From Actinomycetota bacterium (GTDB taxonomy: Bacteria; Actinomycetota; UBA4738; HRBIN12), in assembly GCA_035691205.1 (NCBI GenBank), contig DASSJM010000017.1, forward strand, positions 9,481 through 73,480: a DNA stretch of 64,000 nucleotides. Reading direction: 5' to 3'. A program made the translations under genes and the position numbers. The notes under the pieces were generated by a model, which was given only the letters and a program-made list of their open reading frames with translations, did not search any database and had not been told where the DNA came from. This document shows, piece by piece, positions 1 to 64,000 of the stretch (within the stretch, counting starts at the first letter, position 1; every line of letters starts with the position of its first letter).

Positions 1-250
1 AGGCCGATCCGGCCGGCGATCGCGACGAACGGGCGGAGCACGGCGAGCGCGGCGGTCCGTCTGGCGCCCACCGGCCCGGCCGAGGCGTTCCGCTCCAGGA
101 TCGGAGCCGCGAGGAGCGTCCACAGCAGGAGGCAGACGCCGAGCGCGACGCCCGCCTGCCAGGCGCCGACCAGGCGGGGGCGCGCGCGCACCTCGTCGTC
201 ACCCTCGGCGCGGTCCTCGTCCGTCTGTGGGTCGAAGGTCTCGATCGCCA
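1..250 (-). CDS. Hypothetical membrane-anchored protein, N-terminal part only (gene runs off the window start). It is the immediate downstream partner of the MBOAT gene, in the AlgJ/DltD-like position.
   Basis: ATG at 248-250 (minus strand), 3 nt after the MBOAT stop. Translation MAIETFDPQTDEDRAEGDDEVRARPRLVGAWQAGVALGVCLLLWTLLAAPIL has a hydrophobic anchor. The frame stays open to the window edge. Confidence 0.35.
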
Positions 251-253
251 TGG

Positions 254-1672
254 TCAGAACCTGAAGTAGATGAACGGGGTGACGCCCTGCGGTCCCAGGG
301 TCGTGATCGCGAACAGCACGAGTGCCAACGCGGCACCTTGCAGCACCGGCGCGAGGCGCGAGAACACCACCCGCACCCGGAGGGCCGGCTCGCTCGGCAG
401 GTACTGGACGACCAACATCCCGACGATCGCGATCAGCACGAGCGGCGTGACCACCTCGAGCGAGCCGGGAGCGAAGAGCCGTCCCAGCAGCTCGAAGGCG
501 GAGCCCATGGAGTCGGAGCGGAAGAACACCCAACCCAGGCAGACGAGGTGGAACGTCACGATCCGCTGCCGCGCCAGGGCCCAGCCCGCGGTTGCCTGCG
601 CGATGCCCTGGGCCCGCGCTCGCATCCGTCGTCGACGCCCGATCACGAGGGCGGCCCCGTTGTAGGCGCCCCAGGCGAGGAAGGTCCATCCCGCTCCGTG
701 CCACAGGCCGCCGAGGATCATCGTGACCATCAGGTTGACCGCCGTCCGCAGCTCGCCGTGACGGCTGCCGCCCAGCGGCACGTACAGGTAGTCGCGGAGC
801 CAACTGGACAAGGTCATGTGCCAACGGCGCCAGAAGTCCTGGATCGAGATCGCCGTGTAGGGACGGTCGAAGTTGGCGGGGAACTCGAACCCGAGCAGGA
901 GCGCCGTGCCGATCGCGATGTCGGTGTACGCGCTGAAGTCGGCGTAGATCACGATCGCGTAGGCGTAGATCGCGATGAGGACCTCGAGCCCGCCGTGCGC
1001 GGATGGCGCGCCGAAGACCGGGTCCACGATCTGGGTCGCGAGGTAGCTCGAGATCACGACCTTCTTGAAGAGCCCGCCGAGGATCAGGAACGCTGCGCGC
1101 GACAGGTCGATCGCACCCGCGTCGCGGCGGCGCCGGATCTGTGGGATCAGGTCCTTGCCGCGGACGATCGGTCCTGCGATCAGGTGGGGGAAGAACGCGA
1201 GGTACACCGAGACGTCCAGCCAGCCGGACGGCTGGATCTCGTAGCGCGAGACGTCCACGACGTAGCTGATCGCCATGAACGTGTAGAACGAGATGCCGAT
1301 CGGCAGGAGCACCTGCAGCAAGGGCAGTGGCGGCTCCAACCCCACCGACTCGAAGGCGTTCGCGACGTTCAGCGCGAAGAACCCGTAGTACTTGAACCAC
1401 GCGAGCGGCAGCAGGAGCGCTCCAACGGCGACGAGCGTTCGACGTCGGCGCCGAACGTCGTCCTGTTGGCGCTCGACCCAGGCGGCGGCCCCCCAGGCGA
1501 GCGTGCTCACGAGGACCAGGAGCCACACGAGTCCGGGGTCCCACCAGCCGTAGAAGACGTAGCTCGCGGCGAGGATGAACCACTTCCACGGCGTGCGGTA
1601 CCGATTCAGCACCCAGTGCAGGGCGAACACGATCGCGAAGAACAGCGCGAAGTCGGTCGTCGGGAACAGCAT
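254..1672 (-). CDS. MBOAT family membrane-bound O-acyltransferase (AlgI/DltB-like)
   Basis: 472 aa, multi-TM. Conserved MBOAT His motif FWRRWHMTLSSWLRDYLYVPLGG. Non-junk amino-acid composition. Confidence 0.9.
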   Translation of the reverse strand: MLFPTTDFALFFAIVFALHWVLNRYRTPWKWFILAASYVFYGWWDPGLVWLLVLVSTLAWGAAAWVERQQDDVRRRRRTLVAVGALLLPLAWFKYYGFFALNVANAFESVGLEPPLPLLQVLLPIGISFYTFMAISYVVDVSRYEIQPSGWLDVSVYLAFFPHLIAGPIVRGKDLIPQIRRRRDAGAIDLSRAAFLILGGLFKKVVISSYLATQIVDPVFGAPSAHGGLEVLIAIYAYAIVIYADFSAYTDIAIGTALLLGFEFPANFDRPYTAISIQDFWRRWHMTLSSWLRDYLYVPLGGSRHGELRTAVNLMVTMILGGLWHGAGWTFLAWGAYNGAALVIGRRRRMRARAQGIAQATAGWALARQRIVTFHLVCLGWVFFRSDSMGSAFELLGRLFAPGSLEVVTPLVLIAIVGMLVVQYLPSEPALRVRVVFSRLAPVLQGAALALVLFAITTLGPQGVTPFIYFRF

Positions 1673-1758
1673 CGTCTCGGTGGGCGCCGCCTACGCCGCC
1701 CGGTGTCGCTCCCTCCCCGGCCATGGGGTTCGGTTCGAGGTTAGGCTAGCCGACCGAG

Positions 1759-2928
1759 ATGGCCGATCCCATCGATCCGCTCGACTACCTCGATCTGGAT
1801 CGCCTGTTGACCGACGAGGAGCGGGCGGTTCGGGACACGGTCCGGGACTGGGTTCGGGACCGGGTCCTCCCCGGGATCGAGGGATGGTTCGAGGCCGGCG
1901 GGTTCCCGCTCGAGGTCGCCAAGGAGCTCGGCGCGATGGGGCTCCTCGGGATGCACCTCACCGGCTACGAGTGCGCGGGCACGAACGCGGTCTCTTACGG
2001 CCTGGCGTGCCTGGAGCTCGAGGCGGGCGACAGCGGCTTCCGCTCGTTCGTCTCCGTGCAGGGATCGCTCTGCATGTTCCCGGTCTGGCGCTTCGGCTCC
2101 GAGGAGCAGAAGCAGCGCTGGCTCCCGCCGATGGCTCGAGGCGAGGTCGTCGGCTGCTTCGGGCTCACCGAGCCGGACGCAGGATCCGACCCATCGAGGA
2201 TGCGCACGAGCGCGCGCCGCGACGGTACGGACTGGATCGTCTCGGGCACGAAGATGTGGATCACGAACGGGAGCGTCGCCGACCTCGCGGTCGTCTGGGC
2301 GCAGACCGACGAGGGCATCCGCGGCTTCCTCGTGCCCACCGACACGCCCGGGTTCTCCTCGAGCGACATCCACCGCAAGCTGTCGCTCCGGGCGTCGGTC
2401 ACCTCCGAGCTGGTGCTGGACGACGTGCGACTGCCGCAGGAGGCCGTGCTCCCCGAGGCGACCGGGATCAAGGGTCCGCTCTCATGCCTGTCCGAGGCGA
2501 GGTACGGGATCGTGTGGGGCGCGATGGGGGCCGCCCGGACCTGCTTCCAGACCGCCCTCGACTACTCGAAGACGCGCGTGCAGTGGGGACGGCCGATCGG
2601 AGGGTTCCAGCTCACGCAGCGCAAGCTCGCCGACATGGCGCTCGAGCTGAGCAAGGGGACGTTGCTCGCCCTGCACCTCGGGCGGATGAAGGACGAAGGA
2701 CGCCTGCTGCCCGGGCATGTGAGCATGGGCAAGCTCAACAACGTGCGGGAGGCCCTCGCGATCGCGCGCGAGGCTCGAGGGATCCTGGGCGCGAGCGGGA
2801 TCACGCTCGAGTACCCGGTGATCCGTCACATGAACAACCTCGAGTCGGTCCTCACCTACGAGGGCACGAACGAGATCCACACGCTCATCGTGGGCGAGGC
2901 CCTCACCGGGCTCCGCGCGTTCGAGTAG
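1759..2928 (+). CDS. Acyl-CoA dehydrogenase (glutaryl-CoA dehydrogenase-like)
   Basis: 389 aa. ACAD motifs GCFGLTEPDAGSDP, MWITNGS, YEGTNEIHTLIVG. Start is 14 nt after a Shine-Dalgarno-like stretch. Confidence 0.9.
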   Translation: MADPIDPLDYLDLDRLLTDEERAVRDTVRDWVRDRVLPGIEGWFEAGGFPLEVAKELGAMGLLGMHLTGYECAGTNAVSYGLACLELEAGDSGFRSFVSVQGSLCMFPVWRFGSEEQKQRWLPPMARGEVVGCFGLTEPDAGSDPSRMRTSARRDGTDWIVSGTKMWITNGSVADLAVVWAQTDEGIRGFLVPTDTPGFSSSDIHRKLSLRASVTSELVLDDVRLPQEAVLPEATGIKGPLSCLSEARYGIVWGAMGAARTCFQTALDYSKTRVQWGRPIGGFQLTQRKLADMALELSKGTLLALHLGRMKDEGRLLPGHVSMGKLNNVREALAIAREARGILGASGITLEYPVIRHMNNLESVLTYEGTNEIHTLIVGEALTGLRAFE

Positions 2929-2944
2929 GTCTGGTTCCTCCCGG

Positions 2945-3745
2945 TTACCAGTCCCAGCCGCCCGAAGGCTCGACGGGCTCGGCCGGCTCGACGGGTTCGA
3001 TGGGTTCGACCGGCTCGACGGGCTCGGCCTTGAAGAGCAGCCGCCACGTGAGCGGCCCGAAGTACCCGTCGGCCTGGCTCTGCAGCCCAGGACGTGACCG
3101 CTCGAACGCCTCGACGGCCGCGCGCGTCTTGGGGCCGTACTCGCCGTCCATGGGTCCCGGATCGAAGCCCAGCAGGGCGAGCTGTTCCTGCGCGGCACGC
3201 ACGCGATCCGAGCCCTCGCCGTAGAAGGGGTACGGGACGGGCTTGCCCCGGTCGAGCTCGGACTTGGCCTTGGCGGTCATGGCCCGCGCGTCGGCCGGGG
3301 TTCCCAGGAACTCGTAGTGCATCGGATCCTTGATGCTCTGGTACCAGCCGCCCCAGAAGAACCCGTACCCCCACCAGAGGCCGGGCAGCCACGTCGGCAT
3401 GTCGGAGACGAACGCCTCGCGATACGGGTTGGACGGGGCGTTGATGTCCACCGCCAGCCCCCACGAGTGGTTAGAGGGCACCGACGTTCCGCGGATCGCG
3501 CGGCAGGCGAACCCCCAGCTCTGCCCGGTCTTGACGTCGTAGCCGCGTCGCTCCGTCTCGTCGATCAGCATCGCGACGAGTTGCGCGATCGCCTCGTTCA
3601 CGGGCAACCGGAGGCCGTCCTCGCGGCTCAGGCTGACGAGCCGGTCCTGCTGGCAGGTCGGCCAGCCGCTGCCCCACCCGCGGGTGCTCGCGCTCGTGCG
3701 CGAGACGGTCGGCGCCTTCGGGTACTCGCCGAGCGACGGCGACAT
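2945..3745 (-). CDS. Peptidase M15 (VanY/zinc D-Ala-D-Ala carboxypeptidase-like) with a C-terminal peptidoglycan-binding domain and an (E/A)PVEP repeat tail
   Basis: M15 signature NHSWGLAVDIN (SxHxxGxAxD). PG_binding_1-like VRAAQEQLALLGFDPGPMDGEYGPKTRAAVEAFE. Start chosen at the internal ATG 3745 (MSPSLGEYPK), which is preceded by gaggaggg. The ORF-track start at 3838 adds an Arg/Gly-rich extension that is probably not translated. Confidence 0.8.
   Translation of the reverse strand: MSPSLGEYPKAPTVSRTSASTRGWGSGWPTCQQDRLVSLSREDGLRLPVNEAIAQLVAMLIDETERRGYDVKTGQSWGFACRAIRGTSVPSNHSWGLAVDINAPSNPYREAFVSDMPTWLPGLWWGYGFFWGGWYQSIKDPMHYEFLGTPADARAMTAKAKSELDRGKPVPYPFYGEGSDRVRAAQEQLALLGFDPGPMDGEYGPKTRAAVEAFERSRPGLQSQADGYFGPLTWRLLFKAEPVEPVEPIEPVEPAEPVEPSGGWDW
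2966..3028. repeat. Tandem 6/12-nt periodic repeat (ggctcgacgggytcg...) encoding EPVEPVEPIEPVEPAEPVEP at the C-terminus of the M15 peptidase
   Basis: Directly visible periodic repeat. It produces GSTGS repeats in the shadow frame. Confidence 0.8.
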
Positions 3746-3881
3746 CAGGGTCCCTCCTCTTCCCAGATGGGCTCCTCGATCTCGAGATCGTCCGGCGGAT
3801 CCTCGTGCCGATCGGGGTCCCATGCCTCCAGGTCCCACTTGCCCGGATCGATCCGCTCGCGCGGTCGTCGGTCGTCGGTCC

Positions 3882-4898
3882 TCATGTCGCGTCCTCCACG
3901 AGGTCGGGGATGTCGATCACGCCGCCGTGCGGGAACTCGGCGAGGTACCGATCGAAGTCCCACCCTTGCAGGAACTCCATGGCCGCCTCGAAGCCGCTGT
4001 CGAACAGCAGGTCCTGCACGGTCTCGTCGATGTCGAAGTCGGTCGCTCTGACGCCGAACGTGTCGACGAAGATCGTCCGTGCGAGCGCCGAGGGCTCGTC
4101 GATGTGGATCTGGTCGTGGAAGCTCGTCATCGTTCCGAGCATGGCTCGCGCGAGGCTGAACGTGCCGTGCACGTCGTACTTCTGGCGCTGCGCGGCATCG
4201 GGCTTGGCCGACAGCTTGACCCCGAAGGTGGGCCAGCGCGCCGGCCGCCCATCGGTCCGGTCGAACACCTCGATCGGGAAGTTCGACAGCATCCCGCCGT
4301 CGACCATGTACGAGGTCTGCTCCTTGCCCTCCGCGTCGCGACTCGTGAAGCGGAGGGGCTCGTAGAAGAACGGGATCGACATCGACGCCCGGACGGCGCC
4401 GGCGACCGACTGCTCGTCGGGGTCGAGCCCGTACTGCGGGTAGTCCCACGGGAGCCGGACCAGGCGTGCCCTGGTCACGTCGGAGGTCATCACCACGAGC
4501 CGGTAGGACCTCTCGGGGGGAAGCGAGCTCCCGGGGTCCTCGATGCGGAGGTCGCCGAACGTGCGCACCCCGAGCGCCGCCAGTTGCTGGTCCAGCCACT
4601 CGCGTAGGTAGCTACCCTCGTAGATCCCCTTCTCGAACAGCAGCGACGCACCCTTGCCCACAAGCCAGAGGTGGTCGAGGTACCCCTTGTCCTCGAAGCG
4701 TCCGTAGTCGATCTCGCGCATCACGCGCTGCAGTTCGTCGGGCGTGATGTCGGCGGCGATCAGGGCACCCACGATCGCCCCGGCCGATGTCCCGGCGATC
4801 CGGTGGAACGCGTAGCCGGCCTGCTGCAGGGCGGAGTACGCGCCGACGAGCCCGATGCCCTTGACGCCTCCACCCTCGAGCACGAGGTCAGCGTCCAT
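3882..4898 (-). CDS. Patatin-like phospholipase (PNPLA family)
   Basis: Start MDADLVLEGGGVKGIGLVGAY (GGGxKG oxyanion motif). GTSAGAIVGA (GxSxG nucleophile). DGG motif in YMVDGGMLSNFP. gggagga SD upstream of ATG 4898. The ORF-track N-terminal 43-aa extension was rejected. Confidence 0.9.
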   Translation of the reverse strand: MDADLVLEGGGVKGIGLVGAYSALQQAGYAFHRIAGTSAGAIVGALIAADITPDELQRVMREIDYGRFEDKGYLDHLWLVGKGASLLFEKGIYEGSYLREWLDQQLAALGVRTFGDLRIEDPGSSLPPERSYRLVVMTSDVTRARLVRLPWDYPQYGLDPDEQSVAGAVRASMSIPFFYEPLRFTSRDAEGKEQTSYMVDGGMLSNFPIEVFDRTDGRPARWPTFGVKLSAKPDAAQRQKYDVHGTFSLARAMLGTMTSFHDQIHIDEPSALARTIFVDTFGVRATDFDIDETVQDLLFDSGFEAAMEFLQGWDFDRYLAEFPHGGVIDIPDLVEDAT

Positions 4899-5493
4899 CG
4901 CCGTCCTCCCCGGCGACGGTGATCGGCTCGCCCCGCCAAACGGGATCGGGCGGGACCGTCGAGAGGTGGAACACGTTCGCGAGGTGTACCCACATGCGTT
5001 CGCCGATCGTGGGTGACTCCTTGGCATACCGGTCCATCCGTTGCCGCGCGCTGTTCAGGCTGCCCTCGGGCTGACCTCTGGCGTCGCGCGGCAGCGCGAG
5101 GGTCTCGGCCATGTCGCGGCGGAGCGTCTCGTACCGGAGCGCCGCGATGCGGTGACCCTCGGCCCTCGTCGCGTATCGCAGGAACGTCTGCAGGCTCGAC
5201 AGCACGGCCGCGAGGACGCTGATCACGCCGACGACGATCAGCCACGTCTGCGAGTTGGCCGCGCCGTCGCCCGTCTCGCTCGCGTTCTGCACCGAGGCGA
5301 AGGCGCTGGTCCCCACCACCGTGGTGAGCACGACGACGGGGATGCCCAGCATGAGGTACCGCCGCCGGAGCCGGTCGGCCATCAGGCGGTGTCCGTGCTC
5401 GGCGGCGGCAACCCGCCGATGCCAGGACTCGTAGAGGTTCTCGAGGGCGTCGTCCCAGGCCAACCGGCTGGGCTTCGTCGGTGTCGTGGCCAT
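4888..5493 (-). CDS. Two-TM membrane protein, SLATT-like in architecture (helical N-region, two TM helices, helical C-region). Possible pore-forming or holin-like effector.
   Basis: 201 aa. TM1 LMLGIPVVVLTTVVGTSAFASV and TM2 WLIVVGVISVLAAVLSSLQTFL, flanked by charged helices (ENLYESWHRRVAAAEHGHRLMADRLRRRY...RYATRAEGHRIAALRYETLRRDMAETL). Strong SD ggaggagagg 6 nt upstream of the ATG. Its stop overlaps the patatin start by 11 nt. Confidence 0.6.
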   Translation of the reverse strand: MATTPTKPSRLAWDDALENLYESWHRRVAAAEHGHRLMADRLRRRYLMLGIPVVVLTTVVGTSAFASVQNASETGDGAANSQTWLIVVGVISVLAAVLSSLQTFLRYATRAEGHRIAALRYETLRRDMAETLALPRDARGQPEGSLNSARQRMDRYAKESPTIGERMWVHLANVFHLSTVPPDPVWRGEPITVAGEDGDGR

Positions 5494-5602
5494 GTGCCTC
5501 TCCTCCGTGTGGGGCGATGCTGACGACTCGCGTCGCCGCGCGCGATGGGGCGTTCGGCGTACGGACCGCGTCGACGGATATCTGGGCTACAGCGTCGGGT
5601 GG

Positions 5603-6298
5603 CTAGGGCGGCGACGCCTGGCGATAGCGGACGCGGAAGAAGGCGAGGACCGCCGGCCCCGCCGGGGACGACCGGACCACGGTGCTCGCGGACGGGTTCG
5701 CGACGCTGAGCGAGAGCGTGACGTCGTCGTCGCGCGGGTGGTTGGGGTCGTACAGGCGCAGGGTGAGGGCCGTTCCGCTCAGGTCGTAGCCGTACGCGAG
5801 GACCTGGTGGTTCTCCTTCAGGTCGAACGGGTCGCTCGACCGAATGCGGACCAGGCCGAGGGGAGACGGTCGTCCGGCGTCCACGTCGGCGCGCACCTTC
5901 GGCCACTCCTCCGTGATCATCCGCCACGAGCGTCCGTGTGGGGCGACCCCGAGGCGGCTCCAGACGGTCTCGCCGTCGGGAAGGAGCGGGCTCATCAGCT
6001 GGAGGTACCGAGCGGGACCGAGCGGCAGGTCGAAGCTGTCGAACAGCCGGTCCACCAGGTAGTCGAAGAGCGGACCGTCATCGGGCGGCGTGGTGTCCGG
6101 CGGCGGCGGGCGGTCGGCCTCGAAGTAGTCGCGAGCCGCGAACGCCATGCCGCCGCACAGGCCGTTCGACGCGTCGCCGATCGGGACGCTCACCACGCCC
6201 GGGATGCCGATGCGCCGGACGGGGACGCGTGCGAACGAGTTCGGGAACCCGAACCCCGAGGTGCTCGGAAGGAACCCGGGGACCACGCGCGTCGTCAT
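5603..6298 (-). CDS. Hypothetical protein with papain-fold, C39-like cysteine-peptidase Cys and His motifs
   Basis: Start at internal ATG 6298 (MTTRVVPGFLP...). NGLCGGMAFAARDYF resembles the C39 catalytic-Cys block xCGxAxLxM. ENHQVLAYGYD resembles the C39/papain His block NH(F/A)VVLxGYD. The ORF-track start at 6511 adds a junk-like extension. Confidence 0.6.
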   Translation of the reverse strand: MTTRVVPGFLPSTSGFGFPNSFARVPVRRIGIPGVVSVPIGDASNGLCGGMAFAARDYFEADRPPPPDTTPPDDGPLFDYLVDRLFDSFDLPLGPARYLQLMSPLLPDGETVWSRLGVAPHGRSWRMITEEWPKVRADVDAGRPSPLGLVRIRSSDPFDLKENHQVLAYGYDLSGTALTLRLYDPNHPRDDDVTLSLSVANPSASTVVRSSPAGPAVLAFFRVRYRQASPP

Positions 6299-6461
6299 CG
6301 GCTCGACACCTCGGCCGCACGGTGCCACGCCGAGGCCCCGGGCGGTAGCGCCGCTCGTCCTACGTCGGGGACCGGATGCTCCCGGAGCGGCCGGCCGCCG
6401 GGCGCTGGACCCCGTCGGGTAGCCTTGCGCACACACCGACGAGCGGAGGTTCGATCCGACC

Positions 6462-6650
6462 ATGACACGAGAGCTGGAGTGGCCGCTGTTCGAGAAGGCG
6501 ATCGAGATCACGGCATCCGCCCTTCGCGGCGGGATGGGTGGGGAGAACAGCCAGCCCCCGAGCTATGCGGGCGATGTGTTCCGCGCCGTGTGGGACTCGC
6601 TCAAGGAGGCGGCTCAGGAGCTGCCGGAGCGTGGCAAGGCCGGCTTCTAG
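6462..6650 (+). CDS. Small hypothetical protein (62 aa)
   Basis: MTRELEWPLFEKAIEITASALRGGMGGENSQPPSYAGDVFRAVWDSLKEAAQELPERGKAGF. Balanced composition. gcggagg SD upstream. Divergent from the cassette. Confidence 0.4.
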   Translation: MTRELEWPLFEKAIEITASALRGGMGGENSQPPSYAGDVFRAVWDSLKEAAQELPERGKAGF

Positions 6651-7015
6651 TCCACGCTGCTGGACAGGTCGCGGAGCGAGACGATCCCCACCAGCACCCC
6701 GTCATCGGTGACGGGCAGGTGACGGAACCCACGCTCGAGCATGAGGTCCCGCGCGACGGCCACGTCCGTGCCGGCCTCGACGGTGACGGGATCGTGGGTC
6801 ATCCAGTCGGCGACCGGGTGGTGCGCGGCGTCGAAGTCGCTCGCCAGCGCACGCAGGATGTCTCGTTCGGTGAAGATCCCGGCCGCAGCGCCGCCGTCGA
6901 GCACGAGTGCCGAGCCCACGCCGCGCCCGCCCATCAGGGTGGCCGCCTCGGCGACCGTCGCGCCGGGCTCGACCGTCACGAGATCCCTGCTCATGATGTC
7001 GCGGACCGTGGCCAT
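6647..7015 (-). CDS. CBS domain-containing protein
   Basis: 122 aa. MATVRDIMSRDLVTVEPGATVAEA...GIVSLRDL is a typical CBS pair. Confidence 0.85.
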   Translation of the reverse strand: MATVRDIMSRDLVTVEPGATVAEAATLMGGRGVGSALVLDGGAAAGIFTERDILRALASDFDAAHHPVADWMTHDPVTVEAGTDVAVARDLMLERGFRHLPVTDDGVLVGIVSLRDLSSSVD

Positions 7016-7910
7016 CTCTGAGAGAGAACCTATCCGTCGCCGCGCCGGTCGGGAAGCCCTGCGGCGCTGGTACCGGCCTCGTCGCGACGCCTATCCATGG
7101 CGCGCCGACCGGGACCCGTACGCGATCTTGGTCTCTGAGGTGATGCTGCAGCAGACGCAGGCACCGCGGGTGGTGCCGGTGTATGTGGCGTTCCTCCGGC
7201 GGTTCCCGACCGTGATCGCGCTCGCCCGCGCTCCTCGGCGGGCGGTCCTCCGCGCGTGGGCTGGCCTCGGCTACAACCGTCGCGCGGTCGCGCTGTCCGA
7301 GGCGGCTCGGCGCATCGTGCGGGACCACGCCGGTCGCGTTCCCGAGACGCGCCAGGCCCTCGAAGGCCTTCCCGGCGTCGGTCCCTACACCGCGGCCGCG
7401 GTCGCCTCCCTCGCGTTCGGCGTGCCGGCTGCGGCCGTGGACACGAACGTCCGACGGGTCGTGGCCCGCGTCCACCTCGGCGTCGAGCCGCACGAGGCGC
7501 CCAGGGGCGAGGTGGAGACCGCGGCGGACGCGTGGCTCGATCGACGAGACCCGGGTGCGTGGAACTCGGCGGTGATGGATCTTGGACGCGAGGTGTGTCG
7601 GCCGCGCCCGCGCTGCGGCATCTGTCCGCTCGCTTCGGCGTGCCGGTTCCGAGCCTCCGGAGCGGTCGGGACGCCCGGCCCCCGGCGGCAGGGCCCGTTC
7701 GAGGGCTCCACCCGCCAGGTGCGCGGCGCGGTGGTCGGCGCGCTCCGCGAGCGCCCGACGCTCACGCTCGCGGGTCTCTCCTGTCAGACCGCGTTCGAGC
7801 TCGAGCGCATCGTCGCCTGCCTGCCCGGGCTCGTAGACGATGGGATCGTCCACGCCGGACCGGCGGCCCTGGCCGGCCGGTCGTCGGGCCGGGTGCGGCT
7901 CGCGACCTGA
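6996..7910 (+). CDS. mutY: A/G-specific adenine DNA glycosylase (MutY-like HhH-GPD with a 4Fe-4S loop)
   Basis: LRRWYRPRRDAYPWR (MutY N-terminal motif). VSEVMLQQTQ. GLGYNRRA. LPGVGPYTAAAV (HhH). CxxxxxxCxxCxxxxxC in CRPRPRCGICPLASAC. Start uncertain: ATG 6993/6996 or GTG 7008. All three overlap the divergent CBS gene start. Confidence 0.75.
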   Translation: MSRTVAISEREPIRRRAGREALRRWYRPRRDAYPWRADRDPYAILVSEVMLQQTQAPRVVPVYVAFLRRFPTVIALARAPRRAVLRAWAGLGYNRRAVALSEAARRIVRDHAGRVPETRQALEGLPGVGPYTAAAVASLAFGVPAAAVDTNVRRVVARVHLGVEPHEAPRGEVETAADAWLDRRDPGAWNSAVMDLGREVCRPRPRCGICPLASACRFRASGAVGTPGPRRQGPFEGSTRQVRGAVVGALRERPTLTLAGLSCQTAFELERIVACLPGLVDDGIVHAGPAALAGRSSGRVRLAT

Positions 7911-7929
7911 GTCGGGCGAGCCCCGCCGC

Positions 7930-8964
7930 TCAGAGGGCGCGGAGGGCGGGAGCGACCTCGGCCGCGAACAGCGAGGTGGCACGGGCGGCGGTCGCCAGGT
8001 CCATCCCCGGGTAGTGCAGCCGGACGACCAGGTGGAGCTCGTCGCGATCCTCGTTCCGGGTCACCAAGGGGCCGAGCGCCGCGACCACTTCCTCGGGGGG
8101 CCCGGCGACGGTCCAGCGGCGCGCCTCCTCCTCCGCCAGCGTCGGGGCGAGCGCGTCGTGCTCCGGCGTGTCGTGGCCCGCGTCCCAGGCCGTGTACGCC
8201 CCGAGCTGCTGGGTCAGACCCTCCCGGAGCAGCTTCCAGTGGTCGCCCTCCGTCCATGGGAACGCGTTCTGCGTGAGCGCGACCGCGAGCGTCCGGGGAT
8301 CGCGCCCAGCGCTCCTCGCGCCCTCGTCCAGGACCGAGAGGGCGTGCCGGAGGTCATCGGGCTCCGTCGCGTCGGTGATGTACCCGTCGGCCAGGCGGCC
8401 GGCCCGCCGGAGCCCGCGATCGTCGTAGCCCCCCAGGAAGATCCTCGGGCCGCCCGGCCGCGCCGGGGTCGGGGTCACGCGCACGCGATCGAAGCGCATC
8501 GTGCGGCCCTCGAACGAGAACCGGCGGCCGGTCCACGCGCGTCGGAGCACCTCGATCGTGTCCGTCGTGCGCCGGGCGCGCTCGCGCATCGAGGCGCCGA
8601 ACATCCGGAACTCCTCCTCGCGCCATCCGAGTCCCAGCCCGAGGATCAGGCGGCCGTTCGAGAGCTGGTCCACGACCGCCGCGTCCTCGGCGAGGCGGAG
8701 CGGGTCGTGCAGCGGCGTGAGCAGGATGCCGGTGCCGAGCTCGATCCGCTCGGTCACGGCCGCGAAGGCCGCGAGCATCGGGAGCAGGGAGGGCAGGTAG
8801 CCGTCGGACGAGCCGTGATGCTCGCTCACCCAGGCCGAGTCGAACCCGAGCGACTCGGCCAGCCGTACCAGCTCGAGCGTCTCGCCGTACTCCTGCGCGA
8901 GCGTCCGGCTCGAGCCCGCGGGGATCTGGCCCGTGAACAGCCCGATGCCGATCCGGAGCGTCAT
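7930..8964 (-). CDS. LLM-class (luciferase-like) F420-dependent oxidoreductase
   Basis: Start MTLRIGIGLFTGQIP at ATG 8964. LLM motifs AESLGFDSAWVSEHH and NGRLILGLGLGW. The ORF-track 92-aa N-terminal extension was rejected. Confidence 0.85.
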   Translation of the reverse strand: MTLRIGIGLFTGQIPAGSSRTLAQEYGETLELVRLAESLGFDSAWVSEHHGSSDGYLPSLLPMLAAFAAVTERIELGTGILLTPLHDPLRLAEDAAVVDQLSNGRLILGLGLGWREEEFRMFGASMRERARRTTDTIEVLRRAWTGRRFSFEGRTMRFDRVRVTPTPARPGGPRIFLGGYDDRGLRRAGRLADGYITDATEPDDLRHALSVLDEGARSAGRDPRTLAVALTQNAFPWTEGDHWKLLREGLTQQLGAYTAWDAGHDTPEHDALAPTLAEEEARRWTVAGPPEEVVAALGPLVTRNEDRDELHLVVRLHYPGMDLATAARATSLFAAEVAPALRAL

Positions 8965-9024
8965 CGCAGCGAAACCTACACGGCGCGCGAGGCATCCCGC
9001 GCGTCGGCGCGAGAAGATGCGCGC

Positions 9025-9396
9025 GTGCGGATCCGGATCGACCCCTCCTCGCGCGAGCCGGCCTCGACGCAGATGGCCGGGGCGATCCGCGCCGCGGTCG
9101 AGCGCGGCACCCTGAAGCCGGCCGAGCGCCTCCCGCCGGTGCGTGAGCTCGCAGCTGAGCTCGGGCTGGCCCCCAACACGGTCGCGAAGGCGTATCGGGT
9201 CCTGGAGTCCGAGGGGCTGCTCGAGGGCCGGGGTCGCCACGGCACCTTCGTCGCCGAGCGCCTGCCGGGCCGCGTCCCGCGGGCCGAGAGCCGGCTGGAC
9301 GAGGCCGCGGACGCGTTCGTCCGCCGTTCCCGCCAGCTCGGGTTCGGTGCGGCCGGTGCGCGGGATGCCCTCGAGCGGGCGCTGCGGCGGCGCTGA
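9025..9396 (+). CDS. GntR family (YtrA-like, short) transcriptional regulator
   Basis: VRIRIDPSSREPASTQMAGAIRAAVERGTLKPAERLPPVRELAAELGLAPNTVAKAYRVLESEGLLEGRGRHGTFVAE is a winged-HTH GntR signature. GTG start 9025. Divergent from the LLM gene, 60-bp spacer. Confidence 0.75.
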   Translation: MRIRIDPSSREPASTQMAGAIRAAVERGTLKPAERLPPVRELAAELGLAPNTVAKAYRVLESEGLLEGRGRHGTFVAERLPGRVPRAESRLDEAADAFVRRSRQLGFGAAGARDALERALRRR

Positions 9397-9400
9397 CCGG

Positions 9401-10162
9401 CTAGCCGACCGCGAGCAGGGCGGCCATCACGGCGAACCCGCCCGCGATGCCGAAGAACTGCACGACGCCGACGCGGATGTCGGATCCCTTGTGGAGCTCG
9501 GGGATCAGGTCGGCCCCGGCGATGTAGATGAACGCGCCGGCCGAGATCGCGAGCAGGGGCCGCTCGATCCCGCCGAGCGCGCCGTCCAGCAGGAGCGCGA
9601 TCGTCGCCCCGAGGACCGCCGTCATCGCGGAGGCGACGTTGTAGACGAGCGCCCGCTTGGGCGCGAGCCCCGCGTGGACCAGCACGCCGAGGTCGCCCAT
9701 CTCCTGGGGGATCTCGTGCAGCGCCACGGCGATCGTCGTGGCGATGCCGAGCGACGGGCTCACCAGGAACGAGCCGGCGATGATCGCGCCGTCCACGAAG
9801 TTGTGCACCCCGTCGCCGACCAGGTTCGTGAGCACCACCGGCTGCACGTGGTGGTGCTCGGGGGCGTTCAGCTGGTGATGGAGGTGGATGAACTTCTCGA
9901 GCACGTAGAGGAACAGGATCGACAGCGCCATCACCCAGGACAGCTCGACCGTGATGCCCCCGCTCTCGGCGAGCTCGGGCAGGAGGTGGAACAGCGTGTC
10001 GCCGAGGAGGGCGCCGACCGCGAAGCTCACCAGGATCGGAACGATCCTGCGGAGCAGCCCTTCTTGGACGACCAGAGCCACGATGCCCACGAACGCGATC
10101 GCGCTCACCGCGAGGACGGCGAGGATCGTCGCGCCCCAGACCGATGCGGAGGCGGCCAGCAC
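9401..10162 (-). CDS. ZIP family metal (zinc) transporter (ZupT-like)
   Basis: 253 aa, about 8 TM. His-rich loop HLHHQLNAPEHHHVQ. HNFVDGAIIAGSF and HEIPQEMGD are ZIP signature motifs. Confidence 0.9.
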   Translation of the reverse strand: MLAASASVWGATILAVLAVSAIAFVGIVALVVQEGLLRRIVPILVSFAVGALLGDTLFHLLPELAESGGITVELSWVMALSILFLYVLEKFIHLHHQLNAPEHHHVQPVVLTNLVGDGVHNFVDGAIIAGSFLVSPSLGIATTIAVALHEIPQEMGDLGVLVHAGLAPKRALVYNVASAMTAVLGATIALLLDGALGGIERPLLAISAGAFIYIAGADLIPELHKGSDIRVGVVQFFGIAGGFAVMAALLAVG

Positions 10163-10197
10163 GGGCCGAGGCTACACGACCGCTCCCTGCGTCCCGG

Positions 10198-10959
10198 TCA
10201 AGGCGTCAGGTACGGGCGGTCCGGGCGGGCGACCTCGACGACCTGCTGCGCGTCCACGATGACCTCGCGCCCGAGCGGGAAGACCGAGCCGGTGACCTCC
10301 ACCCAGTCGTCGGCCTCGAACTCGCCCGGCCGGACGTTCACCACCCGGACCTGCGCGACCGTCGCATCCGCGGCGCAGCAGGACACGACGTAGCGGGTGA
10401 GCAGGATCTCGTCCGCGGGGGTGTCGTCGCGCCGGACCACGAAGCCCACGAACGTGACCGTCTCGCCGGCCCTCGCCGCAAGCGCCCGCTCCCCCTCCGG
10501 CGTGGTCTGCGCCGCGGCCACGTCGACCAGCGTGAGCTCGCCCTCGCCGATCTCGGTCGCCGAGGCGGCGAACCCCGCACCGGAGAACCCCGAGCGCTTC
10601 CCGGCGGAGAACGTGCCCAGGGTCGCCGGCGGCGCCGCGAGCACCAGGACCACCGGAACCACCATCAGGGCCATGATCCACGCCTCGCGGGCCCGCAGCG
10701 GCTCGGGCGCGGTGGTCCGAGCCGAGACGATCCGACCGATCGTCGACGCCGTGAGCAGGACGGCCGCCACCGGGACCACCCAGTCGGTCCGCGTCGACAG
10801 GTACAGCGCATCGCGCCCGGTGAGCCACAGGAACCAGAACAGGAAGGCCCACGCGCCGAGGACCGCCGCGCCCGCCACCCGGGCCGGGCTCCACCTGCGG
10901 GGCCGGCCCACCTCGGCGAGCCCGCGCGCCGTTCGCCGGGCCATGACGGCGTCGCTCAT
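10198..10959 (-). CDS. TIGR03943/DUF1980 family protein, partner subunit of a two-component membrane permease
   Basis: Start MSDAVMARR at ATG 10959, ATGA-overlapping the upstream permease stop. N-terminal TM helices. C-terminal Cys pair RYVVSCCAADA typical of this family. The rest of the 866-aa ORF-track entry is a shadow. Confidence 0.8.
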   Translation of the reverse strand: MSDAVMARRTARGLAEVGRPRRWSPARVAGAAVLGAWAFLFWFLWLTGRDALYLSTRTDWVVPVAAVLLTASTIGRIVSARTTAPEPLRAREAWIMALMVVPVVLVLAAPPATLGTFSAGKRSGFSGAGFAASATEIGEGELTLVDVAAAQTTPEGERALAARAGETVTFVGFVVRRDDTPADEILLTRYVVSCCAADATVAQVRVVNVRPGEFEADDWVEVTGSVFPLGREVIVDAQQVVEVARPDRPYLTP

Positions 10960-11960
10960 CCGAACACCACCCCGATCCACAGCGCGCCGACGAGCGTGGC
11001 GGCCGCCGCGGTGAGGACCACGATGCGGACGAACCCGCGCCGGAACGTCCCCGCGTACAGCGCGAGCAGCTTGGCGTCGACCATCGGCCCGAAGACCAGG
11101 AACCCGAGCTGCGCCGAGACGCCGAACGGCGCGAACGAGGCCGCGACGAACGCGTCGGACTCCGAGCAGAGCGAGAGGGCTGCGGCGAGGGCCATCATCG
11201 CGACGACCGACAGGATCGGGAGGTCGGCGACGCTCGAGAGCCACGAGGCGGGCAGGAACGTCTGGATCGCGGCGGCGATCGTCGCGCCCAGCAGCAGGTA
11301 GCGGCCCATGAACAGGAAGTCGTTGCCCAGGTGCACGAAGAACCGGCGCCACCTGGCCTCGGGGCGGCCGAGCTCGAGCAGGTGCTCGTGCGACTCCTCC
11401 GGGTTCGGCTTGAGGAGCTCCTCGGTGGTCCGCGAGCCGAGCACCCACCCCACCGCGATCGCGACGAGGACCCCGAGCGCGAAGCGCCCGCCGACCACGG
11501 TCCACATCGTTGCGCGTCCTCGGAACGCGACGAACGTCGATGCGATCACGACCGGGTTGATCACGGGCGCCGCGAGCATGAAGGTCACGGCGGCCGACGG
11601 CATGAGCCCTCGCTGCATCAGCCGGCGTGCCACCGGCACCGAGCCGCACTCGCAGATCGGGAACGCGAGGCCGGCGAGCGCGGCCGCGGGGAGCTGGAGC
11701 GGGCGCGGGAGGCGCCCGAGACGCTCGAGCGTCCCGATCGGCACGAAGACCTCGACGAGCGCGGCGGCGAGCGCGCCGAGCATCACGAAGGGGAGCGCCT
11801 GGATCAGCAGCGACCCGAAGATCACGAAGAAGGTCCGGACCCAGTCGACGCGGCCGGGGTCGAGCAGGCGAAGGACGAGGGCGGCCGCGATCAGCATCCC
11901 CGCAACGGCGAGCGCGGTTCGAGCGGTGGCGGTCCGGTCGTGCCCGGGCGCGATCTCCAT
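10956..11960 (-). CDS. DUF318/YraQ-like permease (two-component membrane permease subunit)
   Basis: 334 aa multi-TM. Conserved ICECGSVP motif. Confidence 0.85.
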   Translation of the reverse strand: MEIAPGHDRTATARTALAVAGMLIAAALVLRLLDPGRVDWVRTFFVIFGSLLIQALPFVMLGALAAALVEVFVPIGTLERLGRLPRPLQLPAAALAGLAFPICECGSVPVARRLMQRGLMPSAAVTFMLAAPVINPVVIASTFVAFRGRATMWTVVGGRFALGVLVAIAVGWVLGSRTTEELLKPNPEESHEHLLELGRPEARWRRFFVHLGNDFLFMGRYLLLGATIAAAIQTFLPASWLSSVADLPILSVVAMMALAAALSLCSESDAFVAASFAPFGVSAQLGFLVFGPMVDAKLLALYAGTFRRGFVRIVVLTAAAATLVGALWIGVVFG

Positions 11961-13292
11961 CTAGCAGTACCTCGCGAACGAGACGGCGAAGCCCTGGAAG
12001 GCGTCGGCCACCATCCTCCCACCCTCGGGATCCTCGGCCGCCAGGAGCGCGTCCACCGCGGCCTGCCCCGTGACCTGTTCCGCTCGGAGCACGTCCTGGT
12101 CGAGGAAGAGCCCGCCCGGGACCACCGCCTCGACCGCGGGAGCCGCTCCCGGGATCGAGGCCTCGACGGCGTCCACGGCGAACGCATCCGGCACCGCGGT
12201 CCTCCCGCGCTCCCAGGTGCCGGTGCCGGCAACCACCACGAGCGTCGCATCGCCCGTCGCGGCCTGCGCCTCGGTCACGATGCGGCGGGTGAGCCGGTCC
12301 ATGGCTCGGATGCCGCCGTCGAGCACCACCCCGAGGACGTCCGGCACGTCGTCGGCCCCGTACCCCGTCGACAGGTGCACCTCCACGGCGAGGGGGGCGG
12401 CCGCGGCGTCGCCGATCACCGTGTCCACGGGGTCCTGGTCCGGGTACCAGCCGCCGCCGACCAGGCCGCGGTCGCGTGGCGCGGTCTCGACGAGTCCCAC
12501 CAGCGTCCGAGGGTGGGCCCGTTCCAGGTCGTCGGCGAGCGACGCGATCACCGGGACGGGGGAGCCCTCGGCGAAGGCCTCGGCGACGCGCCCCTCGTCG
12601 CTGCGGACGAAGGAGCCCGTGATGCCGTGCTGGGAGGGGAGGCCGCCCGTGCCGATCGTCGTGAGCGCCGCCGTGGGGTCCAGCGGCAGGGATCCGACCT
12701 CGGCCTGCAGGGTTCCCGCCCCCCGTTCCAGCAGTGAGGCGAGGAAGGCCCACGCGCCGGGGCGGGCCTCGAGCTCGGCGGAGCCTGCGCCCTTCCACGC
12801 GATCAGCAGGATCAGCCGCGGCGGACGACCCGATGCCGAGGCGACGCCGGGGACGGCGGTGCCCGAGCGAACGTCGGGGAAGGGGCGTTGGAACCCGAGC
12901 GCGTCGCTCACGGTCGGGGCGACGCGGTCGAGGGTGACCCCGTCGGAGATCGGCGTGCCCGAGGCGATCCCCGCGCCGACGAACACCAGCGGGACCCGGT
13001 CGTCCGCGGCCGTGCCCACCGACGGCCAGGGGAGGCGAAGCTCGTCCACCTGCGTGTACACGGGCGTGCTCGCGCCGACTGCGAGGACGTCGGGGGAGCG
13101 CCCCTCCCGGTAGCCGTTCGCGATGGCCGTCCGCAGCGTCTCGGGGAGCGGGCAGAAGGGCACGCGGGCTGCGCTCGGCTCGGCCTCACATGACCGCCCC
13201 ACGCAGAGCACCTGGAGGATGCCGGCGGGGATCCCGATCGCGGCGAGCGCGACGAGGAGCACGAGGAGCCGACGACCGGTCACCGACCTCAC
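11961..13292 (-). CDS. Signal-anchored extracytoplasmic protein, divergent alkaline-phosphatase-superfamily-like paralog of the three downstream lipoproteins
   Basis: N-terminal MRSVTGRRLLVLLVALAAIGIPAGIL. Shares the TIGTGGLPSQHGITG block (TIGTGxxPxxHGI) with the NPP-type lipoproteins. Other catalytic blocks are not recognisable. Confidence 0.65.
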   Translation of the reverse strand: MRSVTGRRLLVLLVALAAIGIPAGILQVLCVGRSCEAEPSAARVPFCPLPETLRTAIANGYREGRSPDVLAVGASTPVYTQVDELRLPWPSVGTAADDRVPLVFVGAGIASGTPISDGVTLDRVAPTVSDALGFQRPFPDVRSGTAVPGVASASGRPPRLILLIAWKGAGSAELEARPGAWAFLASLLERGAGTLQAEVGSLPLDPTAALTTIGTGGLPSQHGITGSFVRSDEGRVAEAFAEGSPVPVIASLADDLERAHPRTLVGLVETAPRDRGLVGGGWYPDQDPVDTVIGDAAAAPLAVEVHLSTGYGADDVPDVLGVVLDGGIRAMDRLTRRIVTEAQAATGDATLVVVAGTGTWERGRTAVPDAFAVDAVEASIPGAAPAVEAVVPGGLFLDQDVLRAEQVTGQAAVDALLAAEDPEGGRMVADAFQGFAVSFARYC

Positions 13293-13355
13293 GCTACCGC
13301 GCGCGGATCGGTGGGTTGTCGTTCACGGCGACGGCGTGGTTGCTTATCCGGGTCC

Positions 13356-15071
13356 ATGTCCCCCCGACGCTGGTTCGCGCTGCTCGCCGTCCTGCTCGTG
13401 CTGGGCGCAGCATGCACCGACGGAGGCTCGAGCGACGTCGCGTCGGGCCCGTCCCCGACCGGGAGGGAGACGGGGACCGCCGCCACGACCTCCGAGCCCT
13501 CGGAGGCAGCCGAGCCGGTCGCCGAGGGCGCGATGGCCGACCTCGCCTGCTCGTTGCCTCACGAGTGGCTCCTGAGGACCTGGCGCGGGAACCGCGACGA
13601 TCGCAGCGCCGAGCTGCAGATCCTGCCGATCGAGCCGAACTTCGTGGGCTCGGGGCTCCCGCACGTGGGGCCCTGGGACTACGCGCAGGACATCCCGATG
13701 TTCTGGTACGGGCCCGGCCACATCGCGCCCGCCGGCGTCGTGAACCGGCCGGTCACCCTCGCCGGCGTCGCCCCGACGCAGGCCGAGCTCCTGGGCTTCT
13801 CCTTCCGCACCCGGGACGGCACCCCGATGCGCGAGGCCGTGGCCGGGAACGCGACCCCGCCCCGGCTCGTCGTGACGATGATCTGGGACGCGGCCGGCCG
13901 CAACGTGCTCGATCGGTGGCCCGACGACTGGCCGTACCTCGCATCGCTGATCGAGAGCGGGGCCTGGTACGAGCGCGCGACGGTGGGCACGAGCCCGACG
14001 AGCACCGCGCAGACGCACGCGACGATCGGCACCGGCACGTTCCCCGACGACCACGGCATCGTGGCGCACCGGATGCGCATCGGCGAGGTGCTGTCCACGC
14101 CGTGGGCCCAGGGCCCCGCGTACCTGATCGACCCGACGCTGGCCGATCTGTACGACGTGGCCCACGGCAACGAGCCGGTGGTCGGCGAGCTGGGGACCGT
14201 GAGTATCCACCTCGGGATGCTCGGTCACGGCTCGATGTGGGGCGGGGGCGACGAGGACATCGCGGTGATCCGCGAGAAGGTCGGGGCCGAGACGCTCGGC
14301 GAGGAGGGGTTCGAGTGGAACCTCACCCCGCTGCTCCAGCCCTACTACCGGTTCCCGGACTACATCAACGAGGTGGGCGGGTTCGAGGAGGACGTGCGGG
14401 AGGTCGACGCAGCCGACGGGCAGCTGGACGGGAAGTGGCGCGAGAACGACATCGAGGCGCTGTTGCAGGGGTTCGACACGCCGGCGCGGATCCCGTACCA
14501 GACGAGGGTGCTGAAGGAGATGATCTCGCGCGAGGGCTTCGGCGCGGACGACGTCCCCGACCTGTTGTTCGTGAACTACAAGATGATCGACTACATCAGC
14601 CACGTGTGGACCGTGAACAGCCCCGAGATGCAGGACGCCGTGCGGGCCCAGGACGAGGCGCTCGAGGACCTGGTCACGTTCCTGGACCGGGAGGTCGGGG
14701 AGGGCGAGTGGGTGTTCGCGCTCACCGCCGATCACGGCTCGATCCCCGACCCCGACCTGACCGGCGCGTTCCAGATCTCGGCCACCCCGATCGTGAACGG
14801 CATCAACGCGACCTTCGACACCGACGGGGATGGCGCCAAGCTGGTAGAGCTGGTCCAGCCGACGCAGATCTTCGTGAACGAGCGCGAGCTCCGGCAGGAC
14901 GGCCACACGCTCGAGGAGCTCGCCGACTGGATCATGGGGTTGACGAAGGCGGACACGGCTCAGCCGGGCGTCGTCGTCCCGGCCGAGGAGGCCGACGACC
15001 TCGTGTTCCAGGCGGCCTTCCCCTCGGCGATCATGAACGACCTCGCATGCCTGCCGGAGGCACGGGGGTGA
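13356..15071 (+). CDS. Alkaline-phosphatase-superfamily lipoprotein, nucleotide pyrophosphatase/phosphodiesterase-like (paralog 1)
   Basis: Lipobox LLVLGAAC. LVVTMIWDAAG. ATVGTSPTSTAQTHATIGTGTFPDDHGIVAH (NPP catalytic-Thr and metal-site blocks). ALTADHGS. C-terminal LACLPEARG. Start at internal ATG 13356. Confidence 0.85.
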   Translation: MSPRRWFALLAVLLVLGAACTDGGSSDVASGPSPTGRETGTAATTSEPSEAAEPVAEGAMADLACSLPHEWLLRTWRGNRDDRSAELQILPIEPNFVGSGLPHVGPWDYAQDIPMFWYGPGHIAPAGVVNRPVTLAGVAPTQAELLGFSFRTRDGTPMREAVAGNATPPRLVVTMIWDAAGRNVLDRWPDDWPYLASLIESGAWYERATVGTSPTSTAQTHATIGTGTFPDDHGIVAHRMRIGEVLSTPWAQGPAYLIDPTLADLYDVAHGNEPVVGELGTVSIHLGMLGHGSMWGGGDEDIAVIREKVGAETLGEEGFEWNLTPLLQPYYRFPDYINEVGGFEEDVREVDAADGQLDGKWRENDIEALLQGFDTPARIPYQTRVLKEMISREGFGADDVPDLLFVNYKMIDYISHVWTVNSPEMQDAVRAQDEALEDLVTFLDREVGEGEWVFALTADHGSIPDPDLTGAFQISATPIVNGINATFDTDGDGAKLVELVQPTQIFVNERELRQDGHTLEELADWIMGLTKADTAQPGVVVPAEEADDLVFQAAFPSAIMNDLACLPEARG

Positions 15072-16759
15072 GGTTGGCGGCGCCGCTGCTGGCGCTCGGT
15101 CTGCTCGCCGCCGCCTGCACCTCCGATGCCACGGAATCACCGTCGGCGACGGGGGACGCGGTCGCGACGGGCTCGACGGGCCCGACGGGTGGAGGGGAGA
15201 TCGCCCCGCCGGCCCCCGGGGAGCTCGCCGACGCGGCGTGCGCGATCCCCCACGAGCAGCTCCTCCGCGTCTGGCGTGGGACCGATCCCGAGCGCTCGGG
15301 CCAGATCGTGTTCGTCCCGGCCGAGCCGAACTTCGTGGGCACCAACTTCCCGCATTCGGGGCCGTGGGACTACCTTCAGGACGTGCCGCTGTTCTGGTAC
15401 GGCCCGGGCGTCGTCCCCGCGCTCGGTCGCGTAGACACCCCCGCGACGATCGCGGACATCGCTCCGACGCAGGCGCGGCTGCTGGACTTCGACTTCGAGG
15501 CACCCGACGGTCGGGCGCTGGACGAGATCCCGCCCCCGAAGACGCCCCCCCGTCTCATCGTCACGCTGGTGTGGGACGCGGGCGGCATCGGTGTGCTCGA
15601 CGCGTTCCCCGACGACTGGCCGGTGCTCGGCTCCCTGATCGAGGACGGCGTCTGGTACGAGGACGCGAGCGTCGGCTCGAGCCCGTCGATCACGCCGGCG
15701 ACGCACGCCACGATCGGCGCGGGAGCTTTCCCGCTGCACACGGGGCAGACCGACGCGGAGTTCCGGATCGGCGACGAGCTGGTCCGCGCCGGCGCGCTCG
15801 GGCCGGTGCTCATGATGGAGCCGACGCTCGGCGATCTGTACGACCGCGCGATGGACAACGAGCCCCTCGTCGGCGCCCTCGCGAGCGTTACGTGGCACCT
15901 GAACATGGCGAGCCACGGGGGGCTGTGGGGCGGCGGCGACAAGGACATCGCGGTGCTGCGCGTCCCAGCGGAGGCCGACAACGAGGGCGCCGAGGGCACC
16001 GTCTGGAACCTCCAGGGCCGGTACCTGCCGTTCTACGAGTTCCCCGAGTACGTCAACGACCTGCCGCCGCTGTCCTCGTACACGGAGGAGGTCGACCGGG
16101 AGGACGGCGCGCTCGACGGCCGCTGGCGGGACAACTCGATCGAGCAGTACGAGGAGGGCTGGGCTACGCCGGCCCGCATCCCGTACCAGGGCCGGATGGT
16201 CGAGGAGGTGATCGCCCGAGAGGGGTTCGGCGACGACGACGTGCCGGACCTGCTGTTCGTGAACTTCAAGGCGATCGACCACGTGAGCCACATCTGGAGC
16301 GTGAACAGCCCCGAGATGGCGGACACCCTCCGTTGGCAGGACCGCGACCTCGAGAGTTTCGTGGGGTTCCTCGATCGCGAGGTCGGGCGCGGTCGATGGG
16401 TGTTGGTCCTGACCGCCGACCACGGGGCGCAGTACGACCCGGCCGTCTCCGGCGCCTTCCAGGTGACCCCCCGTGAGCTCGAGGACGACCTGAACGCCGC
16501 GTTCCCCTCGGAGACCGGCGGGTCGGTCTTCCTCGCCGTGCGCACGAGCCAGATCTACGTGAACGAGGACACGATGCGCGCGAGCGGGTACTCGCTGGAG
16601 CAGATCGCGCGGTTCGTCCTCGGGTACACGAAGGGGCAGGGCCATCCCGAGGGCCCCGAGGCCGTCCCCGGGGAGGAGCGCGACGACCGCGTGTTCGCCG
16701 CCGCGCTCCCGATCCGCCAGCTGGACCGCCTGGAGTGCCTCCCGGAGGCTCGCGGATGA
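15047..16759 (+). CDS. Alkaline-phosphatase-superfamily lipoprotein (paralog 2)
   Basis: Lipobox LLAAAC. LIVTLVWDAGG. VGSSPSITPATHATIGAGAFPLHTGQ. LTADHGAQ. C-terminal LECLPEARG. Start is ATG 15047 or GTG 15068; the GTG overlaps the stop of paralog 1 (GTGA). Confidence 0.85.
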   Translation: MPAGGTGVRLAAPLLALGLLAAACTSDATESPSATGDAVATGSTGPTGGGEIAPPAPGELADAACAIPHEQLLRVWRGTDPERSGQIVFVPAEPNFVGTNFPHSGPWDYLQDVPLFWYGPGVVPALGRVDTPATIADIAPTQARLLDFDFEAPDGRALDEIPPPKTPPRLIVTLVWDAGGIGVLDAFPDDWPVLGSLIEDGVWYEDASVGSSPSITPATHATIGAGAFPLHTGQTDAEFRIGDELVRAGALGPVLMMEPTLGDLYDRAMDNEPLVGALASVTWHLNMASHGGLWGGGDKDIAVLRVPAEADNEGAEGTVWNLQGRYLPFYEFPEYVNDLPPLSSYTEEVDREDGALDGRWRDNSIEQYEEGWATPARIPYQGRMVEEVIAREGFGDDDVPDLLFVNFKAIDHVSHIWSVNSPEMADTLRWQDRDLESFVGFLDREVGRGRWVLVLTADHGAQYDPAVSGAFQVTPRELEDDLNAAFPSETGGSVFLAVRTSQIYVNEDTMRASGYSLEQIARFVLGYTKGQGHPEGPEAVPGEERDDRVFAAALPIRQLDRLECLPEARG

Positions 16760-18417
16760 GTCGGCGCCTGGCCGCCGCGCTGCTCGCGCTCGGTCTGCTG
16801 GGGGCGTCCTGCATCGCCCCGGACGCCGAGCAGGGGACGGCCGGCGGGGTCACGGGCGACCGGGCGTCGCTGAAGCGGTTGATCCGTCGTGCGTGCGCGG
16901 AGGTGCCGCACGACGCGCTGCTGCGCACGTGGCGGGGCACGCGCCTGGACCGTAGCGGCGACATCCAGATCATCCCCTTCGAGCCCGACTTCGTGAACGG
17001 CGGGCTCACCCACGCCACGCCGTTCGACCACACGCAGGAGGTGCCGCTCCTGCTGTTCGGGTCCGGGATCCGCCCCGGCGTCTACCCGGAGCCGGTCACG
17101 CTGGCGGACGTCGCGCCGACGCTCGGCGCGGTGCTCGACTTCCCGTTCGAGACGCCGGACGGTCACGCGCAGCTACAGGCCTTGTTGCCGGAGGACCGGC
17201 GCGAGCCTCCGCGACTGGTGGTCACGCTGGTCTGGGATTCGGCGGGCGACAACGTGCTGGAGCGGTGGCCCGAGGCCTGGCCGACCCTGCGGGCGATGGC
17301 CGAGGAGGGAGCGTGGTTCACCGACGCGCAGGTCGGCGCGTCGCCCTCGAACACGCCGACCGGCCATGCCACGATCGGGACGGGCAGGTTCCCCAATCAC
17401 AACGGGTTCGTCGACGAGTACATCCGGGTGAACGGGATGCTCCAGAAGCCCAACGAGAACGGGCCGGGGTTCCTGCTCGACCCCACCCTCGCCGACCTGT
17501 ACGACCGCGCGATGGGCAACGAGCCGAAGGTGGCAGCGATCGCCACGCTCGCGGCTCACGTCATGATGATGGGCCACGGCTCGCAGTGGGTCGGCGGCGA
17601 CCGAGACATCGCGGTCACCCGCGAGAACGAGTCCGGTCCCACGGCCGGCGCCGAGAGCACCTCGTGGAACCTCACCAGCGACATGTCGTCCTTCTACGTC
17701 CTGCCCGCGTACGCGAACGAGCTCGCGCCACTGGAGGACTACCTGGACGAGGTCGACCGCGCGGACGGCGCGCGGGACGGGATGTGGCGCGAGCACGCGT
17801 TCGCGCAGTACGCGGAGGGGTTCGACACACCGGCCAGGACGCCGTACCAGCAAGCGCTCGTCGAGGAGGTGATGCGGCGCGAGGAGCTCGGCGCCGACCG
17901 GGTTCCGGACCTCCTGTTCGTGAACTACAAGGCGATCGACACGATCGGGCACCTGTTCAGCGCCGACGGCATCGAGATGTCCGACGCGGTCCGCACGCAG
18001 GACGACGCCCTCGCCTCGTTCGTTGCGTTCCTGGATGAGACGGTCGGCCGCGGCCGGTGGACGATGGCCGTCGTGGCCGACCACGGCACCCAGGACGACC
18101 CCCGGGTCTCGGGCGCGTTCTCGATCGACATCCGCAAGCTCGAGGAGGGGCTCGCCGCCCGGTTCGACGACGACGGCGACGACGCCGTGCTGGTCAAGAA
18201 GGTGCGGCCCACCCAGATCTGGCTGAACCACGACGAGCTCGAGGACAACGGCCTGAAGCTCGCGGACATCACCGGCTGGCTCTTCCGGCTCAGCCAGGCG
18301 GAGGTCGTGAAGCCGGGGCGCACGCCGCCCGAGCCCCAGGCGCCGGTGTTCGCGGGCGTCCTGCCGTCTCGTATCCTTTCCGGACTCCCGTGCCTGCCCG
18401 AGGCCAGCGCGGGCTGA
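16756..18417 (+). CDS. Alkaline-phosphatase-superfamily lipoprotein (paralog 3)
   Basis: ATG 16756 overlaps the stop of paralog 2 (ATGA). Lipobox LLGASC. LVVTLVWDSAG. VGASPSNTPTGHATIGTGRFPNHNGF. VVADHGTQ. C-terminal LPCLPEASAG. Confidence 0.85.
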   Translation: MSRRLAAALLALGLLGASCIAPDAEQGTAGGVTGDRASLKRLIRRACAEVPHDALLRTWRGTRLDRSGDIQIIPFEPDFVNGGLTHATPFDHTQEVPLLLFGSGIRPGVYPEPVTLADVAPTLGAVLDFPFETPDGHAQLQALLPEDRREPPRLVVTLVWDSAGDNVLERWPEAWPTLRAMAEEGAWFTDAQVGASPSNTPTGHATIGTGRFPNHNGFVDEYIRVNGMLQKPNENGPGFLLDPTLADLYDRAMGNEPKVAAIATLAAHVMMMGHGSQWVGGDRDIAVTRENESGPTAGAESTSWNLTSDMSSFYVLPAYANELAPLEDYLDEVDRADGARDGMWREHAFAQYAEGFDTPARTPYQQALVEEVMRREELGADRVPDLLFVNYKAIDTIGHLFSADGIEMSDAVRTQDDALASFVAFLDETVGRGRWTMAVVADHGTQDDPRVSGAFSIDIRKLEEGLAARFDDDGDDAVLVKKVRPTQIWLNHDELEDNGLKLADITGWLFRLSQAEVVKPGRTPPEPQAPVFAGVLPSRILSGLPCLPEASAG

Positions 18418-18440
18418 CGGCACGAGGGGAAAGCGGAGAG

Positions 18441-21400
18441 ATGGCGCTCACGAAGGATCGTCCCGGTCAGGTCGTCGACGTGCCCGAGCCGGGCAGGCGC
18501 GGCCGGCCGTCCCACCTGCTGGTCCTGTTCATCGCGATCGGGCTCCTGCTGCTGGCGTTCGGCTGGACGTTCCTGCAGGACCCGTCGATCAGCGCGCCGA
18601 CCCGAGACCCGGCCTGGTACACGTGGCGCTCGAACCTGCTGATGAACGACGACCCCGGGCTCGTGGCCGGGGACTGGGGTCCGTTCCACATGTTCGGCGG
18701 CGGCTACCGGGTCGCGGTGCCGCTGTACGGCTCGATCCTGCAGCGGGTCGCGGGGATCGACCTGTACACGTTCAGCGCGTTCATGATGATCGGCCTCCCG
18801 GTGCTGAGCGGCCTGGCCCTCGGCGCGTTCTCCTGGCGCAGGCATCGAGATCCGCTCCTGTTCCTCCTGGTGATGCTCTCGACGGCGGCGCTGTTCATGA
18901 CCACGCCGTACGTCGGGTACCTGGACAACATCACCGTCCTGTACTTCCTGTCGCTCACGCTGGCGTTCTTCGAACCCGGGCGAACGTCGTGGGGCTCGCG
19001 CGTCGCGCTGTTCCTGTTGGGGATCGCGGCGGCGTACACGCACCCGACCACGTGCGTGATCTTCGGCATGTCCCTCATGGGCGTGTTCGGCCTGCGACTG
19101 CTCACGAGCCGGTTCCACCTCGGACCGCCGCTCCGGGAGCTCGGGCCGTCGCTGATGTCGGTCGGGTTCGGGATGATCGCTGGTCTGGGGAGCTGGCTCG
19201 TCTCGCCGTGGGGCGTCGCCGGCTCGCTCGCCGACGCCGCCCTCCCGCCGCCCTACACGAAGGAGGTCTTCCTCAAGCGCCTGGACGGCTGGGTCGACTC
19301 CCTGCAGCCGATGATCATCGTGCCGCTCGTGCTGCTCGCGATCGGCTGGACGGTCTACCGCGCCCGCAAGGACCGCAAGCCCTCCGACGGGTTCGCGACG
19401 ATCTCCGCGATGATGCTCCTCCCGTTCCTCGGGGTCTTCGGCTTCGTCGTCGCCACCTACCCGTACTACCGCTTCATGAACGCGACCGTCGGCCTGTTCC
19501 CGCTCGCGGGGCTCGGCGCGTACGTCGCGATCCGGTGGCTGTGGAAACGAGACGGCGCGGCCAAGATCGCCGGCGTGATCGCCTCGCTCGTGATCGTGGC
19601 CTCCTTCGGGTACATCTGGGTGAACGGACGCGAGGCCGCGCAGTGGGCCGACGCGGACAACCAGTGGATCGACCAGCCCACCCGGACCGCGCTCGAGGCG
19701 ACCCGCGCGATCGTCGAGGGCGAGTCCGAGCAGAGCCCGATCGTCTTCGTCGTGAACTACCAGGACGCCTATCAGGCCTACGGCTGGTCGAAGACGTTCA
19801 CCAACGTCTCGCGGACCGGCCTGCCCGGCGACGCCGTGAAGCGCTCGATGACCTACTTCGGGAGCGTCGAGGACTTCGTGGCCGATCGCCCGACCCAGCT
19901 CACCGACGAGACCTACAACAAGATGGCGCGCGGGTTCCATCGCGAGCTCGGCGAGCTGCGGCAGGAGTACACGGGAGCGCCGATCGTGTTCCTCGTCCGC
20001 CAGTTCAACGAGGGCACGGGCAACGAGGAGCTCCTGGACGCCGGGGGTGACGACCTCATCATCCTGGGCGACGACATCGCGGTCGTGACCGGCGAGGGGC
20101 TGACCACCCCTTCGACGGCCTCGCTCGAGGCCGCCCGCGCGGCCGAGGCCGAGGTGGCCGCGTTCTACGCCGACCACCCGGGGATCTTCGGGAACCTCGG
20201 GCACACCCTATGGGTGCTCGTGGCGCTCGGGCTGCTGCTGATCGTGCCGGGCGCGCTGGCGGCGCGGTTCTTCGACCTGGACGACGCGTGGCTGAAGGTC
20301 GCGCTGATCCCGGGGATCTCGATCACCCTGACGGTGCTGTCCGGGATCGCGGTCGTGGCGGTGACCCGAGCGCCGTTCGGCGTCGCGCACGGGTGGGCCT
20401 CGCTCGGGCTGGCCACGGCGGTCGCCGCCGCGCTCCGCTTCGGCTCGGCGCCGATCCTGCGGGTGCTGAACGCGTTCGGCAGGTTCTTCAACAAGATGTT
20501 CTCGGTCTTCTCCAACGCGGACTTCGCGTCGCTGATGGGGGTGCAGTTCCTGGCGATGGCGGCCGACGGCGTGATCCGCGGCTCGATCGCCAAGTCGATC
20601 GCGTTCGGCGGTCAGGAGGGCTTCGACGTCACCACCGTCCCCGACGCGAACTACCTGCTGAAGGTGGTGCTGGCGCTCTACATCCCGTACACGTTCATCA
20701 GCCCGTTCATCGGCGTGTTCATCGACCGGTTCGAGCGGCGTCGCGTGCTCTCGCTCTCCAACGTCGTGACGGCGGTGGTGGTCGCGGTCGTGGCGGCGGG
20801 GGCCCTGATCCCGCTCGGCGACGACACGTCCGAGGGCAAGATCGGCATCACCGCCGCGCTGATCCTCGGCATGCTCGTGATGCAGGCCTGCGTGCGGATC
20901 GTGCTCGCGGTCAAGTCGGCCGCGATGCCCGACGTGCTGGCGGGCAGGGACCTGATGCAGGGCAACGGCCTCTCGCAGGCCGGCGGGGCGCTGTTCCAGG
21001 TCCTGGGCGCCGGGATCGCGTTCGGGTTCGGCGCGGTGCTCCCCGCGTGGCTGGTCGTGGTCGGCGGGGCGGGCGTGCTGATCGCCGCCTCGGTCGTGGC
21101 TCGGCGGATCCGCCGGATGGAGGCCGCCCCCCACGAGATGAGCTTCGGCCAGGAGGCCAAGCGCATCCTGAGCGACATCGTGGCCGGTCTGCGCGAGGTG
21201 AAGGACCGACCGGCGGGCGCGCTGGGCCTGACCTCGTTCCAGATGATCCGGTACCAGTTCTGGGGCTTCACCCTGTTCGTCTTCGGCCTCTACGCGAAGA
21301 ACCTGGTCGAGGGCGGGGAGGCCGACACGATGGCCCTGGGCCTCGTGGGAGGGCTCGGGTTCCTGGGCGGCGCGCTTGGCCTCGTCCTCGCGCAGCGCTG

Positions 21401-21818
21401 GAAGGACACGATCCCGCCGATCCGACTGCTGCTCGGCTCGATGGCGCTCCTGGGCGCCGGCACGGTCGTGTTCGGTTGGTCGATCACGATGGTGGGGTTC
21501 GCGGCCCTGCTGTTCGTCGGGTTCTTCGCCTTCTTCATGGCGAAGATCTCCGCCGACACGATCATGCAGCAGGCCATGCCGGATGATTTCCGAGGACGCG
21601 CGTTCGCGCTGTTCGACATCGCCTACAACCTCGGCTTCATCGTGCCGGCGATCATCCTGTCGTTCGTGTGGGTCGAGAACGATCCCGGCCAGGTGCGGAC
21701 GATCCTGCTCGTGTCCGGGGCGGTGTTCCTGGTGCTCACCGGGTTCGTGTGGCGCTGGTCCAGGTCGATCCGAGGCCAGTTCGCCCCGCAGGACGACCTC
21801 GTGGATGCGGAGGCCTAG
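18441..21818 (+). CDS. Large (1125 aa) polytopic membrane protein: N-terminal multi-TM domain (possibly GT-C-like), a central soluble domain and a C-terminal MFS transporter domain
   Basis: Start MALTKDRPGQ at ATG 18441, after ggggaaagcggagag. About 12 TM helices in the first 450 aa, with an acidic first loop (LLMNDDPGLVAGDWGPFH). The C-terminal about 520 aa has 12 predicted TM helices and the MFS signature FIDRFERRRVL. Confidence 0.85.
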   Translation: MALTKDRPGQVVDVPEPGRRGRPSHLLVLFIAIGLLLLAFGWTFLQDPSISAPTRDPAWYTWRSNLLMNDDPGLVAGDWGPFHMFGGGYRVAVPLYGSILQRVAGIDLYTFSAFMMIGLPVLSGLALGAFSWRRHRDPLLFLLVMLSTAALFMTTPYVGYLDNITVLYFLSLTLAFFEPGRTSWGSRVALFLLGIAAAYTHPTTCVIFGMSLMGVFGLRLLTSRFHLGPPLRELGPSLMSVGFGMIAGLGSWLVSPWGVAGSLADAALPPPYTKEVFLKRLDGWVDSLQPMIIVPLVLLAIGWTVYRARKDRKPSDGFATISAMMLLPFLGVFGFVVATYPYYRFMNATVGLFPLAGLGAYVAIRWLWKRDGAAKIAGVIASLVIVASFGYIWVNGREAAQWADADNQWIDQPTRTALEATRAIVEGESEQSPIVFVVNYQDAYQAYGWSKTFTNVSRTGLPGDAVKRSMTYFGSVEDFVADRPTQLTDETYNKMARGFHRELGELRQEYTGAPIVFLVRQFNEGTGNEELLDAGGDDLIILGDDIAVVTGEGLTTPSTASLEAARAAEAEVAAFYADHPGIFGNLGHTLWVLVALGLLLIVPGALAARFFDLDDAWLKVALIPGISITLTVLSGIAVVAVTRAPFGVAHGWASLGLATAVAAALRFGSAPILRVLNAFGRFFNKMFSVFSNADFASLMGVQFLAMAADGVIRGSIAKSIAFGGQEGFDVTTVPDANYLLKVVLALYIPYTFISPFIGVFIDRFERRRVLSLSNVVTAVVVAVVAAGALIPLGDDTSEGKIGITAALILGMLVMQACVRIVLAVKSAAMPDVLAGRDLMQGNGLSQAGGALFQVLGAGIAFGFGAVLPAWLVVVGGAGVLIAASVVARRIRRMEAAPHEMSFGQEAKRILSDIVAGLREVKDRPAGALGLTSFQMIRYQFWGFTLFVFGLYAKNLVEGGEADTMALGLVGGLGFLGGALGLVLAQRWKDTIPPIRLLLGSMALLGAGTVVFGWSITMVGFAALLFVGFFAFFMAKISADTIMQQAMPDDFRGRAFALFDIAYNLGFIVPAIILSFVWVENDPGQVRTILLVSGAVFLVLTGFVWRWSRSIRGQFAPQDDLVDAEA

Positions 21819-22352
21819 GTGGAGCGAACGCCATCACCCGATCCGGTGGCCGAGGCGGCTGCCTACCAGGCGCACCTGCTCGGCCTCCTCGGCGAGGACG
21901 ACCCGGCCGAGGTGCAGGCCACCACCCCCCAGTCGTGGGGGGCGCTCGTAGCGGAGGCGGCTGCCCGGGTGGCCGAACGTCCCGAGCCCGGCGAGTGGTC
22001 GGTGCTCGAGTGCCTGGGCCACGCCTTCGACTCCGAGTGGGTGGTCGGCGCCCGCTACCGGTGGATCGTCGCGCACGACGAGCCGCCGCTCGTCGGCTAC
22101 GACCAAGACCTGTGGGTCGACCGCCTCCAGCACGGACTCGACGACCCCGTGATCCTGCTCGAGACCTTCGCCGCGCTGCGGAGCGCCAACCTCGCCATGT
22201 GGGCGCGCTCGACCGAGGAGGATCGCGCCCGGATCGGCATGCACACCGAGCGTGGGCCCGAGAGCTTCGACCTCACCTTCCGCCTGCAGGCCGGCCACGA
22301 CCGGTTCCACCTCGATCAGGCCCGCCGCGCCCTCGCGGCGGTCGCGGGCTAG
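21819..22352 (+). CDS. DinB-family protein (DinB_2/MDMPI_N-like metal-dependent four-helix bundle)
   Basis: GTG start. WSVLECLGHAFDSEW motif. 177 aa. Confidence 0.8.
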   Translation: MERTPSPDPVAEAAAYQAHLLGLLGEDDPAEVQATTPQSWGALVAEAAARVAERPEPGEWSVLECLGHAFDSEWVVGARYRWIVAHDEPPLVGYDQDLWVDRLQHGLDDPVILLETFAALRSANLAMWARSTEEDRARIGMHTERGPESFDLTFRLQAGHDRFHLDQARRALAAVAG

Positions 22353-22624
22353 TTCTCGACGGCGGCGACCGTGCGTTCGAACTCGGGGAAGTAGCTCCCG
22401 ATCACCGAGACGTCGAACGAACGCAGGATCGACTCCTTCGGCTCGCGTTCGAGCAGGAACTCCATGCACGCGCGGACGAACGCGTCCGGTGTTCGCCCCG
22501 CGCCCAGTCGCTCCAGGTCCTCGGCCGAGACGCTGACCTCGTGCTCCGTGCTCGAGCCGTCTTCGTCGTCGATCCGGACGGAGAACCGCCCGTCGTCCCT
22601 CGGCTGAACGGTGATGGCGGCCAT
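22349..22624 (-). CDS. Small hypothetical protein (91 aa)
   Basis: MAAITVQPRDDGRFSVRIDDEDGSSTEHEVSVSAEDLERLGAGRTPDAFVRACMEFLLEREPKESILRSFDV... Protein-like composition. 4-nt convergent overlap with the DinB gene. Confidence 0.45.
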   Translation of the reverse strand: MAAITVQPRDDGRFSVRIDDEDGSSTEHEVSVSAEDLERLGAGRTPDAFVRACMEFLLEREPKESILRSFDVSVIGSYFPEFERTVAAVEN

Positions 22625-22647
22625 CGCGCGGGTATCGTACGCGCGCC

Positions 22648-23436
22648 GTGCCCGAGATCCGACTCGACGACGTCACGCTGTACTGCGAGGTGGACGGCGA
22701 CGGCGCACCCGTCACGGTCGTCGCCCACGGCCTGACGAACAACCGGAACGAGCTCGCGGGGTTCACGCCGCTGCTCCCGGGGACCAAGGTGCGGTTCGAC
22801 TTCCGGGGCCACGGCAAGACCGTCACGTCGCCGGACGCCCGCTTCCGGTTCGAGGACTTCGCGCGCGACGTCGATGCGGTGGCCGCGGCCTACGAGGCGA
22901 CCGTCGCGATCGGCACCTCGCTCGGCGCGGGGGCGATCGGGAACCTGGTCTGCCGGGTCCCCGATCGCTTCGAGCGGATGGTGTGGCTCCTGCCGGCCGG
23001 GCTGGACATCCCCTTCCCGCTGAAGGACCGGTACCACGAGCTCGCGGGCGGCCTCGAGGGCAAGACGCCCGCCCAGGCGCTCGAGGCGATCCTCGGCGAT
23101 CCCGCGAAGATGGCCGAGCGGATCCAGACGCCGTGGCGCTGGGAGATCGAACGGGTGCTCTGGGAGCACGACGACTTCGACGCGCTCGCGCGAGCGATCA
23201 ACGGCGTCATCGAGGACTGGCCGATCCCCGATCGCGAGCTTCTGCGGGACGTGGCGATCCCCACGCTGATCGTCGGGATCGGCGGCGATGAGATCCACCC
23301 GGCCGAGCTCGCGATCCTGCTCGCCGACCTCATGCCGAACGCGGAGCTCCAGATGTTCGAGAGCCAGGATGCGTTGTTCCGACGGATCCCCGAGCTCCTT
23401 CCCCGGGTGGCGGCCTTCCTGATGGGGGAAGGATGA
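22648..23436 (+). CDS. Alpha/beta hydrolase
   Basis: VVAHGLTNN and GTSLGAGAI (GxSxG) motifs. 262 aa. Confidence 0.85.
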   Translation: MPEIRLDDVTLYCEVDGDGAPVTVVAHGLTNNRNELAGFTPLLPGTKVRFDFRGHGKTVTSPDARFRFEDFARDVDAVAAAYEATVAIGTSLGAGAIGNLVCRVPDRFERMVWLLPAGLDIPFPLKDRYHELAGGLEGKTPAQALEAILGDPAKMAERIQTPWRWEIERVLWEHDDFDALARAINGVIEDWPIPDRELLRDVAIPTLIVGIGGDEIHPAELAILLADLMPNAELQMFESQDALFRRIPELLPRVAAFLMGEG

Positions 23437-23461
23437 GGCACATGACACGGTTGTCGCCTGC

Positions 23462-24010
23462 ATGAGCGAGCTGACCGAGTTCCGGGCGAGCAAGGACGCG
23501 TTCTTCCGCGATCACCCGCGATCGCCTCTGACCGAGGACCAGCGCTCCGGCTTCGGGGGGCTCGAGTACTTCGCCGAGGATCCGGCGCTCGCCGTCCGAG
23601 CGACGCTCGAGGTCGAGGGCGTCGACCGCGACGAGCCGATCGTGATGCAGACGACGGACGGAGGGCAGCAGGTCTATCGGCGCGCCGGCGTCGTGCGGTT
23701 CGAGGTGGATGGCGAGCCGGCGCAGGTCACGCTGTACTCCTCGTCCAACATGCACGAGCTGTTCCTGCCGTTCCGCGATCGGACGAGCGGGTCCGAGACG
23801 TACGGCGCCGGTCGCTACCTCGAGGTCGAGCCTCCGGGCCCCGAAGGCCATGTCGAGGTCGACTTCAACTACGCGTACAACCCGTACTGCGCCTACAACC
23901 CCGACTGGGCGTGCCCGATCCCGCCCGGCGAGAACTGGCTGGGCGTGCCGATCCGCGCCGGCGAGAGGACCTTCCCGGGCGCCTACGAGCCCGGACACGG
24001 CGTCGGGTAA
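23462..24010 (+). CDS. DUF1684 domain protein
   Basis: 182 aa. Conserved YAYNPYCAYNPDWACPIPPGENWL block typical of DUF1684. Confidence 0.8.
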   Translation: MSELTEFRASKDAFFRDHPRSPLTEDQRSGFGGLEYFAEDPALAVRATLEVEGVDRDEPIVMQTTDGGQQVYRRAGVVRFEVDGEPAQVTLYSSSNMHELFLPFRDRTSGSETYGAGRYLEVEPPGPEGHVEVDFNYAYNPYCAYNPDWACPIPPGENWLGVPIRAGERTFPGAYEPGHGVG

Positions 24011-24019
24011 CCTGCGCTG

Positions 24020-24733
24020 GTGACCGAGGAGCTGTACGCGACAGACGCTTACCTAACGACCTGTGAGGCGATCGTCGAGAGCGTCGGCGACGATGGCCTC
24101 GTGCTCGACCGGACCGTGTTCTACGCGCGAGGTGGTGGCCAGCCGGGCGACACCGGGATCCTTCGCTGGGACGGCGGGCAGGCGCGGGTCACCGACACGT
24201 TCAAGCAGAGCGGGCGGCTCCTGCACGTGGTCGATCCCTCCGAGGCGCCGGAGCCGGGCACGGCCGTCACCTGTGAGATCGACTGGGATCGCCGCCACGC
24301 GTTGATGCGCACCCACACGGCCTTGCACGCGCTGTCGGGCATCGTCTTCACGGGCTTCGGTGCCAAGGTGACCGGCGGCAACATCTCGGAACCCGGCGTC
24401 GCGAGGATGGACTTCGAGCTCGAGTCGATGTCGGGCGAGTTCGGCCGCGAGGTGGAGGAGCGACTGAACGCCGCTCTGGAACAGGACCGCCCCGTCCACG
24501 TCAGCTTCCTGCCCCGGGTGGAGGCCCTCGCCGATCCGGACCTCATCCGCACCAAGGTGAACCTGATCCCCGAGCACGTGGACCCGATCCGGGTGATCGA
24601 CATCGAGGGCATCGACAAGCAGGCGGACGGCGGGACGCACGTGCGCTCGACCTCGGAGGTCGGCCACGTCCGCGTGGCGAAGACCGAGAGCAAGGGCAAG
24701 GCCTTCAAGCGGATGCGGATCGAGCTCGCCTGA
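24020..24733 (+). CDS. AlaX-like alanyl-tRNA editing protein (tRNA synthetase second additional domain)
   Basis: HTALHAL (HxxxH zinc site). DGGTHV. CEIDWDRR. GTG start. Confidence 0.85.
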   Translation: MTEELYATDAYLTTCEAIVESVGDDGLVLDRTVFYARGGGQPGDTGILRWDGGQARVTDTFKQSGRLLHVVDPSEAPEPGTAVTCEIDWDRRHALMRTHTALHALSGIVFTGFGAKVTGGNISEPGVARMDFELESMSGEFGREVEERLNAALEQDRPVHVSFLPRVEALADPDLIRTKVNLIPEHVDPIRVIDIEGIDKQADGGTHVRSTSEVGHVRVAKTESKGKAFKRMRIELA

Positions 24734-24735
24734 AC

Positions 24736-25644
24736 GTGGGCGACCCGCACGCCCGGCATGACCTCCTCGGCGGGCTGGCGGCCGCCGCGTCGGCGATCCT
24801 GTTCGGCGCCATCATCATCTGGGGACGATTCGTCCTCGAACGTGGCATCCCGGTCGAGACGATGTTGTCGATCCGTTTCGCGATCGGCGCCCTCGTGCTC
24901 CTCGCCGCGATCCTCCTCACGCGGCGGCCCGTCCTCGCGGAGCCGGGCGAGCGTCACCGGCTCGTGCTGCTGTCGCTGTTCGGCTATGCGATCGAGGCGA
25001 GCATCTACTTCACGGCGACCCAGCACGGGACCGTCGCCAGCGTCACGCTGCTGTTCTTCATCTACCCGGTCTGGGTGATGCTGTGGGCCCGAGCCCTCGG
25101 TGGCCGTGTGCCGACCGGGTTGACCGTCGTCGCCCTCGTGTGCGCCGTCCTGGGCGCGGTCATCGTCGTCGGGACCGGGACGGGTCTATCGATCGACGGC
25201 GTCGGCGTGGTGCTCGCGCTCGCGACCTCGCTCACCTACAGCGGGTACCTGACCGGCGCCGACCTGTGGATCAAGCGGACGAACGCGCTCACCGCGGCGA
25301 TGTGGGTGAGCGCCGGGGCGTCGGTCGGCCTGTTCGTCTGGGCCAACGCGGTCGGGCACTGGCAGCTGCCCTCGGGCGCGGCGGAGTGGGGGCCGCTCGT
25401 CGGGATGGGCCTCGCCTCCGGCGCCGCCTTCTTCTTCCTCATGGAGGCCCTGAACCGCATCGGAGCCGTCCGCACGGCGATCGTCTCGGCGATGGAGCCG
25501 CTCGCCGCGGCCGTTCTCGGGCTCTGGTTCCTGGACGAGTCCGTGACCGCCGGGATCGCCGTCGGCGGTCTGTTGATCCTCGCGGGCTCGGTGCTCGCGA
25601 GCCTCGCCCGCACGCCGACCCCGCAGGAGCAGCAGATCCCCTGA
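24736..25644 (+). CDS. EamA/DMT family transporter
   Basis: 302 aa, 10 TM. Two EamA-like halves. GTG start 3 nt after the previous stop. Confidence 0.85.
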   Translation: MGDPHARHDLLGGLAAAASAILFGAIIIWGRFVLERGIPVETMLSIRFAIGALVLLAAILLTRRPVLAEPGERHRLVLLSLFGYAIEASIYFTATQHGTVASVTLLFFIYPVWVMLWARALGGRVPTGLTVVALVCAVLGAVIVVGTGTGLSIDGVGVVLALATSLTYSGYLTGADLWIKRTNALTAAMWVSAGASVGLFVWANAVGHWQLPSGAAEWGPLVGMGLASGAAFFFLMEALNRIGAVRTAIVSAMEPLAAAVLGLWFLDESVTAGIAVGGLLILAGSVLASLARTPTPQEQQIP

Positions 25645-25654
25645 GGGTCGCCGA

Positions 25655-27427
25655 TCAGCCGGTGTCGACGCTCGCGTACGCGGGCCAGGAGCGGTCGCTG
25701 CCTGCGTAGATGGCCTCGACGAGGAACGAGCCGCCACCGAGTTCCGGGAGTGGCGCCTCGAACGAGCCGTCGGCGGCCGTCACCACGGTTCCAACCGGGA
25801 TGGACGCGGGCTCGAGCACCGCGATCGGCCGACCAACCTCTTGTGTCGGCGAGAGGAAGACGAGGGCGAAGTAGCCGGCGCTCTCCGACGAGGGCGAGAC
25901 GCGAGCGCCGAAGGTCGCCGTGAAGGTCGCGCCCGGCGTGACCGGGAAGGCGGTCGAGTTGGCGGCGGCGACCTCCGAGGCAGTGGCCTGCACGTGGAGC
26001 ATGTTGATGCCACCCCGGTCGCTCGGCTGGAGCTCGATCGTCGCGTCACCCCATACGCTCCATCCGTCCAGACCCGCGTCGAAGTCGCCGTTCGGCACGC
26101 GGTTCGTCGTCTGGAGACCCTGCGTGTACCTCGCCTCATAGAGCGTGAGGTCGGCCGGCGACGCGCACCCGCACTCGGTGTTGACACGGAACGCCGCGAT
26201 CCCCTCCACCGCGCCTTCGGGGACCGTTCCGCCGAACGTGTACTCGGCGAACGCACCTTCGCCGGAGCTCGGAGTCGCGGAGACGACGACCTCAGCGTCG
26301 GCGATCGGCGCGCCGCCCACCTTCCGGAGCTCGCCGGTGACCAGGGTGCCCGTCGGGTCCGTGCCAAGCTCGAGCTCGGTTCGCGTGCGGAAGTAGCGGC
26401 CGATGAGCCACGTGAACGTGCCCGGTCGTGTCTCGGGGAGAACCCGATCGGGGAGGTCGGACCAGGACTGGAAGATGACGTGGCTCAGTCGGCCGCCCTC
26501 GAGGACCTCGTACTCCGCCATACGGGCCTCGGCTCGCTCCGCCCAGTCCAGGTCGGTCATCGGCGGCGAGCCGCCGCCGTCGTAGATCACCCCGAAGTCG
26601 ATCCCGCGGCCGCGCGCGAAGCGCTCCAGCTCGGCCACCGCCTCGGGCCATCCCTGCATGTACCACCCGATGTCCACGTGGAAGAAGGGCAGCTCGTGCC
26701 CGGTCACGCGCGCGAAGGTACGCATCCAATCCTTGTAGGACTCGACCTGATCGATCGAGGTGAGCGGCTCGATGTCGCCGACCACGACGCGGGGGTCGGT
26801 GTCGCGTACCGCGGCGAGGAACCGCTTCACCTTCTTCGCGACCTTCGCCACCGGCCAGTGGCACGCCTGTGGTCCGTCGTACAGGCTCGCGTAGTAGAGC
26901 GGCTCGTCCATCGCGATGTACTCCACCGAGGCGCCCGCGTCGCGGATACGGTCGATCACGAGGGGCCCATTCGTCGGTCCGTGCGAGAACCCCTCGACGT
27001 CCAGGCCGCACTCGTTCGTCGGGTTCAGCGGCCCGACCTCGAACGCGATGTCGAACCCGCGTCGTTCGAGGTCGGTGACCACCTTGCGGATGCGTGCGTC
27101 CGTCGCGGTCACGCTGTTCAAGATCCATCCGCCGTAGATCTTGAAGACGTCCACGTGCCCGGCCGCCTTCTTCCACGGGGCGTCGCGCTCGAACAGGTCG
27201 AAGAAGTCCACCGACCCGTGCGCGAGCTCACCGGGAGGCTCGTCCTGAAGCGGGGCGAACCACACCTCGTGGCCGCTCGGTGCGGCCGGTCGAGCCGACG
27301 CGATCCTCGCTTCCCTCGGCGCGTATCCCTCGGGGGCGATCGCGCCGGCACCCGCTGGGATGGCGATCGACCCGCTGAGGACGACCAGTGCGATGATGCT
27401 CGTCAGGCTCCGTAGGGGCTTGCCCAT
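25655..27427 (-). CDS. Secreted hypothetical protein: N-terminal TIM-barrel-like (possible glycoside hydrolase) domain and a C-terminal beta-sandwich/CBM-like domain
   Basis: Signal peptide MGKPLRSLTSIIALVVLSGSIAIPAGAGA. 590 aa. Function inferred weakly from composition and architecture only. Confidence 0.7.
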   Translation of the reverse strand: MGKPLRSLTSIIALVVLSGSIAIPAGAGAIAPEGYAPREARIASARPAAPSGHEVWFAPLQDEPPGELAHGSVDFFDLFERDAPWKKAAGHVDVFKIYGGWILNSVTATDARIRKVVTDLERRGFDIAFEVGPLNPTNECGLDVEGFSHGPTNGPLVIDRIRDAGASVEYIAMDEPLYYASLYDGPQACHWPVAKVAKKVKRFLAAVRDTDPRVVVGDIEPLTSIDQVESYKDWMRTFARVTGHELPFFHVDIGWYMQGWPEAVAELERFARGRGIDFGVIYDGGGSPPMTDLDWAERAEARMAEYEVLEGGRLSHVIFQSWSDLPDRVLPETRPGTFTWLIGRYFRTRTELELGTDPTGTLVTGELRKVGGAPIADAEVVVSATPSSGEGAFAEYTFGGTVPEGAVEGIAAFRVNTECGCASPADLTLYEARYTQGLQTTNRVPNGDFDAGLDGWSVWGDATIELQPSDRGGINMLHVQATASEVAAANSTAFPVTPGATFTATFGARVSPSSESAGYFALVFLSPTQEVGRPIAVLEPASIPVGTVVTAADGSFEAPLPELGGGSFLVEAIYAGSDRSWPAYASVDTG

Positions 27428-27504
27428 CCGCTCCTTCCCGACGTGCGCGTTCCGCGCAGCGTCTTACACCAGACGGCTCGAGGGCGCAACGGCGGATGGG
27501 GCGC

Positions 27505-29433
27505 CTACGCGGCAAGGACGACCGCGAGCGCCGTGATCGCGATGTAGATCGCGAGCCCGCCGGCCACCAGCATCACCCGCAGCGAGCGCTGGATCGGCGA
27601 CCGGCCGAACGCGTAGTAGGCGATGGGACCGAACAGCGGCACGACAATCACGACCAGCATCCACAGCACGCGTGTGCGGTTGGGCACCGCGTCCTGGCGC
27701 ACGAGGTCCCACAAGGCGATCGAGATCCACGCGGAGTACAGGATCAGCGGCAGCGCGTAGGCGTACAGGCCGAGCAGGATCCCGAAGAACCCGGTGGCGA
27801 GCGGTATCCCGAGCACGGTGACCTCCTGGGAGACGTCGGACGACGCGGGCACGTCGAGCGTGCGGGCGTCGCGGATCTGGATCCGGTGCGGAACGCCGGT
27901 TTCGGCGATCGCGGGCGAGGGCGGCGCGTCCTCGGCGCCGGGCATGTTCTCCTGTGGCGGGGGCGGGGGCTGCGAGCGCCAGTCGCCGGTCTCCACGTCG
28001 CCGAGCGCCGCGTGCAGGTACCGCTCGAGCGGACCGAAGACCGCGCCGAGGGAGCCGCCGGGGACCTTCGCGAGCGGTGAGTCGCATCCGGCGCGCCACT
28101 CGATCGCCGCCGGCAGGCTCGTCGAGAAGTCGTTCCCGGCGAAGCAGTCTCCTCCCGCGGTCGGCGCGCCGAGCAGGAGGTCGGCGTCGCCGGAGCCCCG
28201 GACGACGTTGTCGCGGATCTCGTTCCCCTCGGTCAGCCACAGGTTCTCGTCGGGCGAGGGCAGGAGCGCGATGCCGAAGTTCACGTGATCCTCGACGAGG
28301 TTCTGGGTGACCACGTTGTCGCGCCCGCCGTTGACGATGATCCCGGTGCCGAGCGACGGGTACTGCAGGTCGTAGGCGGGCGCACCCTCGTTGTTGTTGT
28401 CGTGGACCCAGTTCCCCGCGATCACCATGCCGTGCTGCGGCGCGAGCTCCTCGGAGTCGAGCGTGTTGGGCACGATCCCGCTCATGTTGTTCCGCCACTC
28501 CGAGTTGACGACGAACATCTGCCCGCCGGCGTTGGTGCCGCTGAAGCCGAGCGCGTTGTTCTCGGCGAGCACGTGGGTCACCACCGAGTGGCACGGGAAG
28601 CATTGGCCGACGTAGAACCCCGAGTCCGGGTGCCCGCTCGCGTAGGAGTGGTCGAACTGACCGTAGACCGAGTCGTACGCGAAGAGGCCGTAGTCCCCGT
28701 TGTTGAACGCGGTGAGGTAGGAGCCGCGGTAGCCGAACACGCTCGACCAGTAGAACCCGTTGAGCAGGTAGTGGCGCGCGGTGAGGTTCTCGATCGCGAC
28801 GCCGTCGGCCTCGATCACCTGGATGCCGTTGTCGAGCGTGAACCCGCCCTCCAGGATCGTCTCGTTGCGGTCCAGGCCCCGGATCGTGAGGAACGGCGTC
28901 GTGACGAGCACGGCCTCCTCATACACGCCGGGGGAGATGAGCACGATGCCGCCGGGCTCGGCCGCGTCGACGGCCGCTTGGATCGTCGGCGCGTCCTGCG
29001 GGACCCGGATCTCGTCGCCGGGGAGCCCGGGCGGGACCTCGCGGCCGGGCCCGACCTCGCCTGCACCGCCCGGCAGCGACGCGTCGCCGACCAGGACGAC
29101 ACCGACCATCCCGATCCCAGGGGCCCCGTGGAGCGTGCAGTGGTACGGGAAGGCGCCCTCTGCGTCGAAGGTATGCCCGAACCCCTCATCGGGTCCGAGG
29201 TCCTCCGACGCGAAGGACCCGTCGTCGGCGGTGATGTTGTGCAGGGTTCGTCCGTCGTTGGTCCATTCGATCTCGCCGCCGACCGGGATACGGACGACCC
29301 TCGGGTCGAACACGTTGTCGATCGCGGAGACACCCTCAGAACCATCGTCGGAGGTGCCCCGGGCGGGCGCGGCGGGAAGTGCCAGCGCGAGGAGGACCGA
29401 GAGAGCGAGGGCGGCGCGCAGGCGGGGGCGCAT
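27505..29433 (-). CDS. Fusion protein: signal peptide, type-1-copper cupredoxin domain, right-handed beta-helix (NosD/PbH1-like) domain and a C-terminal PLDc_N-type membrane anchor
   Basis: Start MRPRLRAALALSVLLALALPAAPA at ATG 29433. Cu site LHNITAD...YHCTLHGAPGIGMVGVV (H/C/H/M). PbH1-like repeats (NNMSGIV, GNWVHDNN, VTQNLVEDHVNFGIAL). C-terminal 2TM with WMLVVIVVPLFGPIAYYAFGR (PLDc_N motif). Confidence 0.8.
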   Translation of the reverse strand: MRPRLRAALALSVLLALALPAAPARGTSDDGSEGVSAIDNVFDPRVVRIPVGGEIEWTNDGRTLHNITADDGSFASEDLGPDEGFGHTFDAEGAFPYHCTLHGAPGIGMVGVVLVGDASLPGGAGEVGPGREVPPGLPGDEIRVPQDAPTIQAAVDAAEPGGIVLISPGVYEEAVLVTTPFLTIRGLDRNETILEGGFTLDNGIQVIEADGVAIENLTARHYLLNGFYWSSVFGYRGSYLTAFNNGDYGLFAYDSVYGQFDHSYASGHPDSGFYVGQCFPCHSVVTHVLAENNALGFSGTNAGGQMFVVNSEWRNNMSGIVPNTLDSEELAPQHGMVIAGNWVHDNNNEGAPAYDLQYPSLGTGIIVNGGRDNVVTQNLVEDHVNFGIALLPSPDENLWLTEGNEIRDNVVRGSGDADLLLGAPTAGGDCFAGNDFSTSLPAAIEWRAGCDSPLAKVPGGSLGAVFGPLERYLHAALGDVETGDWRSQPPPPPQENMPGAEDAPPSPAIAETGVPHRIQIRDARTLDVPASSDVSQEVTVLGIPLATGFFGILLGLYAYALPLILYSAWISIALWDLVRQDAVPNRTRVLWMLVVIVVPLFGPIAYYAFGRSPIQRSLRVMLVAGGLAIYIAITALAVVLAA

Positions 29434-29493
29434 CGCGGCCGAGGCTAGCACCCGTGCACGACCCGACCGTGGAGCGGGTACCGTGGGTACGCC

Positions 29494-30888
29494 ATGCCGA
29501 CCGAACGCTTCACCGCCCTGGACGCCTCGTTCCTGTACCTGGAGAGGCCCGCGATGCACATGCATGTGGCCGGGCTCTCGGTGTTCGATCCCTCGACGCG
29601 CCCGCGCGGGCCGCTGCGGTTCGAGGACGTGGCGAACGTCTTCGCCACGCGGTTGCACCTCGCGCCGCGCCTGCGACAGAAGGTCAAGACCGTGCCCTTC
29701 GGGCTCGGGTTGCCGGTCTGGGTCGACGACGCGGCGTTCGACCTTGGTTTCCACGTCCGCAGGGCGGCGCTGCCCTCGCCGGGCGGCCGACGCGAGCTCG
29801 CCGAGCAGGTCCAGCGCGTGCTCTCGCGCCCGCTCGATCGCTCCAAGCCCCTGTGGGAGCTCTACGTGATCGAGGGCCTCGAGGACGGCCACGTGGCCAC
29901 GCTCATGAAGGTCCACCACGCGATGATCGACGGCCTGTCGGGGATGCACCTCACGGCCGCGATGTTCGACCTGTCGCGCGAGCCGCGCGACGAACCGCCG
30001 CCGCCAGCGTGGGAGCCGGCGCCGGAACCCACGCCCCAGGACCTGCTGCGCGAGGCGTCCGAGGACCTCGTGACGCACCCCGCGCAGGCCCTCGCCCAGG
30101 CGTTCGAGGCGGTCCGGCGGACGCCCGCGCTCGCGGCCCTGGGTCTCGGCGCGGTGCTCTCGGGGTTCCGCAGCATCCTGGACATGGGCGCCCGTCCGGC
30201 CTCGCCGCTCGATGTGCGGATCGGACCCAACCGCCGGTTCGCGATGACCGATGCCCCGCTGCAGCGCTTCAAGGACATCAAGGACTCGCTCGGAGGTACG
30301 GTGAACGACGTCGTCCTGACGGTCGTCGGCGGGGCCCTGCACCGACTGCTGAAGGAGCGGAAGGAGCCGACCAAGGGGCGCACGCTCAGGGTCATGGTGC
30401 CGGTGTCGGTGCGCTCGGGCGGCGACGGTCCGCTCGGCAACCGCGTCGCGCCGGCGTTCATCGACCTGCCGGTCGGTCCCCTCGGGCCCAAGCGCCGGCT
30501 CGCCCTCGTCCGTGAGGGGACGCGCCACCTCAAGGAGTCGATGATGGCCATGAGCGCGGACACGATCATCGGACTGGGCGCGTACGCGCCGGGCGGGCTC
30601 CTCGCCGGGGCGGCGCGGTTGGCCAGCCGGGGGCCGTGGTTCAACCTCACGGTCTCCAACATCCCGGGTCCGCCCCAGCCCCTGTACATGGCCGGCGCCC
30701 GGCTGGTGGCCCAGTATCCGGCGATCCCGCTGGGTGAGAACTCGGCGCTATCGATCGCGTGTACCTCGCTCGGCGGGACGATGGCGTTCGGGCTGACCGG
30801 CGACTGGGACGGCATCCCGGACCTGGAGCGCCTCGCGTTCGCCCTGGACGAGTCCCTCGCCGAGATCTCGAAGGCCGCCGGCCTCTAG
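29494..30888 (+). CDS. Wax ester synthase/diacylglycerol acyltransferase (WS/DGAT)
   Basis: HHAMIDGLSG (HHxxxDG active site). 464 aa. Confidence 0.9.
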   Translation: MPTERFTALDASFLYLERPAMHMHVAGLSVFDPSTRPRGPLRFEDVANVFATRLHLAPRLRQKVKTVPFGLGLPVWVDDAAFDLGFHVRRAALPSPGGRRELAEQVQRVLSRPLDRSKPLWELYVIEGLEDGHVATLMKVHHAMIDGLSGMHLTAAMFDLSREPRDEPPPPAWEPAPEPTPQDLLREASEDLVTHPAQALAQAFEAVRRTPALAALGLGAVLSGFRSILDMGARPASPLDVRIGPNRRFAMTDAPLQRFKDIKDSLGGTVNDVVLTVVGGALHRLLKERKEPTKGRTLRVMVPVSVRSGGDGPLGNRVAPAFIDLPVGPLGPKRRLALVREGTRHLKESMMAMSADTIIGLGAYAPGGLLAGAARLASRGPWFNLTVSNIPGPPQPLYMAGARLVAQYPAIPLGENSALSIACTSLGGTMAFGLTGDWDGIPDLERLAFALDESLAEISKAAGL

Positions 30889-31796
30889 GCGGGCAGGCGG
30901 TCCAGCCACTCCCGGGCGGCCACGAGCCAGCGCTCCGGCGCCTCCATCTGCGGGACGTGGCCGACGCCCGGCAGCACGCAGAGGTCCCACCAGGGGTGCG
31001 AACGGACGGCGGCGCGCGCGTATCCGATGGGGACCAGGCGATCCTGGTCGCCGTGGATCGCGAGCACCGGCGCCTCGATCCCGTCCAGGATCCACCGGGT
31101 GATCTCGGGGCGACGGCGGAGCGACATCAGCGAGCGCGCGGCCTCGAGGAAGGCCGCCCCGGCGTCGGGGTTCCGTTGGTGGCGGACGAGCTGCTCGACG
31201 TGCAGCCGGACGAGGTCCTCGGGGATCGTCGAGGGATCGGCGGCGATGATCCGCAGGCCGAGCTCGACGGCGCGCTCGGCCTCGAGGCGCGTGATCCGCT
31301 GATGGGCGGCCCACTCGCCGACTCTGGGCACCTGGTAGAGGGCGAACCCCGCGACCACGATCGGAGCGGGGAGGTGTCCCCGGGCGTAGGGGAAGACCGA
31401 GTTCGACAGGATCAGACCCTGGACCGAGTCCGGCTCGAGCGCGGCCTGGAGCATCGCGATCGCCCCGCCCATCGAGTTCCCGGCGAGCACCACCGGCCCC
31501 CCGCCCGCGACCCCGCTTACGAACCGCGACACGAGCGCGCGCTGATCGGTCAGGCGGCTGCGGTGGCCGTCGCGGCTCGTTCGGCCGAACCCGTACAGGT
31601 CCATCGCGAGGACCCGCCCGTGCCGAGCGAGCTCGGGGGCGACCAGCAGCCACGAGAGGAGCGAGCCGCCGAGCCCGTGGACCAGCACGAACGTCCGCTC
31701 CGCGGGTCCATCCCACTCCACGTAGTGGACGGGTCCGTCTAGATCGGCGAACCGGCTCGGCGGCACCGCGATCGGCTGATGCATCGGCTCCATCAT
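30885..31796 (-). CDS. Alpha/beta hydrolase
   Basis: Start MMEPMHQP at 31796. VLVHGLGGS. GNSMGG nucleophile elbow. The ORF-track 817-aa extension was rejected. Confidence 0.85.
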   Translation of the reverse strand: MMEPMHQPIAVPPSRFADLDGPVHYVEWDGPAERTFVLVHGLGGSLLSWLLVAPELARHGRVLAMDLYGFGRTSRDGHRSRLTDQRALVSRFVSGVAGGGPVVLAGNSMGGAIAMLQAALEPDSVQGLILSNSVFPYARGHLPAPIVVAGFALYQVPRVGEWAAHQRITRLEAERAVELGLRIIAADPSTIPEDLVRLHVEQLVRHQRNPDAGAAFLEAARSLMSLRRRPEITRWILDGIEAPVLAIHGDQDRLVPIGYARAAVRSHPWWDLCVLPGVGHVPQMEAPERWLVAAREWLDRLPA

Positions 31797-31871
31797 CCGA
31801 CCTCGGCGATCGGGTCGACCAGGGCAAGGCTCCGCAAGCCCGCATCGCGCGCCCTGGCTAGACTCCGACCC

Positions 31872-33197
31872 ATGGTCACCGTTCGGCTGCGGCCGCCGCT
31901 CCGCGAGCGCGCCGAGGGTCTGGGGGAGGTCCGGGTTCCGGGGACGACGGTCGCGGAGGCCCTGCGGGCGCTCGAGGCCGATCACCCTCGTCTGGCGGGG
32001 TGGGTGCTCGACGACCGCGGCCGCATCCGCGAGCACGTAGCGGTCTTCCTGGATGGCGAGCGCGTGAGCGGCGACGAGGCGGTCGCCGGCGACGACCGCC
32101 TGGAGATCGTCGGCGCCGTGTCCGGCGGGAGCGATGAGGCCGAGGTGCTCGTCGGGACCAAGAAGGGCCTCTTCGTGCTGCGCGGGCCGCGCGGCGGCGC
32201 GCTTCGGATCGCGACCCGGGCCTTCGCGGGCCAGTCGGTGGAGTTCGCGATCCGCGATCCGCGCACCGGGCGGTACCTCGCCAGCGTGACCCACGGGCAG
32301 TTCGGCCCTCGGGTGTTCTGGACCGAGGACCCGGCGGGGGAGTGGGAGCAGACCGATGGCCCGCGCTTCCCCGAGGACACGGATGCCAGCGTCGAGCGCA
32401 TCTGGGTCATCACGCCCGGCGAGGCCGAGGATCTCGTCTACGCCGGGGTGGACCCCGCCGCGCTCTTCGAGAGCCGAGACGGAGGGATGACGTGGGAGCT
32501 GAACCGGGGATTGTGGGACCAGCCGAGCAGGTCCGAGTGGATCCCGGGTCTGGGCGGCCTGATGGTCCACTCGATCTGCCCCTGGCCGGGCGACCCCAGC
32601 CGCCTCGCGGTCGGGATCTCCGCGGTCGGCGTATGGGTGACCGAGGATGGTGGCGCGACCTGGGTGGTGGGCAACGAGGGGATCGTGCCGCGCTACCTGC
32701 CCGAGGAGGCGCGTTCGCAGCCGCTCGGCCGGTGCATCCACCACCTCGAGCGCGCACCGCTCCGCCCGGAGCGCGTCTTCATGCAGTTCCACGGAGGCGT
32801 GTACCGGTCCGACGACGCCGGGATGACGTGGACGAGCATCGCGGAGGGCCTCCCCAGCGACTTCGGGTTCCCGCTGGTCGTGGACCCTAGGGATCCGGAC
32901 TCCGCCTACGTGATCCCGTTGAACGCCGACGCGGACCGCGTCTCGGCCGAGGGGCGCCTGCGCGTCTTCGAAACCCGCGATGCCGGTGGCACCTGGACGG
33001 CGCGTTCCGAGGGGCTTCCGCAGTCCGACGCGTACCTGACGATCCTGCGGCAGGCGTTCGGCGCAGACGCGCGGGACCCGATGGCGCTGTGGTTCGGGGC
33101 GACCTCCGGCGAGGTGTATGGCTCCGACGACGCCGGCGCCACGTGGCACCTGGCGGCCCGTGACCTGGCGCCCGTGCTGTCCGTCCGCCCGAGCTGA
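31872..33197 (+). CDS. Fusion: MoaD/ThiS-like beta-grasp domain ending in Gly-Gly, joined in frame to a BNR/Asp-box beta-propeller (sialidase-like or Ycf48-like)
   Basis: N-terminal 85 aa MVTVRLRPPLRERAEGLGEVRVPGTTVAEALRALEADHPRLAGWVLDD...DRLEIVGAVSGG. Six SxDxGxTW-like repeats follow (SRDGGMTWEL, TEDGGATWVV, RSDDAGMTWTSI, TRDAGGTWTA, GSDDAGATWHL). One continuous frame. Confidence 0.8.
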   Translation: MVTVRLRPPLRERAEGLGEVRVPGTTVAEALRALEADHPRLAGWVLDDRGRIREHVAVFLDGERVSGDEAVAGDDRLEIVGAVSGGSDEAEVLVGTKKGLFVLRGPRGGALRIATRAFAGQSVEFAIRDPRTGRYLASVTHGQFGPRVFWTEDPAGEWEQTDGPRFPEDTDASVERIWVITPGEAEDLVYAGVDPAALFESRDGGMTWELNRGLWDQPSRSEWIPGLGGLMVHSICPWPGDPSRLAVGISAVGVWVTEDGGATWVVGNEGIVPRYLPEEARSQPLGRCIHHLERAPLRPERVFMQFHGGVYRSDDAGMTWTSIAEGLPSDFGFPLVVDPRDPDSAYVIPLNADADRVSAEGRLRVFETRDAGGTWTARSEGLPQSDAYLTILRQAFGADARDPMALWFGATSGEVYGSDDAGATWHLAARDLAPVLSVRPS

Positions 33198-33462
33198 ATC
33201 CAGCCCGCGTGCGTCGCCAACCGTGAGGGCGACCCCGGGACAGGTGCTCTGACCTGGCCCGATATGGGAATACGGGGCATCTTCACGGTGTCTCAACACG
33301 TGAGGCCCTTTACAGGAGCAGCGGACTGCATCTACCATGGGTCCCCGGAGGCCCGGGGAGGCCGGTTTCTGTGCGTCCCGGCCCTGTTCGTCGAGATGGT
33401 CCCGAAGACCTCAGAGGGGCGAAGCGCGCTCCACGGAGGCTTCGAGGAGGAGAGTGAAGTTC

Positions 33463-34395
33463 ATGCCAGAGCCAGCACGCCCGCTCGGAACGGATGACGC
33501 CGACGACCTTCGGCTGTACCTGGAGGCGGCGGCGCGCGAGCCTCTCCTCACCAAGGAGGAGGAGGTCGAGCTCGCCATCCTGATCGAGCACGGCAAGGAG
33601 GCCGAGGAGCGCCTGCGCGCCGGCCGCCTGCGTTCGGAGAAGTCCATCATGAAGGCCCGCCAGGAGGTCCGGAAGGCCGAGGCCGCCCGCCAGCGCTTCA
33701 TCATGGCCAACCTGCGACTGGTGGTCTCCGTCGCCCGCAAGTACCAGGGCCAGGGGCTGCCGCTGCTGGACCTCATCCAGGAGGGCAACATCGGCCTGAT
33801 GCGCGCCGTCGAGCTGTTCGACTGGCGCCGGGGGTTCAAGTTCTCGACCTACGCCACGTGGTGGATCCGCCAGGGCATCACCCGGGCGATCGCCGACCGG
33901 TCGCGCTCGATCCGGCTGCCGGTCCACATCCACGACCGCCTGCGCAAGCTCAACCGCACGCGGTTCCAGTTCGCCCAGTCCATGGGGCGCGAGCCGTCCC
34001 GCGAGGAGCTCGCCAAGGCCCTGGACACCACGGTGGAGGAGATCGACGACCTCACGGAGATGGGCCGGCGCGAGCCGCTGTCGCTGCAGTCGCCCGTGGG
34101 CGAGGACACCGAGCTCGGCGACCTCATCGAGGAGGTCGACTCGGACGCGGCGTTCAACGAGGTGGAGGACGCGCTGCTCCGCGAGGAGATCGGGACGGCC
34201 GTGGACCGCGTGCTCGACGAGCGTGAGCGCCACGTGGTCGCGCTGCGGTACGGGCTCGAGAACGGGCAGCCGCTCTCGCTGCGCGAGACCGGCAAGGTGC
34301 TCGGGCTGTCCGGCGAGCGGGTCCGTCTGATCGAGCGCGAGGCGCTGCGCAAGCTGCGCGACTCCAACCTGATCTCGGCCGTCGCGGCGATGTAG
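33463..34395 (+). CDS. RNA polymerase sigma factor, sigma-70 family (group 1/2, HrdB/SigB-like)
   Basis: Regions 2.x-4.2: [59 protein letters not shown] gaggaggag before the ATG. Confidence 0.9.
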
Positions 34396-34422
34396 CCGGG
34401 CCGGCCATCGGGAGACGCCGGA

Positions 34423-34449
34423 GGGGCGGGCCGCAAGCCCGCCCCTTCC
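34423..34449 (+). terminator. GC-rich hairpin (9-bp stem GGGGCGGGC/GCCCGCCCC, loop CGCAA) followed by TT, between the sigma factor and the aminotransferase
   Basis: Perfect inverted repeat seen directly, immediately after the sigma factor stop. Weak U-tract, as is common in high-GC genomes. Confidence 0.45.
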
Positions 34450-34451
34450 GC

Positions 34452-36179
34452 ATGCCCGGGTACGATGCGCGCGTGTCCGGCGATCCGCTCCTGATCGAGA
34501 CGATCCGTTCCTCGGTGATCGGGGAGGACGAGGCCGTCGAGGGGCCGTTCGGCCTCCGGCGCGTGACGTATGCGGACTACACGGCCTCGGGCCGCTCCCT
34601 GGCCTTCATCGAGGACTTCATCCGCGAGGCCGTCCTGCCCCTGTACGCGAACACGCACACCGAGTCGAGCGGGACGGGGCGCCAGACCACGCGCTTCCGC
34701 GAGGACGCGCGGCGCCTGATCCGGGACGCCGTCGGGGGCACCGACGAGCACGTCGTGATCTTCTGTGGTTCGGGCTCGACGGGGGCGATCGACAAGATGA
34801 TCGACTGCCTGAACCTCCGCCTGCCCGCCGATCTCGACGATCGGTTCGGACTCCTCGAGCGGATCCCGGCCGCCGAGCGGCCGGTGGTGTTCATCGGGCC
34901 GTACGAGCATCACTCCAACGAGCTCCCGTGGCGCGAGTCGATCGCCGAGCTCGTCACGATCCCCGAGGACGCCGACGGCCGGATCGACCTCGAGTCGCTC
35001 GAGCGCGAGCTGCACGCGCACGCCGACCGGTCCGTGAAGATCGGCTCGTTCTCGGCCGCCTCCAACGTGACGGGGATCCTCAGCGACACCCGCGCGATCT
35101 CGGCGATGCTCCACCGGCACGGGGCCCTGTCGTTCTGGGACTTCGCGGCGGCGGCGCCCTACGTCCAGATCGAGATGGCGCCGCACCGCGACGGCGACCC
35201 GCTCGATCACCTGGACGCGGTGTTCATCTCGCCCCACAAGTTCATCGGAGGCCCGGGGACGCCGGGGGTGCTGGTGGCGCGCCGCGATCTCTTCCACAAC
35301 CGCGTCCCGAGCGTCCCGGGGGGCGGCACGGTGGAGTACGTGAACCCGACCGAGCACGTGTACCTCTCGGATGTCGAGCACCGCGAGGAGGGTGGGACGC
35401 CGGACATCGTCGGCTCGATCCGCGCCGGGCTCGTGTTCCAGCTGAAGGAGGCGGTAGGGACCGACACGATCCGTGAACGCGAGGAGTCCTTCACGCACCG
35501 GGCGATGCACCGGTGGCAGGAGAACCCGAACATCGAGATCCTGGGCAGCCACGACCTTCCGCGGCTGTCGATCGTCTCGTTCGTGGTTCGGCATGCCGGA
35601 CGGTACCTGCACCACAACTTCGTCGTCGCGCTCTTGAACGACCTGTTCGGGATCCAGTCGCGGGGCGGATGCTCGTGCGCGGGGCCGTACGGACACCGGC
35701 TCCTGGGGATCGACCTCGACACCTCCCATGAGTTCGAGCGCGAGATCGCGCGCGGGTGTGAGGGCATCAAGCCCGGCTGGGTCCGCGTGAACTTCAACTA
35801 CTTCATCTCGGAGGCGGTGTTCGACTTCGTGCTCGACGCCGTGGACCTGGTCGCGACGGACGGGTGGCGGCTCCTGCCCTGGTACCGGTTCGACCCTGCC
35901 AGCGCGATGTGGCGCCACGCCGAGGGCCTCGGCGAGCCGCCGCTCGGCCTGTCCGACGTGCGGTACGAGGACGGGACGATGGCCTTCGCTCACCGGCGCC
36001 ACCAGGAGCCCGGATCGCGCCTCGCCTCCTACCTGACCGAGGCCCGGGCCCTGCTGGCGGACCCGCCGGCCGCGCCGGCGTTCGAGCCGCTCACGGGGCC
36101 GGTCGGTCCCGACTTCGAGACCCTCCGGTGGTTCTGGCTCCCGAGCGATGTCGCCACGCCGAGCGCCCGGGCAGGCTGA
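34452..36179 (+). CDS. Aminotransferase class V-fold PLP-dependent enzyme (cysteine desulfurase-like)
   Basis: 575 aa. PLP-lysine block FISPHKFIGGPGTPG. GSGSTGAID. Confidence 0.85.
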   Translation: MPGYDARVSGDPLLIETIRSSVIGEDEAVEGPFGLRRVTYADYTASGRSLAFIEDFIREAVLPLYANTHTESSGTGRQTTRFREDARRLIRDAVGGTDEHVVIFCGSGSTGAIDKMIDCLNLRLPADLDDRFGLLERIPAAERPVVFIGPYEHHSNELPWRESIAELVTIPEDADGRIDLESLERELHAHADRSVKIGSFSAASNVTGILSDTRAISAMLHRHGALSFWDFAAAAPYVQIEMAPHRDGDPLDHLDAVFISPHKFIGGPGTPGVLVARRDLFHNRVPSVPGGGTVEYVNPTEHVYLSDVEHREEGGTPDIVGSIRAGLVFQLKEAVGTDTIREREESFTHRAMHRWQENPNIEILGSHDLPRLSIVSFVVRHAGRYLHHNFVVALLNDLFGIQSRGGCSCAGPYGHRLLGIDLDTSHEFEREIARGCEGIKPGWVRVNFNYFISEAVFDFVLDAVDLVATDGWRLLPWYRFDPASAMWRHAEGLGEPPLGLSDVRYEDGTMAFAHRRHQEPGSRLASYLTEARALLADPPAAPAFEPLTGPVGPDFETLRWFWLPSDVATPSARAG

Positions 36180-36265
36180 GCGCGAGCCGCCCCGTTCGCC
36201 CGCCGGGGGACCATCGGCCTTGGTCGGGCAGCCGAACGTGTGAGACGGTCGATGCGGAGGTGGTG

Positions 36266-36958
36266 ATGATGTCGCTGCTCTCCGGTCGGGAGGATGCGGC
36301 CACGGGTCGAGGCGCACCGAGGGTGGGTCGTGCGGTCTCGATCGACGTCGGGCCGATCCGGCTGCCCGGCGACCTGACCCTGCCGCCCGAGCCCGCCGCC
36401 GTCGTGGTGTTCGCGCACGGGAGCGGCTCGAGCCGCAGGTCCCCGCGCAACGTCTGGGTGGCCGAGCGCCTGCAGGCCGACGGCCTCGGCACCCTGCTGT
36501 TCGACCTGCTCACCGAGGACGAGGCGGACGATCGAGCGTTGGTGTTCGACATCCCGTTCCTGGCCGATCGCCTGCAATGGGCCGTCCGTTGGATGCAGGA
36601 GTCGTCCGGCCTCGACCGCCCCATCGCATTGTTCGGCGCCAGCACGGGTGCCGGCGCCGCGCTCGTCGCGGCGACGCGCACCCCGGCCGTCGCGTCGGTG
36701 GTCTCGCGCGGTGGCCGACCCGACCTGGCGGGCGAGGCGCTCGAGTACGTGAGGGCCCCGACCCTCCTGATCGTCGGAGGCGCGGACGAGGCGGTCCTCG
36801 AGCTCAACCGGACCGCCCAGCGCCGGATCCCGGGCGAGACCCGCCTGGAGGTGGTCCCGGGCGCGACCCACCTGTTCGAGGAGCCGGGCGCGCTCGAGCG
36901 GGTCGCCGAGCTCGCGGCGAGCTGGGTCTCGGCGCACCTGCCGGCCGCGGAGGGTTAG
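36266..36958 (+). CDS. Dienelactone hydrolase family alpha/beta hydrolase
   Basis: VVVFAHGSGSSRRSPRN. GASTGAGAAL. Start at ATG 36266 inside a longer ORF-track entry. Confidence 0.8.
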   Translation: MMSLLSGREDAATGRGAPRVGRAVSIDVGPIRLPGDLTLPPEPAAVVVFAHGSGSSRRSPRNVWVAERLQADGLGTLLFDLLTEDEADDRALVFDIPFLADRLQWAVRWMQESSGLDRPIALFGASTGAGAALVAATRTPAVASVVSRGGRPDLAGEALEYVRAPTLLIVGGADEAVLELNRTAQRRIPGETRLEVVPGATHLFEEPGALERVAELAASWVSAHLPAAEG

Positions 36959-36967
36959 GCCGGACCT

Positions 36968-37639
36968 TCACCGCCGCGCGAGGGCTCGAGCCTCCTCCAC
37001 CTGCTTGGCGATGGCGGTCATGACCAGGTCGGTGAACACCTGGAGGTCCTCGACCGAGGCGGGATCGCCCCGCGGCTCGACCGGCTCCCCGTAGGCGAGG
37101 GCGACCCTCGGGCGCCACGGCCGACGCCAATGCAGTCCGGAGTGGGGCCAGCGATCCTGGGTGCCCCAGATCCCCACCGGGATAACGGGTGTGCCGGTCG
37201 CGAGGGCGATCCGGCCCATGCCGCTCCGACCCCGCATGAGGCCGCCGTCTGGGTCGGGGTTCACGGTGCCCTCGGGGAAGATCCCCGCCAGCGCCCCATC
37301 GCGGATCGTGGCGATCGCCTCCTCGAGCGCCCCCGCGTCACGCACCCCTCGGCGAAGCGGGATCTGCCGGTACAGCCGGAGCGCCCAGGCCACCTTGGCC
37401 TTGCGGAAGAACTCGGCCGCGACCAGGAACCGCGTCATCCGCCGTCGCCGCTCACCGGTGACGAGCGAGAGGACCACGCCATCGAGCGCGGATACGTGGT
37501 TGCCCGCGACGATCGCCGGGCCGCTCGTCGGGATGTTCGCCGTGCCGCTCACGCGGAGACGGAACAGCAGCCGGCACGCGGCGCCCACCACGAGCAGCCC
37601 GAACCGCCACCACCCGTTGAGATCACCCCGCCGAGCCAC
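36968..37639 (-). CDS. plsC: 1-acyl-sn-glycerol-3-phosphate acyltransferase (PlsC/LPLAT family)
   Basis: HxxxxD motif IVAGNHVSALD. FPEGT block. Confidence 0.9.
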   Translation of the reverse strand: MARRGDLNGWWRFGLLVVGAACRLLFRLRVSGTANIPTSGPAIVAGNHVSALDGVVLSLVTGERRRRMTRFLVAAEFFRKAKVAWALRLYRQIPLRRGVRDAGALEEAIATIRDGALAGIFPEGTVNPDPDGGLMRGRSGMGRIALATGTPVIPVGIWGTQDRWPHSGLHWRRPWRPRVALAYGEPVEPRGDPASVEDLQVFTDLVMTAIAKQVEEARALARR

Positions 37640-37655
37640 GCGCGGATGCTACCCC

Positions 37656-38852
37656 GTGACCCGCCGGTACGATTCGGGTCCCGAACGCGAGGAGCACGCA
37701 TTGGACGTCAGGGACCTGCAGGGGATCGTCGCGCGCCGGTACGAGGACTTCGTCGAGGCGTTGCGTGACATGGTGAACGTGGATTGCGGCTCGTACACGC
37801 CTCAGGGCGTGAACGCGATCGCCGATCGGTGCCAGGCACGGTTCGAGGCGGGGGGCTGGGCCGTCGAGCGCCGGGCGCACGACGGCGAGCCCCGGCTCGG
37901 CGACCTGTTGGTCGGTCGCCTGTCCGGCTCCGGCGGCCCTCGCGTGCTGATGATCGGGCACATGGACACGGTCTTCGATCCCGGGACCGTGGCCGAGCGT
38001 CCGTTCCGGATCGAGGGCGGCCGCGCGCTCGGCCCGGGCGTCTCGGACATGAAGGGCGGGCTGCTCACGGGGTTCTTCGCGGTCGAGACGCTCCAGGATG
38101 CGGGGTTCGACGGGTTCGGGCAGATCACGTACATCTGCAACCCGGACGAGGAGATCGGCTCGCCGTGGTCGCGCGACGTCATCCGGGCCGAGGCCGCGAA
38201 CGCCGACGTCGCCCTCGTGCTCGAGGGCGCCCGCGAGAACGGCGACATCGTGAGCGCCCGCAAGGGCGTCTCCGACTACACGATCGAGATCGCCGGGCGC
38301 GCGGCGCACGCGGGCGTCGAGCCCGAGCGCGGCCGGAGCGCGATCCTGGAGGCGGCGCACAAGACCGTCGCGCTGCAGGCGCTGAACGGGCGGTGGCCGG
38401 GCGTCACCGTGAACGTCGGCGTGGTGCACGGCGGCACCCGCCCCAACGTCGTTGCCGAGCGCTGCTTGCTGGAGGTCGACGTGCGCTCGCCGGTCGAGGA
38501 GACCTTCCAGGAGGCCGAGGCCGCCGTCGAGGCGATCGCGGGTGAGCACACGGTCCCCGACGTCACCGTGAGCGTTCGCGGCGGCGGCTGGCACCGGCCG
38601 ATGGAGAAGAAGGAGGGCGGGGCGCGCCTCGCCGAGCTCGCCATCGGCGTGGCCGCCGACCTCGGGTTCCAGCTGCGCGACGCCGCGACCGGCGGGGCCT
38701 CGGACGCCAACACCACCTCGGCGGCGGGCGTTCCCACGCTCGACGGCCTGGGCCCGATCGGCGGGGACGACCACTCGCCGAACGAGTGGCTCGAACTTCC
38801 GAGCGTGGTTCCTCGAATCTCGCTGCTCGCCGGGCTACTCTCGCGACTCTAG
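37656..38852 (+). CDS. M20 family metallopeptidase (carboxypeptidase G2/glutamate carboxypeptidase-like)
   Basis: GHMDTV, SDMKGG, NPDEEIGS, ARKG blocks. Start is GTG 37656 or TTG 37701 (no in-frame ATG). Confidence 0.8.
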   Translation: MTRRYDSGPEREEHALDVRDLQGIVARRYEDFVEALRDMVNVDCGSYTPQGVNAIADRCQARFEAGGWAVERRAHDGEPRLGDLLVGRLSGSGGPRVLMIGHMDTVFDPGTVAERPFRIEGGRALGPGVSDMKGGLLTGFFAVETLQDAGFDGFGQITYICNPDEEIGSPWSRDVIRAEAANADVALVLEGARENGDIVSARKGVSDYTIEIAGRAAHAGVEPERGRSAILEAAHKTVALQALNGRWPGVTVNVGVVHGGTRPNVVAERCLLEVDVRSPVEETFQEAEAAVEAIAGEHTVPDVTVSVRGGGWHRPMEKKEGGARLAELAIGVAADLGFQLRDAATGGASDANTTSAAGVPTLDGLGPIGGDDHSPNEWLELPSVVPRISLLAGLLSRL

Positions 38853-38868
38853 GACCCGAAGGCAGGGG

Positions 38869-39357
38869 GTGTCGCCGGTGGAGATCACCACCGTGGTCTT
38901 CGACAAGCCCGACGACCTGAACGTCGTCGTGGGCCAGTCCCACTTCATCAAGACCATCGAGGATCTGCATGAGGCCTGCGCCCACGTGCCCGGCATGCGC
39001 TTCGGCATCGCGTTCAACGAGGCGAGCGGCCCGTGCCTGGTCCGCCGCAGCGGCAACGACCCGGAGCTCGTGGACCTCGCCGTGCGCAACGCGCAGGCGA
39101 TCGGGGCCGGGCACGTGTTCGTGATCGCGATGCGCGACGGCTTCCCGATCAACGTCCTGAACGCCATTAAGCTGGTCCCCGAGGTCTGCCGGGTCTTCTG
39201 CGCGACCGCCAACCCGCTGGAGGTCGTGGTGGCCGAGACCGAGACCGGACGCGGCGTCGTCGGCGTGATCGACGGCTCCCCGCCGAAGGGCGTCGAGACC
39301 GACGAGGACGAGGCGGAGCGCAAGGACATGCTCCGGCGCTTCGGGTACAAGCTGTGA
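38869..39357 (+). CDS. Adenosine-specific kinase family protein (PF04008-like)
   Basis: VVGQSHFIKTIEDLHEA, GPCLVRRSGND, NVLNAIK, VCRVFCATANPLEVVVAETE, GVETDEDEAERK. GTG start after a ggcaggggg SD. Confidence 0.75.
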   Translation: MSPVEITTVVFDKPDDLNVVVGQSHFIKTIEDLHEACAHVPGMRFGIAFNEASGPCLVRRSGNDPELVDLAVRNAQAIGAGHVFVIAMRDGFPINVLNAIKLVPEVCRVFCATANPLEVVVAETETGRGVVGVIDGSPPKGVETDEDEAERKDMLRRFGYKL

Positions 39358-40478
39358 GCGAGGTCCCGGTCTCCTCGGAGTTCCTGCACGGGCTGCGCGA
39401 CGCGCACGTCACCTACCGGCACCTGGTCGAGGGGATCCCGGCCGTCCTGTACATCGACGCGGTCGACGACGCGTCCACCAACCTCTACACGAGCCCGCAG
39501 ATCGAGACGCTGACCGGCTTCTCGGCGCGGGAGTGGGGGGAGGATCCGGACCTGTGGCTCTCCCGCATGCACGAGGACGACCGGGAGCGCGTCCTGGCGG
39601 AGCACCGGGGATCCAATCGCACCGGGGAGCCGTTCTCCGTCGAGTACCGCGTGCACGCGAAGGACGGGTCGATCGTCTGGATCCGGGACGAGGCCGTCCT
39701 GGTCCGAGATGCGGATGGCGATCCCGCGTTCTGGCGCGGCGTCATGGTCGACGTGACGCTCGAGCGTCGCGCCAACGAGAAGCTCCGTAGGAGCCTCGAC
39801 GCGCTCCGCAGGACGATGGAGGATCGTCGCAGCCTGCTGCTCCGTCTCGAGGACGCGCAGGAGGAGGAGCGTCGACGGATCGCCGCGGACATCCACGACG
39901 ACTCGATCCAGGTGATGAGCGCCGCCGATCTCCGCGCGCAGATGCTGGTTCAGCAGATCCAGGAGCCGGCTCTCCGGGCCGAGGCCGCGGAGCTGCGCGA
40001 GATCATCCGCGCGTCGGTCGAGCGGCTCCGCCACTTGCTGTTCGAGCTGCGACCGCCGGCCCTCGATCGCGAGGGCCTCGTCTCCGCCCTCCGTGCGTAC
40101 GCGAGCGACGGGACCCCGGTGCCGCGGATCCTCGACCGGCTGGGCTCGGAGCCGCCGCCGGAGGTCCGCGGGATCTTGTTCCGGATCGCGCAGGAGGCGG
40201 TCGCGAACGCGCGCAAGCACGCCGGCGCCGACACGATCACGATCTCGGTCGCGAGCGAGGACGGCGGGGTGAGCGTGATCGTCGAGGACGATGGCCGCGG
40301 CTTCGACCTGTCGGCGATGCAGACGCCGCGGCGGGGTCACATCGGGCTCCCGACCATGGTGGAGCGCGCCGAGCTCGCCGGCGGCCGTTGTCGCATCGAG
40401 AGCCGGCCGGGCGATGGGACCACCGTCCAGGCCTGGGTCCCCGTCGGCATGCCGGTTCCCGCCGACGCCGGGTCCTGA
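39354..40478 (+). CDS. PAS-domain sensor histidine kinase (HisKA_3/NarL-type)
   Basis: PAS (EYRVHAKDGSIVWIRDEAVLVRDADGDPAFWRGVMVDVT). H-box RRRIAADIHDDSIQ. HATPase N/G boxes. GTGA overlap with the upstream gene. Confidence 0.85.
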   Translation: MSEVPVSSEFLHGLRDAHVTYRHLVEGIPAVLYIDAVDDASTNLYTSPQIETLTGFSAREWGEDPDLWLSRMHEDDRERVLAEHRGSNRTGEPFSVEYRVHAKDGSIVWIRDEAVLVRDADGDPAFWRGVMVDVTLERRANEKLRRSLDALRRTMEDRRSLLLRLEDAQEEERRRIAADIHDDSIQVMSAADLRAQMLVQQIQEPALRAEAAELREIIRASVERLRHLLFELRPPALDREGLVSALRAYASDGTPVPRILDRLGSEPPPEVRGILFRIAQEAVANARKHAGADTITISVASEDGGVSVIVEDDGRGFDLSAMQTPRRGHIGLPTMVERAELAGGRCRIESRPGDGTTVQAWVPVGMPVPADAGS

Positions 40479-40493
40479 GCCGGCCCGAAACGG

Positions 40494-41567
40494 CTACTCG
40501 CGGGTGGTGACCTTGGACGCGCGCGTGTACTGCCCGGGTGTTCGCCCGCGCGTGCGAGCCAGGCGCCAGGCGAGGAGCTGGACCGGGACGATGGATACCG
40601 CGGACATCAGCGCCCGGTCGAGGTAGCCGGTGGCGACGGCGCGCGCCCCCTTGGGCGCCTCGCCGTCCGGGGTGACCACCATCACGGCGGCCCCGGACTC
40701 GACCAGGTCGGCCGCGAGGGACAGGTCCAGGCGGCGGGTCTCGGGCTCGGTCGCCATCACGATCGCGGTCATGCCCGGCCCGGCGAGCTCGAGCGGACCG
40801 TGGCGGAACAGGCCGGACTCGACCGACTCCGCCATGATTCCCGACTCCTTCAGCACCAGCGCGCCGAGCTCGGTCGCGGCGCGGGCGGGACCCCGGCCGA
40901 GCAGGACCATCACCTCTCGGCTGCCGTGCCAGGCCTCGAGCTCCTCGGCCAGCGGCTCGGGATCCTCGAGCAGGCGTTCGGCCGAGCGCGCGGCGCCCTC
41001 GGCCGCCGTGCGTGTGCGGTCCACCGCCGTGTCCACGCTGTCCCCGGCGAGGAGCCGCGCGAGGCCCGACAACGTGGCCATCGCCGCCGCGAACGTCATC
41101 GTCGAAGGGCCGGACTCCGGGCCCGCCGAGGTGTCGAGCGCGATGTCGGCGCGGTGCGCGAGATCGTTGTCGATGCCGTTCGTGATCGCGATGACGAATG
41201 GCCGCGTGCGCTGCTTGGACAGCTCGGCCGCGAGCTTCACGATCTCGACGCTCTCGCCGGACTGGCTGACGATGACGGCGAGGGTCTGCGCGTTCAGGAC
41301 CGGGCGACGGAAGTGGAGGACCTCCGCCGCGTCCACCAGGAGCGCCGGCACCCCGCGCGCGGCGAGGTCGTTCACCGCCGGGTAGCACGCGTCGTACGAG
41401 CTGCCCATCCCGGTGAACACGAGCGTGCGCGAGACGGCCGCGGCCTCGCGGATCTGCTCGAGCGCCTCGCGCTGGTCATCGAGCGCGGCCGCGGCCCGGC
41501 GCATCGCGTCGGGCTGCCCCGCGATCTCAGCGAGGAACGGGTCGGGGAACCCCTGGAGCGATCTCAT
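40494..41567 (-). CDS. SIS domain protein (sugar phosphate isomerase/aminotransferase-like, AgaS/GlmS C-terminal-like)
   Basis: Two SIS halves: VFTGMGSSYDACYPAVNDL and VIVSQSGESVE. Confidence 0.85.
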   Translation of the reverse strand: MRSLQGFPDPFLAEIAGQPDAMRRAAAALDDQREALEQIREAAAVSRTLVFTGMGSSYDACYPAVNDLAARGVPALLVDAAEVLHFRRPVLNAQTLAVIVSQSGESVEIVKLAAELSKQRTRPFVIAITNGIDNDLAHRADIALDTSAGPESGPSTMTFAAAMATLSGLARLLAGDSVDTAVDRTRTAAEGAARSAERLLEDPEPLAEELEAWHGSREVMVLLGRGPARAATELGALVLKESGIMAESVESGLFRHGPLELAGPGMTAIVMATEPETRRLDLSLAADLVESGAAVMVVTPDGEAPKGARAVATGYLDRALMSAVSIVPVQLLAWRLARTRGRTPGQYTRASKVTTRE

Positions 41568-41603
41568 CCGGCGAGTGTACGGCGCGAAGCAGCCGACGGC
41601 CCT

Positions 41604-42641
41604 TCAGACGCACGTCGCGCGGCCCGCGTCCTCGAAGGCCGGCTGCCCCGCGGCGGAGACCCACTCCCACAGGTAGCCGGTCCGCTTCAGCGCGATCCGC
41701 AGGATCCCGAACGCGTCGCCCTGCGCGACGACGAGGTTACGGGGCGGGCTGCCCCCCGCGATCGCGTAGTGCCGCGCGCCGCCGGTGCCCACCACGAACT
41801 GCCGGATCCCGGCCTCCCGGTCGCGGTGGCCCTCGGGGTCCTGCGGGGCCCACCGCTGGTAGTTGTGCGAGTGGCCGTTCAGCACGATGTCGGCGTGCGC
41901 CTCGTACAGCAGGTCCCAGAGCGGGCCGACGGAGCTCGTCGCGCCGCTCCCGGTCGAATGGGAGAAGCGCGGGTGATGCCAGTAGGCGAGCGTGCAGGCG
42001 CGGTCGGCGTTCGCGGCGAGGTCGTCCTGGAGCCACGCGTACATCCGCTCCCCGGGACCCGGGTCGGTCGGATCGGTGGCCTCGTCGCACCCGCCGGCGG
42101 CGAAGCAGAGCTCCGAGTTCAGCGCGATGAGGTGCCAGCAGGGATCGTCCGGGCACGCCCCGAGGTCGTAGGAGTAGTAGCCGAGCCCGTCCGGCCCCCT
42201 GACCGCGCGACCGAAGTACCGGAAGTAGCCGCGCGGTCGCGAGCCCGCGTCGTTGCCGTACTCGTGGTTGCCCGGGACCGGTGAGATGAGGTCGAAGACG
42301 CGACCCCAGGTCGGGTCGAAGTAGTCGACGTAGTTGGCGTACTCGCCGTTGTCGTACTGGTTGTCGCCGAGCGGGAGCACCCGGTCCAGGCCCGTGTCCT
42401 CGAGCAGGTCGGCGGTGTCGTCGTACTGGCAGATCGACGGCGCGTCGTTGCCGCGAGGGTCGGAGGGGCACGCGATGTCGCCCGCGGCGCCGATCACGAA
42501 CCGGTGCCCCTGGGTCGAGACGTTGGGCCGCGCTCCTCGCCGGTCCACCCGATCGGTACCGATCACCTCGACGGAGACGGCCTGCCAGGTCGCCCCGAGG
42601 AGCGACACCAGCGCAACGACGAGCGCGAGCAGTCGACGCAT
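41604..42641 (-). CDS. Secreted metallophosphoesterase (calcineurin-like/purple acid phosphatase-like)
   Basis: Signal peptide. GDIAC, GDNQYDNG, GNHEY, GHSHNYQR metal-ligand blocks. Confidence 0.85.
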   Translation of the reverse strand: MRRLLALVVALVSLLGATWQAVSVEVIGTDRVDRRGARPNVSTQGHRFVIGAAGDIACPSDPRGNDAPSICQYDDTADLLEDTGLDRVLPLGDNQYDNGEYANYVDYFDPTWGRVFDLISPVPGNHEYGNDAGSRPRGYFRYFGRAVRGPDGLGYYSYDLGACPDDPCWHLIALNSELCFAAGGCDEATDPTDPGPGERMYAWLQDDLAANADRACTLAYWHHPRFSHSTGSGATSSVGPLWDLLYEAHADIVLNGHSHNYQRWAPQDPEGHRDREAGIRQFVVGTGGARHYAIAGGSPPRNLVVAQGDAFGILRIALKRTGYLWEWVSAAGQPAFEDAGRATCV

Positions 42642-42788
42642 CCAACGATGCTACCGAGCACGGAGGTGACCGAGCGTCCCTCGAGCGAAGGCCCTCCGCG
42701 GTCCTCGCACCGGGGGGACCTTCGACCGATGGGGCGCTCCGGCCGCATGCCTAGCGTGAGGCGAGACCCGATCCCGAGCGAGGATGCC

Positions 42789-43295
42789 ATGACCCCCACG
42801 ATCGAGAGCGTCAGGCAGGAGCACGAGCAGTTCCAGCCGTACCTGGAGGAGATCCGGGCCGTCGCGGACTCGGTCGGGCGGGCGTCGACCAAGTCGGTGC
42901 TCGGCAGGGTTGCCGAGATCCACGAGTTCCTCGCCCACCGGCTGATCCCCCACGCGGTCGCCGAGGGCCGACTCATGCTCCCCCTGGTCCGCAAGCTGAA
43001 CGGCGGCCCCGAGACCGCCATCGGGATGAACCAGTGCCACGTGCAGCTCGGCCAGCTGACCGACCAGCTGGAGTCCGCCGTCGCTCGGGCCCACGAGAAG
43101 GGCATGGACCACGGGACGGAGAGCGAGCTCCGCCGCATCCTCTACGGCCTCCACGCCCTGCTGACCGCGCACTTCGCCCAGGCCGAGGACGTCTTCACCG
43201 CGGCGCTCGAGCGTGACCGCGAGCCGTCGAAGCGGGCCGATCTGTTCGAGGACGTGGAGCGCTCCGCCGAGGAGATCTCGGACCAGTTCGAGTAG
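42789..43295 (+). CDS. Hemerythrin HHE cation-binding domain protein
   Basis: Start at internal ATG 42789. H...HxxxE patterns (IHEFLAHRLIPHAVAE, LHALLTAHFAQAED). Confidence 0.8.
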   Translation: MTPTIESVRQEHEQFQPYLEEIRAVADSVGRASTKSVLGRVAEIHEFLAHRLIPHAVAEGRLMLPLVRKLNGGPETAIGMNQCHVQLGQLTDQLESAVARAHEKGMDHGTESELRRILYGLHALLTAHFAQAEDVFTAALERDREPSKRADLFEDVERSAEEISDQFE

Positions 43296-43303
43296 GCCCC
43301 GCC

Positions 43304-44044
43304 TTGACGCCTCGGGCGAGGACGAAGACACTCCCCAGATCGCCGGAGGAGGGGGAGAGCGTGGGCCGATCCGATGCGTACCAGCGTGACGTCGACACGC
43401 TCGCGGCAGAGTTGGAGCGCGTCGAAGCCGTCTTCCGCGGGCTCTCGGACGACGAGTGGACGATGAGCACCAAGCTCGTGCCGCTGGACACCGACAAGGC
43501 CCACTGGACGGTGTTCGAGCTCGCCGGGCACTTCGACATCTCGATCGGACTGACGCGGATGCTGATCGCGGACATCCAGGAGGGTCAGCCTGGCCGCGAC
43601 CGCACGAGCTTCTTCATCTTCCCCCGGTCCGAGGTCGCCCCCGTCGTCTATGACTACGCGTTCACGATGGTCGAGGGGAAGACCCCGGCCGAGATGCCCG
43701 ATGTCTTGCACGAGACCTTCTCGAAGACGATCGAGGAGTCGCGGGCGACGCCTCCGGAGGCGATCGGGCCCGGCTACTACGCGCTGATGCAGCTGGGCGA
43801 GTTCGTCCCGAGCCGGGTGCTGGAGGCCGTGGTCCACGGCCTCGACCTGACCGACGCCCTCGGCCGAGACACGATCGCGACGCCGGACGGCATCGCCATC
43901 ACCGCCGCGATCCTGGATGACCTCCTCGCACGACGGACTGTGCCCGGCCGGCCGGCCGACCTCCTCGACGACGACCTGGCGTGGATCCGGGCAGCCTCGG
44001 GTCGCGGGGAGCATCCGGACCCACGGCTTCCGCTGATCGGGTAG
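43304..44044 (+). CDS. Mycothiol-dependent maleylpyruvate-isomerase N-terminal domain family (TIGR03083/DinB_2-like)
   Basis: WTVFELAGHFD motif. Alternative GTG start at 43361. Confidence 0.75.
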   Translation: MTPRARTKTLPRSPEEGESVGRSDAYQRDVDTLAAELERVEAVFRGLSDDEWTMSTKLVPLDTDKAHWTVFELAGHFDISIGLTRMLIADIQEGQPGRDRTSFFIFPRSEVAPVVYDYAFTMVEGKTPAEMPDVLHETFSKTIEESRATPPEAIGPGYYALMQLGEFVPSRVLEAVVHGLDLTDALGRDTIATPDGIAITAAILDDLLARRTVPGRPADLLDDDLAWIRAASGRGEHPDPRLPLIG

Positions 44045-44056
44045 TCGCGGAGCATC

Positions 44057-44117
44057 AGCGGAGGCGGACGGGGATCGAACCCGCCTGGGAGCTCTCGCCC
44101 CCACACCGGTCTTGAAG
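44057..44117 (-). repeat. Partial copy of the tRNA-Sec 3' half (anticodon loop through 3' end), a direct repeat of 45512-45572 with 2 mismatches in about 59 nt
   Basis: cggaggcggacggggatcgaacccgcctgggagctctcgcccccacaccggtcttgaag versus cggaggcggacgggaatcgaacccgcctgggagctctcgcccccacaccggttttgaag. Looks like an att-type duplication scar. Confidence 0.75.
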
Positions 44118-44201
44118 TCAGCTCGCGTACGTTCCGTGTCCTGTCGCCAGATCGCGGCTCGTCGCGTTCCGCAAGTCAGGGTGAGTCTGCAGGGGCGGTC
44201 G

Positions 44202-44831
44202 TCAGAACCAGGTGGACGCCCTGCAGACCTGACCCGTCTGCTGATCGACGGCGTACGCCGCGTACCCTTCGAGCGCGCCCCGCTCCGGGAGGGACCCCTG
44301 AACCGCGAGGACGCCGCCGTCGCTCGCCACCCTGGTGCCTCGGAAGAACACGGAACTATTGGGCCAAGGCGGAGGAAAGGGGATGGTTGGGCTGTGATGG
44401 CGGAGCCGGATGAGCCAGCTATCGCCCACCGGGCTGCGATGGACCTCAAACCGTACCTTGATCCGGCTGTCTACCCTCGTGAGTTCCAGGTGCGATCTGG
44501 CACCGTCGCTGCACGTTCCTACCGACGCCGCGTCCGGCTCTGCTGAAGCAAGAACAGGTGGAGGTCCGGTCACCGCCGGTCCGGTCACCGCCGGTCCGGT
44601 CACCGCCGGTACTGGAGCGGCCGGTGTCTCCGAAGCCCGGATCGCATCGAGTCCCGAGATGCCCGCGAACGCGATCGCTGAGGCCGCGACGGCCGCCATC
44701 AACACCGTGCCTGTCTGCCTGCGTCGGATACGCCGGAACGTGTTCGGCCCGGGTGTCGGGTCGCCCCCGAGCATGTCCTGCGCGTGTCGGTGGAACGTTT
44801 CACGGAGATCGCGATCGAGATCGTTCGTCAT
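44202..44831 (-). CDS. Anti-sigma factor (single TM) with an extracytoplasmic Cys-containing domain paralogous to the secreted protein at 45726-46115
   Basis: ATGA overlap with the ECF sigma stop. TM GTVLMAAVAASAIAFAGISGL. AVTGP x3 linker. C-terminal domain GTCSDG...KVRFEV...GDSWLIRLRHH...TGQVCRAS. Confidence 0.65.
   Translation of the reverse strand: MTNDLDRDLRETFHRHAQDMLGGDPTPGPNTFRRIRRRQTGTVLMAAVAASAIAFAGISGLDAIRASETPAAPVPAVTGPAVTGPAVTGPPPVLASAEPDAASVGTCSDGARSHLELTRVDSRIKVRFEVHRSPVGDSWLIRLRHHSPTIPFPPPWPNSSVFFRGTRVASDGGVLAVQGSLPERGALEGYAAYAVDQQTGQVCRASTWF
44566..44610. repeat. Perfect 3x15-nt tandem repeat (ccggtcaccgccggt) encoding (P)AVTGP x3 in the anti-sigma linker
   Basis: Seen directly in the sequence. 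Confidence 0.85.
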
Positions 44832-45349
44832 CGGTCACCTCCCGCCAGGTGGGCGCGAAGGGTGCTTGTCGCGCGGGTCACGAGTTGGTGGAACGCTCCC
44901 GTCGAGCAGCCGAGGACGGCAGCCGCCTCGCGTTCGGGGAGATCCTCGTAGTAACGGAGCACGATCGCTGCGCGCTGACGAGCCGGAAGGACCGCGAGCG
45001 CGCGCCACAGATCGTCGCGCATCTCGGGTTCACCCTCGAACGTCACGGTCGTGGTTGGCTGACGCTGGATCCAGTCTCGCTCCAACGCGCGACGCCGCAG
45101 CTGCGACGTGAACAGGTTCACCATCGTCCGACGCAGGTACCCCGGGAACGCATCGGGTGTCCGGAGATGCCCGAACCGGCCCGTCACTCGGACGAACGCC
45201 TCCTGCACGAGATCCTCGGCGAGGTCCCGGTTGCCCGTTAGGAAGTAGGCGGTCGTGAGGGCCGAGGGGGCGTTGCGCAGGTAGAGCTCCTCGAGCCGTG
45301 CCTGCCGGCCCGTCGTCTCTTCGGCAACCTGGGTCTCTACCTGATCCAT
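44828..45349 (-). CDS. ECF (group 4) RNA polymerase sigma factor
   Basis: Region 2 LAEDLVQEAFVRVTGRF. Region 4 LPARQRAAIVLRYYEDLPEREAAAVLGCSTGAFHQL. Start at ATG 45349 (MDQVETQ...); an alternative upstream ATG is at 45421. Confidence 0.8.
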   Translation of the reverse strand: MDQVETQVAEETTGRQARLEELYLRNAPSALTTAYFLTGNRDLAEDLVQEAFVRVTGRFGHLRTPDAFPGYLRRTMVNLFTSQLRRRALERDWIQRQPTTTVTFEGEPEMRDDLWRALAVLPARQRAAIVLRYYEDLPEREAAAVLGCSTGAFHQLVTRATSTLRAHLAGGDR

Positions 45350-45513
45350 CACTCGCCTCGCCAACTTAGACGTTGAGCGATGCAGGATGAGTACGCTCGA
45401 CTCCTGACCCTCGAAGGGCACCCCGAATCACCGGCGCGCCGTGCGAAGCCGGCTCCCGGTGCGCCCGATGGCCGCCCACGGCGGACGCGTAGCGGTTGCG
45501 CTTCCGCACGTAG

Positions 45514-45606
45514 CGGAGGCGGACGGGAATCGAACCCGCCTGGGAGCTCTCGCCCCCACACCGGTTTTGAAGACCGGGGGGCCCACCAGGCGCCCTGACG
45601 CCTCCG
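45514..45606 (-). tRNA. selC: tRNA-Sec (selenocysteine, anticodon UCA)
   Basis: Reverse complement GGAGGCGTCAGGGCGCCTGGTGGGCCCCCCGGTCTTCAAAACCGGTGTGGGGGCGAGAGCTCCCAGGCGGGTTCGATTCCCGTCCGCCTCCG. Anticodon stem CCGGT/ACCGG with loop CTTCAAA (anticodon TCA, U33). Long variable arm TGGGGGC-GAGA-GCTCCCA. T-loop GGTTCGATTCC. 93 nt. CCA not encoded. Confidence 0.75.
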
Positions 45607-45725
45607 CGCCGAGGATACCGGGCGCCCGTCATCTCCCTGCGCCGGTCTTGACCCTCACCCGGGGCCCTCTTGACCTGCCCTTTATCCCGGCCCGCCTAGG
45701 GTGAGCTGAGTCGAGCAAGGAGGGC

Positions 45726-46115
45726 GTGATGAGGAAGATGGCAGGGATCGTGCTGGCGGGGGCGCTGGCCTTCGCGATGATCGGCGGGAACGGGGTCGCC
45801 CTGGCCGGGGACAACGACGTGATCCGGGAGGGCTCCTGCTCGGGATCGGCCGACTGGAAGCTGAAGCTCTCGCCGGAGGACGGCGGCCTCGAGGTGGAGT
45901 ACGAGGTCGACCAGAACGTCACGGGCGACCGGTGGCGGGTCAAGATCCGTCACGACGGGGACCTGGTCTTCAACGGCGTCCGGACGACCCGTGGGGCGAG
46001 CGGATCGTTCGAGGTCCGGATCGTCGAGCCCGACAACAGCGGCAACGACGCGTTCCGGGCGCGTGCCCGCAACCTGTCCACCGGCGAGGTCTGCGTCGGC
46101 AGCGCCTCGTTCTGA
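45726..46115 (+). CDS. Small secreted protein (129 aa) with a Cys pair, paralogous to the anti-sigma factor sensor domain
   Basis: Signal peptide MMRKMAGIVLAGALAFAMIGGNGVALAG. GSCSGS...EVEYEV...GDRWRVKIRHDG...TGEVCVGS. Strong SD aaggaggg. Confidence 0.7.
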   Translation: MMRKMAGIVLAGALAFAMIGGNGVALAGDNDVIREGSCSGSADWKLKLSPEDGGLEVEYEVDQNVTGDRWRVKIRHDGDLVFNGVRTTRGASGSFEVRIVEPDNSGNDAFRARARNLSTGEVCVGSASF

Positions 46116-46241
46116 GTAGGAACGGCTTCGCGAACGGCCCGCCGGGTTCGGCCCGGCGGGCCTTCGTCCGTCCGATCCCGTCGGGCGGGAACGCCGAACA
46201 GCCGGGCGTTCGTTCCCCGGCGCCTGTCGCAGGTCGTCGCG

Positions 46242-46445
46242 TCAGGCGGCCTTGCGGAACTCGGCCGGGTGCTCGATGTGGATCTCCGGCGGGGCAACGG
46301 CCTTCCTCGCCCGGTACGAGCTCCACATCACCAGCGCGCCGAAGGCGGCCAGCGCGAGCAGGCCGATGAGCCCCCTCCAGAAGATCGCCTCGGTCCCCGC
46401 CGGAGGTGCGTATTCGGTGGGCCAAGCGACACCGATCATCTCCAT
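46242..46445 (-). CDS. Small single-TM hypothetical protein
   Basis: MEMIGVAWPTEYAPPAGTEAIFWRGLIGLLALAAFGALVMWSSYRARK. ggaggg SD. The start may be the second ATG (46439). Confidence 0.35.
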   Translation of the reverse strand: MEMIGVAWPTEYAPPAGTEAIFWRGLIGLLALAAFGALVMWSSYRARKAVAPPEIHIEHPAEFRKAA

Positions 46446-46574
46446 CCCTCCGTAGCCATCCTCGGCCAGGTGGTGCGTCCGGGCATGGTCCGGGAGTCCC
46501 GGGTTCCTGGGGACCCAGGCACGGCCCTCCGCCTACCGGGGGTCGTCGGCGGGCGGGGCTACCATGTTCGGGCG

Positions 46575-47384
46575 ATGGAGGGCGCCTTCTTCGACCTCGA
46601 CAAGACGATCATCTCCAAGTCGTCCTCGCTCGCGCTCTCACGGCCGATGTACCGGGCCGGGATGGTCACGCGGGGGCAGCTCGTGCGGAGCGCCTACGCG
46701 CAGCTCGTGTACGCGCTCGTCGGCGCGGACGAGAAGAAGATGGACCGCCTGAAGGAGGGGATGCTCGAGCTCACGAAGGGCTGGGATCGAGCCGAGGTCG
46801 AGACGCTCGTGCGCGACGTGATCATCGACGTGATCGATCCGTACGTGTACCAGGAGGCGCTCGACCTGATGGAGCAGCACCGCTCGGAGGGTCGCCTCGT
46901 GTACATCGTGTCGTCCTCGCCCGAGGAGGTGGTGCGACCGGTCGCGAGGCACCTGGGCGTGGCCGGGGTGCTCGCCACCCGCGCCAAGATCGAAGACGGC
47001 AAGTACACGGGGGAGCTGGAGTTCTACTGCGCCGGCGAGGGCAAGGCCGAGGCGCTCCGCGAGCTGGCCGAGCGCATGAGCATCGACCTCGAGGTCTCGT
47101 ACGCCTACTCGGACTCGATCGCGGACCTGCCGATGCTGGAGGCGGTGGGCCATCCGGTGGCGGTCAACCCCGACCGCGACCTGCGTAAGCAGGCCGAGGA
47201 GCGCGAGTGGGACGTGCTCGATTTCCGAAAGCCGGTCCGACTGCGCACCAGGATCGTCCAGACCGCGGCGCAGCCCAAGACGCAGGTGACGGCGGGGGTG
47301 ATCGCCGCGGTCGCGGCGGCCGCGATCCTGGGCTGGCTCGTCGTGCGTTCGCGGGTGGCTCGCCGGACCACCCAGGCCGCCTGA
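46575..47384 (+). CDS. HAD-IB family hydrolase (SerB-like fold) with a C-terminal TM helix
   Basis: FFDLDKTI (DxDxT). YIVSSSPEEVV. SDSIADLPMLEAVGHPVAVNPD. Start at internal ATG 46575. Confidence 0.8.
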   Translation: MEGAFFDLDKTIISKSSSLALSRPMYRAGMVTRGQLVRSAYAQLVYALVGADEKKMDRLKEGMLELTKGWDRAEVETLVRDVIIDVIDPYVYQEALDLMEQHRSEGRLVYIVSSSPEEVVRPVARHLGVAGVLATRAKIEDGKYTGELEFYCAGEGKAEALRELAERMSIDLEVSYAYSDSIADLPMLEAVGHPVAVNPDRDLRKQAEEREWDVLDFRKPVRLRTRIVQTAAQPKTQVTAGVIAAVAAAAILGWLVVRSRVARRTTQAA

Positions 47385-47605
47385 ACCGACGGCCGACGAC
47401 GTGACTGAGGGATTCGCGCGACCCGTCCGCCGGACGTACGATGTCGGTGTCGCCTTCGGGCGACCGCGAAGGGAGCAGAAACCCACGCGCGTCTTGCCGC
47501 GGGAGGCAAGCTCGGGGGTCGACGGCTCGTCCGTCGAACACCGAGTGTGTGCAGACAGCGCATGATCGCTGCTCCCTTCGCGCTCGTCCGGGGAGCGTGA
47601 TCGCG

Positions 47606-47854
47606 TCAGCCGGAGCGGGCGGAGGGGTGCTCGAGGCGCTCGGCCAGGCGCTCGGCGCGCTCGGCGGCCTCGTCCTCGAGGCCGGCGGTGACGGCGCCCG
47701 TGATGGATAGGAGCTCGGTCTCGACCCTTCCCCCCAGGCGCCCGGAGCCGCGCTTCAGCAGCGCGTCGAGCCGCGCGATCGCGCGCTCCAGGCGCGTCTC
47801 CGGATCCCGGTCGTGGCGCTGCCGCCACTCCTGGAGGTCGACGACGTCTCCCAT
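47606..47854 (-). CDS. Small hypothetical helical protein (82 aa)
   Basis: MGDVVDLQEWRQRHDRDPETRLERAIARLDALLKRGSG... No convincing SD. The rest of the ORF-track entry 47606-48547 is a shadow. Confidence 0.3.
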   Translation of the reverse strand: MGDVVDLQEWRQRHDRDPETRLERAIARLDALLKRGSGRLGGRVETELLSITGAVTAGLEDEAAERAERLAERLEHPSARSG

Positions 47855-47925
47855 ACCCCGGATGGTAGACCCGGGGTCTGACACTCCCGCGGAGGCTGGA
47901 GGATCTTCTGTTGTTGGCCTCGGGA

Positions 47926-48702
47926 TCAGGCCGGGGACAGCCCGTATCCCGCGAGGAAGTCCAGCACCGAGGCTAGGTCCGTCCGCTGGGTCATGTCGTT
48001 CGACCGGCAGTTGACGTCGCCCCAGCTCGTCACCGACACGAGCGTCAAGGTGTCCTGCCAGAAGTGTGGACCACCTGAGTCGCCCCCACAGGTGCCGCCG
48101 TCGGCGACGTTCGGGTTCTGCTGAACGTGCAGGTTGTTCTGGGTCAGGCCTCCATAGGGCGACGAGGTGGAGCGGCGGATCAGGTCGAAGACGAGGTTCG
48201 GCGGCGGCCACGTGTCGTGCCCCCCGTAGCCGACCGCGACGAAGACGTCGTCGTCGATCTCGCCGGCGTCCTTCAGGTCGCTCAGGAACCCCTCGGCCGG
48301 GAGCACCGGGTACTCCTTGAGCTTGACGCTCTTGTCCAGGACCACGACGGCCACGTCGTTGTCCAGCGTGTTGGGGTTGTAAGCGGGGTGGGTGACCGGC
48401 GTGCCGGTCTTCCCCTTCTTCGGGTCGTTCCGGAAGTCGTCGGTGACCTCGACGTCGAAGTAGACGCGGGCCGCGGACGTCCCGTACGTGCAGTGGCTGG
48501 CCGTCAACACCACGGTCTCGGACATCAGCGTGCCGGAGCAGCGCCACATGTAGGAACCGTCCTCGTCGTAGAAGGCAAGCATCCCGACGAACGGGTACTG
48601 GTTGTCCCAGTCCTCCACCGACTCACCCGTGATCGCGCTCGCCGAGGTCGGTACGAGCGCGAACAGGAGCGAGGACGCGAGGAGCGCGAGGAGCTTCCGC
48701 AT
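47926..48702 (-). CDS. Secreted trypsin-like serine protease (S1 family)
   Basis: Signal peptide MRKLLALLASSLLFALVPTSASA. TASHC (His). DNDVAVV (Asp). GDSGGP (Ser). Confidence 0.9.
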   Translation of the reverse strand: MRKLLALLASSLLFALVPTSASAITGESVEDWDNQYPFVGMLAFYDEDGSYMWRCSGTLMSETVVLTASHCTYGTSAARVYFDVEVTDDFRNDPKKGKTGTPVTHPAYNPNTLDNDVAVVVLDKSVKLKEYPVLPAEGFLSDLKDAGEIDDDVFVAVGYGGHDTWPPPNLVFDLIRRSTSSPYGGLTQNNLHVQQNPNVADGGTCGGDSGGPHFWQDTLTLVSVTSWGDVNCRSNDMTQRTDLASVLDFLAGYGLSPA

Positions 48703-48919
48703 GGGTCCCTCCTTCTGGGCGGTATCCCCAGCCTATCGAGCGTTGGCTGGGACGGACAAGGCAACGCCTCGGCGCGCCGGCCCAGGGTGCCGGCATGCTC
48801 GGGCGTTCCTGACGGCTCGGTCTTGGGTGTCAGGTTGCGTGCCTGCTCCCGGCTTCGTACGCTGCGGCCAGGCTCTGGTCCGAGGCCGAGCAGCGGACGT
48901 GAGAACGGGAGGGTCGCCC

Positions 48920-49309
48920 ATGTCCGAGCCGATCGTGGCGATCGACACGTCGGAGATCCGCGAGGGACGCCTGGAGGAGCTCAAGGCCGCGGTGCACGAG
49001 CTGGTCGAGTTCGTGGATGCGAACGAGCCGCGGCCGATCGCCTACAACGTCTATCTCGACGAGCGGGAACGGCGGATGACGGTGGTCCAGGTGCACCCGG
49101 ACTCCGCGTCGATGGAGCTGCACCTGAAGGTCGCCGGCCCGGCTTTCCCGCGGTTCACCGACCTCATCGAACTCCGGACGATGGACCTCTACGGCGGGCC
49201 GAGCGAGGAGTTGCTGCAGCTCGTGCGGAACAAGGCGCAGCTGCTAGGGAACGTGAGGGTCGTCCTCCATGAGCGGCACGCCGGCTTCGTCCGATCCGGC
49301 ACGGCCTGA
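48920..49309 (+). CDS. Hypothetical small cytoplasmic protein (129 aa)
   Basis: Start ATG 48920 after gggaggg. MSEPIVAIDTSEIREGRLEELKAAVHELVEFVDANEPRPIAYNVYLDE... Protein-like composition. Confidence 0.55.
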   Translation: MSEPIVAIDTSEIREGRLEELKAAVHELVEFVDANEPRPIAYNVYLDERERRMTVVQVHPDSASMELHLKVAGPAFPRFTDLIELRTMDLYGGPSEELLQLVRNKAQLLGNVRVVLHERHAGFVRSGTA

Positions 49310-49485
49310 ACCCTCGTCGCCGACGGACGACATCCCCCGACAAGAACGGCGAATCGGTCGCCTTGGTGATTCACGCCGCCGGCTCCGGCGACTAGTGTTC
49401 GCGCACGCGGTTCGCCGCGACTCCCCGAAGTCCTCTCCCTCGCTTCCCCGTGGTGTCGGTGCTTCCCCTCGGACGTGGAGCAGGG

Positions 49486-50559
49486 ATGGAGGAGGTCGCG
49501 CGGATCGTGCTGGCGCTCGAGGCACCGGACGTCGTCGAGGAGGTCATGCACTTCCTCGACCGCACCGGCCGGGCCCGCGTCGTCGGCACCGCGGTCGACG
49601 GGTCGCAGCTCGCGGACGCGGTCCGGCAGCTCGAGCCCGACGCGGTGGTCGCCTCGCCGGCGCTCGTTGGCTCGCGTGAGGCGCTGAACGGGAGCGCGCT
49701 CCTCGCCCTGGACACCTCGCAGTCGGTCGGCTCGCTCCGCCGTGCCATCCGGGCCGGAGCCAGCGGCTTCTACCTGTGGCCCGCCGAGCGCGAGGAGCTC
49801 GCGCTCGCCGCGGCGCGCGTGCGGCCTCAGTCGGAGCAGGCTGCCGGCGAGCGCGCCCCGGTGCTCGCGGTCTACGCGCCCCGAGGGGGTGCCGGTGCGA
49901 CCTTCATCGCGACGCATCTCGCCGCCGCGTACGCGCGACGCGAGACGCGGTGCGTCCTCGTGGACCTCGACGTCGTGTTCGCCGACGCGTCGGCCGCCGT
50001 CGGGATCCGGGACGACGAGGAGGTTCGAACGGTCGCCGACCTGCGAGCCCTGGCCGACGAGGTCGCGCCGCGCCACGTCGAGGAGATCGCGTGGCGTCAT
50101 CCCGTCGGGTTCGACGTCCTCCTCGCGCCGGGCACGAACGATGGTCGGGTCAGCGGCGACGACTACCGGCGCGCGATCGGCGCCGCCCGGCGAACGTGCG
50201 ACGTGGTGGTGCTCCACGTGCCGCGGGCGCTCGACGAGGTCGCGAGGGCGGGGCTCGAGATCGCGGACCTGGTGCTGATGGTGCTCGGCCTCGACGTGCT
50301 GTCGTTCCGCGACGCCAAGCGAGCGATCGAGGCCGCCGGGCTCGACGGACGTTGCGCGTTCGTCGTCGATCGCACGGCGCGTTCGGAGATCACCCCCGGC
50401 GACGTGAAACGCGTGTTCGGGCAGGAGCCGCTCGCGGTGATCCCATCGGACCACGGCGTTCGGGCGGCGCAGGACCGAGGCGAGCTGCTCCCCGCGCGCG
50501 GTCGGGTCGGGCGAGCCGTGGATCGGCTGGCTCGAACCGCGATCGAGGTGGCGAGGTGA
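49486..50559 (+). CDS. Flp pilus assembly protein CpaE/TadZ-like (receiver-like N-domain plus MinD/ParA-type ATPase)
   Basis: VLAVYAPRGGAGATFIATHLA (deviant Walker A). Start ATG 49486 (MEEVARIV) after ggagcaggg. Alternative GTG at 49450. Confidence 0.8.
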   Translation: MEEVARIVLALEAPDVVEEVMHFLDRTGRARVVGTAVDGSQLADAVRQLEPDAVVASPALVGSREALNGSALLALDTSQSVGSLRRAIRAGASGFYLWPAEREELALAAARVRPQSEQAAGERAPVLAVYAPRGGAGATFIATHLAAAYARRETRCVLVDLDVVFADASAAVGIRDDEEVRTVADLRALADEVAPRHVEEIAWRHPVGFDVLLAPGTNDGRVSGDDYRRAIGAARRTCDVVVLHVPRALDEVARAGLEIADLVLMVLGLDVLSFRDAKRAIEAAGLDGRCAFVVDRTARSEITPGDVKRVFGQEPLAVIPSDHGVRAAQDRGELLPARGRVGRAVDRLARTAIEVAR

Positions 50560-51839
50560 GCCGCAGGGACGCGCTCGCCGAGGTCCGGCGCGGGCTCCAC
50601 CAGCGCCTGCTCGGCAGGGTCGACGCCCAGGCGCTCGAGGGCGTACCTCGGGCGGAGCGACGGCTCCGCGTCCGCGAGGAGGCGCTCGCGGTGCTCCGCG
50701 AGCAGGGGCACATCCTGCCGCAAGGTGCGCTCGCCAAGGTCGTGAACGAGGTTTCGGATGCGGTCGTCGGGCTGGGACCGATCGAGTTCCTGCTCAAGGA
50801 CCCCGACGTCACCGAGGTGATGGTGAACGGGCCCGACGACGTCTACGTGGAGCGGAAGGGGCGGATCGAGAGGGTGGAGGACCGTCTGTTTGAGGGGGAG
50901 GAGGCGGTCCTCCACGTGATCGAACGTATCGTGGCACCGCTGGGTCTTCGGGTCGACGCAACGTCACCTTGGGTGGACGCGCGACTGCCGGATGGCTCTC
51001 GGGTGCACGCGATCGTCCCGCCCCTTTCGCTCTGCGGTCCCGTGCTCAACGTGCGGACCTTCGCGTCGATCCCCCTCGGGCCGGAGGCGCTGCTCGCCGG
51101 CGGAACCCTCGGGCCGCGGATGCTCGCCTTCCTCGCGGCGTGCGTGCGGGGTCGGGCCAACGTGGTGATCTCGGGCGGGACGAGCTCAGGCAAGACGACG
51201 CTGCTCGGGGTGCTCTCGTCCTTCATCCCGGACGGGGAGCGGCTCATCACGATCGAGGATGCCGCCGAGCTCCGCCTGGGCAAGCCGCACGTGATCGGGC
51301 TCGAGGCCCGGCCGGCGAGCGCCGAGGGGCGTGGCGAGGTGACCGTGCGGGACCTGGTGCGGAACGCGCTCCGGATGCGGCCCGACCGGATCATCGTCGG
51401 CGAGGTCCGCGGAGGAGAGGCGCTCGACATGCTGCAGGCGATGAACACGGGTCACGATGGCTCGCTCTCGACCGCGCATGCGAACTCGGCACGCCACTCG
51501 CTGTGGCGACTGGAGACGATGGCGCTGATGTCGGACGTCGACCTGCCCGTCGCCCATATCCGCGCGCAGGTGGCATCGGCGATCGACGTCGTCGTGCACA
51601 CCGCACGCCTGCGGGATGGCCGTCGCGTGGTGTTCCAGATCGCGAGCGTCGAGGGGCTGGACGACGAAGGGGATCCCCTGGTCACGGAGGTATTCGGGTT
51701 CCGCCCCCGGTTCGGTCGGCACGGTGCGTTCGTGTGCTCGGGCGTGGTGCCTGCGGTGGCCCGACTCCTTCGGGAGCGCGGGGCCGTCCTGGAAGACGAC
51801 GCGTTCGTGCCGGGCATCGACGGGTCGGAGGCAGCGTGA
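50556..51839 (+). CDS. Tad/CpaF secretion ATPase (TadA)
   Basis: Walker A GGTSSGKTT. Walker B/Asp box RIIVGEVRGGEA. His box TGHDGSLSTAHAN. GTGA overlap with cpaE. Confidence 0.9.
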   Translation: MSRRDALAEVRRGLHQRLLGRVDAQALEGVPRAERRLRVREEALAVLREQGHILPQGALAKVVNEVSDAVVGLGPIEFLLKDPDVTEVMVNGPDDVYVERKGRIERVEDRLFEGEEAVLHVIERIVAPLGLRVDATSPWVDARLPDGSRVHAIVPPLSLCGPVLNVRTFASIPLGPEALLAGGTLGPRMLAFLAACVRGRANVVISGGTSSGKTTLLGVLSSFIPDGERLITIEDAAELRLGKPHVIGLEARPASAEGRGEVTVRDLVRNALRMRPDRIIVGEVRGGEALDMLQAMNTGHDGSLSTAHANSARHSLWRLETMALMSDVDLPVAHIRAQVASAIDVVVHTARLRDGRRVVFQIASVEGLDDEGDPLVTEVFGFRPRFGRHGAFVCSGVVPAVARLLRERGAVLEDDAFVPGIDGSEAA

Positions 51840-52666
51840 TCGGGCTCCTTGGCGCCGCCGCACTCTCTGCGTTCGCCTTCGTGTCGCTTGCCTTGGCGCT
51901 CCAGGCCGCGGACCGACGCGGGGTGCTCGAGCGAGCGGGATGGATGCCGGTGGCGAGCGGCGGCTTCCCCCGGGTGCCCGTGAGGGCCGACGCCCTGATC
52001 GTGCCCGCCGTGGTCCTCGCGTGGATCGCAGGTGTGCGGATCGGAGGCGTCGTCCTCGGGCTCGCAGCCGCCGTCGCCGTGGCGGTGGTGCCGTGGCTCG
52101 GGCGGCGGCGCCGCGACGCCGCGCGCGATCGAGCCGCGCAGGAGCAGCTCGCCGAGGGCGTCGGCGTGATCGCCTCGGGCCTCCGCTCGGGGCTGTCCCT
52201 CGCTCGGTCCATCGAGCTCGCCTCCGGGGAGCTCGCACCACCGCTCGGTCCGTCGTTCCGCCGGGCCGCAGATCGGATCGCGCTCGGTGAACCCCTCGAG
52301 GCGGCGATCGACTCATGGGCGGTCGAGGTCGGCGGTCCCGACGTCCGGGTCACGGCCGGCGTCCTGCGGCTCCATCGAAGGACCGGCGGCGGGCTGGCCA
52401 CGGCGCTGGACGGCCTCGCCTCGACCCTTCGAGCCCGCCGGAGCGCCGCCCGGGAGCTCCGGTCGCTCACCGCGCAGGCGCGCCTGTCCGCCACGATCCT
52501 CGGCCTGCTGCCGATCGGGTTCTTCGTCTTCCTGTCGGTCGTCGCGCGCGAGGATCTACGGCTCGCGTTCGGAACACCGGTCGGCTCGGGCGCCGTGATC
52601 CTCGGGTTCACGCTGCAGGCGCTCGCCTATCTGTGGATCCGCCACCTGCTCAGGGTCGAGCCGTGA
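51836..52666 (+). CDS. Type II secretion system F-family protein TadB
   Basis: GTGA-coupled. Polytopic. GspF-like repeats. Confidence 0.8.
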   Translation: MIGLLGAAALSAFAFVSLALALQAADRRGVLERAGWMPVASGGFPRVPVRADALIVPAVVLAWIAGVRIGGVVLGLAAAVAVAVVPWLGRRRRDAARDRAAQEQLAEGVGVIASGLRSGLSLARSIELASGELAPPLGPSFRRAADRIALGEPLEAAIDSWAVEVGGPDVRVTAGVLRLHRRTGGGLATALDGLASTLRARRSAARELRSLTAQARLSATILGLLPIGFFVFLSVVAREDLRLAFGTPVGSGAVILGFTLQALAYLWIRHLLRVEP

Positions 52667-53490
52667 TCGCGGTTCTGGCGGCCTCGCTCGCCGCGATGTC
52701 GAGCACGCTCGCGGTCGGAGCGCTCGCGATCCGGACGCGCGGGTCGCTCGCGGCCAGCCTGCCGACGACCGACGTGACCGACCCTCGGCGGTCGCCGCTC
52801 GCGGTGATCGGGTCGCTCCCGATGGTGCGGCGGATCGGGCTCCGAGGCCCCTCGCTTCGTCGTCTGGAGGCGAGCGGGGGTCCATGGACCGAGCGCGAGG
52901 CGATCGGCGCGAAGGCGCTGTCGGCTGGAGCGGCCGCGCTGCTGTGCGTCCTCGCCGGTGCCTGGCCGCTGGCGCTGCCGCTGGTCGTGCTCGGGCTCCG
53001 GCTACCCGAGGTCTGGCTTTCGAGACTGGCCGCCAGGCGGCTGACTTCCGCTGACCGTGAGGTGCCGGTGCTGCTCGACCTGCTGGCGGTGGCCGTCTCG
53101 GCCGGCCTGCCGCCGCAGGCCGCGCTCCGACGGGCGATCGACGCCGCCGAAGGTCCCCTGGCGGACGAGCTCCGGCTGGTCGTGCGTGCGACGGACCTGG
53201 GCGGACGGTGGCGGGACGAGCTGTCGATGGCCGCCCGTCGCCTCGGCCTTCCCGATCTGGACCGGGTCGTGGGCACGCTCACGCGTGCGGAGGCGCTCGG
53301 CTCCTCGCTGGCTGAGGAGGTGGCGCGCCTGGCCGCGGACGTCCGCGAGCGACGCCGCGCGGTCGCCACCGAGCGCGCCCGGACGGCCCCGGTGAAGATG
53401 CTGTTCCCCCTCGTGTTCCTCGTCCTCCCCGCGTTCCTCCTCCTCACGGTGGTCCCGGTGCTCATCGCCACCGTCGAGTCGATCCGTTAG
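52663..53490 (+). CDS. Type II secretion system F-family protein TadC
   Basis: GTGA-coupled. Polytopic. Paralogous to TadB. Confidence 0.8.
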   Translation: MIAVLAASLAAMSSTLAVGALAIRTRGSLAASLPTTDVTDPRRSPLAVIGSLPMVRRIGLRGPSLRRLEASGGPWTEREAIGAKALSAGAAALLCVLAGAWPLALPLVVLGLRLPEVWLSRLAARRLTSADREVPVLLDLLAVAVSAGLPPQAALRRAIDAAEGPLADELRLVVRATDLGGRWRDELSMAARRLGLPDLDRVVGTLTRAEALGSSLAEEVARLAADVRERRRAVATERARTAPVKMLFPLVFLVLPAFLLLTVVPVLIATVESIR

Positions 53491-53506
53491 GAGGAGGTGC
53501 ACCGAG

Positions 53507-53737
53507 ATGCTGCTGTTCTGGTACGTGCGGGCACGCTCGCTCGTCGCCGATCTGTGGGTGCGGGCGTGGGTTCGGGCGCGCGTGGAGGCTGGTCAGACCA
53601 CGGCCGAGTACGCCCTGGTGATCCTCGCGGCCGCCGCCGTCGCCGTGGTGCTGATCGCGTGGGCCCGGTCCTCGGGCAAGCTGCCCGAGTTCTTCGACAA
53701 CATCATCGACCAGGTCGCGGGGAGCGCCGGAGGGTAG
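53507..53737 (+). CDS. flp: Flp/Fap family type IVb pilin
   Basis: EAGQTTAEYALVILAAAAVAVVLIAW matches the Flp motif (G/xxxxEY plus hydrophobic helix). 76 aa. Confidence 0.8.
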   Translation: MLLFWYVRARSLVADLWVRAWVRARVEAGQTTAEYALVILAAAAVAVVLIAWARSSGKLPEFFDNIIDQVAGSAGG

Positions 53738-53760
53738 TGGGGTGCTGGCGAGCGCTGGGG

Positions 53761-54141
53761 TCAGCGCTTCTCCATGTACTTCTTCAGCCCGAGGAGCGGA
53801 AGGATGAACGCGGCCAGGAGCGACGCCACCCAGACGATCACGGCGGCCAGGATCCAGGTCGTGGTCCCGTCGATCGTGAACCCATCGGAGATCAGGTCGG
53901 TGATGATCAGCGCGATCAGGGTGGCGATCAGGGCCACGCCTCCCAGGGCCGCCGACTCGTTCCTCCTGAACATGTTCGCCATGAACGGGGTCATCAGGGC
54001 GAGCGCGATGGTGAAGATGATGACCGCCGTGATGAACGCCGTCGCGTCGATGCTCATGTCGTCCAGGACGAGCGAGGCGACCCACAGGCCGAGGGCATTC
54101 GCCAGCAGCATCACACCGGTGCGGACCAGGAATCGGATCAT
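53761..54141 (-). CDS. Small polytopic membrane protein, phage-holin-4_2-like family (PF04020-like)
   Basis: Start MIRFLVRTGVMLLANALGLWVASLVL at ATG 54141. Four TM helices. Lies on the opposite strand between flp and tadE. Confidence 0.6.
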   Translation of the reverse strand: MIRFLVRTGVMLLANALGLWVASLVLDDMSIDATAFITAVIIFTIALALMTPFMANMFRRNESAALGGVALIATLIALIITDLISDGFTIDGTTTWILAAVIVWVASLLAAFILPLLGLKKYMEKR

Positions 54142-54196
54142 GGCGGCATCCTGGCACGCCGTGGCTTGCGGGGCAAACCGGCAGGGCCCCTCGCCC

Positions 54197-54595
54197 GTGG
54201 CGCAGCCGGCTCGAGCCGGTGCGCACGAACGCGGCTCGGCCTCGGTCGAGTTCGCACTGGTGCTGCCGATCCTGCTCCTGGTCCTCATGGCGCTCGTGCA
54301 GGTGGGAGCGTTGGCACGGGATCAGCTGGTGCTCACGCAGGCATCACGGGCGGGGGCGCGGGAGGCGGCGGTCGACGGGTCGGTCGAGGCGGTGCAGGAG
54401 GCGGTTCGCTCGGCGGCGACGGCGCTGGACGCCGAGCGACTGTCGGTCGACGTCGTGTGGAGCGGCGCGCGCGGGGATCCGGTCACGGTCTCGATCGTCT
54501 ACGAGGTGCCGATCGCGTCGCCGCTCGCCGGCTGGGCACTGCCCGAGGCCGTGACCCTCCGCTCCAGCGCGACGATGCGCCAGGAGTTCGCGTGA
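54197..54595 (+). CDS. TadE-like pilus assembly protein
   Basis: ERGSASVEFALVLPILLLVLMALVQVG is a TadE N-terminal motif. GTG start. Confidence 0.75.
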   Translation: MAQPARAGAHERGSASVEFALVLPILLLVLMALVQVGALARDQLVLTQASRAGAREAAVDGSVEAVQEAVRSAATALDAERLSVDVVWSGARGDPVTVSIVYEVPIASPLAGWALPEAVTLRSSATMRQEFA

Positions 54596-54963
54596 GCAGC
54601 GAGCGCGGCTCGGTGTCGATCATCGTCGCGGCGATGATGGCGGCGATCGTCGTCCTTGCCCTGGGGGCGGCGGACGTCGCGCGGGTCTTCGCCGTCGCAT
54701 CGCGGGCTCAGTCGGCCGCGGACGCGGCGGCGCTGGCCGCGGCCCAGGAGCTCGCGCTGCCCGCGGGGGAGGGCTCCCCGGGCGACATCGCGGCCGCGTA
54801 CGCGATCCGGAACGGCGCCGCGCTCCGGACCTGCGCCTGCGAGCCCGGGACCTTCGACGCGCAGGTGGAGGTCGACGTTGCGGTCGGGCCCCTGTCCCTC
54901 GCGCCGGACGACCTGCGCGTCACCGCGTCGGCCCGCGCCGTGGTCGACCTCCCAACGCCGTAG
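54592..54963 (+). CDS. TadE/TadG-like (Rv3654c-like) pilus assembly protein
   Basis: GTGA-coupled. ERGSVSIIVAAMMAAIVVLALGAADVARVF. CxC near the C-terminus. Confidence 0.65.
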   Translation: MSSERGSVSIIVAAMMAAIVVLALGAADVARVFAVASRAQSAADAAALAAAQELALPAGEGSPGDIAAAYAIRNGAALRTCACEPGTFDAQVEVDVAVGPLSLAPDDLRVTASARAVVDLPTP

Positions 54964-54981
54964 GCGGGGGACGGTCAGGCC

Positions 54982-55341
54982 TCAGGCCGGCTTCGCGTAG
55001 TTGCTCGCTCCGAACCAGTCGACGACCACGGCCGGCTCGTCGCCGACGACCCAGGCGTCGTGGCCGCTGGGCAGCGAGGTGACGTCCCCGGGCTCGGCGA
55101 TGAACTCGGTGCCGTCGTCCATCAGGATCGCCAGCCTGCCGCTCAGGTGGTACTGGAAGTGAGGCGCCTCGCAACTCTCGGTCCCCGCGGTCGCCTTGAG
55201 GTGCGTCGACCAGCGCCATCCAGGCTCGAAGATGAACCGCCCGACCTCGCTGTCGCCGATCTTCAGGATCTCGGCTCGCCCGTCGGGGAACTCGCGGACC
55301 TCATCCGGCCTCTCGAAGCTCGAGTGCTCGGTCTGCTGCAC
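54982..55341 (-). CDS. Cupin domain protein
   Basis: 119 aa. HxH...E...H cupin motifs (STHLKATAGTESCEAPHFQYH...GHDAWVV). Confidence 0.85.
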   Translation of the reverse strand: MQQTEHSSFERPDEVREFPDGRAEILKIGDSEVGRFIFEPGWRWSTHLKATAGTESCEAPHFQYHLSGRLAILMDDGTEFIAEPGDVTSLPSGHDAWVVGDEPAVVVDWFGASNYAKPA

Positions 55342-55367
55342 GTTCGATCTCCCTTCGCTCGCCAGCG

Positions 55368-55383
55368 GGTAGGATTCTTACCT
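55368..55383. promoter_or_regulatory. 16-bp perfect palindrome TACCTACTAGTAGGTA in the cupin/TetR divergent intergenic region, a putative TetR operator
   Basis: Perfect inverted repeat seen directly, about 50 bp upstream of the TetR start and about 27 bp upstream of the cupin start. Confidence 0.55.
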
Positions 55384-55432
55384 ACTAGTAGGTAGACAGT
55401 CAAGCCCCGATCGATCGTGGAAGGATCCGGCG

Positions 55433-56044
55433 ATGGGTGTGGCAGGACGGCGAGGCGACGAGGGGACGGACGCCGCCATCCTGGACGTCGCCGAGCGACT
55501 GGTGCAGACCCGCGGGTTCAACGGCTTCAGCTACGCGGACGTCGCCTCGGAGCTCTCGGTGACCAAGGCGAGCCTCCACTACCACTTCCCGAGCAAGGCG
55601 GAGCTGGGAGAGGCGCTCATCGACCGGTACTCCGAGCGGTTCGCCGCGTCGCTCAGCGAGATCGGGTCGGGTGCGCTGGACGCCGGGCGGAGGCTCGATG
55701 CGTACGCGGGCCTGTACGCGGAGGTGCTGCGCGACGAGCGCATGTGCCTGTGCGGCATGCTCGCCGCCGAGTACGAGACGCTCCCCGGACCGATGCGCGA
55801 GGCGATCGTGCGGTTCTTCGATCTGAACGAGGTCTGGCTCTCGAGGGTGCTGACCGAGGGCCGGCGCGGGGGGGCGTTGACGTTCTCGGGATCCCCGCGG
55901 GAGACGGCGCGGGGCATCCTCAGCGGCCTGGAGGGGGCGATGCTGGTGATCCGGGCGCAGGGCGATCTGGCGCGCTTCACCACCACGGCGCGGAGGCTCG
56001 TCGCGAGCCTCGCCGGCGTGGTCCCCGCGCGCCGTCGGTCGTGA
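55433..56044 (+). CDS. TetR/AcrR family transcriptional regulator
   Basis: N-terminal HTH FNGFSYADVASELSVTKASLHYHFPSKAELGEAL. Confidence 0.85.
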   Translation: MGVAGRRGDEGTDAAILDVAERLVQTRGFNGFSYADVASELSVTKASLHYHFPSKAELGEALIDRYSERFAASLSEIGSGALDAGRRLDAYAGLYAEVLRDERMCLCGMLAAEYETLPGPMREAIVRFFDLNEVWLSRVLTEGRRGGALTFSGSPRETARGILSGLEGAMLVIRAQGDLARFTTTARRLVASLAGVVPARRRS

Positions 56045-56048
56045 GCGG

Positions 56049-57011
56049 CTAGCCGCCCGCGAGCACCGCGCCCCCGACCGCACCCGAGAGGTCGCCGTGC
56101 TCGGTGGTGAGCATCTTCGGGGGCTGGTCGGGCACGAACAGCAGGGGCAGCATCTCCTTCTCGATGCGCTCCACGAACGGGGCGCCCAGTCGGTCGCCGA
56201 GGCCTCCGCCGATGACGATCGCCTCCAGGCAGAGCAGGTTCTGCACCGTCGCGAGCCCGACGCCGAGCGCCCACACGGCGCCGTCGATCAGCTCCTCGGC
56301 GAGCTTGTCCTTGTGCTCCAGCGCCTCGGCGACCACACCGCTCGACATGCGCGAGCGACCCTTCTTCTCCATGATCTTGAACAGGTCCGTCTTGCGGCCG
56401 CCGTCGTGCAGCTCGCGCGCGTACACCTCCATCCGGCCGCGCCCCGCGTAGGCCTCGAGGTGCCCCTTCCGGCCGTCCGAGCACACGCGACCGCCCGGCT
56501 TCACGATGATGTGGCCGATCTCCCCGGCCGCGCCCTGCCCGCGGTACGGCTCGCCGTTCAGGATCAGCCCGCCGCCGACGCCCGTGCCGACCCACACGCC
56601 CAGCAGGTTGCGGTAGCCGCGGCCGGCCCCGCGCTTCCACTCGCCCAGGATCGCCACGCGGACGTCGTTGTCGATCGTGACCGGTGCGCCCGCCAGGCCC
56701 TCGGAGACCATCGCGCCGAGCGGCACCGGCTCGCTCGTCTGGAACCCCGGGAGGTTGGGCGAGCTCGAGACGGTGCCCGCCTCCGTGTCGATCGCCCCCG
56801 GCGCCCCGATCCCCACGCCCCGGACGTCGGAGGGATGGGCCTCGACCTCCGCGAGGGCCGCCGTTGCCACCGCCACGATCGCCGCCGCCACGTCCCGGGC
56901 ACCGGTGAGGGGCGTGGCGAGCCGGAACGTCCCCACCACCCGTTCCTCCCGCACGGCCGCTGCCTGGATCTTCGTGCCGCCGACGTCGATGCCGATCGTG
57001 ATGTCGCCCAT
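56049..57011 (-). CDS. ROK family sugar kinase (glucokinase-like)
   Basis: GIDVGGTK. ROK zinc motif GHIIVKPGGRVCSDGRKGHLE. 320 aa. Confidence 0.9.
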   Translation of the reverse strand: MGDITIGIDVGGTKIQAAAVREERVVGTFRLATPLTGARDVAAAIVAVATAALAEVEAHPSDVRGVGIGAPGAIDTEAGTVSSSPNLPGFQTSEPVPLGAMVSEGLAGAPVTIDNDVRVAILGEWKRGAGRGYRNLLGVWVGTGVGGGLILNGEPYRGQGAAGEIGHIIVKPGGRVCSDGRKGHLEAYAGRGRMEVYARELHDGGRKTDLFKIMEKKGRSRMSSGVVAEALEHKDKLAEELIDGAVWALGVGLATVQNLLCLEAIVIGGGLGDRLGAPFVERIEKEMLPLLFVPDQPPKMLTTEHGDLSGAVGGAVLAGG

Positions 57012-57040
57012 GCGTCCTCCTCGACCACCGAACCGGCCGA

Positions 57041-58234
57041 TCAGCCGGGAGTATCGCCCTCCGCGGGCCAGCCCGTGTAGGCCTGGTGGCCGCGCTTGCG
57101 GAGCTCATTGCCCATGACCCCTCGCTGGATCTCCGAGGTTCCCTCCCAGATCCGGTCCACGCGCAGCTCGCGCCAGATGCGCTCGACGGGGTTCTCGCGC
57201 ATGTAGCCGCGGCCGCCGAAGATCTGCACGGCCCGGTCCGCCACGCGTCCCGCCGTCTCCGAGCACACCAGCTTGACCGCGCTCGCGAGCGCGTGGAGCT
57301 CCTTGCGGGCGGTCCCGCCGCGCGCGGCCTGCCATCCCACCCGGTACAGCATCGCCTTGGCCGCCATGATCTCGGCGGCCATGTCGGCGAGCATGAACTC
57401 GACGGCCTGGAACTCCACGATCGGCCTGCCGAACTGCACGCGCTCGGTCGCGAACGCGAGCGACAGGTCGAGCGCCCGCGTGGCGGCGCCCATCGTCCGC
57501 GCCCCGATCATGATGCGCTCCTCGACGAACCAGTCCTTCGTGAGCTCGAACCCTTGGCCGACCTCGCCGAGCACCGCGTCGTCGTCCACACGCACGCCGT
57601 GGAACGCGAAGATCGGATGCTCGAACACGAAGGTGTGCGTGTACTTCGGGGTCCGGACGAGCTCCACGCCCGGCAGGTCCTTGTCGACGAGGAACACGGT
57701 GGCCTTTGACGCCTCGCCGTCGACGTGCGCGTGCACCAGGAAGAAGTCGGCGACGTCGCCCGAGGTGACGTGCCACTTCTCGCCATCGATCAACCAGCCG
57801 TCGCCGTCGCGACGCGCGCTCGTCCGAACCATCGTGGGGTCCGATCCGGCGCCCTCCTCGGTGATCGCGTACGCGTCGCGGCGCTCGCCACGGCAGGCGG
57901 GGCGCAGGTAGCGCTCCTTCTGGATCTCCGTCCCGATCGCCAGTGGGATCGACGGGCGCCACGGGAGATCCCAGAGGGCGCCCGTGGCATGTCCCCACTG
58001 CTCCTCGACCAGGATCTGCTGGAACGTGTCCAGGCCCTGCCCGCCGTCCTCGATCGCGTGGTTGATGGCGCCGAAGCCCGCGTCGAGCACGGCCCGCTTG
58101 GCCCTCGCGAAGCTCTCGTCGCCGAGCCCCTCGTTCTGCTCGCACTCGAGCTCGAGCGGGATCAGGACCTCGTCGGTGAAAGCACGCGCGCGCCGCTGCA
58201 GTTCGCGGTCGGCGTCGTCCAGCCGGATGTCCAA
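57041..58234 (-). CDS. Acyl-CoA dehydrogenase
   Basis: ACAD N/M/C domains. AITEEGAGSDP. QIFGGRGY. Confidence 0.9.
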   Translation of the reverse strand: MDIRLDDADRELQRRARAFTDEVLIPLELECEQNEGLGDESFARAKRAVLDAGFGAINHAIEDGGQGLDTFQQILVEEQWGHATGALWDLPWRPSIPLAIGTEIQKERYLRPACRGERRDAYAITEEGAGSDPTMVRTSARRDGDGWLIDGEKWHVTSGDVADFFLVHAHVDGEASKATVFLVDKDLPGVELVRTPKYTHTFVFEHPIFAFHGVRVDDDAVLGEVGQGFELTKDWFVEERIMIGARTMGAATRALDLSLAFATERVQFGRPIVEFQAVEFMLADMAAEIMAAKAMLYRVGWQAARGGTARKELHALASAVKLVCSETAGRVADRAVQIFGGRGYMRENPVERIWRELRVDRIWEGTSEIQRGVMGNELRKRGHQAYTGWPAEGDTPG

Positions 58235-58265
58235 CCTCGCTCCCGCGGTAGGGTCCAGCGGGAGT

Positions 58266-59437
58266 CTACGGAGGCGGGAGGGGTCTCGATCTCGGCAAGG
58301 TGTCCACGTCGGGGCCGCCGTCGAGCGCGAGGATCTCCCAGGCCTCGACGGGGCGGGCGGCGCCCTTGAGCGTGAGGGGCTCCCGCTCGTGCGCCTGGAC
58401 GCGATCCTTGACGAGCGCGTACGTGCGGAACCCGACGAGGACCGTTCCGGGGTCCGCCGCTGCCTGCAGGCGCGCAGCGACGTTCACGGAGAAGCCGATG
58501 GCCGTGTACGAGCGCAGGACGTCGCTGCCGAACATGCCCACCATGCAACGCCCGGTGTTCACCCCCACCCGCACCCGAAGGTCGGCCGGGATCCCTCTTC
58601 CGCGGACCGCCGCGGTCAGCTCCTCCGCCCGGGTACGCATCGCGAACGCCGCCTGGACCGCCGACCACGCCTGCACCGGCTCCTCCAGGGAGACCGGCGC
58701 GCCGAACAGGACCATGAGCCCGTCGCCGATGTAGCGGTCGAGCGTGCCGCGATGGGCGACGGCGATGGCCGCCATCTCGCGGAGGTACTCGTTGAGGACC
58801 TCGGAGAGCTCCTCGGGCTCCAAGGTGTCGGACAGGTCCGTGAACCCCACCATGTCCGCGAACAACGTCGTCAGCTTGCGACGCTCGACGCCCTCGGAGG
58901 GTGAGAGCTCGCCCGCCATCAGCCCCTCGGCGACCTGGTGAGGGAGGAACCGCTTCAGCTCGCCCGTCCGCACGAGCTCGGCCATCTGCTCCTCGACGCG
59001 CGACTCGAGCTGCCGGTTGAGCTCGGCGACCTGGCGCAGGTGCTCGGCCTCCAGGTCATGCAGGCGCTTCTTCGACAGGCCCGCGTTCACCCGGGCCCCC
59101 AGCAGGACGGGGTCGATCGGCTTGGGCAGGTAGTCGTCCGCCCCGAGCTCGATGCACCGCACGGCGCTGTCGGGGTCGTCGAGCGAGGTCACCATCACCA
59201 CGGGCAGGTGCCGTAGCGCCGGGTCGGCCTTCAGCTGCTCGAGCACCTGGTACCCGTCCATCTGCGGCATCACGACGTCGAGCAGGATGACGTCGACGTC
59301 TCCGGAGCGGGCCAGCTCGAGCGCCTGCGCGCCGCCCTCGGCCGCGATCGCCTGGTTTCCCTCGCGCTCGAGGTGGGCCGTCGTCATCAGGCGCGCCACG
59401 GGATCGTCGTCCACCACGAGCACCCGCGCCTGCTCGT

Positions 59438-59441
<4 letters not shown>
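58266..59441 (-). CDS. Response regulator receiver fused to an adenylate/guanylate cyclase (class III CYCc) domain
   Basis: VLVVDDDP...DVILLDVVMPQMDG (receiver Asp). Cyclase blocks TTLFADMVGFT, GDGLMVLFG, NTGRCMVG. GTGA overlap with the upstream kinase. Confidence 0.9.
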
Positions 59442-63220
<3,779 letters not shown>

Positions 63221-63240
63221 TCCCCTTTCGGTGCATCGCC

Positions 63241-64000
63241 CTATGCGGCCTCGGTGCAGGTTAGCCCGCGGACCGCGAGGGTGCGCCTGCCGGTCTCGAG
63301 GTCGCGCGTCCCCACCGCGAGCACCGTGCCGTCGGGGAGCGCGTCCACGGCGGTGAGCGCGTCGGACCCGCCCACGGGTGGACCATCGACGAACCTCCAG
63401 CGCCGGCCGTCCCAGCGAACCACCGCGACGCGGCTCGCCCCCTCTTCCCCCGCGGGACGCGATCCGACCGACCAGAGGTCCGCGCCGCCCACCGCGGCGA
63501 CGTCGGAGAGCACCGCGTCGTCGGGGATCGTCGCGGCTTCGGTCCACGCGGACCCGTCGAACCGCTGGATCGGCGTGCCGACGGCCCACACGTCGCTCGA
63601 CGCGAAGGCCTCGATCGCGGCGAGCTCGCCGTCCACCTCGGTCTCGCTCTTGCTCCACGCGAGCCCGTTGAAGCGCAGGATCAGCGGTCGGTTCTGCTGG
63701 TAGCCGACGACCCACAGATCGGTCGGGGAGACGGCGTCGACGTCGCGCAGCATCGCCCGGCCTCCTCCGATCGCGCGCCGGACGTCGACGATCTCCCAGG
63801 TGAAGCCGTCCCAGTGCAGCACGAGCGCGCGTTCGAGCGAGGCGGCGGGCTCGCCGACGTACCCGACCGCCCACACGTCGCTGGGCGAGAGCGCGACGAC
63901 GTCGTTCAGGACGCCGTCCACCTCGTCGGGCACCTCGACCTCGGCCCACGCGGTCCCGTCGAAGCGCAGGACCAAGGGGCTCTCGTCGAACCCGCTGGAG
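63241..64000 (-). CDS. Beta-propeller-repeat protein (W-x-V-G repeats), C-terminal part; the gene continues beyond the window end
   Basis: Repeats DVWAVGY, DLWVVGY, DVWAVGT, DLWSVGS, VLAVGT at about 45-aa spacing. Frame open to the window edge. Stop is 20 nt upstream of the kinase start. Confidence 0.55.
   Translation of the reverse strand, partial: SSGFDESPLVLRFDGTAWAEVEVPDEVDGVLNDVVALSPSDVWAVGYVGEPAASLERALVLHWDGFTWEIVDVRRAIGGGRAMLRDVDAVSPTDLWVVGYQQNRPLILRFNGLAWSKSETEVDGELAAIEAFASSDVWAVGTPIQRFDGSAWTEAATIPDDAVLSDVAAVGGADLWSVGSRPAGEEGASRVAVVRWDGRRWRFVDGPPVGGSDALTAVDALPDGTVLAVGTRDLETGRRTLAVRGLTCTEAA

Follow-up and report, generated by a model that had tools for sequence, protein, structure and literature searches.

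Introduction

Ubiquitin-like (Ubl) proteins of the ThiS/MoaD type are the prokaryotic roots of ubiquitin, and each known one serves a defined partner, be it ThiG, MoaE, CysM, or a tRNA thiolase. Both SAMP1 of Haloferax volcanii and CysO of Mycobacterium tuberculosis are activated at Gly-Gly (GG), and SAMP1 is a protein modifier as well as a sulfur carrier. Precedents in which a Ubl is fused to, or encoded beside, the enzyme that it serves include ThiS-ThiG and a ThiS-sulfite reductase fusion (Iyer, Burroughs and Aravind 2006, PMC1779556); propeller, BNR, or sialidase partners are mentioned 0 times in that survey. The closest described systems in architecture are MoaX of M. tuberculosis, which works only once it is cut between Gly82 and Ser83 (PMC4326299), and the MoaD-MoaE fusion of Deinococcus radiodurans (DrMoaD-MoaE), which is cleaved by DRJAMM (PMC8832034). 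On the propeller side, PDB 3B7F (Reut_B4987 / YP_299179.1 of Cupriavidus pinatubonensis JMP134), a structural-genomics 'putative glycosyl hydrolase with BNR repeats', has seven blades, five Asp-boxes, and a function given as 'not known' (PMC2716378).

Here we describe a gene in a 64,000-nucleotide stretch of DNA from an Actinomycetota bacterium (the window, meaning the whole stretch that was analysed) in which, as in MoaX and the Deinococcus fusion, the partner protein is preceded in the same ORF by a MoaD-type Ubl and GG marks the junction. The junction reads GG|S, as it does in MoaX, which is itself actinobacterial, and the Ubl and its partner also exist as a split pair, as do MoaD and MoaE. 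Unlike in MoaX, the partner is a seven-bladed Asp-box propeller, with no match to MoaE and no link found to the molybdenum cofactor. The Ubl has the same beta-grasp size as SAMP1 (PDB 3PO0, 2L83, 4HRO) and CysO, and the domain ends in the same VSGG, but it carries a family motif of its own, LDDxGxxRxHV/LxxF, conserved from Actinomycetota to Proteobacteria, and has no linked E1, JAMM, or CysM genes. Its propeller belongs to the same family as 3B7F, in which H233, H290, Q305, and H307 are conserved, although 3B7F has no Ubl domain and has Asp at the position of Cys288. The analysis brings out a conserved, broad pairing of a ThiS/MoaD-type Ubl with a seven-bladed Asp-box propeller, and their repeated fusion is evidence, of the Rosetta-stone kind, that they act together.

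Results and Discussion

Identity and extent of the fused gene

31872..33197, plus strand: whole fused gene (Ubl, linker, and propeller), 441 codons and stop, matching NCBI P0001
31797..31871, strand not applicable: divergent intergenic region of 75 bp between the fused gene and the alpha/beta-hydrolase gene, presumed promoter region
30885-31796, minus strand: alpha/beta-hydrolase gene, divergent neighbour of the fused gene

The encoded protein was 100% identical and equal in length to its NCBI counterpart, a 'MoaD/ThiS family protein' of an Actinomycetota bacterium. The ATG at 31872 was also chosen by a frame-aware GC log-odds gene caller, and the start codon is fixed by the N-terminal motif M-x-x-V-R-L-R-P-P-L-R, which was conserved among the fused homologs. 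An 817-aa antisense ORF across the gene (30885-33338, minus strand) was dropped, the same caller favouring the sense ORF. Neither a sigma-70 consensus nor a terminator was found at the gene or in its 75-bp upstream region.

The Ubl domain and its Gly-Gly tail

31872..32129, plus strand: ThiS/MoaD/SAMP1-type beta-grasp (Ubl) domain, residues 1-86, from the PF02597 match, the alignment to SAMP1 3PO0, and the AF2 model
32121..32129, plus strand: S84-G85-G86, the Ubl tail; split orthologs have it as their C-terminus, and here cleavage is predicted to follow G86

The original prediction placed a MoaD/ThiS-like domain of 85 residues, ending in Gly-Gly, in frame before a BNR propeller. The N-terminal domain has 86 residues and is a significant beta-grasp match: Pfam ThiS (PF02597) aligned with residues 23-86 at 34.2 bits, above the gathering cut-off of 22.5 bits, and the profile ended exactly at G86. 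The closest solved relative was Haloferax SAMP1 (3PO0; E 7e-7), with an alignment running to the terminal VSGG, and CysO (3DWG chain C) aligned over the full length of the domain (E 0.024). The NCBIfam equivalog model for SAMP1 (NF041918) matched residues 3-86 at 47.6 bits, under its cut-off of 60, and by sequence the domain is SAMP1-like but no member of the SAMP1 equivalog. The AF2 model gave a beta-grasp (strands 2-5 and 19-22, helix 27-37, strands 56-60, 63-65, and 76-81) with a pLDDT of 87-95 for residues 1-80. The pLDDT fell below 50 at residues 82-86, and the Ubl tail is therefore predicted to be flexible.

S84-G85-G86, internal in this protein, was invariant among 117 aligned fused sequences. 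The equivalent tail was [ST]GG in the split orthologs and [AS]GG in more distant Ubls, with 2 exceptions without GG; the adjacent Ubls without GG were those of one locus (L004, ending in ARG) and of Nonomuraea (ending in ALA). Altogether, [AST]GG was kept in all but 2 of ~200 Ubl sequences, across phyla.

A seven-bladed propeller of the 3B7F family

32145..33194, plus strand: seven-bladed Asp-box beta-propeller of the 3B7F family, residues 92-441, from the sequence and fold match to 3B7F
32181..32204, plus strand: degenerate Asp-box, blade 1 (RGPRGGAL)
32322..32345, plus strand: degenerate Asp-box, blade 2 (TEDPAGEW)
32472..32495, plus strand: Asp-box, blade 3 (SRDGGMTW)
32640..32663, plus strand: Asp-box, blade 4 (TEDGGATW)
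32808..32831, plus strand: Asp-box, blade 5 (SDDAGMTW)
32973..32996, plus strand: Asp-box, blade 6 (TRDAGGTW)
33123..33146, plus strand: Asp-box, blade 7 (SDDAGATW)

The C-terminal 355 aa matched 3B7F ('glycosyl hydrolase, BNR repeat') by sequence at E 3e-55, spanning residues 6-352 of 355, which bears out the propeller half of the predicted fusion. Foldseek returned the same structure (TM 0.87, rmsd 2.2 A, 34% identity, E 2.9e-30); the AF2 model had a pLDDT of 88.8 and a pTM of 0.77. Pfam BNR and Sortilin-Vps10 matches exceeded threshold in the propeller part. Asp-box-type repeats began at residues 104, 151, 201, 257, 313, 368, and 418, spaced 47-56 residues apart, and five were canonical. 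The six blades first proposed thus become seven, as in 3B7F.

The next structural matches were other Asp-box folds, namely GH74 xyloglucanases, Ycf48/HCF136, the Streptomyces dispase autolysis-inducing protein, and sortilin Vps10 (E 1e-9 to 1e-14, 13-17% identity). GH74 enzymes need two tandem seven-bladed propellers to form the catalytic cleft, and sortilin has ten blades; we know of none of these four that pairs with a Ubl. The labels 'exo-alpha-sialidase', 'glycosyl hydrolase', and 'PSII assembly factor-like' that databases attach to the propeller are doubtful, the first being given by many of them to the split propeller gene. GH33 sialidases have a six-bladed propeller and the BNR_2 profile; the propeller here has seven blades and no PF13088 (BNR_2) match at E <= 1, and its best structural matches are not sialidases. 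As for GH74, the domain is a single 350-aa propeller; against it, GH74 chains (700-780 aa) reached 13-17% identity and a TMt of ~0.3. The Ycf48/HCF136 label, used by JGI, was set aside with PF14870 at 20.2 against a cut-off of 27 and NF010237 at 10.2 against 326.

Split and fused forms across genomes

32130..32144, plus strand: linker S87-D-E-A-E91, relic of an old stop codon, an intergenic codon, and the propeller start codon, as aligned with the split ortholog L018

Among 80 related genome loci, ~50 were split, with a free Ubl ending in GG-stop beside a separate propeller gene, ~28 were fused, and 2 had the propeller only, which settles whether orthologs occur as two genes, a question raised with the original prediction. 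The split form consisted of a Ubl of ~86 aa ending '...SGG-stop' and a propeller gene starting MTELLVGTKKG. The gap between them was mostly -4 to +7 nt, and the propeller gene is usually translationally coupled to the Ubl gene. Exact termination at [ST]GG-stop was seen in 36/50 split Ubls, and 13/50 had 1-3 extra residues. At 11 loci, a single in-frame stop separated the two parts. Fused and split forms were intermixed in a neighbour-joining tree, with deep and diverse fused lineages, and the two states have interconverted several times.

The window gene is a natural fusion of this conserved two-gene module. Its linker residues S87-D-E-A pair codon for codon with the stop-D-M-T of L018, 'SGG*DMTQLLVGTKKG', and this correspondence traces the fusion to the loss of a stop codon behind Gly-Gly. 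In other fused homologs the linkers had varied sequences and lengths of 3 to ~25 residues, many having just 3-5, and the position after GG was occupied by Ala no less often than by Ser, with Asp, Glu, and Asn also seen.

That the fusion might instead reflect an assembly or sequencing artefact, through a stop codon or indel lost in a metagenome-assembled genome (MAG), has virtually no probability in our estimate. The source is indeed a MAG, some related MAGs are indel-prone long-read assemblies, and the junction looks damaged at two loci (L047, L087). However, the best 120 database matches (at least 71% identical), which come from independent assemblies held by JGI, ENA, Logan, and NCBI and include short-read assemblies, share the architecture; nearly all are ~440 aa and most have both domains annotated. 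The linkers stay in frame yet differ among homologs, GC3 is equal on either side of the junction (0.91 and 0.92), and the identical protein has been independently deposited. The missing stop or frameshift that had been named as a risk is thus contradicted at this junction.

The partnership extends beyond close relatives. In a distant propeller subfamily (~40% identity), a GG-ending Ubl was nearby in 36/80 metagenome loci; 35 lay next to the propeller gene in the same orientation, 22 of them upstream and 13 downstream, and the remaining one was far off on the opposite strand. GG was the exact C-terminus in 26/36 of these Ubls, and some carried 12-59 residues past GG. About half of the distant propeller homologs were without an adjacent Ubl, and no propeller residue was found that separates Ubl-linked from Ubl-less members. 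A pair annotated as 'MoaD/ThiS family protein' and 'exo-alpha-sialidase' was present in Burkholderia, in P. aeruginosa, where it lies beside pmpM and is presumably PA1355/PA1356, and in R. solanacearum, in strain GMI1000 on the megaplasmid at about 1.666 Mb. A Ubl and propeller pair was also in C. metallidurans CH34. In distant lineages, the GG-Ubl/propeller pair occurs in either gene order. The Ubl-propeller pair is thus a widespread partnership, conserved and phylogenetically broad. A literature search found no functional study of a 3B7F-family propeller, of its pairing with a ThiS/MoaD-type Ubl, or of PA1355/PA1356. With the pair present in P. aeruginosa and R. solanacearum, whether the propeller uses an activated Gly-Gly tail is open to direct genetic testing.

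Gene neighbourhood and a possible role in protein modification

The Ubl was the only conserved neighbour of the propeller genes. No E1, JAMM, rhodanese, or cysteine synthase was present in the window by Pfam on 18 proteins, motif regexes on 62 called genes, and reading of the translations, in agreement with the earlier statement that no JAMM, E1, or Cys synthase is visible there. Likewise, no E1 (ThiF/MoeB), sulfurtransferase, or JAMM gene was conserved within 3-6 kb across ~170 loci, and PADLOC returned no defence-system match. A Ubl-conjugation anti-phage system of the Bil or CBASS type was accordingly rejected, there being neither a PADLOC match nor a linked E1 or JAMM.

These observations bear on the possibility that the Ubl is a SAMP-like or ubiquitin-like modifier joined through its Gly-Gly to lysines, with the propeller as its main target, as a recognition or scaffold factor, or as a processing or deconjugating enzyme using the invariant Cys-His. 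SAMP1 comes first both among solved relatives and among NCBIfam models, the GG terminus is kept, and, going by conservation, Cys288 and His290 could form a thiol-type catalytic pair. The SAMP1 model nevertheless scored under its cut-off (47.6 against 60), and known bacterial Ubl-conjugation operons differ from these loci, which have no linked E1, E2, or JAMM and no PADLOC match. Nor would a general modifier be expected to be so tightly coupled 1:1, or fused, to a single specific protein. To our knowledge, no propeller has E2, E3, or DUB activity, and we consider a modifier role improbable.

Fate of the Gly-Gly tail

We favour, at a probability of about 0.45, a carrier and its cognate enzyme, with the fused form as a MoaX-like precursor cut after Gly86. 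The Ubl and propeller would act as a 1:1 pair, like MoaD-MoaE, ThiS-ThiG, and CysO-CysM, a stoichiometry implied by translational coupling and fusion, as in carrier/synthase pairs. An E1-like enzyme of the MoeB/MoeZ type, with its gene at another locus, would activate the Gly-Gly carboxylate of the Ubl, most likely giving a thiocarboxylate, and the closeness of the Ubl to SAMP1 and CysO supports activation at GG. A trans-acting peptidase, probably a JAMM-type enzyme, would cut the fused 441-aa precursor after Gly86 (GG|S). With MoaX as the first, the fused forms would then be a second family of Ubl precursors in bacteria that need a GG-specific peptidase.

Two uses of the internal Gly-Gly had originally been proposed, proteolytic release of the Ubl and retention as an N-terminal regulatory or targeting domain. 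The evidence leans to release, because GG is invariant in fused proteins while the residues that follow vary freely, because split forms mostly end exactly at GG, and because the actinobacterial MoaX is cut at GG|S; targeting is without support. On the other side, the fused lineages are deep and diverse and the tethered state is therefore stable over long evolutionary times, which counts against a precursor.

The main rival, to which we assign a substantial minority of the probability, is accordingly that the Ubl is never cut off and stays tethered, a lasting non-covalent subunit or a domain of the propeller that has a role in stability, regulation, or partner docking. Gly-Gly would then be a flexible hinge or contact motif whose carboxylate is never activated, and the fused and split forms would be equivalent. 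Parallels for a tethered Ubl are TmoB in toluene monooxygenase and the integral Ubl domains of eukaryotic proteins. Such an arrangement fits the free interconversion of fused and split forms and the persistence of both in deep lineages, the residues past GG in 13/50 split Ubls (1-3) and in some distant ones (12-59), the two Ubls without GG, the lack of a linked E1 or JAMM at the loci examined, and the many linkers of 3-5 residues; the pTM of 0.77 in the AF2 model is also compatible with a fixed two-domain arrangement. Yet non-activated beta-grasp subunits (TmoB, RnfH, YukD) are generally without a C-terminal GG, whereas here [AST]GG is almost always kept and is the exact C-terminus in 36/50 and 26/36 of the split forms. 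Moreover, constraint in the fused proteins ends sharply at G86, which is the mark of a tail that is processed or activated and not of a hinge.

Cleavage need not involve a separate protease if the fused protein is autoproteolytic, with an N-to-O acyl shift at Ser87 opening the GG|S bond. Ser follows GG in both the window protein and MoaX, and no protease gene is linked, but Ala is at least as frequent as Ser at this position among the fused homologs, and Asp, Glu, and Asn also occur. Because this residue varies, the obligatory Ser/Thr/Cys nucleophile is not conserved, and we think self-cleavage very improbable.

Separately, the Ubl-less half of the distant propellers, the two adjacent Ubls without GG, and the lack of linked E1 or JAMM genes were counted against the reading of the pair as carrier, precursor, and enzyme.

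A candidate pocket in the propeller

32568..32570, plus strand: H233, candidate pocket residue, inner-strand start of blade 4 (H in 131/133, N in 2)
32733..32741, plus strand: C288-I-H290, Cys and His invariant in 133 sequences, inner-strand start of blade 5
32784..32792, plus strand: Q305-F-H307, Q and H invariant, turn between strands 2 and 3 of blade 5
32937..32939, plus strand: R356, conserved in 132/133, long loop between strands 2 and 3 of blade 6
33048..33050, plus strand: R393, invariant, inner strand of blade 7

C288, H290, Q305, H307, and R393 were invariant across 133 diverse propellers. With strand positions read from the AF2 model, the conserved His, Cys, and Arg residues are predicted from strand topology to form a candidate pocket on the face opposite the Asp-boxes, which in Asp-box glycosidases is the active-site face (PMC2716378). 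In the same topology, only ~4 residues connect the Ubl to strand 2 of blade 1, and they do so on the Asp-box face; the tail of an uncleaved Ubl would therefore be unable to reach the pocket on the opposite face.

In the reading favoured above, the propeller would be the dedicated acceptor enzyme of the Ubl, acting through the conserved His/Cys/Arg pocket. Tentatively, and with the odds against it, the 3B7F-family propellers from soil Actinomycetota to P. aeruginosa and R. solanacearum may be an unrecognised class of Ubl-dependent enzymes, a further kind of partner for ThiS/MoaD-type carriers beside ThiG, MoaE, CysM, and the tRNA thiolases, that take the GG tail, as thiocarboxylate or acyl-adenylate, into this pocket and make a sulfur-containing or Ubl-linked product. 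We know of no beta-propeller that uses a thiocarboxylate, and use of the activated Gly-Gly tail by the propeller would, if true, be a new Ubl-dependent reaction.

A class-V aminotransferase gene two genes downstream (34452-36179) was considered as a source of sulfur and rejected, as among the loci examined it occurred in the window only and was missing from the syntenic locus L001. The other neighbours of the propeller genes, among them an ABC ATPase, a PPOX-like protein, an aldehyde dehydrogenase, NadA/B/C, a sigma factor, and a WS/DGAT, reflected lineage-specific synteny only.

Domain structure of the fused gene

The gene under study joins an N-terminal ubiquitin-like (Ubl) domain to a C-terminal Asp-box/BNR propeller, and a custom frame-aware gene caller suited to high-GC DNA placed its start at the same ATG:

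31872-33197, plus strand: Ubl-propeller gene, 441 aa

The encoded protein was 100% identical to a same-length NCBI entry, 'MoaD/ThiS family protein [Actinomycetota bacterium]'. Pfam ThiS (PF02597) matched residues 23-86 above the gathering threshold, and the C-terminal 355 residues matched PDB 3B7F, a structural-genomics propeller (E 3e-55), which an AlphaFold2 (AF2) model of the fused protein (pLDDT 88.8, pTM 0.77) resembled with a TM-score of 0.87 and rmsd of 2.2 Å. These results bear out the original prediction of a Gly-Gly-ending Ubl fused in frame to a BNR propeller and amend two of its details. Specifically, the Ubl comprises 86 residues rather than 85, the PF02597 profile ending exactly on G86, and the propeller has seven blades rather than six, based on seven Asp-box-type motifs spaced 47-56 residues apart and on 3B7F, whose propeller has seven blades, five Asp-boxes and a function given as 'not known' (PMC2716378).

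Judged from its sequence, the Ubl is a ThiS/MoaD superfamily member, SAMP1-like but under the SAMP1 cut-off: SAMP1 was the top NCBIfam model, Haloferax SAMP1 was the closest solved relative, with the alignment extending to its terminal VSGG, and CysO aligned over the full length (E 0.024). A SAMP-like role, in which the Ubl modifies proteins and the propeller is target, scaffold or processing enzyme, seems improbable to us. The propeller groups with 3B7F. The database names given to such proteins ('exo-alpha-sialidase', 'glycosyl hydrolase', 'PSII assembly factor-like') did not hold up when the number of blades, the number of domains or the model score was considered.

There is practically no chance that the fusion is an artefact. 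Nearly all of the best 120 database matches (at least 71% identity; JGI, ENA, Logan and NCBI) were ~440 aa, most being annotated with both domains, S84, G85 and G86 were invariant across 117 aligned sequences, in which the Ubl domain was strongly conserved, and GC3 was 0.91 to one side of the junction and 0.92 to the other. Two homologs carried a ~21-residue low-complexity insert right after GG, placing the domain boundary exactly there. The gene is real and conserved.

Split orthologs and origin of the fusion

A one-genome-per-species scan returned 593 relatives, from which 80 loci were kept, mostly from Actinomycetota MAGs (Thermoleophilia, Solirubrobacterales, Gaiellales) with some from Acidobacteriota, and were classed by ORF calling, clustering and tblastn frame analysis. 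Whether orthologs are split had been raised by the original prediction, and in ~50 of the 80 loci they were: a ~86-aa Ubl gene preceded a ~355-aa propeller gene starting MTELLVGTKKGLF, with a gap of mostly -4 to +7 nt. Another ~28 were fused as in the window, and two (L078 and L085) had a propeller without Ubl. Among the split Ubls, 36 stopped exactly at '...[ST]GG-stop', 13 had 1-3 extra residues after GG (GGER, GGR, GGE, GGAEA and others), and one was aberrant.

In eleven split loci a single stop codon separated two same-frame parts. Codon for codon, S87-D88-E89-A90 of the window aligned with stop-Asp-Met-Thr of the split locus L018, indicating that the fusion arose by loss of the stop codon. 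Isolated exceptions aside, a neighbour-joining tree of propeller domains spread the fused forms over several deep lineages and gathered the split ones in a single large clade, such that the states must have interconverted more than once. For this structural part alone, that a conserved pair was fused by stop loss, we are close to certain. Far from being an isolated curiosity, the window gene represents one form of a Ubl-propeller module that is widespread and seems not to have been studied; full-text literature searches turned up no work on the pair, and a propeller, BNR or sialidase partner is absent from comprehensive surveys of prokaryotic Ubls.

Breadth of the pairing

A representative search returned 546 clusters at E <= 1e-30, most of which contained only the propeller (345-380 aa, 35-45% identity); the deeper fused forms P0121 and P0124 kept SGG. 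Metagenomes were also scanned with one distant propeller subfamily, and the flanks of 80 loci were searched with a Ubl HMM. A GG-ending Ubl was present at 36 of these (22 immediately upstream and 13 immediately downstream, all on the same strand, and one far off on the opposite strand), the GG end being exact in 26. The HMM detected no Ubl at 33 loci with adequate flanks, and flanks were too short for judgement at 11. Two Ubls located beside propellers lacked GG:

L004, 5716-5991 (metagenome contig): Ubl gene ending '...IIPAVARG-stop'
L173, 6099-6389 (Nonomuraea gerenzanensis): Ubl-like ORF downstream of the propeller, ending '...VYVLPALA-stop'

Annotated records of Ralstonia solanacearum (Ubl end ...VIQALSGG), Burkholderia and Pseudomonas aeruginosa place a 'MoaD/ThiS family protein' directly 5' of an 'exo-alpha-sialidase'; the pair also occurs in Cupriavidus metallidurans CH34, and the propeller stands alone in one Streptomyces and one Rhodobacter record. 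The biochemical function of the module and the proposed cleavage of the fused protein are thus testable in model bacteria. The P. aeruginosa pair adjoins pmpM and, counting from that gene (PA1361), is presumably PA1355/PA1356. One P. aeruginosa record listed as a plasmid (pZYPA1927, NZ_CP133752.1) holds pmpM, rhtA and the pair, content that looks chromosomal and PAO1-type.

Two family members had other N-termini, a Ser/Thr protein kinase domain in P0127 (704 aa; kinase motifs by eye) and an unrelated extension in P0158 (539 aa), suggesting from sequence that, outside this pairing, the propeller may be put to use in sensing or binding.

Proposed mechanism

The GG-terminated Ubl is the propeller's only constant partner in a two-protein module, and the two are made in a 1:1 ratio through translational coupling or fusion. 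We propose, at a probability of roughly 0.45, that the module works as MoaD-MoaE, ThiS-ThiG or CysO-CysM pairs do: an E1 whose gene lies elsewhere would activate the Ubl at its Gly-Gly, the propeller would act as the acceptor enzyme specific to that Ubl, and the fused polypeptide would first be made as a precursor and then cleaved behind G86. Closest in mechanism are MoaX-type fused Ubl-partner precursors, although there the partner is MoaE.

Several observations argue for cutting. In fused proteins the residues after the invariant GG vary in identity and number, and most split Ubls stop exactly at GG. In the closest precedent, Mycobacterium tuberculosis MoaX, cleavage takes place between Gly82 and Ser83 and is needed for activity (PMC4326299), and a Deinococcus MoaD-MoaE fusion is cleaved by a JAMM protease (PMC8832034). 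Ser-dependent autoproteolysis is very improbable, given that Ala is found directly behind GG as often as Ser is. The earlier interpretation, Ubl release or a targeting or regulatory domain, is supported in part.

Across 133 propellers (fused, Ubl-adjacent and Ubl-less), C288, H290, Q305, H307 and R393 were invariant alongside structural Gly and Trp residues, while H233 and R356 had one or two exceptions each. The AF2 strand map puts these conserved residues in blades 4-7, where each occupies either the N-terminal end of an inner strand or a strand 2-3 loop; they are predicted to line the face opposite the Asp-boxes, the active-site face in Asp-box glycosidases (PMC2716378). By the same map, strand 2 of the closing blade would be made up of residues 89-96, so that the Ubl would join the Asp-box face via only ~4 residues and its GG tail could reach the conserved pocket only if cut. 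Residues 82-86, the Ubl tail, were the only low-confidence internal segment.

Gene neighbourhood

The Ubl was the sole neighbour conserved across propeller loci, and no E1, JAMM, rhodanese or cysteine synthase was linked to the module at the loci examined. Within the window, Pfam (18 proteins) and motif searches (62 called genes) detected none of these either, which for E1, JAMM and cysteine synthase agrees with the original prediction. This lack of a linked E1 or JAMM would fit the Ubl being an uncleaved, tethered subunit of the propeller, as would the persistence of fused lineages over long times, the extensions past GG on some Ubls and the two Ubls without GG; set against the near-universal GG, we regard such tethering as less likely than a cut precursor, if the most serious alternative to it. 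Nearby features were:

30885-33338, minus strand: 817-aa ORF antisense to the whole Ubl-propeller gene
30885-31796, minus strand: alpha/beta hydrolase (Abhydrolase_1/Hydrolase_4), 303 aa, divergent from the Ubl-propeller gene
34452-36179, plus strand: class-V aminotransferase, 575 aa (PF00266; SPHK PLP-lysine motif, CSCAGPYG motif), two genes downstream
within 27505-30888, minus strand: cupredoxin, beta-helix + PLDc_N protein, 642 aa
within 27505-30888, plus strand: WS/DGAT wax-ester synthase

The 817-aa ORF is a high-GC artefact, real only in its C-terminal 303 aa. Encoded close to a putative sulfur carrier, the aminotransferase resembles cysteine desulfurases in fold. It is missing from the syntenic locus L001 and was found only in the window among all loci examined, and is therefore probably unrelated to the module. 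The upstream block (27505-30888) is conserved, also in L001, and is lineage synteny outside the module.

On a Rhodobacter sp. CZR27 plasmid (L170, NZ_CP023549.1, 1583-5110), a homolog that consists of the propeller alone and is annotated 'sialidase family protein' lies divergent from egtB-egtD, biosynthesis genes of the thiol-histidine ergothioneine, possibly a hint of a sulfur-metabolism link or a coincidence. Quinolinate synthase NadA lay one to three genes from the propeller in L002, L005 (4498-7077) and Thermoleophilia loci (e.g., L048, 7426-9188), the latter also with NadC and NadB nearby; these are two very distant lineages with differing orientations, so the genes do not make up a single operon.

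Farther off in the window were:

13356-18417, plus strand: three tandem paralogous genes, ~550-570 aa, with lipoprotein-like N-termini and common motifs (e.g., ...HE.LLRTWRG...)
49486-54963, plus strand: operon that by eye looks like a Tad/Flp-type pilus cluster (CpaE-like ATPase, CpaF-like secretion ATPase, two TadB/C-like membrane proteins, small Flp-like and TadE-like proteins)
4888-5463, minus strand: 191-aa protein with a sub-threshold match (24.6 bits, cut-off 27) to SLATT_4, a SMODS/SLOG-associated 2TM effector domain

Follow-up and report, generated by a model that had tools for sequence, protein, structure and literature searches.

The tRNA-Sec gene (selC) of Escherichia coli hosts the islands LEE, PAI-I536 and SHI-2, which carry P4-type integrases. 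Pf phages of Pseudomonas also sit at tRNA-Sec (PMC7549136). In the Islander database, a regenerated target gene and a displaced fragment of it mark the two ends of an island, and the islands recorded there include 2,083 whose sites are centred on the anticodon and 3,760 with 3′ fragments (PMC4383910). Some integrated elements are described as cis-mobilizable elements (CIMEs), which derive from an ICE or IME and can be mobilized in cis through accretion with an incoming element; two of them are CIME19258 and CIMEL3catR3, both from Streptococcus thermophilus (PMC5704250; PMC6323972). In Dehalococcoides, 15 islands at the ssrA gene have no integration module, and the authors who described them suggested that they may be CIMEs (PMC3146451).

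We analyzed a stretch of 64,000 nucleotides of actinobacterial DNA (the window) in which an intact tRNA-Sec gene is followed by 1,394 bp and then by a co-oriented copy of the 3′ part of the same gene. Only two genes lie between the repeat copies, one for an ECF sigma factor and one an overlapping ORF for a membrane protein. Our preferred reading, to which we assign a probability of about 0.72, is that the interval is a decayed integrated element at tRNA-Sec that has kept both of its att sites.

The tRNA-Sec gene, with anticodon UCA, occupies positions 45513..45605 on the minus strand and is the sole tRNA found in the window by ARAGORN (tRNA-SeC, anticodon tca). The Rfam tRNA-Sec model RF01852 matches 45515-45605 on the same strand over its full length (model positions 1-91) with a score of 75.1 bits (E = 1.3e-13), compared to a gathering score of 47. 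The variable arm is long and is paired in the Rfam alignment. The acceptor has seven canonical pairs followed by a U:C mismatch, and Rfam flags two non-canonical pairs, where the bacterial expectation is 13 bp of acceptor plus T stem (8+5). This acceptor sequence, including the mismatch, is kept in relatives, and one of them (L024) has a tRNA-Sec that is 100% identical to the one in the window. Among the approximately 40 window ORFs that we scanned there is no selA, selB, selD or fdh gene.

The second copy, at 44057..44117 on the minus strand, is a displaced, attR-like version of the 3′ part of tRNA-Sec that matches the intact gene at 59 of 61 bases. Its counterpart is the attL-like copy at 45512-45572 on the minus strand, which is the 3′ part of the tRNA-Sec gene itself. 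Read in the sense of the tRNA, the 61-nt direct repeat opens with the first anticodon-loop base (the loop is CUUCAAA) and stops 2 nt beyond the discriminator base. Its two mismatches both fall in loops, where they affect the final base of the anticodon loop and that of the T loop. A 33-nt core of the repeat, allowing up to 3 mismatches, occurs at exactly these two sites, with none expected from 100 dinucleotide-preserving shuffles, and no other degenerate copies turned up in the window when both strands were scanned without gaps. These boundaries have the usual geometry of integration at a tRNA anticodon-loop site, in which the 3′ part of the gene is displaced. A sequence-only reading of this DNA had proposed an intact tRNA-Sec with anticodon UCA and a long variable arm, to be given up if tRNA scanners rejected it, and a repetition of its 3′ half in direct orientation with two mismatches. 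Both ARAGORN and Rfam accept the tRNA and our alignment reproduces the repeat; the locus of the tRNA is as proposed, and its position moves by one base from 45514-45606. That reading also took the tRNA as a sign that the organism decodes UGA as selenocysteine, which it may do.

The left outer boundary of the insert is formed by a DinB/MDMPI-like gene (43361..44044, plus strand; Pfam MDMPI_N), which stops 12 nt short of the displaced fragment. The exact protein that it encodes is present in two independent Logan contigs (L126 and L127), both of which end inside the repeat. Contig breaks of this type, the origin of the window in a metagenome-assembled contig (P0001, an 89.6-kb MAG contig), and the fact that none of the independent contigs we retrieved spans 44104-44580 are all what would be seen if the assembly had wrongly joined two loci through the 61-nt sequence. 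Nevertheless, we consider such an artefact extremely improbable. Two positions distinguish the fragment from the intact gene, so it is a separate locus; the two differing bases are absent from the tRNA-Sec genes of all the relatives. In L127, a contig from a different sample, the left-flank gene is again joined to a variant fragment, as far as 44103. In the strain variant L126, which could be an allele with the uninterrupted site (attB), the T-loop base of the fragment is the tRNA-like one. At the other end, the order of the tRNA and then the sigma gene is seen independently in L001, L002 and L124. Finally, typical reads are longer than the 61-nt repeat.

The sigma factor gene (44828..45349, minus strand) codes for a 173-aa protein that probably belongs to the SigE family. 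The protein consists of regions 2 and 4 only, as in ECF sigma factors, with Pfam matches to Sigma70_r2 (1.1e-11) and Sigma70_r4_2 (1.7e-13) and none to r3 or r1.2. It scores 82.4 bits against TIGR02937 (cutoff 42.9) and 140.8 bits against the NCBIfam model TIGR02983 (SigE-fam_strep), which is just under the cutoff of 141.55. The start of the second gene (44202..44831, minus strand) overlaps the sigma stop codon in the sequence ATGA, and its translation is a 209-aa putative anti-sigma factor or sensor. This partner protein begins with a short N-terminal helix, which is followed by a hydrophobic segment, a linker with three PAVTG units, and a C-terminal beta-sandwich of eight strands; the AlphaFold2 pLDDT is approximately 90 for residues 100-209. 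The linker is encoded by a 15-nt tandem repeat at 44563..44622 (minus strand), the third copy of which is degenerate.

The partner has no match in Pfam or NCBIfam and no recognized anti-sigma domain (zf-HC2, RskA or similar). We found 89 homologs of it, which in every context that we retrieved are located directly downstream of an ECF sigma gene. Its assignment as a putative anti-sigma factor rests on the ATGA overlap, the membrane topology and this pairing with sigma genes. The name had already been given to it from the sequence, and the pairing and topology agree with it, but the Pfam and NCBIfam searches do not bear it out. A Foldseek search of the PDB, made for the function of the ectodomain, returned nothing more specific than generic Ig-like beta-sandwiches, with CrdA as the best match (E = 1.2e-3). 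The same type of ectodomain also exists on its own as a secreted protein. Outside the insert, on the 5′ side of the tRNA, a gene for a small secreted protein of 128 aa (45729..46115, plus strand) is a paralog of the partner ectodomain (BLASTP: 29% identity, E = 2e-12), and its orthologs adjoin tRNA-Sec in L003, L073 and L216/L217.

The remainder of the insert is non-coding. From the tRNA's 3′ end to the sigma start codon there are 162 nt (45350..45511, minus strand), including a CGTCTAA motif approximately 20 nt upstream of the ribosome-binding site of the sigma gene; this stretch is presumably an element-derived att arm plus a sequence that would act as the sigma promoter. At the other end, 84 nt (44118..44201, minus strand) separate the partner stop codon from the displaced fragment. 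A GC-rich stem-loop at approximately 44189-44228 overlaps this stop codon, and the predicted RNA fold of 44118-44240 (minus strand) has an energy of −54.6 kcal/mol (z = −2.9). The stem-loop may act as a terminator that lacks a U tract. In the islet, scans with the sigma-70 promoter consensus and with the terminator consensus were both empty.

There is no integrase or integrase remnant in the 64 kb, as assessed by Pfam searches on the ORFs of the insert and by TBLASTN searches with two selC-associated integrases (best E = 0.6), and an iterated jackhmmer integrase profile also has no match in the window. The earlier description of the bracketed segment as two genes without an integrase is therefore upheld. 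Because of this absence, the class of recombinase is assigned by analogy, and is most likely a tyrosine integrase. In our preferred reading, a mobile element would have integrated by site-specific recombination at the anticodon-loop region of tRNA-Sec. The element would have brought its own copy of the 3′ part of the tRNA, which would now complete the functional gene, and the former 3′ part would have ended up at 44057-44117, on the far side of the insert. Later internal deletions would have taken out the integrase and everything else, so that what remains would be a 1.4-kb islet between attL-like and attR-like repeats. Its sole cargo would be the ECF sigma factor, probably of the SigE family, and the membrane partner that is translationally coupled to it. 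This partner, with its extracytoplasmic beta-sandwich, presumably keeps sigma inactive until a cell-envelope signal arrives. The integration event, the decay, any capacity for recombination left in the att sites and the anti-sigma function are all inferred. With both repeat copies and no recombination or transfer genes, the islet appears formally to fit the description of a CIME. We identified no parent element for it, and a tandem partner is absent from the window. The first reading of this DNA had left the choice between a decayed and a minimal element as the source of the regulatory pair; these two options are indistinguishable, and we favor the decay of a larger element.

We looked for the uninterrupted site in relatives. 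The loci L216/L217 have a tRNA-Sec that is 97% identical to the window's and the same 5′ synteny (the small protein and a HAD hydrolase), and neither the ECF pair nor a duplicate 3′ copy is present in the DNA retrieved from them. Relatives with the same partial copy around unrelated content had been named as evidence that would count against an insertion, and these two have no copy and no pair. L024 has no ECF pair in the 168 nt available downstream of its tRNA, a length that makes a duplicate there still possible. L024 and L216/L217 share one 3′ tRNA flank that is unrelated to the flank in the window, so attB cannot be reconstructed from them. From the left side, none of 80 metagenomic loci with orthologs of the DinB/MDMPI-like gene (70-87% identity) carries tRNA-Sec, the fragment or other window genes. 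From the right side, HAD homologs led only to L216/L217, with their different 3′ flank, and in the contig of a relative with a 93%-identical HAD protein there is no tRNA adjoining the HAD gene. The proposal that the repeat is an att scar thus stands as far as its geometry goes; the flank past the fragment is non-syntenic in all relatives retrieved and no clean empty site was found, so the precision of the insertion is an inference. Beside the tRNA-Sec genes of L216 and L024 we also considered a serine recombinase pseudogene, because of C-terminal motifs that we took to be serine recombinase-like, and dropped it after Pfam searches and TBLASTN searches against plasmids came up empty.

The sigma/partner module occurs in at least four other genomic contexts and is a portable unit. 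In L209, 3.5 kb separate a homologous pair from a 57-nt fragment, which matches the 3′ part of the window tRNA at 100% identity; the pair and the fragment lie in the opposite relative orientation. The sensor domain of the window partner has 82-83% nucleotide sequence identity to its homologs in L209 and L221, whereas the sigma factors are only 33-36% identical at the protein level, and the homology to these two partners stops at the tandem repeat (44563..44622) that codes for the linker; the sensor domain therefore looks modular. A TBLASTX comparison of L209 with the window gave only noise beyond the known matches. We found no att repeat around a homologous pair beside tRNA-Ala in L214, and no circular or alternative-site copies of the window unit; its close homologs are in ordinary chromosomal contexts, without att repeats. 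A phage origin of the cargo was considered and rejected, as IMG/VR contains no relatives of the partner, and the sigma matches there are only 22-27% identical. The partner family seems to be confined to related soil Actinomycetota; this distribution, together with the paralog across the tRNA, means that any donor was closely related.

These comparisons bear on a second explanation, in which the fragment was left behind by an older integration of no relation to the present insert; the DNA brought by that event was lost or replaced, and the ECF pair came by another route–by homologous recombination, by local rearrangement, or by being native to a region whose selC 3′ flank was shuffled. The repeat would then not delimit whatever brought the pair. 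The selC 3′ flank is indeed rearranged, differing in every relative examined; a native paralog of the sensor domain lies next door; the sequence of the fragment varies between strains; and the arrangement in L209, with its distant and inverted fragment, suggests rearrangement within selC-linked variable regions. We nevertheless regard this explanation as unlikely. By the logic of tRNA integration, all the DNA from the regenerated gene to the displaced fragment is inserted, barring a second event. Furthermore, third-position GC content (GC3) is 0.80 in the sigma gene and 0.75 in the partner gene, compared to a window mean of 0.904 (sd 0.043; 66 gene-like ORFs), and it is 0.88-0.95 in the genes flanking the insert, so that both inner genes deviate and those just outside do not, although the deviation is only moderate. 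The borders of the insert also have no transposase genes or inverted repeats.

To place the locus among others, we surveyed 120 sampled actinobacterial selC loci, and found 10 with orphan 3′ fragments and 4 with an intact gene plus extra copies. Approximately 12% of the sampled loci thus have orphan or extra tRNA-Sec 3′ fragments, some of them beside tyrosine integrases. The anticodon-loop boundary seen in the window recurs in two unrelated contexts, in L101, where the fragment adjoins a truncated Phage_integrase ORF, and in L209. In an IMG/VR provirus (L208) a PF00589 integrase is directly downstream of an intact tRNA-Sec, and integrases or fragments of them are near tRNA-Sec or its fragments in L106, L052, L006, L065, L023 and L040. 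We conclude that selC serves integrase-bearing elements in Actinomycetota. The inner flanks beside the repeats have no recognizable motif common to the window, L101 and L209, so no common element family can be named.

Two other loci also have very small segments, without an integrase, between copies of the tRNA-Sec 3′ end: L088, where a lone GH92 gene lies between two copies with two more copies nearby, and L096, with a single 161-aa ORF in 770 bp. They bring up a third explanation, in which the unit in the window never had an integrase. It would instead be a minimal cassette with att flanks, which the integrase of another selC-specific element inserted or exchanged at selC in trans; as a hitchhiker, it would resemble an integron cassette or a satellite element. 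The tight packing of the insert, with its 162 and 84 nt of non-coding DNA at the ends, and the modularity of the sensor domain are in keeping with this idea. However, the fragments in L088 and L096 are 26-29 nt long and start in the T arm, a different type from the 61-nt fragment of the window that starts in the anticodon loop, so these loci do not form one system with the window. The units have no conserved motif at their inner flanks, and the homologs of the window unit in ordinary chromosomal contexts, with no circular or alternative-site copies, also argue against it. Decay into CIMEs is documented and is a sufficient route (PMC5704250; PMC3146451). We therefore think a cassette inserted in trans quite unlikely, and prefer a decayed element. 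Highly doubtful is the wider proposal that selC in soil Actinomycetota is a docking site for tiny integrase-less cassettes of one or two genes between tRNA-Sec 3′ copies, swapped in trans by selC-specific integrases encoded elsewhere. The ECF pair of the window, the lone GH92 gene and the 161-aa ORF would be its examples. If it were true, it would amount to integron-like gene capture built on a tRNA gene, and within the ECF module the sensor domains would be exchangeable units, swapped at the PAVTG-repeat linker.

Taken as a decayed element, the insert is an att scar of a standard type; such scars are ordinary in genomes, and this one opens no new question. Its cargo suggests that horizontally moved DNA can leave behind only a signal-transduction module, as an ECF sigma factor and its sensor would be all that survives, with a possible rewiring of envelope-stress regulation. 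The survey extends selC, a classic integration hot spot of Proteobacteria, to Actinomycetota.

Compared to known systems, the locus is like the tRNA islands of Islander in having a regenerated tRNA and a displaced, direct 3′ fragment, with a site of the anticodon-centred 'A' sublocation (PMC4383910). Unlike them, it has no internal integrase gene; because Islander requires one in each candidate, an islet like this one would be filtered out, and integrase-dependent finders of this kind miss such islets by design. The sigma/partner pair resembles the SigE-family ECF modules (TIGR02983) in that the sigma factor has two domains, regions 2 and 4, and the next gene overlaps that of the sigma factor and codes for a protein that spans the membrane once, but the partner matches no known anti-sigma model and its beta-sandwich ectodomain is uncharacterized. 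With the selC islands and phages of Proteobacteria the islet shares the target gene and the location of the insert downstream of the tRNA, but those elements are 10-100 kb long and have an integrase beside the tRNA and virulence or phage cargo, whereas the islet is 1.4 kb long, has no integrase, and is in a different phylum.

The closest parallels are among elements without an integration module. Like the ssrA islands of Dehalococcoides, the islet is delimited by direct repeats that derive from the 3′ end of a small-RNA gene present in single copy, and the downstream flank of this gene is highly variable (PMC3146451). The ssrA islands differ in having a 20-bp tmRNA repeat, the serine recombinase DsiB, long tandem arrays and rdhA cargo (PMC3146451), compared to a single 61-nt tRNA-Sec repeat of the anticodon-loop type and no recombinase in the window. 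We observed an ssrA-like array at selC only in another genome, L088. Like CIMEs, the islet lies between attL-like and attR-like flanks at a conserved gene's 3′ end, is devoid of genes for an integrase, excision or transfer, and can be read as a decayed element. It differs from the streptococcal CIMEs, for which cis mobilization by an incoming ICE has been shown, in being located in a soil actinobacterium, with tRNA-Sec as its target, a length of only 1.4 kb, and a regulatory pair as its cargo.

The only tRNA that ARAGORN called in the 64 kb of the window is a tRNA-SeC (anticodon tca; minus strand, 45513-45605), and the Rfam tRNA-Sec model gave a full-length match at 45515-45605, scoring 75.1 bits where the gathering score is 47. 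Both programs thus accept the tRNA-Sec with a UCA anticodon proposed in the sequence-only reading, whose coordinates (45514-45606) were correct to within one base. The partial 3' copy in direct orientation was also recovered: a repeat search of the window paired 44057-44117 with 45512-45572, a direct repeat of 61 nt in which 59 positions agree. In the sense of the tRNA, the repeat opens with the base that begins the anticodon loop (CUUCAAA) and extends 2 nt beyond the discriminator base. Its 33-nt core occurs at only two sites in the window with up to three mismatches allowed (0 expected in shuffled sequences), and an ungapped scan of both strands found no further degenerate copies elsewhere in the window.

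The two mismatches between the copies lie in the T loop and the anticodon loop, in each case at the final base. Because both substitutions in the displaced copy are missing from the tRNA-Sec genes of relatives, and one is missing from the strain variant L126 (a Logan contig), they are consistent with drift in a non-functional fragment. The fragment differs among strains: contig L127 is the same as the window, while L126 has a tRNA-like A in the T loop (compared to window 44045-44103) and the trailer CGAGGCTCC where the window has CTGATGCTCC. Both contigs end within the repeat, as expected of a 31-mer assembly graph, and L126 could be an empty-site allele. Misassembly of the locus is unlikely, since the displaced fragment differs in sequence from the intact copy and its junction with the DinB/MDMPI-like gene on the left flank recurs in an independent contig, although no independent contig spans positions 44104-44580.

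Between the two copies are 1,394 bp (44118-45511). In tRNA-strand order, the interval begins with 162 non-coding nt, followed by a gene for a 173-aa sigma factor (44828-45349) with Pfam Sigma70_r2 and r4_2 domains, which clearly satisfies the NCBIfam model for the ECF superfamily and scores slightly below the cutoff of TIGR02983, SigE-fam_strep (140.8 bits; cutoff 141.55). The sigma stop codon is overlapped by the ATG of a 209-aa ORF (44202-44831, minus strand), after which come 84 non-coding nt; a GC-rich stem-loop there covers the stop codon of this ORF. Searches against Pfam and NCBIfam gave no match for the 209-aa protein. Its AlphaFold2 model has a short N-terminal helix, a low-confidence part with a hydrophobic segment and a linker of three PAVTG repeats, and a confident 8-stranded beta-sandwich (residues ~100-209, pLDDT around 90) that gives generic matches only to PDB folds. 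Its 89 homologs in the protein collection have two architectures, one of ~200 aa and membrane-anchored, the other of ~130 aa and secreted. In all retrieved contexts (loci L209-L213, L214 and L221, and the contig of protein P0009) the gene for the ~200-aa form lies directly 3' of an ECF sigma gene, which makes "anti-sigma factor" a reasonable label. The proposal that the interval holds only an ECF sigma factor and its anti-sigma factor therefore stands for the sigma factor and the lack of an integrase, while the anti-sigma label is based on pairing and topology. The ectodomain of the 209-aa protein is a paralog of the small secreted protein encoded across the tRNA at 45729-46115 on the plus strand (29% identity, E = 2e-12), itself a conserved selC neighbor in relatives. 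Neither Pfam nor NCBIfam has a model for the ectodomain family, in which a Cys pair, a Trp and a Glu are invariant.

The window comes from a metagenome-assembled Actinomycetota genome (P0001, on an 89.6-kb contig), and near-identical contigs from other samples (L001, L002 and L124) show the same order as the window, tRNA and then sigma gene. GC3 is 0.80 in the sigma gene and 0.75 in its partner, compared to a window mean of 0.904 (sd 0.043; 66 gene-like ORFs) and 0.88-0.95 in the immediate neighbors, a deviation that is clear but not extreme. If the repeat were an older scar, unrelated to the arrival of the gene pair, an extra event would be required, and the compositional break falls at the repeats.

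No integrase, transposase or recombinase was found among the ~40 window ORFs scanned. TBLASTN searches of the window with two integrases from beside tRNA-Sec genes elsewhere produced no match below E = 0.6, and a jackhmmer integrase profile iterated over all fetched loci picked up integrases at six loci, all of them outside the window.

Elsewhere, tRNA-Sec genes do adjoin integrases. A tRNA 3'-end scan of one genome per species yielded at least 120 fixed 8-kb blocks, nearly all from Actinomycetota. Among the matches listed, 101 of 120 loci have an intact tRNA-Sec by ARAGORN, 10 have only a 3' fragment (no tRNA-Sec by ARAGORN or by Rfam at the gathering score), and four (L088, L096, L100 and L042) combine an intact gene with further copies of its 3' end. 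In the IMG/VR provirus L208, a PF00589 tyrosine integrase lies immediately 3' of an intact tRNA-Sec; a 61-nt fragment lies beside a truncated integrase ORF in L101, and a fragment adjoins a full-length integrase in L052. The fragments in L101 and L209 share their anticodon-loop start point with the window fragment, and the copies in L088 and L096 are shorter, beginning in the T arm. Islander, a catalogue of tRNA-gene islands, tabulates both boundary types, as its "A" and "J" sublocations (2,083 and 1,836 islands respectively; 3,760 with 3' fragments; PMC4383910). In L088 (MAG JAXDJH010000016.1; 1148-5381) three copies of the tRNA 3' end, each of 26-29 nt, follow the intact tRNA-Sec: one lies 62 nt downstream of the gene, and the other two flank a lone GH92 glycosidase gene. 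In L096 (Planotetraspora silvatica; 4798-5683) one extra copy 770 bp away encloses a single 161-aa ORF. No integrase was found in either 8-kb block. Such lone-gene units hint that the pair could be a cassette that was inserted in trans and at no stage encoded an integrase, but their att type is different and nothing links the units to one another.

Related sigma/anti-sigma modules occur in other settings. The ectodomain-coding part of the window (44187-44622) has 82-83% nucleotide and 68-72% protein identity to homologs in L209-L213 and L221 (aligned counterparts L209:4789-5195 and L221:820-1238), whereas the sigma factors are just 33-36% identical and the anti-sigma N-termini cannot be aligned. 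Since the homology stops at the 15-nt, threefold tandem repeat that encodes the PAVTG linker, this pattern suggests a mosaic module in which sensor domains may have been swapped at the linker. L209 also has a 57-nt orphan fragment (535-591), 100% identical to the 3' part of the window tRNA-Sec and with the same anticodon-loop boundary, 3.5 kb from its homologous pair, which is in the opposite relative orientation; there is no intact tRNA-Sec within this 13-kb locus. In L214 (6461-8624) a 48% identical homolog of the pair lies directly 3' of a tRNA-Ala gene and is co-oriented with it, with no detectable repeat of the tRNA-Ala 3' end.

Synteny on the 5' side of selC (a HAD hydrolase gene, with or without the small secreted protein) is common to seven blocks among the matches listed, and the tRNA of one relative, L024, is 100% identical to that of the window. 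The 3' flank differs by relative: a Ppx/GppA phosphatase in L003, a Pat-like acetyltransferase in L087, and a small ORF and MFS transporter in L104. Two loci retrieved through their HAD homologs, L216 and L217 (tRNA-Sec 97%, small protein 69% and HAD hydrolase 83% identical), have neither the ECF pair nor a second copy of the tRNA 3' part. Their 3' flank (CGAAGGGAACnnTGTAAGAACC) is shared with L024 and L073. On these comparisons, the window arrangement is not ancestral to this group. To this extent the comparison with relatives agrees with an insertion at selC, but no clean empty site was found: among 80 metagenomic loci with left-flank orthologs (70-87% identity), none has the ortholog near a tRNA-Sec, a fragment or another window gene.

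The conserved sequence CGAAGGGAACnnTGTAAGAACC lies directly 3' of tRNA-Sec in L216 (region 1730-3076), L024 (region 35-168) and L073, with 89% identity between L024 and L216 over 134 nt. The 1.35 kb downstream in L216 has no called gene and resembles a frameshifted alpha/beta-hydrolase and a coiled-coil ORF running into the tRNA; a candidate serine recombinase remnant there was unsupported by Pfam and plasmid TBLASTN. In L216 and L217, tRNA-Sec and the small secreted protein are separated by an insertion of two ORFs that the window lacks, one of 165 aa and nucleotidyltransferase-like (L216:3211-3708 and L217:4312-4809; weak DUF6036 and AbiEii matches), the other of 62 aa. The contig with the most similar HAD hydrolase (P0091, JGI 3300056388; 93% identity) has an adenylate-cyclase gene in place of the small protein and tRNA-Sec, so close relatives vary on the 5' side of selC as well.

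The tRNA-Sec gene is intact and conserved (identical in L024), and it is plausible that this organism decodes UGA as selenocysteine; selA, selB, selD and formate dehydrogenase genes were not found among the ~40 window ORFs scanned. Other regions of the window (49396-54595, 29449-30888 and 59438-64000) encode Tad/Flp pilus proteins (ParA-like ATPase, T2SSF and TadE), a WS/DGAT wax-ester synthase, and a ~1,500-aa hybrid histidine kinase with five PAS domains, adjoining a response-regulator adenylate cyclase.

Under the Islander principle, a tRNA gene split by integration is restored by sequence from the island, whose far end is marked by the displaced fragment (PMC4383910). The window locus agrees with this point for point, except for the missing integrase. 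Islands that lack an integrase and lie between repeats of a small-RNA gene are known at ssrA in Dehalococcoides, where 15 have no integration module and may, according to the authors, be CIMEs (cis-mobilizable elements; PMC3146451). Given this geometry and precedent, we read the 1.4-kb interval as an integrated element that decayed down to its regulatory cargo. We consider this reading, and with it the att scar first proposed from the sequence, to be largely right; without an empty site, precise insertion is unproven. What is new here is the phylum for selC as a target and the purely regulatory cargo; the islet is otherwise another example of a well-known kind, the att-flanked, integrase-less element at a tRNA gene.
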